A stretch of 63,779 nucleotides of DNA, filler included, from Folioceros fuciformis (taxonomy: Eukaryota): NCBI GenBank assembly GCA_049999805.1. It is 5 parts of 4 records of this genome, joined end to end, with 100 filler letters (N's around TTAATTAATTAA, not from the genome) between each part and the next. Parts side by side here need not be neighbours in the genome. Positions count along the whole stretch, not along the records: positions 19,677 to 48,644 come from JBNGIO010006356.1; 4 more parts are not named here. One strand, written 5' to 3'. The translations under genes were made by a program, and so were the position numbers. The notes beneath the pieces are model-generated. The model searched no databases. It worked only from the letters and a program-made list of their open reading frames with translations, and was not told the DNA's origin. Of the stretch, positions 1-63,779 are shown one piece after another (position 1 is the stretch's first letter; every line of letters starts with the position of its first letter).

Positions 1-1896
1 AGCACACTCGAAGGTGCCCGGACCTATGATGTTCCCAAGAGCCTGCATAACTTGATTGTCAAACTTCTTGAGACTTGATAAGAAAAATGGAGAAGGCATA
101 TTAGTTCTAGTGAGGTAACCTGGTCGCCGTGCAAAACAAGAAGAAAGCATACCAAATGCAATTTGAGGATCACCGATTTGTGAGAGGTCCATGATATGAG
201 CCAAATCTTCATCCAACGCTTCATCCACAAACCTATGAACAAAATCAGGAGGTCCTACAGGCACACCCAAGACTCGAAGTCCCTGCGAGGGGCTGATATT
301 TCCCCCCAAATATTGAAGGGGGGGAGTGATGCTTGAAGGGGACCAAACCCTGCATTTAGATAGCTTGACCCGCAACCCCACCTTGGAGAGCTCTGATGAG
401 AAGAAATCAAATGCTGCTTTGACTGTGACTCCTTGCCCAAGAATAAGAGTGTTATCAGCCACGGAAAGGAAAAGGCATTCCCGAAATGCTAAGGCAATAG
501 AAGACAATGCATGAAAATGCGCCATTGCAAAAAGAGCACCCCTCAGCGGATCCTCTTGCCTTGTGCCCGTTGGTGAATGAAAAACTGAGACCCCCTCAAT
601 ATTCGGGCCGTGTTGGTAGTATTGACCTCCTGCACTCTTGAGCTTCGAGAAGATGGTGACCCTAGAGACGGTGTTGAAAGCATTCTCAATATCAACCTGC
701 AAAGCTACCCAATGAGGATGTAACTCAAGGGCCGCCTGGATGCCGAAAGTGGCAGATTCACACCCACCTGGGGTAGCAATCCCAAATTGGTGGGGTGCAA
801 GATGCGCTTGGAAGTACTCCCGAAGTTGAATTGCGGTACTTCGGCTAATAAGGCGCAAAAATATCTCCCCCACAGCTATAGGGCGCACTCCTGAGGTGGG
901 CTTTTCCAATTCAAGTAGCCTACTAGCTACCAAAACTTGAGAGATTCGATTGAGAACTTGGCCCTTAGCCACAGTAGCTGCTAGTGTATAAAGCTCCAAA
1001 AAACCACTTGAGGAATCCTCAAAAGAAAAATAATCTAAAAAATGGTCATAAACTGTGCCAGACAAACCCCCTGAAGAAAGTCGCGGCACAGAAGAGGGTG
1101 CATGCCCAAAAACAACCCTATCCAAGCAAAAAGGCTCCTTGACCGTGTGGTCACGAAGATCTTGCGGTATAGTATTATGAGGTTCTGGATGAAGGGCACG
1201 AAGTGCAGCAATGGTATCCCCAGTTGCTGATGCAGCCGGCTCTGGGCGCAATGCTCTAGCAGTCCGAGCATATTTACCATCCATTCCCAACATGAAACAT
1301 CGCTGGAGACGTGCTTTAAATGGGTCATGGCATACCTTGTCAACCTTAGTTGACTCCAATCGAGATTTTGTTGCTAGTAGATCCTCCTCCTAAAGAGCTT
1401 GCCAATCTCCGAATCGAGAACGGCAAAGTCGAGAGGCCACCTCCCTATGACCTAACGGACCACCTCTAGAGCATCGAAGGCACCATCTAGGTAGGAAAAG
1501 GAACAAAATCCAAGCACCCTCATCCCCCGGATCCCGATCAAGGCGATCCAAGGGAAGACGATGAGCAAGGCGAATATCATCATGTAGGTACCTAGGGAGA
1601 CGTCGAAAGAGGCGAGAACATGGAAAACGAGCATGGGAAAGAGCCAACAAGTGATCAGATTGCCCTCGAAGTCACAACCAAGCCTCCAAGGACGGCCCCA
1701 AAGGATCTGTTAGAAGAGGATTGGTAGCTGGTTCGGAGGAAGAAGCAAGTCGCACTTGTGCCGCCCAAGTGGTCCTATCGAAGTCCTTATGCTTGTGACC
1801 AATATGGCTTTTCACCCCCTTGACCCCGGAGCAAAGTTGAGAACACACTGGGCAAGGGGTGTCCTTGACAGGTAAAGGCTGGGTGTCACGCGCCAT
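1..1896 (-). mobile_element. CRE-clade-like non-LTR retrotransposon ORF (C2H2 zinc finger + reverse transcriptase), degenerate, continues past the window edge
   Basis: Manual translation gives one frame from ATG 1896 to base 1, with in-frame stops only at 1672 and 1390. It contains CPVC..HIGHKH, GVRPIAVGEIFLRL, HQFGIATPGGCE, VDIENAFN, GTRQEDPL, VADN (degenerate catalytic xADD) and GLRVLGVPVG. The ORF track misses the RT part because it runs off the window. Confidence 0.82.
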
Positions 1897-2039
1897 GTGA
1901 TAGAGGCATGCAGAAAGTCTTGTAAAATGATCAAAACCAAACAATTATACTCCTCATTGTAACCTATAACCCTATAATGCCCTCCATATGCTCCACTCTA
2001 AGCCTCTCAACCCTAGACCCATTTTGCTCCACAATGTTT

Positions 2040-2345
2040 ATAAAACGCTAAACCCACTTTTCTCCATCGTGTAACTAAACCCTAAACCTGTTCAGCTCTG
2101 CCATGTCACTAAACCCTAAACCCATTTTTGCTCCATAATAAAACCCTAATCCATTTTTCTTCACCATGTCGCTACACCCTAAACCCACTCCACTCTACCA
2201 TGTGGCTAAACCCTAAACCTATTCTACTCCATCATGTTGCTAAATCCTAAACCTATTTTTTTCCGCAATGCCTCTAAACCCTAAATCCATTCTCCCATGC
2301 CCTAAATCCATTCTGCTGCTACCTTGATTATAAATTGTAAACCCT
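2040..2345. repeat. Degenerate ~34-bp tandem repeat, each unit carrying a plant telomere motif (AAACCCTAAACC)
   Basis: About 8 copies of ccatgtc-ctaaaccctaaacc-(pyrimidines), e.g. near 2075, 2108, 2140, 2175, 2205, 2240, 2273, 2299. Confidence 0.75.
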
Positions 2346-2359
2346 TGTTTCTGCCCAAA

Positions 2360-3025
2360 AACTAGAAGATACCGCACTCCACCATGGATAAGATTCTTCA
2401 TTGGTCCACACACACTTGTGTGTACAAGCTCCAACTTCTTACTAGCTCGATGTACCTCAATCTTATACCAATCTAAGTTCCTAATTAGGTGAACTTAGAT
2501 CAATGAAGCTTGCCCATTATGCAACCTTGACATGGTTGTGTATCACTTGTGTCCTTGACACAATGCTGCATGCTTCTTGACTTCCTACAATAACACACAA
2601 CTTATAAAGATTCCCTTTACGAACTCCTTGAGCTATCACCTTAACACTTGGTTTTCGGGTTGTTCCTTTTGGATGCAGCATCCTTTTGAATTGAATACGA
2701 TCTCGTTACCAAGATTCGTGATTCTTGCTATAGAAAGAAGATTCCTAGCAAGATCATTCATAACAAGATCAGGTACGTGGTGCATATTTTGGATGTTGCT
2801 TATTGAAGAATTGCAAGGAAGATGAACCTTCATTATGGCTTTCCCTTTAACCTCATCGGATGTGGTGTCTCCAAGCACCTCTTGTGACTAGTTGGTAGTT
2901 CTTTATAAGTTCATATCCATTGTTCGTTGTAGGTGAAGTGTTAAGAAATAAGAAGGACAAGAATTTGTATCTTGACTCAGGCGTGTCTCAAAACTTCACC
3001 TACAACCAGCGCTGGATCTCACGTC
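2360..3025 (-). mobile_element. Highly degraded Ty1/copia pol remnant
   Basis: Minus-strand fragments LGDTTSDEVKGK, HVPDL..NLLSI and ELVHTSVCGPM..GGVRYLLVF. A protease-like LYLDSGVSQN motif lies on the plus strand at ~2965. Confidence 0.7.
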
Positions 3026-4461
3026 CTATAGGATTTAGGGCCTTCATGTTGGCAGGTAGTCAGCAAGCTCTTAACTACACTCTACGTTGTGGTTGTCATC
3101 ACCAACAGGAGCGTGATAAAGCTGAAAGGAACAAGATCTCTATAGCAAGAAGCTCATTCCAGCTCCAGCAGGCGCCGTTGGCTTAGACTAATGTTCATGA
3201 TAACAGCTCACTAGAGGACTTAGGGTTTAGGGTTGACAACGTCATGCTCGAGTCGTTTGTCGTCAAATACCATCAGCTTCGTGCCTCGTCCAACTATTAT
3301 AACTTTGCCTACGGGTCAACCAAGGAGTCGCCGCGCAACCTTGAACGTTCACATCAGTTTCCTCTCGCTTTCACCAGATTCGCTGAAGAGCCTCCTACTC
3401 ACATGGACTCCCACTTAAGCAAGGGCAGTTTTCTGCAGCCCTGCTTGACACCACAACCTTACTGCGATCAATATGCCTGCCGGAATCCATGGATGCCAAT
3501 GGCAACAACAGTAACCCAACAACCCACTCTCTGATCACTCACAAGCCTCTGGAGCAGGAGAACGTGGCAGGGTGCCAGATCCCCAAAAGCGAGAGCTGAC
3601 GGCCTGCCAGAATAAGCTGTCCGGGAGCCCAAGGCGTGAAATTGATACCCGAAACGAAACCTTCTTGAAGGGGCCGATGGAGGTCACTGGAACCAAGGGC
3701 CCCAGCACCAATTGACGCGGGTCTGTCCGGGGATGGGCTTGGCAATGCCCCAAGTTCAACTCATAGTCACCAGACTGGTGCAAACGTTTGCCCAGGCCAA
3801 AGAGACTACTCATGGTCAGACGTTTACTGTGCTGGTGACGTTGACTCGCTGCCGCCTTCAGCCGAGAGTCCAGGCTAAGACGTCTTCTCAACATTTGGAT
3901 TGCACAGGGGGAGAGCGTGGGAGCGAAGGACAAAAATCAGCTTCATGGAATTTGGACCTGGTCAGGAGATGTGCACATAGGATTCTCGATATACATACGT
4001 CCTAGCCCACTTCATAGGCTGAAGATTGTGCTCTCTGATGAGTACCCTCCATTCCGCTAAGTTAGACTTCCTGGATTTGAGGTTGCGCCTTGCATAGGTA
4101 CATGTCCCTCTATGATGCTACTATCTCTACTGCCCCCATTCTATGGCGCCAAGCGTTCAAAGAGGGCCTCAAGACCAAAAAAGATGACATTCTGCCACGA
4201 CGAGCAGGCTTGGTTTGGAGGGCCGTCAGCAGCAAATGTAATTTAGGGCAGCCGACTACGTACGTGAATTGCTGTTGTGCAACCACAGCTTTGACAACGT
4301 CAGGCTGGAGTCCTTTGCCGATGGTGCTCTATGAACGGTAGTGTGGCAAGGACAAAAAGTACAAAATTTCGCTCTGGCTTGTACTTGCGGTCCTAATCCA
4401 TAGCTTATGTACCTCTTTTGTCACAGTCATAGCAAAGCAGAGAGGATGGCTGCTGCTACAG

Positions 4462-5843
4462 TTATTCTGTGTTCTCAAGTAGATCAGTATCATCCCGGTC
4501 ATCAAATCCTGCATCCTCCTCCTCATCTGATTTGGGACGTTTCTCAGCCACCTCCTCTCCAGCCTCCTCCCCGTCATCATCTATTGGTTTGTCATCTTGC
4601 TCCTTATCGCTCTCCAAATCTGAGCGGTCGTCAGCATACGATTCCTCCTCTGCATCTTCCTGTTTGCCTGCATCCTTGCCATCATCTGAGACACCGTCAC
4701 CCTTCGGCAGCTGTTCTTCCTCCTCTAAATCCTCACTGTCTGTGCTCCCAAATATCTGTGACGCCCAAGACTTCTTCTTGGGCTTGGTAGCAGTAACTTC
4801 ATCTCCCGATGTGTTCGTCCTATTTGTGCTTTCCACATCAACTTCCTTCACCCCTTCTGGCAACGTGTTCACACTTCCCTTCAGCCTTTCTAGCTCCTCA
4901 TGCAGCTTCTCGATCGCGCTGGCCAAAGCCAGATTTTTCTCTTGCAACTCCGACAGCTCCTTGTCTTTCTTCGCCCTTCCATTGACCACCTCTGACTTCA
5001 CGACCTCCACTTCTTTCTCTCGTTTCCGAAGCTTATCGCTGAGCTCCGTAACGGCGGACTCCTTGCTCTCTACGTTTCTTTTGTGCAGCAACTTCAAGGA
5101 CCTGATCTCCTTCGCCTTCCGCCGGGCTTGCCTCTCCAGCTCCTGACGGAGTCCTTGAGTGGTGAGACCCAAATCAGTGAGTTGCGTCCGCAGTTCATCC
5201 TTCTCAGATCTCAGCTTCGAGTTATCTTCCGAAAGTTTCCCCAGCTCTGTACTATGCTTTTCAACTGCAGACTGGATGACAAACGACAATAGAGTCAAGA
5301 CAGAATCCACAGTGAAGAAAATGACAGCACATCCTCATTCTCTGGGCAACCCTCCATGCCATCAAATTTTCCAGGATCAGGCCAACCAAAGTTCGAAGCC
5401 TTGTCCAGCCATGGACGGTTGCCAGAGAACCACCACACCATACAACAACCCACAGATCCTAGGCCCCAGCTGAGCTAGCTTAAGTCAGCTTCAGACCAGA
5501 TCACAGCTACCAGCTTCAGCAGAGACGAGACACTGCCCAACAACCGCTCCAAGGAGAAGGTACGGCCAGCCCCTCAACCTCCATGAAGGGTAGGCTTCCC
5601 AATACGAAACAGGGCAGCATGCAATAGCTGACAGCCATTTAGAAAAATTCGAAGTGCCGGGAAGGAGTTGCTCACAGTTAGCCGCAATCTGAGCTTCTCA
5701 TTCTGTTCGTCCTTTTGTTCGAGGAGACGATAAGTAGCGTTCAGCTTGACCCTCTCGGATATGGCCTGGAAGCCTATCACCCCCATGACCACAAAGCCCA
5801 CCACAAGCAGGACCAGATGCGACGGGACCTTCCCTCCTCTCAT
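4462..5843 (-). CDS. Membrane-anchored coiled-coil protein with acidic C-terminus (resembles plant 'micronuclear linker histone polyprotein-like' proteins); exons 5843-5676 and 5271-4462, ~325 aa
   Basis: N-terminal hydrophobic helix (LVLLVVGFVVMGVIGF), phase-0 GT(GAGC)..CAG intron, long heptad region, D/E-rich tail. Confidence 0.8.
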
Positions 5844-6621
5844 CGTGCCTCCGGCAGCAGATCACCAATCCCACGGCCTGGACAAGCCCACCCTCCCCAA
5901 CTTGCAGATCAATGCCACTCCATTCCAAGGTGAAAGGACTGTGCCACCCTGCGAGAATCTCGCACCGCTGCAGTTTAGATCTGCTGAGGCTCCTCAGTTC
6001 CGGGTTGCAGTGTCACCCGAAAACCACAGCTGGAGGCGGGATCACGAGCCTCCAGAAGCAAAGGCGCGGACTGTGATTCTCAGCACCGGGCCAGGAGTCT
6101 GTTGTCCTGCCCCAAACGCCTTGTAATGTAGCGAGTCACGTAGAACAGATGGGGAGTAAAAAGGAAGCGAGTAGTCAAATGCTCCTTTCTTACCACATTC
6201 TCGATTTTTCAGCTCGTAGGAAACGCTTTCCGAGTTGGGATCGGGGGCCATGATTTGCGGCGTTGTCAGCGATTGCGGGCCGTAGTATGCCATCGTGTTG
6301 GGTAGCGGCATGTTCGGTCCTTGTTTGTTTTCAGTTTTGGATGTCCTGAGCGTCAGCTGAAGACGTTGTGGTGAAGAGGTGCGTCCTTGTCTCTGTCGCT
6401 TGGGCCGGCAATGCATCCTCGTAACCCTTTGGTGGTTAGGTTCAGTTCCATCCATGTGGGTGATGTGACCCTGGGTGGCCCGGTGTGGATCAACAAATGC
6501 AAGTGCTATGCTTTAACCTGCTGCTGCAGACTTCCGGACCTGTGTAGTGCAGCCTACATGTTGTTGTTGGCGGTGGTGGTGGGGGTGGGGGGTGGTTCTG
6601 GATGGTCAGCGAGAGATTATC

Positions 6622-8880
6622 ATGAGGCGGCCCCGCAGAAGACTTGTCTACACCATGGGGCTGCGAGATCCCGACATTCCGTCCTACGTGCCGCCTGACT
6701 CGTTTGTGAAATGCGAGGATGATTTTCAGACGAGAGGCGGGGGACCCTCGCCCTCGGAGAAGGAGAGCTGCAGCACTTCCGTTGGTTGCTACTCTTCTGC
6801 TTCCCTAAAGCCTATGGAGGACCTGCAAAGGGAAACTTCCTTTCTACAGCAGGTGCGGTCCGAGGTGCAACAACTTGAGCTTGAGGCTAATTACGCAAGG
6901 ATCATGGGGGATCTGTGTACCACAAGAACTGTGTTGGAGGAGATGGTGGATGAAGTTGTGGCTGGTTTTGCAGATGGACGTTTTTCCAAAAAAGGGGCTG
7001 CAGAAAGCTCGATGAAGTTGATGGTGGATGAGGTTTCCTTCTCCGGGAGAGGTCATCTTCCGCCAGCGGACGGTAGCCAGGGATCTAGTTACTATTCTTT
7101 GAAGGAGATCACATCCGAACGCAAGTTCTCGAGTTTGCATCTGAAACATGGCACGATTTGCAGGGAGCAGCCTTCGAGGGCGGGGGAGGCCATGTCGGTT
7201 ACCTTGGAGAAGGTGAAGAAGATCAGGGACTTGCTGGTGGGGCCTTCCAGCTCTGCGGTGGCGGATGATGCTGTTTGTTTTGCGTCCGGACCAGCAGCAG
7301 TTGGATCCAGTGAGCAGGAGTCGAGAGAGAGGATTCCCTCGGAGAAGTTTGTGGAGCATGGTGCACAGGCTGTGGCCGTGGGGGAAAGGGTGGCAGGGGA
7401 AACCATGGAGATGAGGCCGATGAAGGAGAATGTTGCGTTTGAGCCAGGGGCGACATTGCGTTCGGTAACCGAGCCCCTTGGACCTGAGGAGTTGCAACTG
7501 CCTGATGAAGGCCCCTCCGCGGGATTCTCTGGAGGGGTAGGGGCAGGGCTGAGGCTATGTGATTTGGAGCAGTCTCTGTGGAGCACTTTGCCGTATGATC
7601 TGATGGAACGAATTCTGGCCTGCCTCCCCCTCCCGTCCCTTGTGAGTTGCCGTGCAGTGTGCAGAAAGTGGAACCGTACTCTCATGGAAGACCGCGGATT
7701 TCTGGCTGTCTACTCCGCCATACCCCCAGAGAAACCCTGGCTCTTCACCTGGGACAGCTGGATTGAGGATGACTCTCACGCCTACAATCCGCGGCTGGAC
7801 AGGTGGTACAAGATCCCGCTTGGCTTCATTCCCCACGAGCATGTCAAGAGACCGTTGCACATCGTCGGCGCTGTGGGAGGGTTGCTCTTCTTCGAGTACT
7901 TTGCCCGCCTCTACATCGCGCTGTGCTTGTGCAATCCGGTAACCAGGGCGTGGAGAAAGTTTCCTCCTCTGAATGAGAAGAGAGTGCAGCCAGTGGTGGC
8001 AGTGTTCCAAGACTGCGAAAGCTCAGCTCAAAGGGGAGATTTCATCGTTGTTGTGGCTGGCGGTCTCTCCAAGCCGTCTGTGATGCACAAGGTATGGTGA
8101 CTGCACACGGATGCGCATGTTGCAAAGCAACTCCCCGATTCCGTTGTGCACTCTGTCCATCTCAGGTCACAAGCAGTCGTTTAGAGGGCGGGCTGGAAGG
8201 CTTATCCCGCCATTAGCCTCACCACGAGGGGGCTGGTAATCTACCCTACCTGACACCATCTATTGCAACCATGCCCTGTAAAGGTGTACTCCACTGAGAT
8301 TTTCCACTCTAGAGCAAACTGCTGGCGGAAAACCTGTGATAAAATCACAGACGACGGTGGTCACATCCGATGGGGCCCCTACGTCAGAACAGCCTTCTGC
8401 AATGGGAGCCTCTACTACATGTTGTGGAGGTTCAAGCTCCTAGCGTACAACATGAGTAGTGGAACCTGGAGTCATGTACAGGCCCCATGTCCTCCGGCCC
8501 TTGATCCCGAGAGTGGAATTTCTCCCTTCCTGGTGGAGTCCAGAGGAAGACTTCTCATGATAGGGTTTGTAGACAACGACAGACGAGTTGTTGAAGACGG
8601 GCTCGCTATTTGGGAGTTGAAGAGTGGAGGCAGTGCCTGGGTGGAGATAGCACGCATGCCGGATAAGTTTTTTGAGCGAATGCCTCTAAGGAAGATTCAG
8701 GGGGTTGGTTGTTCGGATTTGATCTACATTTATGAGAATTTCAGCACTCCTGTCGTGATTTGTGATCTTTCCAAACAAACACCGGAGTGGAGGCAAATCG
8801 ATAGTGGGTGCATCAGAGGGAATAGCAGGGTCATTTACGGTTGTGCCACCGATCTTCGACTTGATGCTGCTCTTTTCTAG
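6622..8880 (+). CDS. F-box protein with kelch-like/F-box-associated C-terminus and long N-terminal extension; exons 6622-8091 and 8284-8880
   Basis: F-box WSTLPYDLMERILACLP..RAVCRKWN; downstream GAVGGLL, LCNPVTRAWRKFPP, FCNGSLY, LVESRGRLLMIG; in-frame phase-0 intron. Start codon uncertain. Confidence 0.9.
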
Positions 8881-9486
8881 ACTTACATTTCATGACTGAC
8901 TCGTAACTTTGACATCAATGGAGTAGACGCGTATTTCCATGCTCTTCCAGTTGCAGTTTTCTGTCCTGCTCTATTTCTTGTTCTACATATGATTTGTTTC
9001 ACGTAGTAATATATATTATCCAATCTATATAACATATTTCGTTTTTCAATAAAATATCCATTTCCCCTTATAAAATGTTAAAAGAAAGAATCATATTTCT
9101 TATCCCCGTTTCCACCTTAGCCATGGTGGATAAGAACCATTGGCCCCTACTTCTTAAATCTTAATAAGTTTGGGTTTGAGGATGACTTTCGCGTCTGGAT
9201 TGCAATGTTCTTGAAATTCGTGTTGTGGTTTGCAACACAGTCTCCTAAGGGTATCTCTGAACATCAAGACATCTCTGAACACCTGGGGATTGCTACTCTG
9301 CTCCAATACGTAGCCCTATCCTCCGGGTTTCCCGAAACCCTCTGTAGGATGCAGCAACTTGTGACACAAGTGGCCCCGGGATGACTTACAATTGCACCGG
9401 TGGGATGCAGCATGGGAGTATCTACCTACATCCAGTGAAGCCGAATGAACTTCAAGGAGGCTTTATGCCTCCATCCCTGAAGTATT

Positions 9487-12400
9487 TCAGCGTTTCTGAA
9501 CTTCGGCATAGGGACGGTCTCTGGCAACGTAGAGGCGGCTCCTGGACAGGTTCGCAAGATCAGCAATCAAGCTTGTCTGAGATATGTCTTTTGCAACCAT
9601 CTCGAGAACCTGTGATGCAACGGAGTTTGAAGCTTAACTGGGCTTCTCAGCATGGTCTCGCCAAGAAGCAGCGTTCTTGTTCGGAGTTGAAGAGAGCTAA
9701 CATACCTTCTCATACTCCGTATAGGAGCTTGCCGTTTTCTTTCCTGTCTGCGTGTCCACAACTTTCCAGCTCTTCTCAATGGGATGCCGCGCACATTTGA
9801 TAACCTTGTCGGACAGCTTTTGTCCATCCGCAGTTTCTATTCAGAAAGAGGAATTACGCAAAGGGGGAGTGGAGACAACTTGTGAGGTGAAACGATCTGA
9901 GCAAGTAGCGTACCAGGAAATGTCAGAAGCTTGACTGCCACCTCTTTTAATTTATTGCCGTCTTCCACCAAATAAACATGCGGATGGCCTTCACCGGGTG
10001 AAACCTGGTGAAGCAGGTTACATGAGAACTAAGCATGGTCTAAGGTCACAAAAATGCTCCAGATCCACTGGCGGAAGACCCAGCACCTTCAGCAGGAAAT
10101 CAATGTGATGCATGAACGTCCACTGAAGAAAACCTTCACCTGCTCCCGTGACATACGGTCCATCCCAATCCTGCCCAACACACCATGCACAGAAACGTTC
10201 GGATTCCTTCCAAGAGTACAGTTAGCCTTAATCGTAACAATATACTTCTTACTTGGAATATCACTCCGTCGGCAGGATGAGACAGCTTGGGAATGAATTC
10301 TTGAAGCATATTTTTCATCGAAGAGAGATTATAGAAATACTTTCGTCTGACCTGTATCAGTAGAACCTGATCAGAGAATCTACGAAGCTATCCTGGACAT
10401 ACAGACGAATGAAGGCAACCAGGGAGGATTAACCCACTCTGAAGACCTCCTTGTTGTAATAATAATCTTTGTTCGCTTGGTCCTCAGCATTCCGAGGGGC
10501 CGTGATTTCGTCTTCAATCAACTGGTGTCTGACATGGAAAGGGATCTGCACAAGCAAACAGAGTGGTTCATTCTCCAGTGTGTGATTTCTAACTTGAACT
10601 AGTACGAAATGAAGTACGCAAGGACGCCACTGCTGGGGACAAAGCTTGCGTAGGACATACGTTCTTCGTATGTTCTTTGTTGAGCATTAAGAGATCACTA
10701 ACAAGAAATCTCCTGATCTGGTTGGAGTTTACATCAGTATCTAATACCATTTCACCATCAAGGAGTGTATAGTGATGAGTTTTAACCCTCCCATCCGAGG
10801 GGCCCTGCCGAAAGAATTAATTGCATGAGCAAGCAGGACAACATGCTCCAACTGTGGGCAAACCGAAAATCCCAACAGACACTAGTTACCTTGCGGGGAC
10901 GGGGAAAACGCATCTCCACCCTTCTGAACTGGAAATCAGCGTCAATTAGATAGCATCCATCGCGACATATGAGCAGCATGTAGCGCGCTGCTACTGGTTT
11001 CCACGTTATTCGAAAGTATCTTTGTAGGAGTACACCATCCAAGTGAGCTCTGCAAACCACATCCAGAGCAAGTTGACGGCTTCCGGTCTCAAGTACGATA
11101 CCATTCTGGCTTACGAACCACAATTCCTAGAGCCGCCAAACTGGTAAGGAGGATCATACCTGCTCAAAGACAATGGCACTGATTGTGGAAATATCATCCT
11201 CCCTTGGCCTGAAGGCTGCCCAAGCCGTAAATATGTGTCAGCATCCCAATACCATGAAAGGCTGACAAGCAGATGCTTTCAGTGTCACGCTGCGTCTTCC
11301 CTGCCCGTCCCCAACATCGAGTCCTAGTGAGGGGGAACTCAAGCAGAAGATGAACAAGAATGCTTTGAAGACTGTCACACTTCCCACCACCTGGCTTTAG
11401 ACTCTCACGTAACTGGCACAGCGAAAGAACGAGTAAAAGATAATGTACTGGAGTGCAAGCCTCAGCACTACCAAGAAAAACCTTACCAGCTCAAGCTCAA
11501 GAGCCCAATAGCAGATCTTTTGCATCTCAAGTTGGTACTCCTCGGGTATGGCATCGCCCAAAACATCGTCAGGAGATGCCTGCACGTCACATCATGGAGC
11601 TAACTGAGCACAAGTGTGATATGAAATAGGGGACGACCTTCGGTGATGCGAGATATTCAAAGACAAGGCAACAAACCTGTAAGGCTGACGAGTTGTCCTC
11701 CTTATCCACACCAGATTCTTTACTGCTCATTTCTGAATCACGTTCTTCAAAATGTTTCCAGGTAGGCTTCTTTGGACATATGTAGGTTGTAGCATGTCGA
11801 GCATTGTAGAAAGTGAACAAACTATCAATATACTTCCGTTTGTATATACCCGGAGGCCTTGCATATGCAAAAGCTTGGAGAGCCTGCTCAAGCAGTCACT
11901 GTCGTCAGAGTCTCAACCAAGCAACGGGATTGAGTCTTGCCTTTTAGAACCAAGAGCACTGGGGCATGAAAAGGACTGAAGAAGGCAGCATTTGTCAACC
12001 TCTGCCAGTTTGCCACCTCGGGTTCGCATTAGGTAGTGGACAGTCATGAAACCCGTGCGGTTGTAACCATGCATGCCGTGAACCAAAACACACTTGCTCT
12101 TCGCACCTCCATCCTGCCTGCTAGCACAGAAGTATTTCACAACCTGCATCCAGAAACGAGCCACGAAGTAAATTAGTTGAGCCTAACAAGCTCTCAGGGT
12201 GGTTGCCTTACAATGATTTTACCTCGTATACAAACTTGTTGACCGACACTGGATCCGGCACTTCCTGCCTCCCTTTACACGGTATCTACAGCCAGCTCTA
12301 CAATCGTCAAGGCGTGAAACAAGGGCAGCAAGGCTATGGAAACGAATGCAATCCCTTCGAATCGCATGCATACCTTCAAGTACTGAACTCCACTCGCTTT

Positions 12401-12948
12401 CCAGTCCTCTGAGGAACAGGATTTGTCGCCCACAGTGAGATCAATCACCATACCCACCTGCAGAAGCATGCGCTTAATGCAGTCCGTGAAACGAATTCAC
12501 GCATTCCCACCACAAGCTAAACCAAATGGGCCCTCTTGAAGGAAGGAGAGGGCCACCTCGCGCCCAAGACCCCTCTGCTGAGAAATCAACTCCGCACTGG
12601 AATAACGCAATTGAGGGACCAGCGTGCTGTTTAATGCTTTGCTAAGCGGACACTTTGACGACACCACTCCCTCAAGTGGATGGCCAGCAACCGGGCACTC
12701 CATCCACTCTGCACGCCATGGAAACAGTCTGTCAAAATCCGCGCGAATCAGCTGGTGGTGCATGTAGCACCAATTCGCTGCTTCCTGAACGTCCCGCCAA
12801 CGGCAGCAAACAAATAGACGGGGGGCTTTTTCCCTCCCCGTGAATCTATGCAGGAAACACAGGCCTATACCATACCTCGCAGCGCAAGATCATTTCCAGG
12901 ATGTTGAATTAACTCGGGGCCTGAAGGGGGAACTGTATCAGACGCCAT
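9487..12948 (-). CDS. mRNA capping enzyme homolog (RNA triphosphatase + guanylyltransferase + OB fold), multi-exon, catalytically divergent
   Basis: Exons translate to WMECPVAG..SKCPLS, VIDLT, IPCKGRQEVPD, HGMHGYNRTGF, RPPGIYK, DDVLGDAIP, WKPVAARYMLLI, TLLDGEM, HPADGVIFQ, DWDGPYV, VIKC..SWKVV, collinear with plant capping enzymes. Last exon 9609-9487; ATG 12948 is inferred. Not every junction was checked. Confidence 0.88.
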
Positions 12949-13343
12949 CCTACCGATCGGGACTCGTATCTCCAACTCAATCCTTGCCGTTGACAGGAAC
13001 AACAGGTGATGAAATGCTCAAAGAATTATCCTGCACCCCGTGACGGGATACGGAATGCAGTCCTTGCTCAAATTTTCGATAATCGCCAAGAACCAATGCG
13101 CTGGTACGAGGGACCAGCCCGCAGCCAGGAGAAAGCATGCGAAGAACGGGACAGCAGTGTCGTTCTGCTTCTGCACCCAGACTCTCCGTCAAGAATCGTC
13201 TTGGCAATTTTTGCGCCAAAGAAAAAGGAGGAAAAAAAAAAAAAGAATCGTCTTGGCAGGACCCCACCTTGGTCCACGTTGGCGGCCACGTAACGCGGGT
13301 GTCGGAACTTGCTGTGCTGAGCTCGAGCGCTAGCTAGCTAGCT

Positions 13344-14274
13344 ATGGCGTCCGCGTTCGCGTGCAGGCTAGCGCAGGTGCAGGCCGAGCCACTCCTAGGG
13401 GGCAGCTGTAGCGTCTTGCCTTGCTCGCTGCATCGTGGGGAAAGGCTTGCTACGAAGCGATGCCGCGCATTCCCGAGTTCCAGCGGCCGCCTGCCGCCGC
13501 TGCAGCGCCGACCTCCGCAATCGGGCTGGATTCTACGCGCTCGTGTGTCGCGGGAAGCGACGGAAGATGAGATGATCGAAGAGGAGGTCGAGGAGGACGC
13601 GGGGCTCGGTATCGGGGAGGTGAGCTGCCGTGCTATGTAGTTCCTGCGTGTGGCGTTGCGAAGCTGGTAACCGAGATGCGTGGGTGACAAGCCTTGCGTG
13701 CTCACAGATCCTTTCCTTGGCGGGGTTAGGGTGTCCGGCCGTGGTGCTGGGAGGACTGTGGTTCTTGGGCCAGCTCCCGCTCACGCTCGTCGTCAGTCTG
13801 GCCGTGCTGCCGGTACTGCAGCGGGCGGCGGGGCCCCTGGTATCGGGATTCTGGGGCTTGATTAGTCCTCCCAAGCGGCAGAGGAAGCCGAAGCCTCGAC
13901 GACGGAGGGGGAATTACCAGGGGCGAGTCTATCAGGACAGGACGGCCGAAGCCCAGTATTCATCACCCGCCGGTGATGCTGCTCCTAGGCAATCTGAGGA
14001 GGAGGCATTTTATTGGCCGGAAGGACCAGTTGATGTGCCCCATGTCCCGGACGTTCCTGCTACTCCAGGGCAGGGGGCAGCTGGAGTTGTGTCCAGTGTT
14101 GGTGGATGGGACCAGCCGGAGTGGAAGGCTGCGCAGCCCAATGCAACCGGGCCTGGGCCCTGGTCCAGATCCTCGTCTACCGCGTTAGCCAGGCCCAGGG
14201 CAGGGCATCCCCTTGTCGTCAGAATGCTCGTTGCCCTTTTCCCTTTCCTCCGCTCTTGGGGTGGGTTCCAGTGA
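13344..14274 (+). CDS. Uncharacterised, probably plastid-targeted membrane protein; exons 13344-13619 and 13708-14274
   Basis: Ser/Arg-rich transit-like N-terminus, phase-0 GTGAG..CAG intron of 88 nt, hydrophobic segment, C-terminal PLVVRMLVALFPFLRSW amphipathic motif. Confidence 0.75.
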
Positions 14275-14959
14275 TCAAATGCCATGTCGTTCCTGCTTCG
14301 GATCTGGACACCCATGCCTGCGAGTTTGCGTACAATTCTTTGCCATCTTCAATCAATTGCATCTGCACAGAATGTGACTTCCGACAGGATTGTGCCTCAG
14401 CATCCTCATGACTGTCTAACGTTTGTCCACAGCCGTTGAAGGTCGACCTGCCGTTTGTAGGACTTCCACGAATCAACCGTAACATGTTACAGGAAATAAG
14501 TCACGCACCGAGCATCAGTAACCTGTCAAGGGAAGCAAACAATCAAGGGAAGCAAACAATCCAGGAGGTCTTGTGGTGAGAGACAGCACGTCCACCCGGG
14601 TTCACCGGCAGGAGGTGTGGTTGCGACATAGAATGTAAGACCGAAGTGATCACTAGCGGGATGAGAAGATCTGGGTTGCACATCACTTCAGCTTCCTTGA
14701 GTCCCATGATTTTGCTTGGCAGAACCGCATATAGAAGCCAACCTGCGGGGATGTGGAGTGTGCTATATGGGTGGAAAGGAGCTATGAGGAGGTGGAAGCG
14801 GGGAGGAGGAGAGGAGGAGTTGCAAAATGGCAAGCAAGGATTAGTGGCAAGCGGAAGCTTGTATGCTTGCGGACTAATCGGACTCGCCGTCCTTCTGGCG
14901 ATGAAGTAGATGTAAGGAGGGTGGGCATTGAATGAGTTGCTCGCTCGAGTCGTACCCGC

Positions 14960-15430
14960 TAACGAAGTGCAAGGTCTGCGTAACGAAGTGCAAGGTCTGC
15001 GGAACGTAACGAAGTGCAAGGTCTGCGGAACGTAACGAAGTGCAAGGTCTGNNNNNNNNNNNNNNNNNNNNNNNNNNNNNNNNNNNNNNNNNNNNNNNNN
15101 NNNNNNNNNNNNNNNNNNNNNNNNNNNNNNNNNNNNNNNNNNNNNNNNNNNACGAAGTGCAAGGTCTGCGGAACGAAGTGCAAGGTCTGCGGAACGAAGT
15201 GCAAGGTCTGCGGAACGAAGTGCAAGGTCTGCGTAACGAAGTGCAAGGTCTGCGTAACGAAGTGCAAGGTCTGCGTAACGAAGTGCAAGGTCTGCGTACC
15301 GAAGTGCAAGGTCTGCGTACCGAAGTACAAGGTCTACGTAACCAAGTGCAAGGTCTACGTAACCAAGTGCAAGGTCTACATCATGAAGTGCAAGGTCTAT
15401 GTAAGGAAGTGCAAGGTCTACATAATGAGG
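14960..15430 (+). repeat. 21-bp tandem repeat (AACGAAGTGCAAGGTCTGCG[G/T]) spanning a gap; encodes an EVQGLRN heptad
   Basis: At least 16 visible copies, diverging toward the 3' end; gap at 15052-15151. Confidence 0.95.
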
Positions 15431-15879
15431 CAAATTCATCCCAACCTAGGCATAAAGACTATGTAGTTAGTGTGTTTTTAAGCCCCCATGCATACCTTGG
15501 TCTACTTTACCTTTGCTAACTGTTCTTGTTCATGAATGTGGATATGGAAGGGCACGAGGGTGGGGACGAGGACGAGGAAGAGAATGATCAAGGAAATGAG
15601 GAACTTGGCACTCAAGCTCGAAATCTAGTGTCTGGCAACTCAAATGGTGTCGCTCACAATGACAGACTCCCATATTACCAACTGGGCTATTGAAGGATCT
15701 ACTACTACGACTCATCGTTTATGACACACTCTAGCGATACTAGCATGGAATTGGTATATATGTCATGGTGATTTCATTATAAATAAACTTACATGTTTTA
15801 TAGGCTATATCAATCCAAAGGTTCATATCAACCTATGTTGCATGTGCCTAAGATAAGGATAATTGAAACAAGGCATTTA

Positions 15880-16147
15880 AGGGCTCCACTTATGTAAGAG
15901 ATACACTATGACTTTCATCATATTCATAGTGAATTGCACATGACCAATCTTTAGCTCATCCATTCACTTGCATGTCATATGTATGTCAGCCATGGGAGTG
16001 AAGTTGGAAAATTGGAGGAGAGTGAGGGTAACCTATTTGGTGCCTATTTCTCTGACCACTACAAGTCTTCAAAACTGACTACACAGTTCAATGGAATGTA
16101 CTACACATGCTCAAACTATTGCACCGCATCCACTTACGCATTAAAAA
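15880..16147. repeat. Dispersed repeat with a second, partly inverted copy at 23821-23856 + 30354-30560
   Basis: 15880-16013 is the reverse complement of 23821-23856 joined to 30359-30458; 16047-16147 matches 30459-30560 directly. Confidence 0.85.
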
Positions 16148-16749
16148 CACAACAAGATCATGAGTATTATGAATTATGCCCTGCATTAGAAGTCATAATT
16201 TGAGGACAATGATATTTTTTTTTCTCATCGGGAAAAAAATAACTAGATAAAAGGTAAGAGTAAAAATGATATAAATAAATAAAATGGATAAAAAAAATAT
16301 AAAGGCAACACTATGATTTAGAAAAGAAAAGGTCAAAAAAAAAAATGAGAGCTAATAGAAAGTAATGTGTATGGAAGGGTGAAGTTAACAATCACCATTA
16401 CTTTGAGAAAATGAATAGTGTTTATGGTTTGCAATATTTGTGGTTGTATTTAAGGCCTAGAGCACGAGATTTTCAAGACACTGATTCCGAGTGTTTCAAG
16501 ATACTCATTCCTTGATAAGAGCATTCTATAGAGAGGGCTATGGAGAGCAAGGTTGTAAAGAGTCAACGATAATAAGAAGTTGAGTGTAGGTCTCCTCCTA
16601 AGTAGGTGTGGAGATCACATGGTAGATAGGTCTCTTTGAAAAATGGTAGTATTTGTTTTTTTGAGTTTTGAGTGAATTCCGTGGAAAGATAATTAGGAAA
16701 ATATATTAAATAGGACTAGATTAGATAGGCTAATCAGGAGATAGTGGTG

Positions 16750-19516
16750 GTGGAGTTCAAAAAGTGAACACTCGTCTAGCTGACCCGTGCCCGTGGAGAG
16801 GGGTGCCGACGTGTGTGGAACCCTAGGTCGGGCGTGTGAGGGCGAGTTGGGGCCTCGGGAGCGTGCGAAAGGCGGTTGGGCATAGGCATGGGGGTGGGGT
16901 GCTTAGACTTGCCATGGCCTTGCCTAGGTGCACCAGGGGTTGAGGACCCTAAGAGCAGGCGGCCACGCAAGAAGGGGCCAAGGTTATGGGTGTAGGGTTA
17001 TTAAAGCCCAATGTGCTTAGACTAATGTGATTAGTCTAATAAAACTAGTGTGATAAGTTTAATTAGACTAATGTAATTAGTCTAAGATTAGTGTTTAATT
17101 ATCATTAGCTTAAGCTAATCTTTAGGAAGCCTCCTGCATAGCTTCCTGTGAGCTTCTTGTGAAGTCCCTTGGGAGCTTTTCTAGAGGGTATAAATACCCT
17201 CTTGAGCTCCCTTTGCAATAGAGCTGTGGGAGACACTGTGAGACCTCTCTTTCTCCATGCTCCTCTAATGATCCTTTCAGCGGGTGCATCAGATCTGGGG
17301 GCAAAGCTAGGCAACCAAGGAAGCGGGTGTGGGGGCAAAGCTAGGCAGCCAAGGAAGCGGGTGTGCGGTTATGTTCAGGTGGAAGGGCTGGAGAGCCAGG
17401 AGAGCCGGCCACCTCGGACTGGTTGGTTAGGGCGGATGGCGATCGGTTAAGTGGATCTAGACGGGGGTGGAGCCGGAGCTAGCCAGCCAAACGACACCCG
17501 GCCAGGTGGGAGCGTCGACTCTGGGTGAGTGGCCTGGAGGATAGCCAGACCAGCGAAGGGCCAGTTGTTCGACTAGCTATGCTGGACGATTGGGCAAAGC
17601 TGGAACATGGGGCGGTGTGGACCCCGTCAGATGTCTGTAGGTAGGGCCAGCGCCGATGGCCGCGATCGGGGCAGCCGACCTGGTCATCACGAATGGGCGG
17701 CGAGTGCAGAACGGCTGCCGGACCAGGCTCAAAAGGAGCAGGCCGACCGAGAGGCTGGCTGCCTGGCCACATCCCAGTGGCTAGACGCGACCAGCCAACC
17801 AGCGGGCTAGTTGGGCAGGTGGCTGGTTGTGGCAGCTTGTCACAGCTGGGCCAGACAGCCTAAGGCGGCGCTGGACTTGGGGCTAGACTGGGCTCTAACT
17901 GATTCAGGCCGAGCGGGCCAGCAGGTGGGGGGTTGGCTAGCAGAGGAGGCCCCAGTTGGGGGCAGGCCGCTCCGGCAGGTTGTGGCAAGCCGGAGCGGAT
18001 CAGGCAGACCGCCCAGCTTGTAGGGGCTGACCGGGGTGGACCTGAGCCGGGCCGGAGCCAGGAGGTGGCCGAGGGCTGGTTGGCTAGCTGACTGGCCACT
18101 GAGGGGCCTAGCCAGCATGCCAGCCCAGCCCAGCAGGCGAGCTGTCTGGCCAGGTCTAGGAGGGCAGGAGGCCTGGCATGTCGGTGGGCAGGCCAGCTGG
18201 AGAGTAGGCGTTCCGACTGGGCGTCTGGGGCTGGCTGTGGCTGCTCACGACTGGTGCCAGGTAGCCTGGAGCGTAGAGGAGCAGCCAGCCTACAGGCTCA
18301 TTGGCTGGCCTGGCTGGGCGGATCCAGGCTGGTCGGGAACGGGGTTGGATCTGGAGGTTGGCAAGTGGCTAGCAGCAACCGGGTCCTGGCCGGCAGGGCG
18401 CTCCGGGGCCTGGCAGGCCAGGGTTGGGTTGAAGCAGGCCGTGTCGGCGCGGGGGTAGGCTGGGTTTGGGCCGAGGTCCCGGGTGGATCTGGCCGAATGC
18501 AGGGCGGTGGTGTCGGATCGACACGCCAGGCAGCCAGGCAAGGCTGCCAGATCGTGGAGGCGGCCAAAGCCGACTAGGTAGCAGGTGTCGAATCGGCGGC
18601 TGCTGTTGAGGGCTCAGCCAGGCCGGGCCATGGCGGCTAGGCAGGGGGCTGAGTCGCAGCGGTCCTGCGATCCGCTGGTCGAGATGGAGCCAGGTAGGAG
18701 CTGGCTGGCAGGTACGTCTAGCTTGTTGGCCGGATCTAGCCAGCCCGGAGCTAGCAATGCGGCGGCGCTAGATCCACGGGTGTACCAGACCGCGGCCGGT
18801 CCCGGGCTGAGGACGGGGCTAGTTGGCTGGATGCAGCTGGAGGTAGGGTGGCCCCGCTGCTGGCGGCTGGCCAAGGTGGTTCCAGCCAGCCAGTCGGCAA
18901 GTTGGATGTATTGGAGGCGAAGCAGCCAAGCTGAATCCAGGCAGGAAGTCAGAAGAAAGGTGACGGGCTGTTGAGGAGTCTCGACAACAGTGAGCCTGGG
19001 CCGGCTGCATGCAGGCAACAGGCGGGCCAGCAAGCTGGCCGCCCGGATGGATCATGAGGCCAGCAGCGGCCCAGCTGCGGGTGGCTGGCCGGGGTGGATC
19101 CGGGTAGCCAGGCCGATGGGCTGGACCCTGGTCCGTCAGCGACCTGGCTGAATCGGGGCCGAAGCCGCCCGGCTAAAGGGGGCGAGTTCGGCCGGGATGG
19201 CTTGGCTGGTCACGGCTAGCCGCAACGGCTGAGGCCTTTGGCCAGCGGGCCCAAGTGACCCTTGGTTGGATCAAGTGCCAGGCCAAGCGGGCGGCCCAGC
19301 TTGTTGGTGGGGAGGCCCGCTACAAGTGAGGGGAAGATGGACTGGTCGGGATCATGTGCAGGCTGGCCTAGGCTGTGTTTAGCAAGATGGCTAGCTAGCT
19401 AGGATGGGGGTCGGCACCGAGTAAGTTGTATCAGTAACCTAGCTGACGACTAGTTGGTGGCAGGATCACAAGCAGGGTACGGGTTGGATCCAAGCAGACG
19501 GTGGCTGACTGAGGTG
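16750..19516. mobile_element. GC-rich low-complexity TE-like region (possible LTR/internal region of a large retroelement)
   Basis: Dense GGCTGGCC/CCAGCC motifs and many CTAG words, TATAAATA inside a palindrome at 17183-17202, ~34-bp direct duplication at 17297-17365. No recognisable protein. Confidence 0.4.
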
Positions 19517-19576
19517 AAAGAAGTGAAGAAGTGAAGAAGTGAAGAAGTGAAGAAGTGAAGAAGTGAAGAAGTGAAG
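19512..19576 (+). repeat. (GAAGTGAA)n 8-bp tandem repeat running into a gap
   Basis: About 7 perfect copies. Confidence 0.95.
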
Positions 19577-22500
19577 NNNNNNNNNNNNNNNNNNNNNNNN
19601 NNNNNNNNNNNNNNNNNNNNTTAATTAATTAANNNNNNNNNNNNNNNNNNNNNNNNNNNNNNNNNNNNNNNNNNNNGTACACCCTCAGTTCTGGTCCTCA
19701 ACATTTTTGTTTTGACCTTATTCACCCGCCAATCCTCCATCTCTAATGGAGGCTCTTTCCACGGTTTATTTCTCTCTCTGAGATTATAACGACCTCGTGT
19801 TTCAGCTGCAGGAACCTCCTCAACAATGGGTATGTCACCATCTACTTCAGCATGCATATCAACTTCAACTTGCTGGTTCAAACCAGAGTCATCCACAGAA
19901 GTGCTGTCCAGTTCACCATCGTCAGGTTCAAGTGCGAAAGTTTCAGCATCTTCTTCAAAGTAACAAACTTCCACATCTGTTGGTTCAGCATTCTCTCCTG
20001 CAGGGGACCACTCCAAGACATCTTCGTCCTCATTGTCAGGCTGATCCACTACCCCACCATCAAGATTGGGGCTGTAAGACTGTACTTGATGGTTTTAACA
20101 AGCTCTTTTCATCAAAGATAACACTTCTTGCATGACTCACGACCCGTGACAAAGGGTCATATAGTTTGTATGCTTTTATACCATCAGTATACCCAATAAA
20201 AATTAACTTCTGAGCTCTGTCATGCAGCTTGGTCCTACGCTTGGGTTTGGGAACGAAGGCATACGCAGGTGAACCAAAGATCCTTAAATGTTGGACAGCA
20301 GGCTTCCGACCCCACCATGCCTCGAACGGAGTAGTACCAGGTAACACTCGAGTTGGCAGCCTGTTTAGTAAATAGTTGGCAGTGTTGATTGCCTCACCCC
20401 AATAATGCCGAGGCAGACGTGCTTGCTTGAGCAGGGCTCGTGCTGTCTCCTGAAGGAGCTGGTTCTTCTTCTTAGCTACGCCATTGAGTTGTGCAGTGTA
20501 CGGGACAGTCAGCTGTCGTTGGATGCCAAGACTCCGGCATTAAGCAGTGAACTCTCCTGAGGTATATTCCCCACCATTGTCGGATCGAAGGCATCTCAGA
20601 CTGCGACCATGATGGCGCTCTCCTAACTGCAAATACTCCTTGAAATGTTGCAGGGTCTCACTTTTATGCTTAAGAATATACAGCATGCAATAACGAGTGC
20701 AGTCATCAATGAAGGTCAGGAAAAATGAGCCACCACCAATCGAAGGTACAGAGATGGGACCACAAATGTCCGAGTGCACAAGCTCCAAGGGGACTACAGC
20801 CCGATGTGCTCCTGATTTATCACAAGGTAACTCATGATGCTTGCCATAAATGCAAGCCTCGCACAGGGGCAAATCCCCCACTTGTCCTGGAATCCCATCT
20901 GAATATAATGTGCTGTTGGTCATGGCCAGGAGTTTGTTTCCATGCGGATGCCCACAGTGTAAATGCCAGACAGTTGCAACTTCTTCTGGAGACAAGTTCC
21001 CACTAATGCCTGCAACGTGCAGCTCAGGTAACCTGCTCCCTAACAGGCTAAGTTGATAAATGTCATTAACAGGGTAGCCTTCCGCAACAGCAACTCGCGG
21101 ATCTCTACTCTCAACTATCGTGCATTTATCATCCTTGAACATGACGTGCATGGGTAGGTCAGATGTCAACTTGCGTACTGACAGCAAGTTTTTCGTGACC
21201 GCAGGTACGTGCAGAACATCTGCCAAATCCAAACTTCTGCCATGATGCAACTTCAAAGTTACTTTACCAGTCCCAAGAATAGGTAAAGTGCTCTCATCTC
21301 CCAACATTACTGACTGCGCTTCATTGTACGGTGTATAGTCACTGAAGCATGATTTGTTATGGCAGATGTGCGCAGAGGCACCAGAATCAATAAACCAGTC
21401 TGGAGTTCGAAATCCAGACGTGGTGAGGCACACTGTCAAAATAACTTGTGCAGGTTTCTTCTTCGGTGCATTCACAGCATGTGCCTCAGGCACCCCAGCA
21501 GCACCCTCCTTCCTAGGCTCTCCAGCCTTCTTTTTACGGCAATCACGTGCCCAATGACCAGGTATTCCGCACCAGTTGCAATTACTTGTCCTCTTTGGAT
21601 TGTTAGAGCTCTGTCCAGGTCCAGTTGACCTGCCCCCTCGACTAGCATTCCATGAACCTCCTATGCCTCTTATAAAGGGTTTACCCCTACCAGCAAACAG
21701 GACTTGCTGACCCTGTGTCTGCTGCCTTCCAGGTCTAGAGGCCAGCCGTGTGGCTTCCTCCTACAGCATGGCTCCAACAACACCGTTAAATGTCATGGAC
21801 TCTGCATCTAAATTCAAGGCCTTTGAGATTCTTGCTTCGACCTTTGCCATGGCCTGCTGGCCAGTGACAAACGGACCATAACTTGGAGGTAATGAGCTCA
21901 GCAGCCTGCATGCTGCCTCATAATCCGTGACTTTCACTCCTGTAGAGCTCAACTTAGCACGTGCAATGCGAAATCTTGCAATGTAGTGCTCAACCGACTC
22001 ACCCTCTGTCATGCGCAGGCTGTGATATCGTTCAGACACAGACATAGATGCAGCCATGTCGTGGGAGGCAAACATCATTGCCAGATGATCCCACATGTCT
22101 TTTGCTGTGTCACCTCGACCATCAGAGGCCTGCCTCAGCATCTCAGGGGCCAGGCCTGACCTGATGAGATTCTTGGCTTTGATGTCTCCAAGTGCCCACA
22201 CTGGATAATCTGCTGAAGTTACTGCAGGTTTTTCTACATCTCCATTCACCCCTGCCCACAGGTTCTTTTCCTCCAGAGCTCCTTGCATTCTCATTACCCA
22301 TATATCATACTCGCTGCCAGTGACCAGTCTGTCCTTCTCTTTAAATCCTCTGCTGGTCAGTGCCTGCAGGGCTGAGAGCATGTCCTCTCTCGCTTTGTCT
22401 TCATCACCCATTTTTAAGTTTCTATACCACTTATAGTCTTCGTGTGAATAATGTGTGTTCACCGAGGCACGATCAGAGGCAGCATCAACCTGAGTGTTCA

Positions 22501-22600
22501 GGTCATCATTATCCTCACTGAAGTCGTAGAGTCCTACCTCCTGAGCTAGTCTCCTTAACTATTCAGGTGTTGTATACGAAATCTCCTGATCACTCATAGA

Positions 22601-23149
22601 TCAGCAGCTCCCATCATGAGCTGAATCAGCTTGCTTTGACTGACACACTACATAGGTTGGATGACCCTGCTTGGACTGACTCGTCTGAGCGGCTCTCTCG
22701 TTTTCTTGCCAATTTGGCTTCATGATAACAAATATTTTCAAGTCAATTTGTTTCAAGTGTTCTTCTAACCTGGCAATATTGTCTGTCAAGGTATCTAAGG
22801 TGGTGAGAATGTGCTGGGTACGACAGAGGGCTGTACTCTTAATGTTATCAAGTCTTTGGGTCAAGTGGTGGACAGCAACTGCAAGGGATTCGTTTGATTC
22901 TCTGGCAGGTTGAGGAAAACGTTGTGGTGTGACACGATCTCTGAAAACAAACTGGTTTCTATTCTGGAGTGACCTACGATGGGCATGGATACTAGGATTG
23001 GCTATTGCTAGCTCAGGAATTCTATTTAAAAGATCTCTCCAGTCAGGACGACCTTGTCTACTAGGGGAAATATTAGTGACCTCATACGGGGGGACAGGAT
23101 GGTAAGTTCGTGACTCCGCTCCTTTGTTCCTCCTACGACGGTATGCCAT
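22601..23149 (-). CDS. Accessory ORF2 of copia A (coiled-coil), upstream of and in frame with gag
   Basis: 182-aa ATG-initiated ORF; 51-aa ungapped similarity to ORF 49339-50046 of copia B. Confidence 0.6.
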   Translation of the reverse strand: MAYRRRRNKGAESRTYHPVPPYEVTNISPSRQGRPDWRDLLNRIPELAIANPSIHAHRRSLQNRNQFVFRDRVTPQRFPQPARESNESLAVAVHHLTQRLDNIKSTALCRTQHILTTLDTLTDNIARLEEHLKQIDLKIFVIMKPNWQENERAAQTSQSKQGHPTYVVCQSKQADSAHDGSC

Positions 23150-23205
23150 GCAACATTCCCCACCAGTTCTAACTGCTTACTGGCTGTGCAGGTCCAGGAT
23201 CAGCG

Positions 23206-23415
23206 CTAGACGCGCCTTGCAAACTTCTTGTTGAGCATGAGTCTTGCACGCTTTCGAACAGAGAAGCACCAGCGCTTGGGATACAGGGCCATGACCTCCT
23301 CTCTAGCCAGGACTGATTCAACTGCCCGCTCAATCAGAAATGCAAGCTCTGGGTTCAAGAAAGGGCGCAAGAACATCATCCATTCAACCCACTGCTGCAG
23401 ATTCAGGTAGCCCAT
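23206..23415 (-). CDS. Accessory ORF1 of copia A (69 aa)
   Basis: ATG-initiated ORF just after the PBS; similar to the 40-aa ORF 49045-49167 of copia B. Confidence 0.45.
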   Translation of the reverse strand: MGYLNLQQWVEWMMFLRPFLNPELAFLIERAVESVLAREEVMALYPKRWCFSVRKRARLMLNKKFARRV

Positions 23416-23555
23416 GGCAGCAGATTTCCAGGGTTGCTAACTCGTGTGCAGGGCGTTGGTGTGATCCATGGGTTTTCTGTCAAGGTGACAAGAAGCATTT
23501 GCGCCTTGCTAGAGGGCGCAGGGGTCGTAGCAACTCCTGGCCTGCTCTGATACCA

Positions 23556-23820
23556 TGATGTTTTTATAGAACGATAGATTGATTAACAGCGAGCACAAGG
23601 CATGAATATTCAGCAAATAGCAACACCCTCGCGTGTGTGTGCGTGAGAGACATAGTTGTAGCGGTTAGTTAGTTCTTGGTACGTAACTATCTTGTAGTTG
23701 TAACTACCATGTAACCCTATTTACTCGAAACGAAAACTACATTAATATATTTATTTATATGTTTTATACCTAATATATATATAAACCTAATTAGGAGGTG
23801 TGAACCTAATCTATCCAACA
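23556..23820 (-). repeat. 5' LTR of copia element A (265 bp)
   Basis: Starts TGTTGG and ends CATCA on the minus strand, directly followed by the tRNA-Met PBS. Confidence 0.8.
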
Positions 23821-23856
23821 CAAGTTTCCAACTTCATCCTCATGGCCGACATACAT

Positions 23857-26800
23857 TGAAGAAATAGTTAAATAAGATTTTATAGTTTTATGAATAGTTA
23901 AAACAGACTAAGAAACTTGTGTATAAATGCTTTCATTTTCTGCTCAGTCAATAACCGTTTTTGTCTTTCGTGTGCTCATGTCTTCGCTTGCTATTGCTCG
24001 TGCACTTCTGATCCACGATCGCTTTATGGTATCAGAGCTGTAGGTAATCTATACGAGCATCCATGTGCGACAAGGCACGATGCCTAAGAGAGGATAGCCT
24101 CATAGGTGTCTAGGAGGAAGGTCTACATAGACACAGGGATTTCCTTCCCCGCAGTGACGGGTTTCATCTACTCGAGTTGCCAGGCGAACGACAACACATC
24201 TGCTTTCCGGCAACCCGCTTTGCAACACGCAGCCTGCCCTAACAGCTCAAGGCGCAGCGTGAGCCCATCATCCTTCTCTTGCAGACATGCATCAATAATT
24301 CCTCCAGTTGTTCCTGCATCGCAATTCAGGCGGTGCCTGGACAAACAGGCTAAGGAAATTGAAGCCCTCATTGGTTGCGCCAAAATTCGTGATTTGCTGG
24401 ATTTGGTTGATTTACTGCCGGCATCACTTAGCTTTATCTCAGATGCCAAACCCATCAGAATGCTTTGCACATCTAGCCTGTAGAATTCCAAAGGTCGGGC
24501 CGAAACCGTGGCCCAAAGGAACTTCGCACTTGTACGGACGTGTAGTGAGGCTCCCACATGTCGCGAGAGCGCGACTCGTCACTGACTTGCATTTGAGCTT
24601 TGCTGTGATGCCGCCTAGGAGACAGCAGGCGCCTCCTTCTGATGACGAAATTGACATAGATGCTGGTGGCATCGTTCATCCAAATCCAGACATTGATTCA
24701 CATCCTGTTGTTGAAGAACGGTTCAGGCGCCCTCAAGAGCCCACTGCTGGGAATCGCGATGGCAGACGACGAGAAGGTGTAGGCGTTCCCCCTCGTCACC
24801 AGCAGCCTGAGCAGGAGATTGATCTCAAGCAAACTACACAGCAGTCTGGTACTGCTACCTCGACGATCACAAATTCTGCAGCGATGACGTCCTCATCAAC
24901 GGGGGCATCCTCATCACCCATGGCGGCTCTTCCTCACTCAGCCCTGAAGATCGAATTCAAGGACAAGGATCATTTCAACAAAAACGATTACAACTCTTGG
25001 TCAATGAGATTGAGTAGATTCTGAAGGAAATGAGCTAATGATAGTTGTCGATGGGAGTGAGGTTTGCCCTGCTGTACAGCCAGCTAACGCAACGGCCGTT
25101 GCAGCAACTAATGCTGCAGACATCCTCACCTAGAAGGGCTCATTCCATCCTCATAGCGTTCTTGGATAGAAACATGTTGCCCCACACCTTGGGTGTTGAC
25201 ACCTCTGCAGCTGTGTGGATAGTTTTAGTCAAATTTATAAGGACAAGAGCAGTGCATCTCAGGTATTTGCACACAAGGATTTTTATGTCATGAGGATGAA
25301 GGATAACGAATCTGTGGAGTCCTACATTAATCGTTTCCAGACAGCATGTGCTACTTTGGCTTATTGTGGCACAATCCTTACTGAGGAACAAGCTGGAACA
25401 AGTCTACTTGCATCCTTACCTGAAGGCTACAGTCATTTCATGAGTTCCCAATTTGCCAGATCCTCAGCTACAACCGTAGGAGGATTCCCGACCCTAACTC
25501 TAGAAGAATTATTTGGTGCTTTGTTGGTAGAGGAACGTACTAAGAGTATTCACAAAAGCAAATAAGGTGCACACCAACATTCCAGAGTTCTCTTTTCTGG
25601 CCGAGGCAAAGGGAGTTTCCGTGGACAAGGCCGTGGTGGACAAGGACGAGGTGGCTATCCAATAGCCAAGCAACCCAACCTCCAAAGGAAGACCTTTACA
25701 TATAACTGGTGTAAGGTTCCAGGCCATTATGAGAGGGATTGTAGAAAGAAGCGTGCTGGTGAACCACGCAAGGAAGGCAATCTACCAGAATCAAATTTGG
25801 CTACAACCAAGCCACCTATAACTGCTAATTCCCCTTCCATCCTAGCTGTATGTTTGGTGTCAATCCAAATATAGTTTGATATGTGGTTTTTAGATTCGGG
25901 GGCCACCAGCCATATCTGCTTTGATAGGCATGCTTTTCGTGATTTTGTGCCTTCTTCTGATAACCACTACTTCGTTTTGTTAGGAGACAATAGTGGTCTT
26001 TTCATTAAGGGCTCGAGTTCAATCACGATTGAGATACCTAATTCAGACATCATGATTCTTATAGGTGTACTTTTTGTCCCAACCATGACTAAAAACTTAA
26101 TGTCTGTCATTAAACTAGCCGAGGAACACTCTTGTAGGATTTGCTTTGACCATACAGGCTGTTCCATCTCTAGCATACCCAGTTGCGATGAAATTTTCTC
26201 TGGCACTCTTTATAATGACTTGTATCTCTTGAATGTAAGAACCCTGCCACAACAGAGCACTGTTCAGGTCAGTCAACCTACATCTCTCTCCCCTACTCAA
26301 CTTTGGCAGTGCCGACTAGGGCATGTTAATTTTCAGCGCCTTTCTCTGTTAGTGAACAACACATCCTTTTGAGATTCCTTGTCTTTTCCCTTTGACAACC
26401 AGGCATTTTTTGACTCGTGTCAAGTAAGTAAAGCCATCTCCCAGCCATTTAGAGATCAAAATCTGTCTAGAGCTCCTAGTCTCCTTCATACAGTCCATAG
26501 TGACCTTTGTGGACCCATGTCCACAGCATCATTTGGTGGTGCCCATTACTTTCTAACATTTATTGATAGGTGGAGCCGCTACTGTATAGTTTATGTGCTC
26601 CACAGCAAAAGTGATACTTTCAGTTGTTTTCAAGATTTTGTCACCAAGGCACAGAGGCAGATAGGCTGTAAGCTCAAGATTTTCCGATCTGATAATGGTG
26701 GAGAATACACTAGTAATGCTTTTTCGGATTTTTGTTCTTTAGAGGGAGTGATCCATCAGTTCTCTGTGCCATATACCCCGGCACAAAATGCCTTTGCTGA

Positions 26801-29800
26801 ACGAAATATGACTCTTTAGGAAGCCACACTTTCTAGCTTATCTTTCGTTGGTTTAACTCGTGGCTATTGGGCTAAGGCACTTGTTGCTGCGAATTATGTT
26901 CAGAACTGACTCCCTACGAAGGAACTTGGTCTCATCACCCCCTATGAACGATGGACAGGCAAGAAGCCTCGCATCACTCATTTGCGGATTTTTGGCAGCC
27001 TGGCATATGCCCTTGTTCCTTCTCAATTTCGCAGCAAGCTGGACCCCAAAGCTGCAAGGCATATTTTCGTTGGTTATGCTGAAGATGTGAAGGGCTATAA
27101 GCTATTTGATCCCAGCACAAGGCAGCTGTCATATTCTCGCAGCATCATCTTTCATGAGCATGCTTTGTTGAGAAGATATGACATTTTGCTTTCTCCCTCT
27201 TCTGCACGTCTACCAACCACAATTCATGGTGTAGATGATGACATGGATTATGCTGCTGACACGGACACTGATGTTTCCACCTTTGATTTGAAGATTCAGC
27301 TGTAGGCTCAACTCCTTCAGCTTCACGGGGGCCCCACATGCAGTCACAGTCATCACCTTCTGAATCAGATGAGTTGGTCTTATCTCCCATTGCTGCACCT
27401 GTTCCTGTTGTTGAACTTGTAGCAGTTGACTCCTAAGTCACTCTTGAGCCTACTCTCGCTGAACCTTCAGCTGATGATGAAAATGAAACCTATGTTGCAC
27501 CTCCTTTCAGTGCTACCTCCGAACCGGCAATTGTAGCGGAACCCGTTCCATCTGTAGAAGTTGCTCCTAATCCTGCAAAAGATGTTCCCCTTAGATGTTC
27601 CTTTCGTCTTCGTAGACCTATGCATGAGTGGTTTGACCCTTCTTTCCAAGTTGGCCTTGTTGTGTTGGACTCTAATTTTGCAACTGCTCTTAGTGTAATA
27701 AACTTGCAAGAGCGTGACCATGAGGCATGACCTAAAAAACGCAAGGAGCACACACAAGAAAGTTCATATCAAGAAGAAAGGTGTTAAAATACAGAAAGAG
27801 TTTTGTAACCGTTTTAGTGAACAAACCCTAATTCAAACTTAAACCAATAACGGTTCATAGCTGGATGGGTAGCTAGTTAGGGCTGCTATGATATATAATA
27901 ATAATATATCTTAATATAGTGCCTCCTCCTCCTTAGGTGAACCTACCACATTCAAGGAGGACATTGAGGGTCCAGAATCCATGTTTTGGAAGGCTACCAT
28001 AGACTCTGAATATAATTCTCTTATATCTAATGGTACTTGGAAGCTTGTGAACTTGCCCTAGGGTCGCAAACCTATCTCATGTAAGTGAGTATTTAAGAAG
28101 AAGCTTAACAGATGGTAGCGTGGGCCGATATAAGGCAAGGCTTGTTGCCAAAGGATACAGCCAAGTTGCTGGTTTGGATTACAATGAGACGTTTGCTCCT
28201 GTGGTAAAATCTACTTCTGTAGGATCTTACTATCTTTGGCAGCACATTATGGACTACATGTCCACCAGCTCGACGTGAAGACGGCTTTTCTCAACGGCTC
28301 ACTTAAAGAGGAAATTTATATGCAGCAGCCAGAAGGCTATCAAGTAGATAAGGATAAATTGTGTTTGCTACTTAAAACAAAGTGTGTTTGCTACTTAAAA
28401 CACTTCATGGCCTCAAGCAATTCAGTAGAGCCTGGAATGAAACATTTCATTCTTTACTAATTGAGTTAGGATTCATCTGTTTAGATGCTGATAGTAGTGT
28501 CTATATACTTTGGGATGGAGAGGCTGATAGTAGTGTCTATATACTTTGGGATGGAGAGGATTTCCTAATATTGTCAGTTTACGTTGATGATAACTTCCTT
28601 TTTAGTACATCTTTGGTTTTGATGGCTAGAATTAATACTGTCTTGATGTCTCGTTTTGACATGATAGATTTAGGTGAGTTATGTTTTTCTTTAAGAGTTC
28701 AGTTTCAGTTCTCTTCTAATAGGCACACTGTGGAAATCCACTAGGAACATTTTGTTCACTAGTTGTTATAGCGTTTCCATATGTCAGATGCGCGTCCAGT
28801 CTCGACTCCAATGTCTACAGGTGAGAAGTTGTCAAAGGAGCCATGCCCGATAACACAAGAGGAGAAGGACTTGATGTCCACACGCCCTTACAGGCAAGCA
28901 ATCGGGAGTCTCATCTATTTAGCAGCCTGAACGAGGTTGGACATTGCGAGGGCTGTTAGTAATGTTTCACAGTTCCTCGAGAATCCCAGTGAAGCTCACT
29001 GGAAAGCTGTGAAACGGATCTTCCGTTATTTGAAGGGCACTCCGAGACTAGGGCTCAAGTATACGAAGCAGGCTAGAGGCTTGATCCTCACATCTTACTG
29101 TGATGCAAACTGGGCTGGGGACCTAGACTCTAGGAGAAGCATAGCATATTGCAATTTATTAGGAGGCTCCGTGGTTTTGTGGTCCAGCAAAAAGTTAACT
29201 ACCATTTGTTTATCTTCGACTGAAGCTGAGTATGGAGCTTTGTCTCAAGCTACCCGTGAGGTGATCTGGATACGTTCCTTCCTTAGAGGTCTCCAACAGC
29301 TACTAGCACGAGCTACAAGGGTATGGTGTGATAACCAATGAGCCATAGCCTTATCCAAGAATCTTGTCTTCCATGCTCGCTCAAAGCACATTGAGATCAC
29401 TCATCATTTTATTAGGCAAGCATCGGATACAAGTGAGGTGGAGGTAAAATATATCCCTACTGGTGATAATATAGCAAATTTGCTTACCAAAGTTTCACCC
29501 AAGCCCTTGCATTCTAAGCATACATCAGGACTATGTCTGATCATGCTTTCTCAAATGTTAGGTATAGCACATTAGGCTACTAGCCCTTACTGTATGCCTA
29601 GATCTCTATGTGATATACTCTCACCTTGAATTTTGTTTTTAGTGTCTACAACAGCTGGTCCGTTTTTAGTTTATTAACCAACCATGTAGAATCAAGTCAA
29701 GGTAAGTGGATCTTTTGTAGGCATGTTGAAATGTGTAAGGGTAGAGGAGAGCAGAGTGGATGAAGCTATAACTCCCAGGTAAGCGCCTGTTCTTTCTCAT

Positions 29801-30353
29801 CAAGGCCGTGATACTTTCTTTTCATGTTTTGTACCTGTAGAGGTAGCACTATCACCGTCAGGTATTTTGTTAGGATTCCTCATGAGTATGGTCTACTCCT
29901 CTTAGGTCATATGCTACTGTACCTCGCGTCTTGGGCATGACCCTTAGCATTACAAGTTGACATTTGCACTTAAGCTTGCTGTTCGGTCATTTTGGGTACG
30001 ACGATGTTTGTTAGTGGGTGCTGATATAAAGAGCTGTGAAATATTCATTGTGGTGTGAAATATCCATTGTGGAGGAGTGTACTTGGCAGTAAGAATCTAC
30101 ATGCAACTCAATGGCTAGATTCATAGAAGACAGACAGTAAACCAGGCAAGCAAGAGGACCTATTCATTGCAACTAAGAGGGAGTGAAGAAATAGTTAAAT
30201 AAGATTTTATAGTTTTATGAACAGTTAAAACAAACTAAGAAACTTGTGTATAAATGCTTTCATTTTCTGCTGAATTGATAACCGTTTTTGTCTTTCGTGC
30301 GGTCATGTCTTTGCTCGCACCTGCTCGTGCACTTCTGATCCACGATCGCTTTA
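23857..30353 (+). mobile_element. Full-length degenerate Ty1/copia element C with 170-bp LTRs and TACAT target-site duplication
   Basis: LTRs 23857-24026 and 30184-30353 (~13 mismatches by eye); PBS at 24027; PPT AAGAGGGAG before 30184; TSD at 23852-23856 and 30354-30358; gag, WFLDSGAT, VHSDLCGP, YVDD and RNase H motifs, with many stops and frameshifts. Confidence 0.95.
27728..27916 (-). mobile_element. ~190-bp AT-rich insertion within copia C pol, possible solo LTR in reverse orientation
   Basis: Interrupts the integrase-RT linker just before GEPTTFKE; minus strand reads TATTAAG...GGTCA; no clean TSD. Confidence 0.5.
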
Positions 30354-31563
30354 TACATATGACATGCAAGTGAATGGATGAGCTAAAGGTTGGTCATGTG
30401 CAATTCACTATCAATATGATGAAAGTCATAGTGTATCCCTTACATAAGTGGAGCCCTTATTTCTCTGACCACTACAAGTGTTCAAAACTAACTACACGGT
30501 TCAATTGAATGTACTATACATGCCCAAACTATTGCACCGCATCCACTTAAGCTTTAAAAATTGTTATGCCCCTGTTGTTATCCTATATGTAAACAACAAC
30601 CATGGGTTGACCCATCTAGTGTCTTGTGATCATGGAAGTAGATATGGTACCTCATAGTTCTAATGGAAACGCCTACGCACAACATAGGAATGCTTCGTCA
30701 TTCAAAAATTTAGTGTTTAGGATGCCATGTTTACGGCGCAGCTAATACCATTTCTAGTCTGCTCAGCGTGTCTCTTTCCAAGCCTGCATGCAGCTAGTAG
30801 TATCTTGTCATCCTTGCAACGTTTTTTCCAAGACTGCATCCAGCTCCTACGTGGCTTCCTTGCAGCTCTTTTTCCGTGCACGGAGCTAGTTTCTACCCTT
30901 CTTTGGACTAGTATCTGCCTTCCATAAAGCATTTCCTTTAACGGTTGTTTGATATGCGAGGCCTTGCCCGACCCCTTGTTCATCTTCTCTAGCTACTCTG
31001 GCACGATCATTCCTCTCCGAACGCTGAAGACCTTTCCACTCTTCATCTACCTGGGCACCACCATCCCTCTCAATGAGATGGCTCCGGACAGGCTATTTTC
31101 AGGAGAGCTTTGCCAGGCTTCAAGGATGCTGGCGTGCGTCTTATCACGGCCAGTCTTATCACCCTCACTTTCGGAGTTCTGGAGCAGATCAGTTCCCCAT
31201 GTCAAGCCTGTGCCTGGGCATCCTTGCCTTCGTCGCAGTGGACCAACTGCACTGGGTCGAACCTCTTGTGGTGATTGTGGCGTTTCCTGGGAATGGTTGC
31301 CTGAAAAATTTGCATGCAATGACAGCTTTAAACGATATCAGATGAGGTCTCAGAGTGACAGTCGAATCCTCGTTGCGGAGTTGGCATTCTGGAGCATCAT
31401 CACATGTCAGCAGAAGACGGGTGTCTTCAACAGTCTATTGTTGGGCTCCAAAATCTCGTACGCCCACCAAGATGGCTTACCTTCCCCCCGCACGTTCCCT
31501 GGGGTCCAAACCATGACACTGGCTTAAAAGAATCAACGTTCTCGAAAGCCACCAAGACGAGAG

Positions 31564-34236
31564 ATGCACCACATCTATGAGAAAGCCACTGCGTGTAACA
31601 GACTATCGGGCTGGAGACGGATCTTCCAGCGGGGCTCGTCGCTACGTTCTGATTCCAAGGGCATGCCGGATGATACGAACCCTCGTGTGCGTGCAGGATA
31701 CGAAGGAACCGTGACGGCTGAAACTGTGAGCGAACTATGTGATGCCGGAAGTCTCACCAAGGCTGTTGAGGCTTTGGGTGTCCTGGTGGAGACCGGCGGT
31801 TCTATTCTTAAGTCCCTCTTTTATGATGTCCTGAAGAAATGTGTAGCCCAGAAAGATCTTGCTCTGGGTCGCCGCGTCCATGCTTTTACGGTGCAGAAAG
31901 GGTACCAGTCAGACAAGTTCCTTTGCAATCACCTTCTGCGAATGTATGCTGCTCATGGCAGGTTGCAAGACGCGATGGACGTATTCACCAGGGTCACCAC
32001 ACCGGATGCCTTCATGTGGTCTTCCATGATTTCTGCACGTGTAAAGCATGGACAAGCCAAGCAGGCCATCCAACTGTACCATAGGATGCGTAAGTCAAAT
32101 GTTAAGCCGGATGGCCATGTATTTGTGGCAGCCCTTCAGGCTTGTGCAAGGGAAGCAGACCTGAAAGCTGGGCAGCAGGTGCATGCTGATGTCTTGGCCA
32201 GTGGGCTGGATCCTGATGTGTTTGTTTGTAATTGCTTGGTGGACATGTATGCAAAGTGTGGTAGCTTGGAAGACGCCCGAAGAGTGTTTCACGGCTTCAG
32301 TGGAAAAAATGTAGTGACATGGACTGCCATGATAGCAGCGTATTCCCAGCAGGGAATGGGGCAGGAAGCCCTTGGTCTGTACATTGCCATGCTAGAAGAA
32401 GGTATGGTCGTACCCGACTCTGTGACATTTGTGTGCCTCCTGCAGGCATGTGCAAGTGTAGGTGCGCCAGCGTTGGAATCGGGAAGATGTCTTCATACAC
32501 AAATTACAGAACGAGGACCCATAGGTGATTTGTTTGTAGCAAACAGCTTGGTAAACATGTATTCGAAGTGTGGGAGCTTGGAAGATGCTCGAAGAGTATT
32601 TGAAGGACTCGATCAAAAAGATGTCGTGACATGGAATGCCATGATAGCAGGGTATTCACAGCAGGGCATGGGGGAGGAAGCCCTTCATCTCTACCGTGCT
32701 ATGCAAGAGTGTGGTCTCGCTGCAGCTGATTCCGTGACATTTCAGTCCCTACTACAGGCATGCGCAAGTGTGGGTGCTCCAGCTTTGGAGACAGCGAAGC
32801 AGCTTCATGCACAGGTCAGAGAGCAAGGACATCAAGCTGATCTGTTTGTAGCCAATAGTTTGGTAAACATGTACACAAAGTGTGAGAGCATAGAGGATGC
32901 TGAGAAAGTGTTTAACGAACTCGTTCAGAAAGATGTGGTGACATGGAATGGCATGATAGCGGGGTATGTCCAGCAGGGCATGGGGCAGGAAGCTCTTAAC
33001 CTTTACAGTGCGATGCAAGAAGAAGGCATATCTGTACCCGACTCTGTGACATTTATCCGCCTCCTGCAGGCATGTGCAATTGTGGGCACCCCAGCTCTGG
33101 AGAAGGGGAAGCAGTTCCATACGCAAGTCAGGCAACGGGGACATGAAGTCGATCTGTTTGTTGCCAACAATTTGGTGAACATGTATGCAAAGTGTGGCAG
33201 CCTCGAGGATGCGCAGACTGTGTTTGACGGCATTGCTCAGAAGGATGTGGTAACATGGAATGCCATGATAGCAGGGTATTCTCAACAGGGCAAGGGTCTG
33301 GAAGCCCTTCGTCTTTATACAGCTATGCAAGAAAATGCCATGGCTATACCTGACTCCACCACATTTGTGTGCCTCCTGCAGGCATGTGCAGATGTGGCAG
33401 CTTTGCATCTGGGAAGGAAGCTACATGCACAGATTGAAGAGCAAGGGCTTGCTGGTGCTCTGTTTATAGCCCAGAGTCTTATAAACATGTATGGAAAGTC
33501 TGGCAGCATGGTTGATGCACAGCAGGTGTTTGATACATTACCTGAAAGAAACCTTGTCGCCTGGAACACACTGATCGCTGGGCACAGCCGCCAAGGCAGC
33601 GAGGTAGTCTTTGATATGATTGTCAAAATGAGCGAGGATGGTATACAACCAGATGGCCTCACATTCCTTGGTATACTAATGGTATGCAGTCATAAAGGTC
33701 TCGAGGAGAAGGGACAAGAATACTTCGAGGATATGAGGAGACTCTACAGGATCACCCCCACTGTAGAGCACTACACATGCATGGTGGATCTCCTTGGCCG
33801 TGCAGGCCGGCTGGATGAGGCACTAGCTTTGGTGAGGAGAATACCTGTAATGCTTGACGTTGCAGTTTGGCACACTCTGTTGGGTGCTTGTCAAAAATGG
33901 GGCAATGTGGAGGTAGGACGCCATGCTTTCGACCAAGCTGTGAAGCTAAACAAGAAAGATGCATCAGCATATGTGTTGATGTTGAACATATACAAGGGTG
34001 CCCAGATGTGGGATCTGGCACACGAGATGAAGTCAAGAAGGGTACAAATCAGGGCATGGAAGGATCCGGGCCAGAGCTGGTGGACAGATACAGGTGGGCT
34101 AGTGCACATTTTCGTTGCCGGACACACGAGGCATCTCAAAAGTCAAGCCAGGCTGAAACAGATACTTGCCAAAATGGAGAACAATGGGTGCGTGCCACAT
34201 GTGCCCTTGGCACCGGCAGGCTTATCTCATGGATGA
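31564..34236 (+). CDS. PLS-class PPR protein with E1/E2 and WW-type PG box, DYW deaminase truncated
   Basis: 890-aa intronless ORF with repeated P-L-S triplets (NSLVNMYxKCGSLEDA / DVVTWNAMIAGY / PDSVTFVCLLQAC), HYTCMVDLLGRAG, and DPGQSWWTD..VHIFVAG. Confidence 0.95.
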   Translation: MHHIYEKATACNRLSGWRRIFQRGSSLRSDSKGMPDDTNPRVRAGYEGTVTAETVSELCDAGSLTKAVEALGVLVETGGSILKSLFYDVLKKCVAQKDLALGRRVHAFTVQKGYQSDKFLCNHLLRMYAAHGRLQDAMDVFTRVTTPDAFMWSSMISARVKHGQAKQAIQLYHRMRKSNVKPDGHVFVAALQACAREADLKAGQQVHADVLASGLDPDVFVCNCLVDMYAKCGSLEDARRVFHGFSGKNVVTWTAMIAAYSQQGMGQEALGLYIAMLEEGMVVPDSVTFVCLLQACASVGAPALESGRCLHTQITERGPIGDLFVANSLVNMYSKCGSLEDARRVFEGLDQKDVVTWNAMIAGYSQQGMGEEALHLYRAMQECGLAAADSVTFQSLLQACASVGAPALETAKQLHAQVREQGHQADLFVANSLVNMYTKCESIEDAEKVFNELVQKDVVTWNGMIAGYVQQGMGQEALNLYSAMQEEGISVPDSVTFIRLLQACAIVGTPALEKGKQFHTQVRQRGHEVDLFVANNLVNMYAKCGSLEDAQTVFDGIAQKDVVTWNAMIAGYSQQGKGLEALRLYTAMQENAMAIPDSTTFVCLLQACADVAALHLGRKLHAQIEEQGLAGALFIAQSLINMYGKSGSMVDAQQVFDTLPERNLVAWNTLIAGHSRQGSEVVFDMIVKMSEDGIQPDGLTFLGILMVCSHKGLEEKGQEYFEDMRRLYRITPTVEHYTCMVDLLGRAGRLDEALALVRRIPVMLDVAVWHTLLGACQKWGNVEVGRHAFDQAVKLNKKDASAYVLMLNIYKGAQMWDLAHEMKSRRVQIRAWKDPGQSWWTDTGGLVHIFVAGHTRHLKSQARLKQILAKMENNGCVPHVPLAPAGLSHG

Positions 34237-34814
34237 AATCATTTGCGTGGGCACGGCGTAATGCAACTATTTACCGTCATCGAAGCATTGCGATCATATG
34301 ATGGATCGTTGGTTATTTGACGGCCCGTCAGAGGATCCAACGTAGCAGGACAAGTGGCCTGTTCACATATCGCGTACTATCTTTTCCTGATCAAATCGCG
34401 ATTTATTTCTGAAAGGGAAGAGTTGTGACCTGAAGTTGGATCGCTCCATCACCTACAAAGGTGTAGCGAAGGATCGATAATTTGAGAGTGAAGAGATTCC
34501 CGTCTGGAATGTTTGCTTTCTCCAGAGAAAAAACCAAACCAACAGAGCTACTTTGCTCAATTAGAAGTTGATGCCGTTACAAATTGGGCTCTAGACCACT
34601 CAAATTTGACTCGCAGCAGAGGACAGGAACACCAGAAGACCGCTGGATCAAAAGGGTGCTTGTTCTCCGGATTCCCCTTCAACAACAATTGCTCCTTCAT
34701 GCGGGCCGCGGGCTCGCTGTTTGCAGAAATCCAAATCAGTTGTCGCCGCCAGAAAGATGCATATCAGGCTTGATGGCAATCTGGTGGCTTTACAATTTAT
34801 ACTGCAACTTGTCT

Positions 34815-35821
34815 TCATTCAGGCTTCTTACGAGGCTCATCAAGGTCCGAAACATATGGCTCTCGTCCCTTCTGTCACAAGCCAAGATTTTCAGGCTCTA
34901 CAATCGACGGCAAGCGTGTATATCTCACTAGAAACGAGATACATACCTGACCGTTGGGTCTGTCACTGACTCCACCGCGGGTGTATGTTGTCAAAGGGTC
35001 CATATAGTTAGCATCGTAAGTCTTCAGGGGATCCCTGGCAAGACCAGCTCCATCGTTTGGGGGTGCTTTGGAAACATCGGGAGGGTTGTTGATGACAACA
35101 CTGCCACCTAGAAGACCTCCGACGAAAAGGAAGGCCAATCCAGCCAGGAAGGGGAAACGCACAACCACGGGATCCAAGCCCAACTGGCCGAAAATTCCCT
35201 TCCCAGTAAGCACCTCCATCACTATGGCGGCCTGCAAAAAGCAACAGTGTCATTCCACCACTGAATCCTAACTCCAGGCGGATCAAGCCATCAAAAATCA
35301 CAAGGCTGCAGGACACACACCCTTCTCCTCACTCACCACAAAGCCGACCATGGCCAAGCGCCCCACTTGCCGCTCCTGCTTCCTGCCAAACCCGAACCAC
35401 GTCCCGGGTCCTCCCAACCCAAAACCAGCGGGCTCGCCATCACCTCCAGCTGATGCCTGCACTGCACGCCCACCAGTCCCTCAGATCCCCTACTCACCTC
35501 CCAATCCATTCCACGCCCAACGCCCATCAAGCAACTCCACTCACCGGCAATCTGCAACTTCCTGCTTCCCCGCAGCTTCCCATTGGCACTGGCATTGGAG
35601 GACACCCGCAGAGGCAGGATCAGCTTCAGCCCATTGTACGCATTGCCCATGCCCGCAGTGCTGCCATCCGTGGATGCCAAGCTCCTCACGATAAGGCAGC
35701 TGGAATCTAGAGCCTGCACAGCCCAAACCCTCCTGCTCCCCTGCTTGCTAGTACGAATGTCGAGGCTGAAGCTGCCGACCGACGCAGCCACATCCGACAC
35801 CAGCCCTGAGCATCGCGCCAT
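34815..35821 (-). CDS. Two-helix LHC-like (SEP/PsbS-related) thylakoid protein, 4 exons
   Basis: Transit peptide (exon 35821-35545), FGFGRKQERQVGRLAMVGFV, then AAIVMEVLTGKGIFGQLGL and a second hydrophobic helix; last exon 34871-34815. Confidence 0.8.
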
Positions 35822-36069
35822 GTCGTTGGATTCGATCTGTCACCTTACCAAGGTCTGGGGCACTTGTTGGCAGGAATCCCAGCACCCCGCTTATCACCTG
35901 TGTGTGGTCAGCATCTGGTGCAGAGGTGGCGCAGGCCAGAGCCCGCCACCTGGTGCTTGTCATCTAACTAACCCGCTCTCTGAGTGGTTACACCTGCCAT
36001 ACTGGGCGCTGTCCGACTTGTCTTCTCGGTGTGCCATGTCACCCCCCGCTATACAGCTGCGCGCGCGGG

Positions 36070-36880
36070 ATGCAGCCTCTCGGGGCAGCAGGGATGTTTC
36101 CGGGACGAAAGGCGTCGGAAGAGAAGGATTTTTCCTCTGAGCTCGGGAATGGAGCTCGGCACGGAGCGTTGTACTCTCCGGAGTACGCCGTGCACGTCCC
36201 GCCTTACGCAGGACCCAGAACGGAGTCCACGGGCGTCGGGCAAGGCGAGCTCTACAGCCCGATGTACGCCAAGGACATCAAGGAGGACGCCGCGCAATCG
36301 CAGAGGAAGGCAAGTCCGGGTCCGGGAGAGCAGGACAGGAGCCCGTCCGCGGTGACGGCGGCCGGGAAGACGGTGATCCAGGCCACCAAGGCAGCGGCCG
36401 CAGATGTTGCCGACAACATTGCTCTCATGAGCGACAAGCTGCAGGAGAAGTTTGCTGCGGTGCCGTCGCTGCCGGCTGAGGTGATGGAGATTGTCCGCCG
36501 CACTCTCGACTCCACCATGTATTCCAACGTTTACGGCACGGCCAGAGCTGCCGTGCAGCGGGCCAAGGAGGGGATTCTGGATATGTTGCCTGGCTCAGTC
36601 TCTCCAGCTGATGCCACCCAGGCCAGAGCAGTGAGGATTTCGTGTGCTTGCACTTGAATTGCGTCTTCTGCTTTCCATTTCCGGATCCGGTTGTTCCTGA
36701 ACCGGAAGAACGCCTGTGTTGCAGATCGTGGAAGATGTGGAGCGAGAGGTTCTGCTGAATCCGGAAGCTGCGGCATCCGCCGATGCCGAGCGTGGAGTGG
36801 TTGGAGGTCCTGCCCTCGCTCAGGCACTGCAGCCTTCGGCATTACGGCCTGCTGTCTTCTTCGTCAGGTCAAGGTTGTGA
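36070..36880 (+). CDS. Uncharacterised protein ending in the peroxisomal signal SRL; exons 36070-36630 and 36725-36880
   Basis: Phase-0 GTGAG..CAG intron of 94 nt; spliced product ends AVFFVRSRL*. Confidence 0.78.
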
Positions 36881-37060
36881 GGAAGAGGAAATTTCGTCTT
36901 GTACATAACAGGGTGCAGAGTTAGGATGGGATGGATTGAGGAGCCGGAATACAAGTGTTGGCTCTTTCGGTCTCTACGAATAGAGACAACTTTACTGGTA
37001 GAATACATGAGTAGCGTTGCAGCCATCGGAAGTTGCAAGCTGTGATTGCCTACCTGCTTT

Positions 37061-40000
37061 CTATGTGGTTCCTGCAACAACGACTTTGTCTTCCCCGATG
37101 GTTTTATTTGAAATGAGCTCTGTGTTTCTTTGGAGCCAAGCATGTGCCTCACCATCCAAAAGAGGCGAAATCTGCAACAAGCATGCGCTGTTAGAAGTGT
37201 CCTCATGGAGCTTAGCAGTCTTCACAAAGGGAAACGAACTCGGGACGAGTAGTACCTTCTCCCACACCTCGGTGTGGTACGCATTGAGCCAGTCAATCTC
37301 CTCCTCCGACATGATCGTCACGTCCAACATCTTCGTCTGTTAGGGGCCGAGAACAGGCATCAGACACTCGAGCAGGAGGGCTTGGCGGAGTTTAGTCAGG
37401 CCAAATTGTTGGAAAGCTTGCCTGAATGGGAACGTATGTCAAACGCTCGAATCCAAGGTATGTCGTGCCTCCGTAATTGTTAGGAGTGTCCACCTCACGT
37501 ACAATCAACAAATTCTGGAGTGACAAAGCCCGCAGTCGTTTTGTCATCACATTCACCTGGAAATCGAGGTCAGGGATGAGACGCTAAACGCTCTTACCTC
37601 TATGCGGATGCCGAAGGACCTGTCTTCGTAGTAGCCGGGTTCATTGCTGACAATCATCCCAGCTTGCAGGCCCGTCATGTTGCCAAATCTAGAACTTATG
37701 CTCTGAGGTCCTTCGTGTACATTCAGAGCTGCACCTACTCCATGCCCCGTGCCTGCGTATTCCAACACAGTCAGCTTGCTTGGATCACGGACAGACGGGA
37801 AGGAAAAGATACGAATAGGCAGGCCCAGGTCAGAAATGCATGTACCATGACGGTAGTCCAGCCCGATTTTCCACAGAGAGGAGCGAGCAAGCACGTCCAG
37901 CACAAACCCAGGAGTATGTTCTGGGAAGACTGCCTTGTCCACAGCGATGTGCCCCTGCAGAGCCACAACATCAGCTGGGATGCTTCGTAGGACAAACCTC
38001 TGATCCACCCTAGCGAACCTGACAAAAGGGCTGGAACTTACTTGCAACACTCTTGTGAAGCACTCCTGTTGCCTCGCAGTAGGGGTGCCGAAGTGTACCG
38101 TTCTCGTGATGTCTGTAGTTCCATCCACAAATTGGGCCCCACTATCTAACAAGAAGAGCTTCTGGTTGTTCACTTCTCCACAAGATGACGGCTCTGCTCT
38201 GTAATGTACAATAGCTCCATTGGCACCCGACCCTGCTATGGTGTCGAAGCTAGTATCTAAGAATCCAGCTTGCTTTGCACGAATTTCTTCCAGCCGATCT
38301 GCAACCTCCACTTCAGTGAGCGATTTCCCCTGATCCACAACTTCGTCTTCCAGCCATGCCCAGAATTCCGCGAGAGCAGCGGCGTCCCTGAATATCAAAA
38401 CCACCAGCTTTATGGTCACGCCGTCCTTTTTCTGAAGACTGTCCTGCATCCAGGAGATACTTGGCTGTGCAAGAGAAAATACCTGAGATGGGCCTGTCTC
38501 ATCCCTTCAAGTTCCGAGGGATTCTTCAGTGCCTTGGCAAGTGAAACAGGTGAATTTCTCGCAATTGCAGCTGGTCCATTCAACCTCTCATGGAATCTGT
38601 CCTTGTTGCCTGCTGATACAGTAGCCTTGTCGTAGTATGCAGAACAAGCATTATTGAATGCCTCGACAATGGCCACACTTAGCCTCTTTGGATCCATCCA
38701 CAACTTTGCTCCCGCTTCAGCTAATCTGCACACACTCCATAAAGCAGTGAGTACTTACGTATTAGACCAAGACCAGACAATTGTCCCTTGGTGCTTAGCT
38801 GACAGGACCAGAATTGGCACCTCTGAATGCTTGGAACCAAGGATGTGTAAGGTTGAACAGTCACTGAGGCTCCTTTCAAGTGCGAAGCAACTGCTGGGGT
38901 AATCTTTACTTCATCAACAAATAACGTAGCCACCTCTTGCTCTATCACTAAATATGCGTAGGTCACTGGCGAATGAGGCACATCACCTCCACGCTGCGTT
39001 TAAAGCAATGTCATGAACAACGAGAAGCCAGAGAAGCACTTTGCAAACACCAGAAAGCGATAACAGTGCGACATTCTTACCAGGTTCAAGACCCATGCAA
39101 CTTCATCAAGCATGCTGATAATGTGTGCAGTAGCACCAGCTGCCTTCATGCTATCACGTATACTCGCAATCTTCGACCTAACATCAACGCCAGCATACTG
39201 GAGATCATGTACTCTCATCTGAGCTGTGGGAGGACGCGGCCTTTTCTCTCCCCAAACTCTGTCCACTAAGTTCTCCTCGTATAGAAGGAGGAGCTTGAGG
39301 TCACCTGCTCTTAAGGTCTGCCTCAAATCTTCGGCTGCATCTGCAGAGAAAAGGAACTGGTCATGGAACACAAACGAAGTTAGGAACGAGCTGCTTCTTA
39401 CAACTAGTTACAGCCTACGTGTTGTCACTCGATCCCAAAATGCCCGCTCACCGGATCAATGCCTACTGTAGAACCTTTAACCAGAACTTCCCGTAGCCAG
39501 TCCCCAACCGGTGGAACTCCTGCAGTTCCTTGCCGCATGAGAGTCCATCCTGGACCCAACTCCTTCTCGGCCTTTGGTAGAAACAATGGACAGCCTTGTG
39601 AGCGACTGACTGCCTTTCACCAAACTGACGTTCCAGCAACATGAGACACAACATTATTGTAAACAAGAAGCCCTATCGTAGTCTACGCTAACAAAGAAAG
39701 AACTTGAGTGGTACCTGCAGAAAGTATCTGCCATCAGTCCAGAGAGCAGCATGTTCTTTTGTCACAACAGCCGTGCCTGAACTGCCTGTAAATCCGGATA
39801 TGAAAGCTCTCCGTTGAAAACAATCTGCTATAAACTCGCTCTGCACTGCACATCATCAGAAACCACGACCTGCGCGGTAGCAAATTCTGTAACCAGGACA
39901 GGAAAAGCTCACTGACCTGATGAGGGTCCTCCGACGGTATAATGTATGCATCGATTGCGTTATCTCCTTCCTTGCCAAAAGCTTCGCGCAGGCCACTTAA

Positions 40001-40708
40001 CCGTTGATCTGGAACGATCTCTTTCTTCTTCAATGATTTCCTCAGTGAGGATGGCTCAGCAACGATACCTTCTGCAGCACTAGAGGCCAAAGTCCTCAAG
40101 GATCGTTTTAAAGCTGTTCCTGTCGTCAATGCATGTGCCTCGGAAGAAAGGCCTCTAGTCAGCCCAACCGTGGACGTCTCGATTGGCACGAATCTCCTCC
40201 AGCCCACGAAAGTTTCGCGACTCGCTTCTACTCGAAGCCTGCCTGACGAATCATCCCTTGCTCTCAATCTCTCACTGCTAATTGCCCGCACCGCAGCATC
40301 CACCAAGGACGGCCGGCACGAAGCTCTGGCACTGCCCCCAAACACCATCCTGGGCCACAATCCTGAAGTTGCAGAAAACTCTGGTCTTCCACCCAGCTTG
40401 TTGCATTGCTTAGCTGACCCCTGCTCGATTGGAACGCATTTCTCTCCCCGCCTCAGACAGCTTGCTTCCTTCCCCTGAAAACGAACGAATTTGGAGACAG
40501 AAAGAGGTGCCTCCAGCTGCCGGACTTTCATAGGCGTGCGTCTGTTAAACGCAGAGGATGCTCTCATTGAGCTCCACAACTTAGAGCCCCCGGAATTGGA
40601 TGACCCACTAGCCCGGTCGCACTGCCGCGAAGCCAAGAAGTCTCTGCTACATGCTACACACGAAGCCTCGGGCGTGAACAAGCCGGCAAGCGCCACAGCG
40701 CTCGCCAT
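37061..40708 (-). CDS. APP2: Xaa-Pro aminopeptidase (aminopeptidase P, organellar type with long N-terminal extension), multi-exon
   Basis: [78 protein letters not shown] motifs. Confidence 0.93.
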
Positions 40709-41236
40709 CAATACTTTCAACAGCGGAAACTGTGCAGGATGCTCTGTACTGTGGAACAGATGTGATCAGATCTAGGATTTCTAACAGGAAGGGACGTGGG
40801 ATGCGCACCCTGTGCAGATTGTTCCTCACCTTTAGCCTTCTCCTTCTAATACATCGAATTCGCCAGCAACGTCGTCCCCGCTTCCCGCTTGGCAGAGTAA
40901 TCCAGGATTTAAAGCTTTGCTATTTTAAGAAATTGTTGCCACGTATTTCGCGCTGCAGCTCCCGGATGCTCTCGTCCACCACATGCGGCTTTGCAGCTTT
41001 AGGTCTGTTTGAGCTCTACATGCACGCTCACCGCTCGCATGTTAGAGGATCTAGGACTGTTACACGCAAAAACCCGGTTCCGTTACATTATAGTGTACGA
41101 TGCATCGATCATCGAACACGGAAATCCTGGATTGAGTCCCGTGGGAATAGCATGAGGACACCAGGTTTCTGCTCTGTTCTCTGGGAACAAGGATTTCTCC
41201 CTTGCAGCTTCCTTGCAGGTTGATACAGTCATCGCA

Positions 41237-43222
41237 ATGGCCGGAACTCAGCTGCTCAACAGCATCTGGAGAGTGTGGGTTGCCAGGCAATGCTTGCTGT
41301 TTCCGCAGAATCTGTGCACTGTAGGGAACCATTTTGCTCTGACGTCATGCAGCACGCAATTGACACACAGACTTCACGCAACCGCAGGGTTCTGGAAGAC
41401 TTTGCATGTTGTGCCCTTCATGGTTAGGGCAGTATCTGTTGTAGAGGAACTGACGGTACCAGTTGTAGGATGCTTTTCACCTTGTGGAATCGACCGGCAT
41501 TGGCTTTGGGAAACGTGTTCAGAGCGTTTGTTGATGTCGGGCCCTCGTGCAGGGAAAGCATGCAGCATCATGCACCTCGTCAAGGACCGGGGGAAAAGTT
41601 CAGAGATAGAGGAAGGGTCGGTAGAGTCTCAGCAGGTGGTCGAACTGCCTCCACCTCATTCGAAGAATGTGGAGGCATGGGAGGACTCAACAGGCCTTTC
41701 TTCTTCTTCGAGTGATCAGAAGAAAGTGAGTAGTGCAGACGGAAGCGGTGAGGGACTTGCACAGGGGTCTCTTCCCAAGGGACCCAATACAAGTTCTTCC
41801 TCGTTCTCACCCTTGGTTCGCACACAAGAAGGCCCCGAGGGCACGCCTAAACGTTCTCTGAAGGAAGTTGTGCAGGATGTAGAGGGGTTGCGACACGCGG
41901 AGGACCTCGTCTCCACTTTAGCGGGATTACCTGCCGAGCTTCCTGCAAGGGAATATATAGTCTTACTCAAGTCCGTTCCAGATAGCATGGTGTTCCCATT
42001 GTATACTTGGATACGGAAGGAGTCGAAACAAAAGCCTGATCTCCTTGTATGCCTTGCCACACACAGACGTTTATTAGCATCACAGGAATGGGGAAGGTTA
42101 GAGCGTCTTGTAGACGACATGAGGCAGCATCAATTGCCTCTAGATGTAAAATACTATTGCAGGATCATGAAGGAAGCCAGTGGTGCAGGGAGGCTAGACG
42201 TGTGTGAGAAGTGGTTTCGTATGATGAAGGAATTCGGATGCCAACCAGATAGGATAGTCTACAACACACTCATCCATGCGTACTTGAAGAAGAAAATGCA
42301 CGAGAAGGTGTTTTCCACGTTCCAGGAAATGCTAGGGAGTGGCATCTCTCCAGATTTGTTCACTTTCTGCCACCTCTTGTCCTCATGTCGAGACACTAGG
42401 GATGTGACAGGGGCAGCAAGACTCTTCACAGAGTTGAAGAGCTCTGCGATTCCACGGAACCATGTACCATCAAGCATTCTCTTGGACCTCTATGGGAAGT
42501 TTGGGATGACAGCAGAGGCAGCTGCCTTGTTTAAAAGTATGCAGGAGGAAGGGCTGCATCCAGACGCCACAGCGTACAACACAATGCTGCATGCTTTTGC
42601 AAAGGAAGGCATGGTGGATGAGGCAACATCGGTTTTTCAGGACTTCTGTCGATCTGGCTGTGGACCAGATAAGATCGTCTTCTGGACAATGCTGCGGATG
42701 TACTGTAAGACCAACCATCCTGGAAAGGCAGCTGAGCTCATGGCCACAATGAGGCAGCGCGGCTTGCCTGTCAGCGAAGACTGCTACTCTGCAGTGATGA
42801 TGGCCTACATCAATACCGAGCAGTGGGAAGATGCAGTCCACCATATGAAAGACTGGCAAATATCAGGCTGCCCTATATCAGTGAAATCCTACACTCTTAT
42901 GCTCTACGTCCTGTTCCGATCAGGCCAGCACTTGGCTTGTGAGCGCCTATTCCGCCGTATGATCTCAAAGAAGGGCTACAGGAACCACCTTCCAGCCTAC
43001 GAGACGATGATCCGGATCTATTACAAAACCAACCGTCCCAGACAAGCCATGTCCATCTACAATCTCATGAAGGAGAACGGCTGCACCCCGAATTCAAACG
43101 TACTGCGTTTCCTGCTCAGCTTGAACGTATCTGCAGGGGATCAACCGATGGTGAACATGCTGCGCCAGGAAATGAAGGGCAGTGAGGTTGAAAGCATGGA
43201 GACACTGAATGTCTCAGAGTAA
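41237..43222 (+). CDS. P-class PPR protein (organelle-targeted), intronless
   Basis: Tandem 35-aa repeats (PDRIVYNTLIHAY, PDATAYNTMLHAF, etc.) in the C-terminal half. True start codon uncertain. Confidence 0.92.
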   Translation: MAGTQLLNSIWRVWVARQCLLFPQNLCTVGNHFALTSCSTQLTHRLHATAGFWKTLHVVPFMVRAVSVVEELTVPVVGCFSPCGIDRHWLWETCSERLLMSGPRAGKACSIMHLVKDRGKSSEIEEGSVESQQVVELPPPHSKNVEAWEDSTGLSSSSSDQKKVSSADGSGEGLAQGSLPKGPNTSSSSFSPLVRTQEGPEGTPKRSLKEVVQDVEGLRHAEDLVSTLAGLPAELPAREYIVLLKSVPDSMVFPLYTWIRKESKQKPDLLVCLATHRRLLASQEWGRLERLVDDMRQHQLPLDVKYYCRIMKEASGAGRLDVCEKWFRMMKEFGCQPDRIVYNTLIHAYLKKKMHEKVFSTFQEMLGSGISPDLFTFCHLLSSCRDTRDVTGAARLFTELKSSAIPRNHVPSSILLDLYGKFGMTAEAAALFKSMQEEGLHPDATAYNTMLHAFAKEGMVDEATSVFQDFCRSGCGPDKIVFWTMLRMYCKTNHPGKAAELMATMRQRGLPVSEDCYSAVMMAYINTEQWEDAVHHMKDWQISGCPISVKSYTLMLYVLFRSGQHLACERLFRRMISKKGYRNHLPAYETMIRIYYKTNRPRQAMSIYNLMKENGCTPNSNVLRFLLSLNVSAGDQPMVNMLRQEMKGSEVESMETLNVSE

Positions 43223-43730
43223 GACAGAAAGGTCGCTTCTGTTGCGTATCCCAGTTAGAGGGACCCGGTGATCGGAACGTGCCCTATCTGTATATTTTGT
43301 TCAGGTGAATTTCCTGCGGCTTTCTGAATGGGGGGGTGGAAATGAACGAAGTATCGGATCCGGTCGGCACGTGTTTAGAATTGGCTAAGCTGTGTTGTGC
43401 GAGTTGAGGACCGGCTTCAGCCACTGGAATTTGCGACATATACATATACAATTTTTGGGATAAAAATTTCTGGCTGCCGCGGTTTGACGCACGATTGTCC
43501 GCACGCAATTAATGCGCGTTTCGACGTCACGCAGCCCTCCTACCAGGCGTCCGTGTTGTTCNNNNNNNNNNNNNNNNNNNNNNNNNNNNNNNNNNNNNNN
43601 NNNNNNNNNNNNNNNNNNNNNNNNNNNNNNNNNNNNNNNNNNNNNNNNNNNNNNNNNNNNNTGCTAGGTGGGCGTGCCAGTGCGGTGCGGAGCGGGCCTT
43701 ACTGTGATTCCAGGGCGTGGGAGCGGCGTC

Positions 43731-44396
43731 ATGCCGGACGACAGGAAGAAGATGCTGGAGGCGTTGGCGGCCAAGCGCAAGGCCGGCGGCGATGAAGGGC
43801 CGCAGAAGCGTGCCAAGAATGGGCCGGTAACCAAGAGGGCCCCCGAGAAGCCCAAGCCAGCGGCGGGCAGGGGAGGCAAGCCGCAGGCGAAGGGTAAACC
43901 TAAAAAGAGTGCGGAGCGGTGGAGCAGCGGCGAGAGTGGGGAGGACGAGGAGGACGACCTGGATTCCGAGTCTGAGGGCAGCCTCGGCGAGGAGGAGGAG
44001 GAGGACGACGAGGATGATTTGTCGGAGGAGGAGCTGACAAAGAAGCCGGTGAAGAAGGGGGCCAAGCCACCTGCCCGGGCCCCGGCTCCCAAGAAGCCGG
44101 CCCCTGCCGCGAAGGCCGGGCCTTTGAAGAATGGCAAGGAGTCGGCCAAGGCCAAGCCCCCTGTCAAGGACAAGGGCAAGGCTAAAGAGAGTGACGACGA
44201 AGGCAATGGAGATGGCAACGACGAGGACGACGAAGGGGACCTGTCCTCGGATCCTAATGACGAGCTGGACCCGAAGAACATTCTTCCGTCCAGAACTAGG
44301 CGACGCCTTCCGCCGCCCGCTCATTATGACTTGGAGGAGGGCGGGAGCGATGACGACGACGATGATGACGACGACGACGCTGACGAGAGTGACTGA
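43731..44396 (+). CDS. Acidic/lysine-rich protein with a CHZ histone-chaperone motif
   Basis: DELDPKNILPSRTRRR motif between D/E-rich and K/P-rich tracts. The 5' end is close to a gap. Confidence 0.8.
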   Translation: MPDDRKKMLEALAAKRKAGGDEGPQKRAKNGPVTKRAPEKPKPAAGRGGKPQAKGKPKKSAERWSSGESGEDEEDDLDSESEGSLGEEEEEDDEDDLSEEELTKKPVKKGAKPPARAPAPKKPAPAAKAGPLKNGKESAKAKPPVKDKGKAKESDDEGNGDGNDEDDEGDLSSDPNDELDPKNILPSRTRRRLPPPAHYDLEEGGSDDDDDDDDDDADESD

Positions 44397-46244
44397 GACT
44401 AAGTGGTGATTTGAGGACCTTCCTTTTGTTTCTGCTGCTCTAGGTTAGCTTGAAGGCTTGTTGCTTGTGTGTGGTTTGCTCATCGTGCTCTTTGTGGAGT
44501 TGGTTTGGTTGTTAGATATCGGCTTTTGTTTGTCAGCGTCCCACAAAATTTTTTCTTCAGACTGTTGTTGTGAACATTCTAACATGTGAGCCTGGTTGTA
44601 TGTTCATCTTGGCTGAGAACGCATGAAACTAGGTCTACGCTGTCCAAAGTCTGAGACCGTTATTTGGTGCTTGTGCTTGTTGCGCTTCGTATCTTGCAGA
44701 TGGTGGTAGGTCTCCGATATCTTGATGGCGTGCTAACTGGCCCCTCGAGGAAGACATCAGAGACCCCTCCAAATAGTTCTGTGCAACGGACCTATGACTT
44801 GAGACGTTGGAAGTTGGTATTGGCATCAGTCCAGCTTGAATGTTATTTTGTCGCTGGATGCGGACGGCAAGGTTGACTGGAACTTCTCTGTGATGCTTTA
44901 GCAGAGGTGTTGATGAGAAAGATAATGTACTTTACAGGTAATTGTGAATCAAATGATAACAATGGAAGGGGACTGGATCTCGGAAAGAGTTTTTGTTTTA
45001 TTTGTTGATGGTGATGTAGTGGTAAGAAGTAGTCGTAATTGCCTTTGTGCGGTGTTGGGTGTTTGGTGCTTTAATGCTTCCTTCACTTCGGTTCTCTGAG
45101 AGTGATCTGTGATCGTAGGTGTTCCTGGCTTCTAAGGATGATGTGTTCGCCGTTGGCGCCGTTATAGACGGAGTCTGTCATATGACCAGCTTAGGGAAAC
45201 TGATTTAGCTGTCTTCCGTACCGTAGAAACTTTGTTGCTGATCAGTGTGTATGTTGAGGCTGGACACGCTTCGCCTGTGCCAGACTCATTGACATGTATC
45301 TCTTTCCGTAAGATGTGCGTTTTCATGCCTACTTAAATCCTCGTGTGATACGTCGGTGGAGGTGGTGTTGACGGGTGAACTCAAAAATTTGTATGAAGCT
45401 TACCGTTCATGATTTCCCTCTTGCGAGTGTGGCCGTTGAATGATGTTGGCGAAGCTGCAGTGCAGGTGATCCTAGAGGAGTGCACCATCACGAGTTGTAC
45501 CGCTGTGTACGGAGGGGTAAATTTTGGTGCGTAATTTGGCCTGTCGATGCGGCACACAAACATCTCTCAGTCAGCCTTCAGAAAGTCGCAGATTGTGAAG
45601 TTCCAGAATCATGGAACCGAGACTGTATCTCGACATCCTCGGTTAAAGCTGTAGAGTGATCACATGTGCGAGAAACGCTTCAGAATGGCAATTTTGTATA
45701 AGCATCCAGGGCTCTTGCTCCACGGTTTTCGTACGGTCCACTGTTTTCTTTGATTCTCAGAGAAGATAGCCAGTCGCCTTTCTCCTTTGCGAAGGTCGTC
45801 TGCCCAACCGTTGTAATGGAGTAATTTTCCATTTATTTTTGCTCATCTATTTAACGGACAAAAGGGAGAGATTAGCTCGAGAATCGAAGCGGACACGGTT
45901 GCTTGCTGTTGTACTTGTGTTGACACCACCTTCCTTAGACCTGAGTAATTTCATATTGCTTTGCCTCACGTATGACAGTGAACATGACAGTAAACGCATG
46001 ACGTTGCTCTTCCGACAGCAATCCCGCTGTATCATTCAAAGAATTCCTAACTCTACCAAAACTTTGACAACACCAAGGAAGAAACAGCGACCCTGTGCAC
46101 ATCCTTTCTTGGCTGACTGCCGGCCATCGGAGCTACTTCAGATATGATATGTCTGAAAGCTCTAATATCTCCCTCACAGCCCAAAACTGTCCTTGTAGAC
46201 TGCAGAGTACCTGATCATTTTGACTTTGAACATGAAACTTAGAA

Positions 46245-48594
46245 TCACAATGCAGACGCGAATTTTACCCCATCAGAGATCTGCCTACGCAATTGGTGCT
46301 CCGCAACCTTGTAGTCCACAACTTCTCGGAACATATTTGCATCCAGCACACTCTCTGCACTCCCATAAACTGCTCCCTGCATACTCGCCATGAGCTTCGC
46401 TATTTCCCGACCGGAAAATCCTCCGGTCTTTCTGGCAGCTTCTTCGATTAACTCATCCGTTATCCCCTTCACCTCAATTCTAGCCTGCTTACCACGGAAG
46501 AGACCCTTCCAGCCCCTGACTTCATTCCCGGCATCCACAATGTACCTCTGTAGATAAAGTTTGAAGAGTTTTTCACGCTCTTCCTGCCTCGGAAGCGGAA
46601 ATTCCAATAACTCGTCAATCCGATCTGTTACGGCGGAGTCGAGGTCACTCGGGCGATTTGTCGCCAGAACAAGGACAATATCACGTGACTGATCTCCAGT
46701 ACGGTAGAGAAGAGCATTCAGTGCACTACGTTGTGCCTCACTCATGATGGTATTGTTCCGCCTGCAGCGAATCAACGTAAGTCAGTATCTCCCTGACGAC
46801 CTACAATCCTTCATACCGCGCGCAAACAAACGACGCAGTTGCAAACACATCACAATTACGATGCAAATTTAAAACAATTAGAGCAAGAAAGCAACTAAAG
46901 ATAACGTACTGGCATAGGAACGCATCAGCCTCGTCAATGAAAAGCAACATCCCATTTCGGGTTTTCCCAGCCCACTCAAAAATCTCGTGTATCTTTGTGA
47001 CTGCCTGAGGTCCCAGAGGAGCCACATCTCCACCTGTCATCAGCGCGTAGTCCAAACCCTGCGAGTCACCAACAGACAAAAAATTTAATAGTTTCTTGCA
47101 AACCCCAGGAGAAAAGGCAACAACCATGGAAGTAGTTCAACACATACTTACTGATTGCTTAGCAAGCTCCTTGGCTACCATAGTCTTCCCCGTGCCCGGT
47201 GGCCCATAGAAAAGCATGTTCCGGAAAGGAGCATCATATTTCTTTGTGTTAGCAGTTGCAGCTGCCAGCTGTTGCACCCGCTTGTGTAAGAATGGATGCA
47301 GTATCACACCGCCAAAACCTTTCCCAGACTTGATAAGATCAGCGGCACCTCCTCCTAGCAGCGAACTACTCAGCTGCGTTGTCCAACGTGACCACGGATA
47401 CTTGCCTCTAGACGACTCACGAATCAAGGAAGGCTGTCCCAAGATACGGTCAATGTGCCGCCAAATCACACGAGCACCCTCTCTGAATATCGTAAGGCAT
47501 AATGTTAAACAAAATTCAGAGCACAACACTGCAACAGTTAAATTGCACATGACTCCGCTTCTAACCACCACATACTTCAGGGCAAAACGCATCCCGGATA
47601 GGTGTGACGGGAGCTACCTCGTTGTGTAAACCCCTGCCGCAAGAGCTGTTGCTCCACCCACGAGCACAATTAACTTGTTCTGGTCCGTAAGCAGAGCCCT
47701 TAGCCCACCTTCAAAGCACAGTTCAGTGGCACAACTTATTCCCCTCTTCATTTCAACCATGTCCCAAACTTCAAACTACTAATACATTTCCTACCAAGTA
47801 CACCAGCATCTACGATCCCATGACTCCGACACTACTCTCCAGAGGGCTAACAGACGCACTCCAGAATACTGAAGCCAAAGGCCAAACTGCAATTTATTAC
47901 CTCCAATGTGCTCAAAGGTAGTGTTTATAGCCGCCAACCACTTCTCCTTTTCAGTGTTGGCTCGTTCCAGCAGCAATCTCCTGTTCACATCTTCAGCTAG
48001 CTTGGCCTCCCGAGCACGACCTTCAGCCTCTGCCATGGCACGTACTCTGATTGTTTCTCTCTCTATTTCGGCCTTCTCTCTCTCAGTTTGGATTCGCTGC
48101 GCAGCGATTTGTTCCTCAGTTTTCCGCCTGGTTTGCTCCTGACGAACGCTTGATTCTTCCTGCATCTTCACTAGCTCCGAATTTCTCTGTCGTTGGGCTT
48201 CATGTTCAGCCTGAACAACGTAGGGTTTAGGATCAATCCATCACATGAAGACTTATGACAAAATTAGGCGCCTGATACCTGCATGCGCTTGCGCGCAAGC
48301 TCATCCTCGTATCGAGCAAGCTGAGCTTTATTTTGGGCCTGCTGCTGCATTGTCTTCCTCTGTTCTTCATGGACAACCTTCTGTCGTTCCTGTGTTCACA
48401 TTCGCAGAATAAAATGAGACCAATCAGATTAAGACCTGCTATACGTAAAAACTGAGAATCACTGGCTGTGTCATTCAACAACTGGATGGAGAGGCAACCG
48501 TTTCATGCTGTGCTTGGATAGCTGAAAATTGAGCCCTCCTAGCATTTTCTTCGGATTGCCTCGTTTCCTCTTGCTTCTTCATCAACTCGAAAAC
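46245..48594 (-). CDS. ATAD3: ATAD3-family mitochondrial AAA+ ATPase; first exon missing (gap)
   Basis: EKWLAAINTTF, LGQPSLIRESSRG, NMLFYGPPGTGKT, DYALMTGGDVAPLG, LLFIDEADAFL, LATNRP..DRIDE, GFSGREIAKL. Confidence 0.95.
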
Positions 48595-49044
48595 CTACTC
48601 AGAAACGACTGTGCGCTGTTAAAGGCCAATTGAAGAGTCCTCGTNNNNNNNNNNNNNNNNNNNNNNNNNNNNNNNNNNNNNNNNNNNNTTAATTAATTAA
48701 NNNNNNNNNNNNNNNNNNNNNNNNNNNNNNNNNNNNNNNNNNNNGTGAAGGAGTATTGATGTTGGCATAATGAGATTAGGGTTATATTATATCCAGTTTC
48801 ATATTGTGTGTATAGTTTAAAATGTCTTACCTCTTCGCTAGGGTTACGACTGTTAGTAATAGTCACACCCATTCATGAATAGTTAAGTTTAAGTTTTAAT
48901 GTTTTACTTACTCTCTTTTTTCTTGAATATATACAATGTTATTTTTATAATAAATCTACATCTGCATGTAATTTCTTATGGTATCAGAGCTTCTGATGTA
49001 GGTTACATTCAAATGAGTGTACATTAGATTGTGCATTTAATTTC

Positions 49045-49167
49045 ATGCACAATCATGTCTCTTTTGCTTTCTTTCAAAAGGAAATTAGGTTTCTTTTTGA
49101 GAAAAGAAAAGAACATATTAAAATTCTTGTAGAAATTTTCTTTATATTTTATAAGGAGATGTGCTAA
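49045..49167 (+). CDS. Accessory ORF1 of copia B (40 aa, below the ORF-track cutoff)
   Basis: MHNHVSFAFFQKEIRFLFEKRKEHIKILVEIFFIFYKEMC; aligns without gaps to ORF1 of element A. Confidence 0.35.
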   Translation: MHNHVSFAFFQKEIRFLFEKRKEHIKILVEIFFIFYKEMC

Positions 49168-49338
49168 ACCTGGATCTTGTTCCAGTGCATCTCTAGTCAG
49201 ATTGCCTTAGGCAATTCTGGTAGAGGTACACTAGAACAACCGCCAGATCTTGCATACAGATTTCTGAAAATTATAGAGAATAGCTTACAGAAATGCATAT
49301 AATTTGCATTTTACAAGCTTCTACAAATTTAGCCGTAA

Positions 49339-50046
49339 ATGGCTACCAATGGAAACAATGTCTGGCGCATTCCTGTTGAGCGTGCAAACAACAACAGGAG
49401 GCAGCAAAATGGAAATCAAAACAGGCACAATCTTGTTGAGTACATCCATCAACACATCGTGACATGGCTGTTGCGCAATCAAGATCTGTCTGATCTCTGC
49501 AGAAACCTACAGGAGGCCTTCAATACAATAGTGGAGACTCTCTACCCTGGTCAGAGATATTTGACTTTTGCTCCTTACTTTCCCAGACAGTCGATTCCAC
49601 AAGTGGTGCGATTGCAGCGATCTTCTGGTGGTAACCCTAATCATAGGGGACTTCTCACAACACATGCTGCATCAGACACAGGGATTTTTCAGTTACTAAC
49701 CAGGCTTGAATCATATCAAAACCACATAAAAAGAAATCATGGCAGTGTCATTCGACGCCTTATTGAGTCTAGTGCTGGTATTCAAAGTCTGAAAGAACAA
49801 ATCTCTCACCTGAATTTCAAACTGTTGACTTTGTCGAGATCACATTTGCTTGCTAATTCCCCTCATTCTGGAGTATTACGCAGGCATACAAATAAGACAA
49901 ACAGAAGTCACAGATTTGATGCACCCAATTGTTGCCCATCATACTCCACCCACGCAAACAATAAGTGGAAGATGAGGCATTTAAAACTAGAAAACAGTTC
50001 AACAGCAGCACAGTGCAGAGTTTCAAACCCTGTTTATGTTCTGTGA
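49339..50046 (+). CDS. Accessory ORF2 of copia B (235 aa, coiled-coil segment)
   Basis: ATG-initiated, between PBS and gag; similar to ORF 22601-23149. Confidence 0.65.
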   Translation: MATNGNNVWRIPVERANNNRRQQNGNQNRHNLVEYIHQHIVTWLLRNQDLSDLCRNLQEAFNTIVETLYPGQRYLTFAPYFPRQSIPQVVRLQRSSGGNPNHRGLLTTHAASDTGIFQLLTRLESYQNHIKRNHGSVIRRLIESSAGIQSLKEQISHLNFKLLTLSRSHLLANSPHSGVLRRHTNKTNRSHRFDAPNCCPSYSTHANNKWKMRHLKLENSSTAAQCRVSNPVYVL

Positions 50047-50172
50047 TTGCTGATGTCTTCATGAACCAGGTATCATTTGTCCCCTAACATCTGTTCCTAG
50101 AACTCTGTTGTGATTAACCTGCACAGCACAGGTTACAACTTCACACATTAGTGTCTGTTAAATCCTACAAAC

Positions 50173-53100
50173 ATGGGTGACGAAGATACCACACCCAAAC
50201 TGTCCTATAACATAGGCAGTGACATGTTTAAGGAAAAGGACAGGTTCGGAGGGGAGAATTACGATATCTGGGTAATGAGGATGCAGGGTGCTCTTCAGAA
50301 CAGAGGACTCTGGGATGTAACAACCGGAGATGATAAGTTAGATACAGATGATGCAGCAACTGTCAAGGCATGGACAGTCAGAAATGACGCAGCCATGTAC
50401 ATGATACGGTGTGGCCTAACCTCTGAAATGTTGAGGCACACTTCAGGAGCAGTATCTGCATCAGATATCTGGTCTAGACTCCGTGAGCTTTACTCTGGTG
50501 GAAATTCAACCAGTCAGATGGCAGCCCTCAAAAACCTTCAACTCTGCAAGATGCGAGATGGTGACTCAGTAGAAAAGCACATTGCTACTTTCAGACATCT
50601 TGTTTCTAAGTTGGAAGGAACAACACAGGAAGCCATCAAGGAAGATATGTTAGCACTTTATTTAATGCTTTCTTTACCTGCCTCCTGGTCGAATTTTGTG
50701 ACTTCTTATAACACCTCACAGGCACAAGCTCAGAAACTGGCATCTGCAGCCAGGATCAAGCTACCTGCCATGACCTTTTCTGAGTTAGTGGGAGCACTTC
50801 TTCAAGAAGAAGCCACGAGAGGTGGACCTAAGCATGGGAAACAGCAAGCACTCTACACCTCAAACAAGGGCAGAGGAAACAAACCATACCCTAGAGGCAA
50901 AAATACTACACCTATTGCAGGGAGCTCACAGGGAGCTTCCTCACAGAAGAAACCCAAGAAGACCGGGAAATGCAACTGGTGCAAAATTCCCGGCCATTGG
51001 GAAAACGAGTGTCGTAAGAAGCAGGCTGGCATACCTCGCAAGGAGGGCAATGCGAATGCTGAAACACACGTTGTAGTAAAGAAGCAATCCTCTCCTTCCG
51101 CCCTGACAGTAGGGGTAAGGGAGTTTGCTCAACCTCTAGTCTTTCCCACATGCTTATCTGCCATAGCAGAGTCTAGACCATTTCAAGAGTGGTACTTAGA
51201 CACAGGTGCAACAGCGCACATTTGCTTTGATAGAAGTGCCTTCTCCACCTACAGACAAGTAAAGGATCAGTTTGTCTATTTAGGTGATGACAGGGCATTG
51301 GTATCTCCAGGAAAGGGCACAGTGTTCCTTCCTGTCCCTTCAGGGCTAAAACTGTCCCTTACCAATGTTTACTATGTGCCTGGAATGACTAGGAACCTCA
51401 TTTCTGTCAGGCAACTGAACATAGACAACAACAGTCACATTCTGTTTACCCCCACAGAGTGCCAGATCCTTGATGCATTTGATCATCGCAAGGTTTTAGC
51501 TTATGGATCTTCTGACCATGATCTATTCCGACTTCACTTGCACAGTATCCCTGTGCAGTCCCACTTGACGTCACAAGGTGACCTCTCACCTTCACATCAA
51601 ACAGACAAAGCCATATTATGGCACAATAGGTTAGGTCATCCACATGGTGCTAAGCTGCAAAAACTGGCTACCAGTGACCTATACTATGATGGAAAGATTG
51701 GCACTCTTCCTACCTTACCCCTGTGTGAAGCTTGTGTGTTATCTAAGCGTCACCAAGCAGCCTTCAAAAACAGGACCCCACACAGAGCCTCTGATGTCCT
51801 CGAGCTAGTCCACACTGATATTTGTGGGCCACTGTCACAGCCTTCCATAGGTGGTGGCAAGTATTTCTTAACCTTCACTGATGACAAGACAAGGTTTGTC
51901 ATGGCTTATATCTTGAAGGCCAAAAGTGAAGCCTTCTCTCAATTCAAAACTTATTTAAAATTTGTTGAGAGATGGACAGGACAACAGCTCAAGACCCTCC
52001 GCTCCGATAACGGAGGAGAATTCACATCTAACGAATTTCAAACATATTGTGCAGAGGAGGGTATTGGGCGCCAACTCACCGTCGTGTATACACCACAGCA
52101 AAATGGCGTTGCAGAGCGCCTGAATTTGACTTTGCAGGAGATGGTTTCCTCCTTGCTGCATCAGGCTACCTTACCATTGCCCTATTGGGCTGAGGCCCTA
52201 ATGACAGCTGTGTATTTACGAAATAGATTACCTACCACTGCAGTTGTAGGTCAGACGCCATATGAGGCTTTCTTTGGCAGGAAACCGTCTATCCTTCATC
52301 TTCGAACCTTTGGTTGTATCGCTTATGCTTTCATCCCGAATGAGAAGCGTAAGAAGCTATCTGCAAAAGCCAGAAAACTCCTTATGATAGGCTACACTGA
52401 GGGCATAAAAGCTTATAAACTGTATGATGTCCCTCAGAACAAGGTGGTATATGCACGAAGCGTTACCTTTGACGAAGGACGTGTTTGGACGCCAGTGGGA
52501 ACACCTCCCACTCCAGATGATAGTGATGATCTGTCTGTTCTCCCCAATATCACTTTCTTTGATGACTCAACACCTGAGGAGATTGCTCCTGCAGGGGGGG
52601 ATGAGCATGATAATCAAGATAATCAAGTTAATCAAGTTGACCCAGCAGAGGACGATGCTTTTGCTGACCTTGATGAGCAGCAGCAGCAACCTCCCATTGC
52701 TATTGAGCTACAACCAGAACCGGACATACTAGATCCAGATTATGATGACGTTGCAGACGATGCAGCCGTTGTTCTGGACAGTGATGATGATGCTGATGCA
52801 GTTGAACAGCTACCACATCCTGAACCCCCACCTGAACGTCGATACCCTGCAAGAGAAAGACGTGCACCTGATTACTATCAATCACATGATTTCAGGTCAA
52901 GTTCAGCACGTGCTAATGCTATGAGTCTGGACCCTACAGAGCCTCGCACCTATGAAGAAGCTATGAGTAGGCCAGATGCTGCAGAGTGGAAAAAGGCCGT
53001 TCAGTCTGAGTATGACAGCCTCATCAAGAATGGCACTTGGGAACTCGCAAAATTACCTCCTGGACGCAAAATGGTGTCCTGTAAATGGGTATTTAAACTC

Positions 53101-54531
53101 AAGGTTAAAGCAGATGGTACCTTTGATAGGTACAAAGCCAGACTCGTTGCTCGTGGCTTCTCCCAAGTACCAGGTCTGGATTATCTGGAAACTTATGCTC
53201 CTATGGTGAAGCTAGCCACGTTTCGTGTTCTCTGCGCAGTAGCAGCACACCATGACTATGAGTTGGAAATGTTTGACGTCAAAACAGCCTTCTTACATGG
53301 CAAGCTGGATACTGAAATCTATATGCAGCAACCAATGGGCTACGTAGTAAAGGGAAAAGAGGACCATGTTCTTCGCCTAATCAAGACCCTGTATGGTTTA
53401 AAACAGTCAGCTCTTGAATGGAATGCAGTCTTAGATGAGGAACTGCGAGCTTTAGGCTTCATCAAATGTGTTTCAGACAGTAGCCTGTATGTCTATAGGG
53501 CTGGAGACACTGTATGTTACCTTGCTGTGTATGTGGACGACTTGATACTCGCATGTAACAGTCCCTCCTTTATCACAAAAATTAATGGCCTCCTATCCAA
53601 GAAGTTCGATATGTCAAACTTAGGAGCTTTACAAAGCTGCCTTGGCATTCATATTCAGAGAGATCGAAAGAAAAGAGTTTTAACTCTCACTCAACCAAGA
53701 TACCTTCTTGATAGCGTAGACCAGCTTGGACTCAAGGATGCAAAGCCTGCAGTCACACCTCTACCAAGTGGACTTAAGCTCAGCAAATCCATGAGCCCAC
53801 AAACGCAAGCTGAAAAGGACAAAATGCTTCCTATCCCTTACCGCAAGGCAGTAGGAAAGCTCATATATGCAGCAAACACTACTCGTCCTGAAGTGGCATA
53901 TTCCACAAGTGTGCTCTCACAATACTTGGAAAACCCTGCACAGGAGCACTGGACTTGTGTTAAGAGGGTATTTCGATACTTGAAGGGGACAGCACAGTAT
54001 GGAATCGTTTACAAATACAAACCTGATGCCTCCCTTGAACTGGATGTATATACCGATTCAGACTACGCTGGTGACATAGACAGTAGAAGATCTGTCTCTG
54101 GATATATCGTCATGTTTGCTAGGGGACCAATCTGTTGGTCCAGCAAGAAGCAACCAACGGTTGCTCTTTCAAGCACAGAAGCCGAGTACCGTGTCCTCAC
54201 AGCCGCTTCTAAAGAAATTGCTTGGTGCAAGCTGCTTTTCAATGAACTCGGACTACCTCTCCCCACCTGCACAGTGATCAAAACAGACAGTCAGGGTTCT
54301 ATAAACCTTGCACAAAACCCTGTGCATCACTCACGGACAAAACACGTTGAGGTGGAGTATCATTTCATCAGAGACTTGATTAAGAGTGGACAGGTTATAC
54401 TTGAGTATGTGCCAACAGCAGAAAATCCAGCAGATATTATGACAAAAGCCCTAGGTAGGGAGCTGCACGAGAGGCACATGAAATGTTTAGGAATGGGGAA
54501 GCCGAATGACTTCCTCAGTCCTGCAGTTTAG
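50173..54531 (+). CDS. Copia gag-pol polyprotein (gag, CCHC, protease, integrase, RT, RNase H), 1452 aa
   Basis: CNWCKIPGHWENEC, WYLDTGAT, VHTDICGP, RSDNGGEF, YVDD, TDSDYAGD, HSRTKHVEVEYHFIR in copia order. Confidence 0.97.
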   Translation: MGDEDTTPKLSYNIGSDMFKEKDRFGGENYDIWVMRMQGALQNRGLWDVTTGDDKLDTDDAATVKAWTVRNDAAMYMIRCGLTSEMLRHTSGAVSASDIWSRLRELYSGGNSTSQMAALKNLQLCKMRDGDSVEKHIATFRHLVSKLEGTTQEAIKEDMLALYLMLSLPASWSNFVTSYNTSQAQAQKLASAARIKLPAMTFSELVGALLQEEATRGGPKHGKQQALYTSNKGRGNKPYPRGKNTTPIAGSSQGASSQKKPKKTGKCNWCKIPGHWENECRKKQAGIPRKEGNANAETHVVVKKQSSPSALTVGVREFAQPLVFPTCLSAIAESRPFQEWYLDTGATAHICFDRSAFSTYRQVKDQFVYLGDDRALVSPGKGTVFLPVPSGLKLSLTNVYYVPGMTRNLISVRQLNIDNNSHILFTPTECQILDAFDHRKVLAYGSSDHDLFRLHLHSIPVQSHLTSQGDLSPSHQTDKAILWHNRLGHPHGAKLQKLATSDLYYDGKIGTLPTLPLCEACVLSKRHQAAFKNRTPHRASDVLELVHTDICGPLSQPSIGGGKYFLTFTDDKTRFVMAYILKAKSEAFSQFKTYLKFVERWTGQQLKTLRSDNGGEFTSNEFQTYCAEEGIGRQLTVVYTPQQNGVAERLNLTLQEMVSSLLHQATLPLPYWAEALMTAVYLRNRLPTTAVVGQTPYEAFFGRKPSILHLRTFGCIAYAFIPNEKRKKLSAKARKLLMIGYTEGIKAYKLYDVPQNKVVYARSVTFDEGRVWTPVGTPPTPDDSDDLSVLPNITFFDDSTPEEIAPAGGDEHDNQDNQVNQVDPAEDDAFADLDEQQQQPPIAIELQPEPDILDPDYDDVADDAAVVLDSDDDADAVEQLPHPEPPPERRYPARERRAPDYYQSHDFRSSSARANAMSLDPTEPRTYEEAMSRPDAAEWKKAVQSEYDSLIKNGTWELAKLPPGRKMVSCKWVFKLKVKADGTFDRYKARLVARGFSQVPGLDYLETYAPMVKLATFRVLCAVAAHHDYELEMFDVKTAFLHGKLDTEIYMQQPMGYVVKGKEDHVLRLIKTLYGLKQSALEWNAVLDEELRALGFIKCVSDSSLYVYRAGDTVCYLAVYVDDLILACNSPSFITKINGLLSKKFDMSNLGALQSCLGIHIQRDRKKRVLTLTQPRYLLDSVDQLGLKDAKPAVTPLPSGLKLSKSMSPQTQAEKDKMLPIPYRKAVGKLIYAANTTRPEVAYSTSVLSQYLENPAQEHWTCVKRVFRYLKGTAQYGIVYKYKPDASLELDVYTDSDYAGDIDSRRSVSGYIVMFARGPICWSSKKQPTVALSSTEAEYRVLTAASKEIAWCKLLFNELGLPLPTCTVIKTDSQGSINLAQNPVHHSRTKHVEVEYHFIRDLIKSGQVILEYVPTAENPADIMTKALGRELHERHMKCLGMGKPNDFLSPAV

Positions 54532-54540
54532 TGACCCAAA

Positions 54541-54907
54541 CTACCAATCATATCCCCAGTCTACGCTGTTTTCTTCCACACTATTTACAGCCACACTTGC
54601 ACGACTGCCAAAGGAATCAGGCTCAGAGGAATCAGGATCATGTTCGGAAGGAGTGGTGAAGCTCTCATCCGATCTTGGAGAGTTTCTCTTCCTACGCTCC
54701 ACGTAGGAGATCCTCTCCTCAGTCTCAAGGCTGTGCTCTTCCTCCAGCCTTAGTTCAGATCCTGCAGGGCAAGTGGGAGCTTGTTAGAGAACTGTGAGAA
54801 GAAAGCAATGGGGATGCTGACATAAAAGTAGACAGGGAACACTTACTGTAAAAGCTGACCACATGGCGCTGATACTCGCGGCAGTGCTCTATCCTCTCTC
54901 GTATCAT
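54541..54907 (-). CDS. Candidate spliced antisense gene in the 3' region of copia B; exons 54907-54847 and 54761-54541 (~93 aa)
   Basis: GTAAGT donor, CTAAC branch point ~20 nt before a TGCAG acceptor, 85-nt intron joining two open frames in phase. Confidence 0.45.
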
Positions 54908-55267
54908 CTTCAGATGGGTGTAAGGGCACTTATACCACAGAGGGGTACAAGGAATAGCAAAAGAACCAAGGCTCACAATCTTGGTTTCCTCATCAGTAAA
55001 GGAAATTATGTTAGTTTAGGTTAGTAGTTTCATAATCAGTTNNNNNNNNNNNNNNNNNNNNNNNNNNNNNNNNNNNNNNNNNNNNTTAATTAATTAANNN
55101 NNNNNNNNNNNNNNNNNNNNNNNNNNNNNNNNNNNNNNNNNCCTTGGTCCTTAGCATAAATTGGTATCACTCCCTTACCCAAGGCCTTATGATGTACATT
55201 GCTGCCCTTATTATCTGTCTATCTATCTATATATATATATATTATCTTGGTCACAACGATGAAGATC

Positions 55268-55368
55268 ATATATAACTATCTAAAAGGGTCCGATCATCTA
55301 TAACTATCCAAAAGGGTCCATCTCTATAACTATCCAAAAGAGTCCACCTATAACTATCCAAAAGGGTC
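55268..55368 (+). repeat. ~23-bp tandem repeats (CTATAACTATCCAAAAGGGTCC)
   Basis: 4 copies, repeated again at 58268-58341. Confidence 0.85.
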
Positions 55369-55561
55369 TCTATCTTTGCAGACGTCAAAAGTGGCAAGTA
55401 TTGGATGGATATCAAAATGAGAGCCTCCCTTAATGGCCAAACTTCATTCCTATTGAGAAGCCTTGGGGACATACATATATAGTAAGAACTAACATAGTAT
55501 TACCTCGATAATGCTAAATGATATATATATATATATATATATAGTTAAAATCAATATAGTA

Positions 55562-55729
55562 TTATCTCGATAATGTTAAATGAGGAACAAATATTTGTGA
55601 TGTCCGTGTCTTAGGTGATATGTAGAGCTCGGATTCATCCCTCTCCCCAACCAAGAACTTATGAACGAGTCCGTCCATGTCCGTCCACCGGCTCTGACCT
55701 GGGTGCTTCCAATGTTGATGCGCATCCAT
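55562..55729 (-). pseudogene. Captured fragment of a PPR PG-box (WW-type) region
   Basis: MDAHQHWKHPGQSRWTDMDGLVHKFLVGE..FVPHL versus WKDPGQSWWTDTGGLVHIFVAGH..CVPHV in the PPR at 31564-34236. Confidence 0.75.
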
Positions 55730-55914
55730 GGGTTGCTTAAGGACAAAGTTTCCATTGAAGTGGGTGTAGAAACTTCGAGTTGTTTGCTTGTATAATGAAG
55801 GCTCAAAGATTAGATATCTTAACTTGAAATCCTGGACTCTTGGTCTCCCACCTCATGCTATTTAATTACTAGATGCGTATGCCGAAAGGTTTAGATTCCA
55901 AGCATCGAGGCGCA

Positions 55915-56225
55915 ATCCTAGGTTTATTGTCGACTCATTTACTTTAAGATGCCATTTACTTTAAGAAGACACATACATCTTAGGTTTATTTCGGATCTAT
56001 TTACGTTACGACGTCATATACATCCTAGGTTTATTGTGGACTCATTTACTTTAAGATGTCATGTACATTCTAGGTTTATTGTGAACCCATTTACTTTAAG
56101 AAGACACATACCATCTTAGGTTTGTTGTGGATCCATTTACTTTAAGATGTCACATACATCCTAGGTTTATTGTTAACCCAATTACTTTAAGAAGACACAT
56201 ACATCCTAGGTTTATTGTGGACCCA
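55915..56225 (+). repeat. ~39-42-bp tandem repeats (CATACATCCTAGGTTTATTGTGGACCCATTTACTTTAAGA)
   Basis: About 8 copies, plus two further copies at ~56645-56715. Confidence 0.88.
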
Positions 56226-57375
56226 TGTCGTGTGCACAATTGACAAGACCATGTGATCGGTGCGCAATAATATGCAAGACCATGTGATCCAAGCTTTAGC
56301 TTTGAGAAATGTGGAGACAAATAGTGGAGATTTTGTGGTGTTTGAAAGAGACAAATACTTCACTTTTACAAGCTTACAACTGCTATAGACATCGTTGAGC
56401 TAGGCCTTTATGCTTGCTGCTACATGAGCCTCACCTTATTGCAACCACGTCCCCACATCTAGTTTTGTGTCTATCTTGTTGGCTTTACATTATATTTGTG
56501 TAATTATCGTAACTAAATATTTTATTAACTACCACTCATTCTTCTTATTATTATAACTTAATATTAACTAATTATTTTTTTGCATGCACCTAAGCGGCAA
56601 CACATGATCATGCTTTACATTACACGCATTTTCATTAAGACAAATGCATCTTAGGTTTATTGTGGACCCATTTACTTCAAGAGGTAAAATACATCTAGGT
56701 TTATCGTGGACCCACTTCATGCAAACGCATGATTTTTCAAGAACATGGATGGTTAAACCATATTGTGGTTTAACGGTCGATGTAGTTTTGCTTAAACAAT
56801 AAAGGATAGGGTGGATAGGATATTCATCCTACCTATATTATGATGTTTTATGCATGTAATATGGGTGTCGTTACAGCCTTGGTTCTAGCCTTTCATGTAT
56901 CTTGTATTCTTTTATATATCTCATAACTACATAACTATTAAGCTAGGAAACATTCGCACCGTTTCGACTGATAAAATACTGTCCTTCTTAAGAGTTTTTG
57001 CATAGAACAATATGTGAAAGCATGTACACTTGCATGCCTCACACTACTTCAATCTACCCCATAATGAACAAGTATTTTATAATAATAAATTACATTAATA
57101 TAGAGATCTTAGGTTCTCTTGAGAAGACTAAGAATAATATACCTAGTGATGAAAAAGTATTTTATTATAATAAATTACATTAATGTAGTGGACTTAGATT
57201 TTCTCTAGAAGACTTTTAATAAAGTTAGTTGCTAGAGGGGAAATTTCACGTCCAGCAATCGAGCTCAACGCTCCTGCAAGTTGCAATTAAAAGGATGTAA
57301 GTACGCAAAGATAAAGCCCACATGAGGCAAGGGGAATAGAAGTTAAATAGTTTCAATAGCTAAACAAACAAATAG

Positions 57376-58041
57376 TTATCGTTTGTACTTACTAAAGATA
57401 GCATGATGCTCGCATCCTTCCTTCATCGCGTGTCCTTGCATGATCGACCTCACCCGGGCATCTATATGGTACTCAAGACCATTATCGATGTTGTTTGAAT
57501 CTAGGGAATCAGGAGAAGTATCTTGTCCCGAGACCTGGCCTTGGTGATGGGACATCATAAAGTTTCGCTTTAGCTCATCCAACGTGTAGTATTTTTTGCT
57601 TCCGACTGGGGATACCAGATGATGAGCCAAAAGTTCACCTTTCTCTAGCTTTGCTAGAAGCTGAGAAAGAGGGATGCAATCGTGTTTAGCTCTAGTCTTT
57701 GGATCAATGTACCACCAAGTACTAGCCAATACAACCATTGGCATAGGTGACTCCAATGACGCAGATGAAGTTGCATGACAAAGTGCCGGTGTGTTTGCAG
57801 TTGTAGCATTGCTTCGTCTTGTTGCAACATGACGAGACAACACTGGTGCATCTTTACCTATCAAACTCTTCCCTTTTCTCGCAACTTGTTGATGCTCATA
57901 CTTGCCCCATCCTGCAGCTTTAAACTTTTCTTGCCACTTGGTTCGAGGCTTGTGTAAGGCCTTGTGAACATCCTTGCCCTTGCCCTTGCCCTTGCCCTTG
58001 CCCTTGCCCTTGCCCTCGCCTTTATCCTTGCGATTCTCCAT
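57376..58041 (-). CDS. ORF with (GK)n tract and GYF-like segment resembling the SDG2/ATXR3 N-terminal region
   Basis: STWWYIDP..LSQLLAKLEKGELLAHHLV and EYHIDARVRSIMQG; GTAAGT donor near 57392 suggests further exons. Confidence 0.55.
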   Translation of the reverse strand: MENRKDKGEGKGKGKGKGKGKGKDVHKALHKPRTKWQEKFKAAGWGKYEHQQVARKGKSLIGKDAPVLSRHVATRRSNATTANTPALCHATSSASLESPMPMVVLASTWWYIDPKTRAKHDCIPLSQLLAKLEKGELLAHHLVSPVGSKKYYTLDELKRNFMMSHHQGQVSGQDTSPDSLDSNNIDNGLEYHIDARVRSIMQGHAMKEGCEHHAIFSKYKR

Positions 58042-58442
58042 TGAACAATCTTCGGTTTTAGTGACACTAACTCAAGTCTTGGTTTTAGGCATTGATGATT
58101 TTAGCAACACCAACTCAAGTCTGGACGTGCTAAACACCCCTTGGTCCTTAGCATAAATTGGTATCACTCCCTTACCCAAGGCCTTATGATGTACATTGCT
58201 GCCCTTATTATCTGTCTATCTATCTATATATATATATATTATCTTGGTCACAACGATGAAGATCATATATAACTATCTAAAAGGGTCCGATCATCTATAA
58301 CTATCCAAAAGGGTCCATCTCTATAACTATCCAAAAGAGTCNNNNNNNNNNNNNNNNNNNNNNNNNNNNNNNNNNNNNNNNNNNNTTAATTAATTAANNN
58401 NNNNNNNNNNNNNNNNNNNNNNNNNNNNNNNNNNNNNNNNNG

Positions 58443-59707
58443 ATGGATGTGAAGTCGGCATTTTTGCATGGTGATCTCCAGGAAGAGGTATACATGCAGC
58501 AACCAGAGGGTTTCATTGAGAAGGGCAAAGAGAATCTAGTGTGCAGGTTAAAGAAAAGCCTTTATGGTTTGAAGCAGGCACCCAGGGAGTGGTATTTCAA
58601 GTTCCACTCATTTATGCTTTCTCAAGGCTACAAGCGTAGCGATGAGGATCATCGCCTCTATACGAAGCAAGCTAAGGATGGAAGCTTGCTCATTATGGTC
58701 CTCTACGTGGATGATATGCTAATTGCTGGGACTAACAGTGATGAGATTTCAACGTTGAAGTCAAAGTTGAATGGTCGCTTTGACATGACAGACTTGGGAG
58801 AGGCAAGCCATATTCTTGGCATGCGTATTCGTCGAGACAGACAGAAGCGTTTGTTGTACTTGTCTCAGACTAAATCCATTAACAAGGTGCTTCAACGTTT
58901 CAATATGGAGAAGGGGAAGGTATTAAGTACTCCGTTGCCTCCATATGTGAAACTGTCGAGCAAGGATTGCCCAAGCTCTGCGGAGGACAAAGTTGAAATG
59001 GAGAACGTTCCATACTCATCAGCTGTAGGGAGTTTGATGTATGCAATGATTGCCACACGTCCTGACATTGCCTTTGCAGTGGGAGTGGTTAGCAGGTTTA
59101 TGTCAAACCCTGGCAGGAAGCATTGGGAGGCAGTGAAAGGAGTTATGAGGCACTTGAATGGTACGAAAGCTTTGTGCTTATGTTTTGGTAGTGAAGATGC
59201 ATCTGTCGTGGGATATACGGATGCTGATTGTGCAGGGGATATGGACAAAAGGAGGTCCACATCAGGTTACGTCTTCATGTGCACAGGAGGGGCAGTCTCA
59301 TGGCGATCTCGTTTGCAATCATGCATAACGCTATCTACCACAGAGGCCGAGCATGTTGCAGCAACTGAGGCATGCAAGGAAGCCATATGGCTTGCTCGTC
59401 TAGTGGGCGATTTAGGGATCAAGGTTGACCTGCCAGTGTTGCATTGTGATAGCCAAAGTGCTATTCAATTGGCAAAGAATCCAGTGTTTCATGCGAAGAC
59501 CAAACATGTGGAAGTGAAGTATCACTTCATTCGAGAGGTGTTGGAAGACAAGAGGGTACAACTTGTCAAAGTTCACACCAGTCAAAACCCTGCAGATGTT
59601 CTTACCAAGGGGCTCTCTTCGGAGCAAGACGGATGAATAGGACCATCCAGGAGCGGATGCGTAGTTTATTGTCAAACTCTGGATTGCCTAACGGATTTTG
59701 GGCCGAA
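58443..59707 (+). mobile_element. Copia RT-RNase H fragment (different lineage from A-C) followed by a displaced copia integrase fragment
   Basis: MDVKSAFLHG, LYVDDMLI, YTDADCAGD, HAKTKHVEVKYHFIR; then MNRTIQERMRSLL..FWAE. Confidence 0.9.
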
Positions 59708-62700
59708 GGAGAGAAGGTTGATCGAAGCGAGGAGGATGGAGGGATCAATCCTCCTAAGACAACAACAGCAAGGGAGGCTTTGGCCATGAAGGTTGCTGGA
59801 TTTGCTGACGCCTTGCTTGACCAGGAGTTTGTGGTGAGCTTGAGACAGCTCTTGTCTGTTAGTCCCAAGGCCAGGAAGATCGTCAAGGAAGCCATCCGAG
59901 GGATACCGGAGCCACTCGAAGGGAAGACAGTCCCGACTTGGATGAGTTCAGTGGAGTTGGCTGATTGTGGAGCTCCTGAAATAGAGGTGGAGATTGCAGG
60001 TTGTCTGGTACCGGATGTACCGTTGGATACGGGGTCTGGTGTCAATCTCATGACGGAGGACACAGCCCCTCGTTTGGGGTTCACGGAGTTCGACCCTATC
60101 CGCGTGTACCTTCGGATGGCAGATCAGACCAAGAGGAAGCCTCTAGGAGTGTTGAAGGATGTGCCCACGGTGATAGGAGGGATCATGTTCAAGCTAACCT
60201 ACATTGTCATGAGGCCAGTGTCTGACCTAGGGTACAAGGTGCTCCTTGGGAGACCGTGGTTGTACGGAACAGCTTGTGTGTTTGATTTTGGCAGGACAGG
60301 TGTGACCTTTAGGTCTAAACCTACAGGACCTGCTGAAGTTTCGTTTGTCTCGTGGAGCAAAGCTCCCTATGGGGGAGAAACAGCAGGACCATTCCCCGGG
60401 TACACATCCGGTAGTGCTGGAGGTAGCACTTCCAGCAGTACAGGAGCCTACAAGGGAGTAGGGCATACTGTCAGGATGGTGGATTTGGGTCAAGAGGTGA
60501 CTTGTTTCCATACTGAAGTGGTGGAGAATGAAGATCCACAGGAGGATGAAGAGCAAAGGGAAGGAGCTGCCTTTTGGAAGGGGAAAGCCTATGACTATGA
60601 TTTCCCAGAAGAAGGATCAGGAACAAGTGTAGGGAGTAGTCCCGAAGGAGTTTACGTGGATCCCGATGCTGTTGAGGACATGGAGTTGACCCCAGGGAAG
60701 AAGGTCAAGGTGTCCAAGTACCTCACACCCAAGGAGAAGGTAGGTTTGAAGGCACTGTTGACTGAATATTTGGATGTGTTTGCCTTCAAGGTGACGGACA
60801 TGACAGGTGTTCCAGAGGAGCTGGGTGTTCATAGGATAGATCTCAAGGAGGGAAGCACACCGGTTCGGGTGAAGCAATACCGATTGAACCCAAAGTACTC
60901 CATGGTTGTGAAGGAGCAGTTGGATCAGTACTTGGAGGCTGGAGTCATCTATCCTGTCCTAACTAGTGAGTGGGTAGCTCCAATTGTGGTGGTGCCTAAG
61001 AAGCAAGCTGGCAAGGTGAGGGTTTGCCAGGACTTTAGGAAGCTCAATGAGGCGACCAAGAAAGACCATCATCCACTCCCTTTTATGGACAGTGTGCTGG
61101 ACACAGTTGCTGGACATGAGATGTACAGTTTCCTAGATGGGTATTCAGGTTACAATCAGATCACACTGAGGGAGGAGGATCGCGACAAGACGACTTTCAC
61201 AACTGATTGGGGGACGTACGCCTACACCAAGTTGCCTTTTGGGCTCTGCAATGCTCCGGCAACTTTTCAGCGGGTGGTGAATACCATTTTCAAGGAGTTC
61301 CTTCGGAAGTTCATGGAGGTGTTCTTGGATGACTTTTGTGTCTTTGGAAGGAGGTACCTACACTTGGAACAGCTAAGGAAGTGCTTGCAGAGGTGTAGGG
61401 AGACTAACCTCAAGTTGCATCCGGGGAAGTGTTTCTTTTGCATGACGGAGGGTATCTTGCTAGCCCATAGAGTTTCAGCCAGGGGGTTGCAAGTCGACAT
61501 GGAAAAGGTGAAGATCATCTCGGAGATGGATGCACCTCAGAGCATGAGACAGGTTAGAGCTTTCATTGGGTTGGTGGGTTACTACAGGAGATTCATCAAG
61601 GACTTCGCTAAGAAGGCGGCAGCTTTGACCCAGCTAACGAAGAAGGATGTGCTGTATGAGTGGACCCCGGAGCGGGAGGAAGCGTTTCAGGATTTGAAGA
61701 GGAGTTTGGTGGCAGCACCCACATTGAGCCCACCAAATTGGGAGAAGACCTTTCATGTGTATGTGGATGTGTCAGCCTATGCTATAGGGGCCACCCTCAG
61801 CCAACAAGACGACAAGAAGAGGGATCACCCTATCTTCTATGCCGGAAGGCAACTCACGGATGCGGAGAGGAATTACTCCACAACGGAGAGAGAAGCTTTG
61901 GGCATCATCTACGCTTGTAAGAAGTTTCGTCACTATCTTCTAGCTTGCAAGGTAGTATTTCATGTGGACCACTTTGCTTTGAAGTATCTTGTGAACAAGC
62001 CTGACCTATCAGGGAGGATCGCTAGGTGGATTCTCTTGCTACAGGAGTTTGATTTTGAGGTGGAAACAAGAGCAGGGAAGAGCCATGTTAATGCTGACTT
62101 TGTTTCTAGACTCAAAACCAAAGGGAAGGTTAGAGAAACGGATGACAGGTTTCCTGATGAGGAGTTGATTGCTGCTGTACATACAGTAGAAGAGGGAGAA
62201 TTCGATGAACAGGTTACCGGTGAGGGAGGAGGAACCTCTACAAGGGTTGAGAGTAGCCAGAAGGTCAGCCAAGCTCGAAGGAAGAGGAACCGCCGTAGCG
62301 ACAGGTTGGGAAGGCCTTGTGCTAGGCAATTGCTACCAGTTGAGGTGAGGAGATTTTTGGAGTTTGGAATCATGCCCGCTGGATTGAGCCGCGAGGGTAG
62401 GGCAGTGTTCTTGCACAAGACAGGCCCATATTGTTTGAAGCAAGGGGTCTTGTACAAACTAGGCCCAGATGGTAAGGTGAGGCGTTGTTTGGAAGTGAAT
62501 GAAGGTGTTGTGGTGACCGAAGCTTTGCATGCGGAAGAGGTAGGAGGCCACTATTCAGTCCCCATTACCATCAAGAAGATCTTGGATACTGGGTTTTGGT
62601 GGGCTACCATGCAGAGGGATGTGTGGGAGTTTGTAAGAAGGTGTGATGCTTGTCAAAGGGTAGGGAGACCCACATTGACAACCAGGTGGCCGTTGACCTA

Positions 62701-63779
62701 CATTTTGCCGTTGGCTCCGTTCGAGAAGTGGGGGATCGACTTTGTAGGGCCGATTCGTCCACCTACTCGCTGGACAAGGAAGCAATACATCTTAGTGGCG
62801 ACGGACTACTGTACCAAGATGGTGGAGGCAGAGGCTACCCGACGGGACGATGCCCCAACAGTGGCCAAATTTCTGTTTGAGAACATCATCACACGCTATG
62901 GGTGTCCATTGGAGTTGGTCAGCGACAGAGGTACACATTTTCTCAATGAAGTCATCACCGCCTTGACCACCTACTTCAACATTCGACATAGGAAGACCAC
63001 TCCTTACAATCCGAAGGCGAATGGGTTAACGGAGAAGACCAATGGTCTTTTGGGGACCATCTTGACCAAGGTGACTGTGACTCACATATACGATTGGGAT
63101 ACCAAGTTGCATTCAGCACTTTGGGCTTACAGGACGGCAGAGAAGATCACCACGAAGAGGACTCCATACTACTTGACCTATGGTATGTCGCCTGTTCTTC
63201 CCATTGAGTTTGAGATTCCCACTCACCGTGTCATGGAGGAGGCTAGGCTACCGGTGAGGGAGAGCCAAGAAGCTAGGTTGGAAGCTTTCATCACCTACGA
63301 GGAGGACCGAGAAGAAGCCTTGGAGGAGACACATAGGATACAAGAGCAAAGGAAAATCCGCCACGATGGTAGGTTGAGGAAGAAGGAGACCATCGTACAG
63401 GGCGATCTGGTGCTACTGTATGACAGTAGGTACATGGATTTCCCAGGTAAGCTGAGGCTGAGATGGATGGGTCCTTACAAGGTGGAGGAAGTGTTTGAGA
63501 ATGGGTCTGTCCAGTTGAGGGTATTGGATGGTGATTTGTTGCCAACTAGGGTCAATGGTTGGCAAGTCAAGAAGTATTATCAACCCTGAGAGGGTTAGTT
63601 GTTTGCGAGGACGCAAACAGCTGAGAAGGGGGGCATGTGAACCTCCAAAGTTTGGGGTAGTAGTTTGTTTTGGTTGAAAAAGGGTTAATAGTGGTATGGT
63701 TTGGTTTTCTTTTTCAACTTATTTTCCCTAATTTTCCTTGATTTTCTGGTCATTTTTCCTATTTTTCTTTGTGCTAATT
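59708..63779 (+). mobile_element. Non-chromovirus Ty3/gypsy pol (protease, RT, RNase H, integrase) with PPT and start of 3' LTR
   Basis: LDTGSG, LDGYSGYNQI, PFGLCNAPATFQR, FLDDF, NYSTTERE, WGIDFVGP, SDRGTHF, WMGPY; no chromodomain; stop at 63589; PPT GAGAAGGGGGG, then TGTGAA at 63636. Confidence 0.95.

Follow-up and report, generated by a model that had tools for sequence, protein, structure and literature searches.

The capping-enzyme homologue described here is located in a window of 63,779 nt, meaning the whole stretch of DNA that was analysed, from the seed-free land plant Folioceros fuciformis (GCA_049999805.1). The part carrying the gene comes from JBNGIO010006356.1 (positions 1 to 19,576). 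A homology model places the gene on the minus strand at 9487-12948, with 16 exons and 604 codons. In this model, the joined exons comprise 1812 nt and are stop-free, and 15/15 introns are bordered by GT-AG, in line with the stop-free exons and canonical splice sites of the original prediction. In the predicted protein, a phosphatase-like domain is followed by a guanylyltransferase (GTase)-like nucleotidyltransferase domain and an OB-like part.

Splice joints were collected from contigs of the sequencing runs X3, X15 and X17, the RNA nature of which was guessed. X3 carries the same organism label as the window and was treated as cDNA-derived, because its contigs carry splice joints. These contigs are 100% identical to the window, and at least 12 of the 15 model introns were seen in them as CT..AC joints. 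Transcription and splicing of the gene are shown by these joints. The exons are given below in the order of transcription, together with the joints (as position->position) and the motifs on which they rest.

Exon 1, 12876..12948, minus strand: start codon at 12946-12948; X3 joint 12708->12876 and translation
Exon 2, 12557..12708, minus strand: N-terminus of the phosphatase-like domain, containing WMECPVAGHPLEG; acceptor supported by a joint in X3 and X15
Exon 3, 12374..12457, minus strand: eroded 'DLTNT.RYY' loop, reading DLTVGDKSC; joint 12285->12374 and alignment
Exon 4, 12223..12285, minus strand: joints 12285->12374 and 12141->12221 (cut +2) in X3 and X17
Exon 5, 12000..12143, minus strand: P-loop VHGMHGYNRTG with Gly147 at 12075-12077; DSPc match, E=4.8e-7
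Exon 6, 11677..11883, minus strand: last part of the phosphatase-like domain (ARPPGIYK), then an acidic, Ser-rich linker; joint 11882->11999 (cut +1) in X3, X15 and X17
Exon 7, 11487..11579, minus strand: linker DDVLGDAIPEE; donor 11487 supported by X3 joint 11371->11487
Upstream extension of exon 8, 11216..11371, minus strand: 156 nt, from an alternative acceptor at 11372/11371; X3 joint 11371->11487
Exon 8, productive form, 11160..11215, minus strand: PSGQGRMIFPQSVPLSLSR, predicted from homology to the canonical 'FPGS.PVSL'; frame kept into the GTase-like domain
Exon 9, 10890..11049, minus strand: motif I WKPVAARY (Lys308 at 10998-11000), 'IDR' reading IDA; PF01331 match, 35.5 bits
Exon 10, 10661..10804, minus strand: motif III LLDGEM, intact, and motif IIIa RRFLVSD; PF01331 match, 30.8 bits; joints on both sides
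Exon 11, 10438..10545, minus strand: helix with LIEDEITAPRN; joints 10545->10661 and 10349->10436 (cut +2), and alignment
Exon 12, 10253..10351, minus strand: motif IV DGVIFQ, intact; Pfam match and joints
Exon 13, 10087..10170, minus strand: motif V FLQWT (10117-10131), both Lys gone; joints
Exon 14, 9914..10004, minus strand: OB-like domain; joints; the differences to relatives that were listed are mostly synonymous
Exon 15, 9706..9836, minus strand: motif VI region VVDTQTGKK (9739-9759), with R, R and D gone and K kept; joints
Exon 16, 9487..9609, minus strand: stop codon at 9487-9489; X3 joint 9607->9704 (cut +2)

The 5' untranslated region extends to at least 13162, as seen in X3 record 19, which spans 12876-13162, and the 3' untranslated region to at least 9300 (X3 record 14). 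The donor of exon 2 at 12557 is taken from the model (GT..AG), and neither intron 2 nor intron 6 is present among the 15 of 23 joints listed. X3 gave no cover in the bins 12451-12587 and 12725-12861.

Family assignment and active-site motifs

The Pfam family DSPc was matched by exon 5 alone with 30.1 bits, which is under the whole-protein cut-off of 33.5. For mRNA_cap_enzyme (PF01331), the scores of exons 9 and 10 both exceed the cut-off of 29.6 bits, and exon 12 was matched with 21.8 bits. The predicted protein shares 40% identity over 585 residues with the capping enzyme of Glycine max, and 39% with the capping enzymes of Chlorokybus and Spirogloea. Within the phosphatase-like domain (residues 26-205), the identity to canonical plant enzymes is 43-45%. 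The OB and C-terminal part reaches 22-25% identity to canonical enzymes, whereas canonical enzymes compared with each other show 38-49% in this part. The OB region keeps the conserved residues Cys534, Trp543 and Lys552; exons 13 and 15, taken singly, have no Pfam match, and exon 11 alone gave only a chance-level match to solved structures (E=6.2).

In domain order, Pfam families and motifs III and IV, the predicted protein is like the capping enzymes of the RNGTT/Mce1 type (8p4b, 3rtx, 3s24, 1i9s), and the P-loop apart from the Cys and the Thr is common to both. It differs from the canonical enzymes by the exchange of Cys for Gly, by the losses in motifs I, V and VI and in the 'IDR' element, and by the low identity of the OB part. 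The phosphatase fold and the context of the P-loop are also found in PIR1/DUSP11 and in the baculovirus phosphatase BVP (4nyh, 1yn9), both of which are matched by the plant profile. However, these are active enzymes which have the Cys and do not contain a GTase domain.

The P-loop reads HGMHGYNRTG, with the Gly codon GGC at 12075-12077 in place of the nucleophilic Cys, and exon 5 was paired at this site with VHCTHGINRTG of the baculovirus RNA 5'-phosphatase 1yn9 in an alignment to the PDB (E=0.0024). The residues H146, H149, G150, N152, R153, T154 and G155 are kept, and the changes are C147G and T148M. The Cys is invariant in 16/16 canonical rows. In the same domain, the 'NT.RYY' loop is eroded to VGDKSC, with loss of the invariant YY. 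Motif I reads WKPVAARY and pairs with WKADGTRY of the mouse and human capping enzymes (3rtx, 3s24), so that DG is replaced by VA; the Lys (codon AAA at 10998-11000) and the Arg are kept. Motif V reads FLQWT at 10117-10131, compared to LLKWK in 16 canonical homologues, and the motif VI region reads VDTQTGK at 9739-9759, compared to R.R.DK; here, both Lys are missing from motif V, and two Arg and the Asp from motif VI, the Lys of which is kept. Further losses are Arg328Ala in 'IDR', Asn482His and Thr148Met. Motifs III (LLDGEM) and IV (ADGVIFQ) are intact. The original prediction had described a P-loop with Gly for Cys, a motif I with the Lys but without the DG, altered motifs V and VI, and intact motifs III and IV, and each of these descriptions was reproduced, down to every residue and coordinate given.

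The motif positions were fixed by a plant profile aligned to the human enzyme 8p4b. When columns with the same residue in at least 14/16 canonical rows were taken as invariant, 66/90 were found to be kept and 24 to be lost, the latter clustered in the active sites: 13/24 fall within or next to the P-loop, 'IDR' or one of the motifs I, V and VI. Residues that define the fold are for the most part retained, whereas those for catalysis are replaced in both active sites. On this basis, the assignment of the gene as a diverged copy of a bifunctional capping enzyme, in which both active sites are eroded, is supported.

Since the Cys nucleophile is gone, the protein should be unable to hydrolyse the RNA 5' gamma-phosphate, and with the losses described above in motifs I, V and VI and in 'IDR', it should be unable to form or transfer the Lys-GMP adduct. 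An enzyme with an altered chemistry or substrate, in which the GTase-like domain is perhaps nucleotidylated, or which is even the sole capping enzyme of the organism, would agree with the retained Lys308 and with the presence of DGE in motif III and DG in motif IV. However, the nucleophilic Cys is lost, and so are GTase residues that are invariant in 16/16 canonical rows: DG in motif I, R in 'IDR', the two K of motif V, and R, R and D in motif VI. In addition, among the best 120 of 758 matches of the plant-enzyme profile search, 119/119 angiosperm enzymes besides P0029 carry both VHCTHG.NRTG and WKADGTRY. A retained enzymatic activity is considered very improbable.

Splicing and constraint on the coding sequence

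The exons with the Gly codon and with KPVA are unchanged in the spliced X3 contigs. Record 18 spans 11999-12141, corresponding to exon 5, and exon 9 is contained in record 17, each with 0 other letters. This implies that neither the Gly codon nor the KPVA codons are corrected at the RNA level.

For intron 7, the sole acceptor among the 15 of 23 joints listed is 11371, and the productive acceptor 11216/11215 is not among them. X3 record 17 covers 11160-11371 contiguously with 0 other letters, and X17 record 11, which derives from a related species, shows the form with the 156-nt extension as well, with 4/200 other letters. The extension contains stops in all three frames. ORF1 ends with ELELSSKHSCSSSA followed by a stop codon, upstream of the GTase-like domain. 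The productive junction 11487->11215 is predicted from homology. As contigs drop rare variants, the productive form may be hidden. An alternative acceptor at 9541 was identified for exon 16, where the X3 joint 9540->9705 (cut +1) shifts the frame of the C-terminus. The depths of the two X3 joints at the last exon are 11.5 (9607->9704) and 11.7 (9540->9705). An odd joint, 9581->9835, is present in X17.

These data bear on two points of the original prediction. The description of the exons as stop-free holds for the homology model with its 604 codons, but not for the sole intron-7 form among the joints listed, which has in-frame stops. Likewise, a full-length transcript, which had been called for as a check, was obtained in part: at least 12/15 introns were identified as spliced in X3 contigs, but intron 7 is represented only by the stop-bearing form among the joints listed.

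The extended form raises the possibility that the functional product is an N-terminal pseudophosphatase of about 285 residues ending with ELELSSKHSCSSSA, with the GTase-like half mostly serving as untranslated 3' sequence. The isoform assembled from X3 and X17 indeed stops the reading frame between the domains, the P-loop is intact save for the Cys, and the extension in X17 record 11 is conserved like coding exons, with 4/200 other letters compared to 8/161 in exon 9. On the other hand, the premature stop is located far 5' of 8 more exon junctions. A stop far upstream of exon junctions is the typical context for nonsense-mediated decay (NMD). Furthermore, a productive form might have been lost from the contigs as a rare variant, and the differences to relatives in exons 14-16 are biased to synonymous changes, which argues that these exons are translated. 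An N-terminal product alone is thus regarded as improbable.

In comparison to related species (organisms B and D), 13/17 coding differences are synonymous and 4 are non-synonymous (binomial p=2.5e-6); these 17 were obtained from 40 of 177 differences listed and represent a sample, not a dN/dS estimate. For single-base changes in the gene, the neutral expectation is 21.9% synonymous and 4.8% nonsense. In the analyst's reading, the junction letters appear to give 2 further synonymous changes. The excess of synonymous differences argues for constraint at the protein level. In X15, the exons show between 1/101 and 12/143 differences, and at least 10/46 nt and 7/26 nt differ in the intron stretches listed. 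With respect to signs of a pseudogene, no stop was identified across the 604 codons of the homology model, and the sampled differences are mostly synonymous.

Part of the same data would fit a duplicate which is still transcribed but has begun to decay. As an expressed pseudogene or NMD substrate, it would have lost catalysis first, and its splicing would have become sloppy before the exons were hit. Both active sites are lost, the terminal branch is long and the OB domain is heavily diverged. The intron-7 form carries premature stops in two species among the joints listed, the frameshifting last-exon acceptor in X3 is used at equal depth, and the 9581->9835 joint of X17 would find an explanation. 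Against this, the 604 codons have stayed open at about 60% protein divergence from the canonical enzymes, compared to 4.8% nonsense changes expected under neutrality. Moreover, 66/90 invariant residues are kept, the sampled differences are 13 synonymous to 4 non-synonymous, with exons 14-16, which follow the premature stop, included, and the exons are far closer to the relatives than the introns are. Early decay is therefore judged unlikely. The long open frame, the retained invariant residues, the synonymous excess and the greater likeness of exons than introns point to a maintained coding gene instead of free decay, and the gene is probably a non-catalytic relative, neither a working enzyme nor a dead gene. 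The maintained non-catalytic protein of the original prediction is partly supported: both active sites are eroded, the gene is transcribed, and the sequence comparisons argue for coding constraint; the joints listed did not show a productive full-length mRNA as the main product.

Degenerate copies in other plants and a possible function

No ortholog was found in a search among 1.84 billion representatives, and a word-index protein search with exon 9 resulted in 2 candidates, neither of which was significant. The best 120 of 758 plant-profile matches contained no relatives from seed-free plants, all being canonical angiosperm enzymes. In the maximum-likelihood tree, the terminal branch of the predicted protein has a length of 1.65, compared to a median of 0.92. 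The product is probably a pseudoenzyme that has been maintained within a narrow range of lineages.

Degenerate capping-enzyme copies were also identified in other plants, namely in Ranunculus cassubicifolius (KAL5705764.1), Aquilegia coerulea (PIA46330.1), Papaver nudicaule (MCL7036532.1), a cluster from Withania somnifera and a transcript cluster with 10 members. Like the protein described here, they are of full or near-full length and altered in motif I, which reads WSAVG, WNAVG, WKAGG, WSAEV/WTSHG or WKAKG. Several of them show changes in the P-loop, motif V or motif VI, including the same exchange of Asp for Val at motif I as here and a motif V without its second Lys. However, none contains the KPVAARY or the Cys-to-Gly exchange identified here. 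In the maximum-likelihood tree, these copies are placed inside the angiosperm clade (labelled 97*) together with the soybean enzyme, and the Folioceros protein is placed outside. A single origin remained compatible with the AU test (p=0.10 for the Folioceros protein with the Ranunculaceae, p=0.051 for all five), so that an independent origin is favoured by the maximum-likelihood tree only.

If both chemistries are lost, any action of the protein would have to be by binding. The phosphatase-like domain may represent a pseudophosphatase of the STYX type. In STYX, the prototype pseudophosphatase, Gly takes the place of the catalytic Cys in a P-loop that otherwise remains recognisable as that of a cysteine phosphatase, and a change of this Gly to Cys restores the activity (PMC8622459). 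STYX differs in being a stand-alone relative of protein phosphatases which binds ERK1/2, whereas the domain described here has an RNA 5'-triphosphatase as its ancestor, is joined to a GTase-like body and no longer contains the YY loop, and its ligand binding is a prediction. Since the P-loop still has its other phosphate-binding residues (H, H, G, N, R, T, G), a phosphorylated ligand could be held without turnover, and the 5'-tri- or diphosphate end of an RNA would be a candidate. The idea of a STYX-like trap is weakened by the loss of YY from the 'NT.RYY' loop, which may spoil ligand binding.

The GTase-like body might serve as a docking scaffold at the transcription machinery, where it would compete with the real capping enzyme or assist it. 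A GTase-derived domain without GTase chemistry is present in the capping pathway in human CMTr1, where it is reported to be a non-essential helper (PMC3941023); the likeness is one of description only. In CMTr1, this domain is fused to an active methyltransferase, whereas no active domain is attached in the Folioceros protein. The pockets of the human capping enzyme for CTD phosphoserines, which bear on the putative binding to the Pol II CTD suggested in the original prediction, include R330, R358, R386 and R411 (PMC8034621). In the Folioceros protein, Arg is retained at the positions matching R358 and R411, while R386 is replaced by Asp and R330 by Pro. The position of R386 is occupied by K, S or R in canonical plant rows, and because the pocket positions also vary among canonical plant enzymes, they carry little weight in either direction. 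The output of full-length protein would apparently be limited by the alternative 3' splice site of intron 7, which leads to a premature stop between the domains. On balance, we favour the view that the gene arose as an additional, now diverged copy of a bifunctional capping enzyme of the plant type and has an apparently narrow range, and that its product would be a non-catalytic binder with an output limited by splicing.

Capping of mRNA is essential, and the capping enzyme is usually regarded as a housekeeping protein with a single function. A search of the literature, with supplements outside its scope, revealed no report on a catalytically dead capping-enzyme paralogue or pseudoenzyme, and for the capping-enzyme loci of Arabidopsis only passing mentions were found. 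As degenerate copies are present unremarked in several annotated plant genomes and the literature is silent on them, they may constitute an overlooked recurrent class and not a one-off. A speculative extension, to which we assign a low probability, is that spare copies of the capping enzyme have repeatedly been converted in land plants to long-maintained proteins that are dead in both active sites but retain the phosphate-binding P-loop and the GTase body. Such proteins would recognise uncapped 5' ends or be docked at Pol II, and would thereby regulate capping or RNA quality control; in the present case, the dose would be set by a conserved exon 8 'poison' extension, which stops the frame between the domains. 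If the gene were merely a decaying duplicate, it would be of little interest. If the proposal is true, a maintained doubly dead copy would represent a naturally occurring 'substrate-trap' version of the enzyme, and would provide a handle on how uncapped 5' ends, and the recruitment of the capping enzyme to Pol II, are sensed or regulated in plants.

Gene model and active-site motifs

The gene under study was modelled as follows:

9487-12948, minus strand: capping-enzyme-like gene; 16 exons, 1812 nt, 604 codons; ATG 12948-12946, stop 9489-9487

The exon model was built by eye and script, and its 5' end was then revised from RNA-derived joints. Stop-free exons with canonical splice sites had been noted, and this holds for the exon model: no internal stop interrupts the 604 codons, and all 15 introns are of the GT..AG type, with lengths of 77-271 nt. 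Pfam searches on individual exons identified DSPc in exon 5 and mRNA_cap_enzyme in exons 9, 10 and 12. The spliced model protein shows 40% identity to the soybean capping enzyme over 585 residues and 39% identity to the Chlorokybus and Spirogloea enzymes. As judged from these matches to canonical enzymes, it is a homolog of the bifunctional triphosphatase-guanylyltransferase known in plants and animals.

In cysteine-phosphatase-type RNA triphosphatases, the P-loop cysteine is the nucleophile. In guanylyltransferases, the motif I lysine is the GMP acceptor, and the binding and positioning of GTP fall to motifs I, V and VI. The original prediction that these sites are eroded was confirmed to the exact codon: the P-loop reads HGMHGYNRTG with a Gly codon (GGC) at 12075-12077, motif I reads WKPVAARY with the Lys codon AAA at 10998-11000, motif V reads FLQWT at 10117-10131 and the motif VI region reads VDTQTGK at 9739-9759. 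The DGE of motif III and the DG of motif IV are both present, as proposed. The register was confirmed by alignment to solved proteins, for exon 5 with VHCTHGINRTG of the baculovirus RNA phosphatase 1yn9, for exon 9 with WKADGTRYMMLI of 3rtx and 3s24, and for exon 10 with LLDGEM of 3s24 and 8p4a.

In an alignment with 16 canonical homologs, 90 columns were invariant (same residue in at least 14 of the 16 rows). The model protein has kept 66 of these residues and lost 24, with 13 of the losses inside or adjoining catalytic motifs:

Invariant residues lost at the catalytic motifs
P-loop: Cys147Gly, Thr148Met
Motif I: Ala, Asp, Gly
'IDR': Arg (Arg328Ala)
Motif V: both Lys and the Asn directly after
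Motif VI: two Arg, Asp, one Asn

All P-loop residues except the Cys and Thr are retained, as are the Lys and Arg of motif I; in place of the conserved 'NT.RYY' loop, the phosphatase domain has VGDKSC.

Identity of the window protein to canonical plant enzymes, and of canonical enzymes to each other
Phosphatase part: 43-45%; 48-55%
Nucleotidyltransferase part: 42-51%; 58-63%
OB and C-terminal part: 22-25%; 38-49%

At each of the two active sites, residues found unchanged in functional enzymes are missing. Since the roles of these residues are known for the family, neither step of cap synthesis would be expected from the model protein. The same losses make it very improbable that the protein has residual or altered catalysis, or that the organism has no other capping enzyme.

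Transcripts and coding constraint

The sequencing run X3, which carries the same organism label as the likely source of the window, contains 48% of the sampled words from the 3.7-kb stretch, about the exon share; no run with such words, X3 included, is recorded as RNA in the index. Nineteen X3 contigs, each at least 99% alike, were placed on the window. Among the 15 of 23 splice joints listed, CT..AC joints match at least 12 of the 15 model introns, and none matches intron 2, intron 6 or the productive form of intron 7, in which donor 11487 would be joined to exon 8 at 11215 and the frame would stay open into the GTase-like domain. Contig records 18 and 17 differ from the window at no position over exons 5 and 9, respectively, and the transcripts therefore carry the same Gly and KPVA codons as the DNA.

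Intron 7 is found among the joints listed as 11487->11371 instead of 11487->11215. With this acceptor, exon 8 has 212 nt instead of 56 nt, and the extension of 156 nt (11216-11371, minus strand) contains stops in all three frames, so that the open reading frame ends with …ELELSSKHSCSSSA* between both domains. The intron is then 115 nt long, which is typical for the gene, compared to the 271 nt, the longest, that it would have in the productive form. The same 11371 form is present in X17, a run from a related species, where record 11 differs from the window at 4 of 200 positions at the extension versus 8 of 161 in coding exon 9. The extension could be a conserved 'poison' segment, and there is a hint that, via unproductive splicing, it may keep down the amount of full-length protein. 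The productive form may exist unseen, because contigs drop rare variants. In the last exon, an alternative acceptor at 9541, resulting in a frameshift, has a depth of 11.7 in X3 compared to 11.5 for the normal joint. An odd splice form in X17 (9581->9835, minus strand) would skip the motif VI exon.

The contigs of X17 and of X15, a further run with another organism label, are 80-99% identical to the window and have most splice joints in common with it. Among 40 of the 177 differences listed, 21 map to exons or the 3' UTR; 17 of these are coding, 13 being synonymous and four residue-changing (K552R, S542N, R536W, N506D). For random single-base changes to the coding sequence, 21.9% synonymous and 4.8% nonsense changes are expected, and the synonymous excess (p=2.5e-6) describes a sample rather than a dN/dS estimate. 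Two more synonymous changes were read from the letters at the 10352->10442 joint. For X15, exon pieces differ from the window at 1/101, 6/104, 12/143, 11/202 and 7/156 positions, and the intron stretches listed at 10/46 nt (plus one insertion) and 7/26 nt. The synonymous excess, the exon and intron difference rates and the 604 open codons at about 60% protein divergence argue for purifying selection on the protein, including the exons downstream of the premature stop.

The claim of a maintained rather than decaying gene was supported by the sampled coding changes and the open frame, while the listed intron 7 form with its premature stop speaks against it. An expressed duplicate in early decay is unlikely, and a truncated product acting as a pseudophosphatase only is more doubtful still, since the constraint signal downstream of the stop stands against both.

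Relatives and genomic surroundings

Exon 9 was used as the query of a full HMMER search against 1.84 billion representatives; of the 132 matches, the closest was 64% identical and none contained KPVAARY. The collection includes lycophyte, fern and bryophyte proteomes, so an ortholog is not represented there, and the degenerate copy appears to be confined to a narrow lineage. Motif I is degenerate in 7 of the 132 matches, five of which are full-length or nearly so.

Degenerate copies in other plants
Ranunculus cassubicifolius KAL5705764.1: motif I WSAVG; P-loop HCTDGYNDTG
Aquilegia coerulea PIA46330.1: motif I WNAVG; P-loop …NNTG
Papaver nudicaule MCL7036532.1: motif I WKAGG
Cluster with Withania somnifera proteins: motif I WSAEV/WTSHG; P-loop intact
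Unnamed transcript cluster, 10 members: motif I WKAKG; P-loop HMINGYNHIG

In these copies, the P-loop, motif V or motif VI is often altered besides motif I; the remaining 119 angiosperm enzymes among the profile-search matches listed are canonical at the P-loop and motif I. The two copies from Ranunculaceae share 57% identity and form a group (99*), which suggests that they have long been maintained. A quick ML tree was computed from 21 rows, with 12 partial rows excluded; in it, the window protein lies within the streptophyte clade, sister (SH-aLRT 91) to the starred angiosperm clade that includes the soybean enzyme and the other degenerate copies. The window protein has the longest end branch (1.65 versus a median of 0.92). 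Neither a grouping of the window protein with the Ranunculaceae copies (p=0.10) nor one with the full set of four degenerate copies (p=0.051) was rejected by AU tests. Independent origins are favoured by the ML tree but not proven.

The gene has an F-box/beta-propeller gene on one side and unannotated sequence on its upstream side. This neighbour and other features of the window are:

6517-8877, plus strand: gene with F-box and KIB1-4-type beta-propeller, tail-to-tail, with about 600 nt between its end and the 3' end of the gene under study
14543-15519: minisatellite-like array, units 'DLALRYA' or 'EVQGLRN' by frame
31564-34233 and 41156-43219, plus strand: two intronless PPR genes
37556-40765 and 46248-47613, minus strand: exons of M24 metallopeptidase (Xaa-Pro aminopeptidase-like) and AAA ATPase genes
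50152-54528, 59453-63586 and 58398-59636, plus strand, and 19621-22558, minus strand: copia/gypsy elements

The array is broken by a 100-base N run (15052-15151). One PPR gene is of the PLS type, with an E motif and no DYW match, the other of the P type; the closest named matches of the former (31564-34233) are from Diphasiastrum (at most 45%), Calypogeia (43%), Sphagnum and ferns. These matches place the window in a seed-free land plant that lacks a close relative among annotated species. The elements include an apparently intact copia-type Gag-Pol frame of 1459 residues, a gypsy-type Pol frame of 1378 residues and fragmented copia-like pieces. Paired N runs of 44 bases lie on either side of several of them.

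Proposed function of the probable pseudoenzyme

Like STYX, the model protein has Gly instead of Cys in a P-loop that is otherwise complete. STYX is described in PMC8622459 as binding without dephosphorylating, and as being re-activated by a Gly-to-Cys change. We infer a binding role for the model protein. Its phosphatase-like domain would bind a phosphorylated ligand, for which an RNA end with a 5'-tri- or diphosphate is the most plausible candidate; loss of the YY of 'NT.RYY' counts against an intact phosphate pocket. The GTase-like body would provide a scaffold at the transcription machinery and compete with or assist the real capping enzyme. A comparable helper role is described in PMC3941023 for the GTase-like domain of CMTr1, which assists its own methyltransferase.

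In PMC8034621, K294 is given as the essential active-site lysine, and CTD-docking pockets are defined for the human enzyme by R358, R411, R386 and R330. The model protein retains the counterparts of R358 and R411; it has Asp in place of R386 and, in place of R330, a Pro with Arg and Lys as its neighbours. The residue at R386 is variable among the canonical plant enzymes aligned, too. From these residues, the evidence for CTD docking appears mixed.

Both pseudophosphatases and a helper domain of the GTase-like type have precedents. The literature searches turned up no full-length copy of the capping enzyme with both domains dead, and similar degenerate copies are present without comment in public plant annotations.

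Follow-up and report, generated by a model that had tools for sequence, protein, structure and literature searches.

To our knowledge, Ty1/copia retrotransposons are regarded as structurally uniform, being composed of gag-pol and carrying an extra open reading frame (ORF) solely in SIRE elements, on the 3' side. Sense ORFs located between the 5' LTR/PBS and gag are described for Ty3/gypsy elements, both as the eORF-5'F of Ogre, Tekay and TatII, which are orphan or highly heterogeneous in sequence (PMC6317226), and as ORF0 of rice RetroSat2 (PMC4093653). In the plant-element survey of Neumann et al. 2019 (PMC6317226), extra ORFs were counted from a length of at least 250 codons and, in the part of its text available to us, the features given for copia lineages include no forward extra ORF on the 5' side. 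The same source describes SIRE/Sirevirus elements, which average around 9.9 kb, as bearing a fast-evolving env-like ORF in sense orientation, lacking a lineage-wide domain (PMC6317226).

Two divergent elements of Folioceros fuciformis (assembly GCA_049999805.1), here called A and B, each have a long ORF between the PBS and gag. In position and orientation these ORFs resemble eORF-5'F and RetroSat2 ORF0, and like eORF-5'F they are orphans; unlike those Ty3/gypsy ORFs, they belong to Ty1/copia elements and match none of the Pfam families reported there at E<=0.1. With the SIRE env-like ORF they share the status of extra sense copia ORFs that apparently evolve fast and carry no common domain, and they are set apart from it by position, since the SIRE ORF follows pol and precedes the 3' LTR. 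A purely analogous case is LINE-1, whose ORF1p is basic, contains a coiled-coil-like helix and has its own cistron, which precedes the enzymatic ORF on one RNA: the predicted products of A and B are likewise basic and helical and encoded upstream, but LINE-1 is a non-LTR element and neither ORF matches any ORF1 family in Pfam. Long leaders also occur in retroviruses and plant pararetroviruses, where numerous ATGs precede gag or the first main ORF. Their uORFs are short, in contrast to the single ORF of 182-235 codons that dominates the leaders of A and B.

When compared with the definition of eORF-5'F, both ORFs precede the polyprotein, are forward-oriented and lie outside tandem repeats, none being present in either ORF. 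In A and B they are separate from the polyprotein; the corresponding frame of a third element, C, is fused to gag and unrelated to them in sequence. At 191 codons (182 from the ATG) for ORF A and 235 for ORF B, both fall short of the 250 codons of the definition, so that a survey with that limit would miss them (PMC6317226). The view that a 5' extra ORF is atypical for copia, put forward in a preliminary description of this DNA from its sequence, agrees with the available text of the survey as regards ORFs of at least 250 codons (PMC6317226).

The window, that is the whole stretch of DNA analysed, comprises 63,779 nt including filler and is made up of five parts of four records joined by linkers of 100 N; neighbouring parts are not necessarily neighbours in the genome. 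Positions 19,677-48,644 derive from JBNGIO010006356.1. Pfam domains place both A and B in Ty1/copia. Element B shows Retrotran_gag_2 (44-223), Pol_BBD (347-423), rve (551-648) and RVT_2 (960-1204), in the order GAG-PR-INT-RT-RH by which Ty1/copia is recognised, while element A contains gag, zf-CCHC, Pol_BBD and rve domains, its contig ending after rve. The two polyproteins are only 43% identical and their N-terminal Gag regions 36.8% identical (77/209), and both gag proteins open with MGDED (A, from 22411; B, from 50173). The PBS motif TGGTATCAGAGC, which we take to be a match to initiator tRNA-Met, occurs in all three elements; the window contains no tRNA gene with which to compare it. An LTR pair is seen in C only, A and B being interrupted by contig linkers.

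Element A lies on the minus strand. Its PBS motif (23544-23555), directly following a CA dinucleotide, is succeeded by 394 nt (23150-23543) with nine ATGs, including that of a 69-codon ORF (23206-23436), and then by ORF A (22601-23149; 182 codons and a TGA), for which the stop-to-stop frame is 22601-23176. A spacer of 189 nt (22412-22600) containing an in-frame TAG and then 49 open codons leads to the gag, zinc knuckle, protease and integrase regions (19677-22411), which end at the contig linker. This element is a broken, decayed copy, with in-frame stops at 21761-21763 and 20540-20542 and a change of frame near 20060-20094. Element B, on the plus strand, begins after a linker with the 3' part of its 5' LTR (48745-48978), which the PBS motif (48979-48990) adjoins. 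An AT-rich stretch of 348 nt with six ATGs (48991-49338) precedes ORF B (49339-50046; 235 codons and a TGA), whose ATG is the first codon past the preceding stop. The 126-nt spacer (50047-50172) holds three further in-frame stops, making four between ORF B and the gag start, with seven open codons before the gag ATG, and the gag-pol frame is intact (1459 codons; 1452 from the ATG, 50173-54531).

The layout set out in the preliminary description stands: both elements are copia, the two ORFs have the positions given there and lie between PBS and gag, and both are in the gag frame, with ATG-to-ATG offsets of 738 nt (A) and 834 nt (B). In A, as had been stated, only a TGA (22603-22601) and a TAG (22561-22559) part the ORF from the gag frame. 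The leader of A measures 1132 nt and that of B 1182 nt; the two share no nucleotide similarity. Both ORF products start with Met-Ala. Since many ATGs precede each ORF and both start codons have a T at -3, access to the ORFs by cap-dependent scanning would be poor.

We tentatively favour the reading that each of A and B has a real sense-strand extra ORF, lying upstream of gag as a cistron of its own and encoding a small, strongly basic, largely helical and fast-evolving protein. Its separateness is indicated by the common MGDED gag start and, in B, by the four in-frame stops before it. A broader proposal, possible but far from assured, is that A and B represent an unrecognised bicistronic group of land-plant Ty1/copia elements, in which a fast-evolving basic coiled-coil gene upstream of gag has been kept since before the divergence to 43% polyprotein identity and was overlooked by surveys confined to at least 250 codons.

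Of the competing explanations, the one that survives best supposes that the leaders encode no functional protein, their long frames being tolerated accidents or else uORFs that throttle gag-pol translation, the peptide itself being irrelevant. We consider this rather unlikely, frame length being one consideration against it. In a test on stop-to-stop frames, none of 2000 dinucleotide shuffles of either leader yielded an ORF as long as that observed; the longest ORF averaged 83-84 codons in shuffled leaders, with maxima of 188 and 190. Codon composition also tells against a non-coding leader, T at codon position 3 being enriched in ORF A (0.341 against a null of 0.249, p=0.0035) as well as in ORF B (0.336 against 0.272, p=0.015), a bias that agrees with the value of 0.30 in the polyproteins. 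Each ORF scored best in its own frame with the codon table of the other element's gag-pol, in a test that is biased because stops penalise the other frames. Some features do suit a leader without a protein, among them the many upstream ATGs and a polar, low-information composition in which G is atypically scarce at codon position 1 (0.25 and 0.20 in the ORFs, compared to 0.32-0.33 in pol), and the overall codon-position chi-square for ORF B was not significant (p=0.11).

The predicted products are basic, with pI values of 9.94 (A) and 10.74 (B), and both display a significant heptad-like hydrophobic periodicity of 3.5-3.6 residues. Amphipathic periodicity was found in residues 93-135 of ORF A (p=0.002-0.009) and in residues 48-91 (p<=0.001) and 116-157 (p=0.009) of ORF B, the two segments of B lying within amphipathic stretches of approximately residues 25-95 and 113-160. 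This periodicity, in both ORFs, is a further point against a non-coding leader, as is the consideration that a regulatory uORF requires neither 180-235 codons nor an amphipathic helix. A long helix was predicted in both products, as befits the coiled-coil character ascribed to them in the preliminary description, with confidence in A only: AlphaFold2 run on the single sequence of ORF A gave a helix at residues 86-155, with average pLDDT of 88-97 for the 10-residue blocks spanning 91-140, whereas the ORF B model has a mean pLDDT of 38.5, a low confidence that the non-coding explanation would readily accommodate. Complex prediction with two copies of ORF A residues 80-160 gave neither support nor a verdict. 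Taken together, the excess of T at codon position 3, the amphipathic 3.5-residue periodicity and the confident helix in A are weaker signs that suggest a protein.

Orphan status, expected of leaders that encode nothing, was evident in every collection searched. ORF A had no match, at near or longer lengths, in a collection of 5.8 billion proteins. Against 1.84 billion representatives ORF B gave a single match (E=2.2e-4), judged spurious, to a protein with internal repeats. JGI metagenome contigs yielded nothing for ORF B and, for ORF A, two 21-residue matches that are a product of the search pattern itself, one of them lying within a 242-residue bacterial ORF and due to chance. In the ESM Atlas nothing was found for ORF B, while the best look-alike of ORF A, at 0.84 (a bornavirus P24 cluster), was below the level of 0.9 at which weight is given. 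Sequence searches of the PDB with the ORF products reached E values of 0.15 and 0.26 at best, and Foldseek returned nothing for the ORF A model. Pfam at E<=0.1 gave only weak, sub-threshold matches to unrelated families, neither ORF matching PF10536 (plant mobile domain), PF04195 (Transposase_28) or PF03078 (Athila ORF-1). As to the remainder of element B, its Gag region (residues 1-330) had no match at E<=1e-5 among proteins of 798-2541 residues, and its polyprotein none in IMG/VR.

Similarity between the two ORFs was claimed in the preliminary description, and it is not borne out. Both of the peptides aligned there are present, beginning 101 (A) and 115 (B) residues into the stop-to-stop frames, and the 51-residue block contains 8/51 identities with a BLOSUM62 score of 30. 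BLASTP of ORF A against ORF B, however, gave a best E of 1.0, and the block is absent from its five segments. The best ungapped segment scores 32, a value reached by 38.9% of 1000 shuffles, and the best 51-residue window was equalled in 4.4% of 1000 shuffles; the helix-to-helix score was matched in 4.7% of full shuffles and in 10.3% of those that preserved the heptads (3000 of each), and the semi-global z-score is 0.17. Shuffling within the segments at fixed register did leave the score of 30 unreached (0/5000), in a procedure that takes account neither of how the register was chosen nor of the heptad pattern common to both. Against shuffled coiled-coil controls, therefore, the supposedly conserved alignment is at chance level, an outcome that the preliminary description had itself named as refuting its claim. 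Within it, GAML*EEATR of A does place a TAG opposite a Gln of GALLQEEATR in B, as described; the accompanying statement that the stop is clearly a CAG>TAG change goes further than the data, the codon in B being CAA. When each ORF was run by tblastn against the leaders of the other two elements and against the whole window, no further copy and no significant match appeared.

Such a lack of similarity, set beside the 36.8% identity of the N-terminal Gag regions, counts against our favoured reading. It is compatible with a non-coding leader and also with two coding but unrelated ORFs, derived from independent captures or arising de novo in fast-changing leaders, with a helix pattern that is generic. 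The latter is unlikely in our estimation. It draws on the absence of nucleotide similarity between the leaders and on the number of amphipathic regions, two in B and one in A, and it has a parallel in the extra ORFs already surveyed, which form many dissimilar groups read, in the available text, as the outcome of fast evolution or of independent acquisition (PMC6317226). Yet the ORFs of these two related elements agree in position, size, orientation, frame, charge and start context, and we prefer one old acquisition to two parallel ones. On our favoured reading the ORFs would have changed too quickly for their resemblance to persist, and we infer, with corresponding caution, a common origin for the two ORFs, along with their translation and function, the open frames, their location, composition and helical periodicity being direct observations.

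The preliminary description offered either a 5' accessory protein or a long Gag extension. The first finds backing in a long sense ORF at the same place in a leader of around 1.15 kb, with protein-like signals; the second misfits B, an intact element with four in-frame stops and a gag start in common with A. A modified form, which we deem distinctly improbable, would make the ORFs remnants of an ancestral N-terminal Gag extension that is still fused in C, whereas in A and B stops have severed it and it is in decay or already gone. Element C (23857-30354, plus strand) is a degenerate copia with 171-bp LTRs (23857-24027 and 30184-30354) that are 92% alike, and a PBS at 24027-24038. Its open frame of 207 codons (24299-24919) abuts the gag ATG (24920) in frame, a length matched in 0/2000 shuffles, and this, with the gag frame of both ORFs, is what a former extension would leave behind. 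So too is the situation in A, a decayed copy with stops elsewhere, in which only two stops intervene and the 49 open codons upstream of the gag ATG are matched by just 4.85% of shuffles. The extension in C, however, is rich in proline, arginine and glutamine and bears no similarity to ORF A or ORF B (best tblastn E 0.40 and 0.72). Element B, moreover, is not only intact but a near-exact match to contigs from runs of the organism, and still has its four stops and merely seven open codons before a gag start shared with A; the ATG of ORF B directly follows a stop. Even in A, two of the five breaks fall in the 189-nt spacer, for which a rough binomial calculation by hand gives about 0.03 under coding-like decay. 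Stop read-through in B is rejected on account of the four stops. GT..AG pairs that would join ORF to gag in frame and free of stops (6 in B, 52 in A) have unconvincing donors and no pyrimidine-rich acceptor, and say little either way about splicing. Lastly, a nested insertion or captured host gene is rejected, since none of the searches gave a homologue and the ORFs occupy one and the same place in A and B.

Were separate leader cistrons to be real, their protein would be made from the full-length element RNA. Its positive charge might serve nucleic-acid binding and its long amphipathic helix self-association, with the element's own RNA as a conceivable target (for packaging, or as a switch between translation and packaging), or alternatively a host factor. 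As a complete chain this mechanism is speculative and unlikely to hold in every step. A leader protein kept across divergent copia elements would amount to a second gene arrangement for the superfamily. One would then have to ask how translation of gag proceeds downstream of a cistron of 200 codons, and the protein would be of interest as a possible cofactor or factor in host interaction. Should the copies turn out not to preserve the frames, what is left is merely a long leader with transient ORFs, of little interest.

Some information on copies is available for element B. Two runs (X1 and X2) have dominant contigs in which the ORF B frame is uninterrupted; these contigs represent the dominant genomic form of B and over 49187-50145 differ by two substitutions, one synonymous and one changing Ser to Pro, with no gaps. 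A further run, X4, presumed to be RNA, had nothing that matched over 48745-52000. Against our favoured reading, the ORF B region of diverged copies includes from 2 to 16 gap letters. Also against it, among the variant sites listed, beyond which 146 further sites exist, only three fall in ORF B (one synonymous, two non-synonymous), and in gag-pol 28 of 37 are synonymous.

The leaders of the two elements, that is, the intervals between the primer binding site (PBS) motif and the gag ATG, each carry one long open reading frame whose anatomy is real and non-random. Pfam assigns both elements to Ty1/copia. Element A, on the minus strand, retains gag, zinc knuckle, protease and integrase up to a linker that ends its 3' side, and is broken by two in-frame stops (21761-21763, 20540-20542) as well as by a frame change near 20060-20094. 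Element B, on the plus strand, fills its own 6.3-kb contig and has an uninterrupted gag-pol frame of 1459 codons containing all domains in copia order. The polyproteins are 43.4% identical over 802 columns and the N-terminal parts of Gag 36.8% (77/209), with MGDED at the start of Gag in both. In each element the LTR end is adjoined by TGGTATCAGAGC, a putative primer site for initiator tRNA-Met; the window contains no tRNA gene for comparison. Four artificial N44-TTAATTAATTAA-N44 linkers with stops in all frames (19577-19676, 48645-48744, 55042-55141 and 58342-58441) and, besides these, two N100 gaps join separate contigs, and elements A and B therefore cannot be treated as neighbours.

The leaders measure 1132 nt in A and 1182 nt in B. 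ORF A (22601-23149) begins 394 nt from the PBS and stops 189 nt before the gag ATG, the corresponding distances for ORF B (49339-50046) being 348 and 126 nt, and both share the gag reading frame. Rereading of the sequence confirmed the coordinates, frames and stops of both ORFs as first described. The TAG ascribed to a CAG>TAG change in A is likewise present, but the matching codon in B is CAA rather than CAG. Upstream of ORF A the A leader contains a second ORF (23206-23436, minus strand; 69 codons from ATG, with a hydrophobic start), to which the B leader has no counterpart.

Several independent reasons establish ORF A and ORF B as more than chance open frames. The longest sense ORFs in the leaders, of 191 (A) and 235 (B) codons, were matched in none of 2000 dinucleotide-shuffled leaders in either case (mean longest ORF 83-84 codons, maxima 188 and 190, respectively); stops abound in the other sense frames of both leaders, and no tandem repeat was found within either ORF. 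Measured against stop-free random codons, T is enriched at codon position 3 (p=0.0035 in A, p=0.015 in B), the same bias as in the polyproteins. For A and B the chi-square test of base against codon position as a whole yields p=0.019 and p=0.11, respectively. Both products are strongly basic (pI 9.94 and 10.74) and show a hydrophobicity period of 3.5-3.6 residues above composition expectation, at residues 93-135 of ORF A (p=0.002-0.009) and residues 48-91 (p<=0.001) and 116-157 (p=0.009) of ORF B. AlphaFold2, run without an alignment, predicts a helix at residues 86-155 of ORF A, where 10-residue blocks across 91-140 have mean pLDDT values of 88-97, and helices at 13-46, 50-68, 113-144 and 147-172 of ORF B, for which mean pLDDT is only 38.5.

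The preliminary description had gone further, proposing a coiled-coil ORF conserved between the two elements on the strength of an ungapped 51-residue alignment (8 identities, BLOSUM62 score 30), which coincides with the periodic stretch of ORF A and the second of ORF B. Sequence conservation is not demonstrated. BLASTP of ORF A against ORF B gave a best E value of 1.0, without the 51-residue block among the reported segments; of 1000 shuffles, 38.9% scored at least as high as the best ungapped segment and 4.4% at least as high as the best 51-residue window. When only the two predicted helices were compared, 4.7% of 3000 full shuffles scored as well, as did 10.3% of 3000 heptad-preserving shuffles, so that the similarity fails the shuffled coiled-coil control set beforehand as its refutation; the semi-global z-score was 0.17. 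In a fixed-register test none of 5000 within-segment shuffles reached the block score, an outcome explained by the shared hydrophobic spacing and a register picked after the fact. Between the two leaders no nucleotide similarity was found.

Homologues were sought equally without success. ORF B had one match among 1.84 billion representative proteins (E=2.2e-4), judged spurious since the target is repetitive, and ORF A no usable match among proteins of near and longer lengths. Searches of Pfam, PDB (by sequence), Foldseek, the ESM Atlas, metagenome contigs and viral contigs were blank or below useful thresholds. A 242-residue ORF in one metagenome contig (L002:5593-6321) has ten consecutive residues in common with ORF A; this match was made by the search pattern itself, and the ORF, by eye, looks bacterial.

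The ORFs might instead be read as N-terminal extensions of Gag, a reading kept alive by a third, degenerate copia element, element C (23857-30354, plus strand; 36-41% identical to B), with very short LTRs (171 bp, 92% alike). Its 881-nt leader ends in 207 open codons (24299-24919) that run in the gag frame right up to the gag ATG, a length matched by none of 2000 shuffles. This gag-fused stretch, rich in proline, arginine and glutamine, looks like a long Gag extension, and some 200 open codons thus precede the gag domain in all three copia elements of the window having a 5' end. No similarity of the C stretch to ORF A or ORF B was found. Against an extension in A and B stand their common MGDED start and the state of intact element B, in which four in-frame stops separate ORF from gag and only 7 open codons precede the ATG; both points favour a separate cistron. 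Element A has two such stops and, after them, 49 open codons. Among in-frame GT..AG pairs by which splicing might join ORF to gag, a scan gave only weak sites.

Element B is also present in two DNA runs from one sample of the same organism. The dominant contigs span 49187-50145 with two substitutions (Ile40 synonymous, Ser51Pro) and no gaps, so the genomic form of B that prevails has an open ORF. Word depth, which does not equate to copy number, is 125-254 for these contigs and 7-13.5 for diverged contigs of the same region, the diverged copies being ~86-90% alike with 2 to 16 gap letters. Among the variant sites listed, beyond which 146 more were counted, 28/37 in gag-pol are synonymous and 26/37 fall at codon position 3; only three lie in ORF B (one synonymous, two not). 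Taken together, these copies offer too little for a judgement on selection in the ORF.

Our preferred reading is that each leader ORF encodes a small, basic, helical and fast-evolving accessory protein, whose target might be the element's RNA or a host factor. Nine ATGs precede the ORF in A and six in B, and the base at -3 of the ORF ATG is T in both, so that simple scanning would reach ORF and gag poorly. Another route is implied, for which a shorter or spliced RNA, shunting and internal entry are candidates.

Such ORFs plausibly add to the extra ORFs already known from LTR retrotransposons. These lie mostly between pol and the 3' LTR, according to a review (PMC7264820). A plant survey (PMC6317226) reports eORF-5'F in the gypsy lineages Tekay (33%), TatII (23%) and Ogre (21%) and, for copia, the 3' ORF of SIRE (74%); Bianca (5, 2) and Ikeros (4, 6) have two small percentages each, in columns whose eORF type is ambiguous. 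RetroSat2 ORF0 is another 5' example (PMC4093653). All these 5' cases are in gypsy elements, whereas ORF A and ORF B are 5' in copia. The survey took in only ORFs of at least 250 codons, and ORFs of the present size would go unrecorded (PMC6317226). Our literature search found no description of a copia ORF upstream of gag, which does not prove absence.

Elsewhere in the window, a copia RT-RNase H fragment beginning at a linker (58442-59636, plus strand) and a 1378-codon frame reading as a Ty3/gypsy polyprotein with protease, RT, RNase H and integrase (59453-63589, plus strand) were recognised by eye. So were, in translations, two long intron-less pentatricopeptide-repeat frames (31528-34236 and 41156-43222, both plus strand), the former with internal repeats of ~310 nt that are 74-77% identical; intron-less genes of this kind suggest a land plant. 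One contig carries the same 203 bp at both of its ends (55142-55344 and 58139-58341; 100% identity). A 21-nt tandem array of ~17 copies (15110-15466), with open frames on both strands, adjoins an N100 gap, and the GC-rich stretch at 17000-19200, with overlapping long Pro/Ala/Gly/Arg-rich open frames on both strands, looks like low-complexity sequence.
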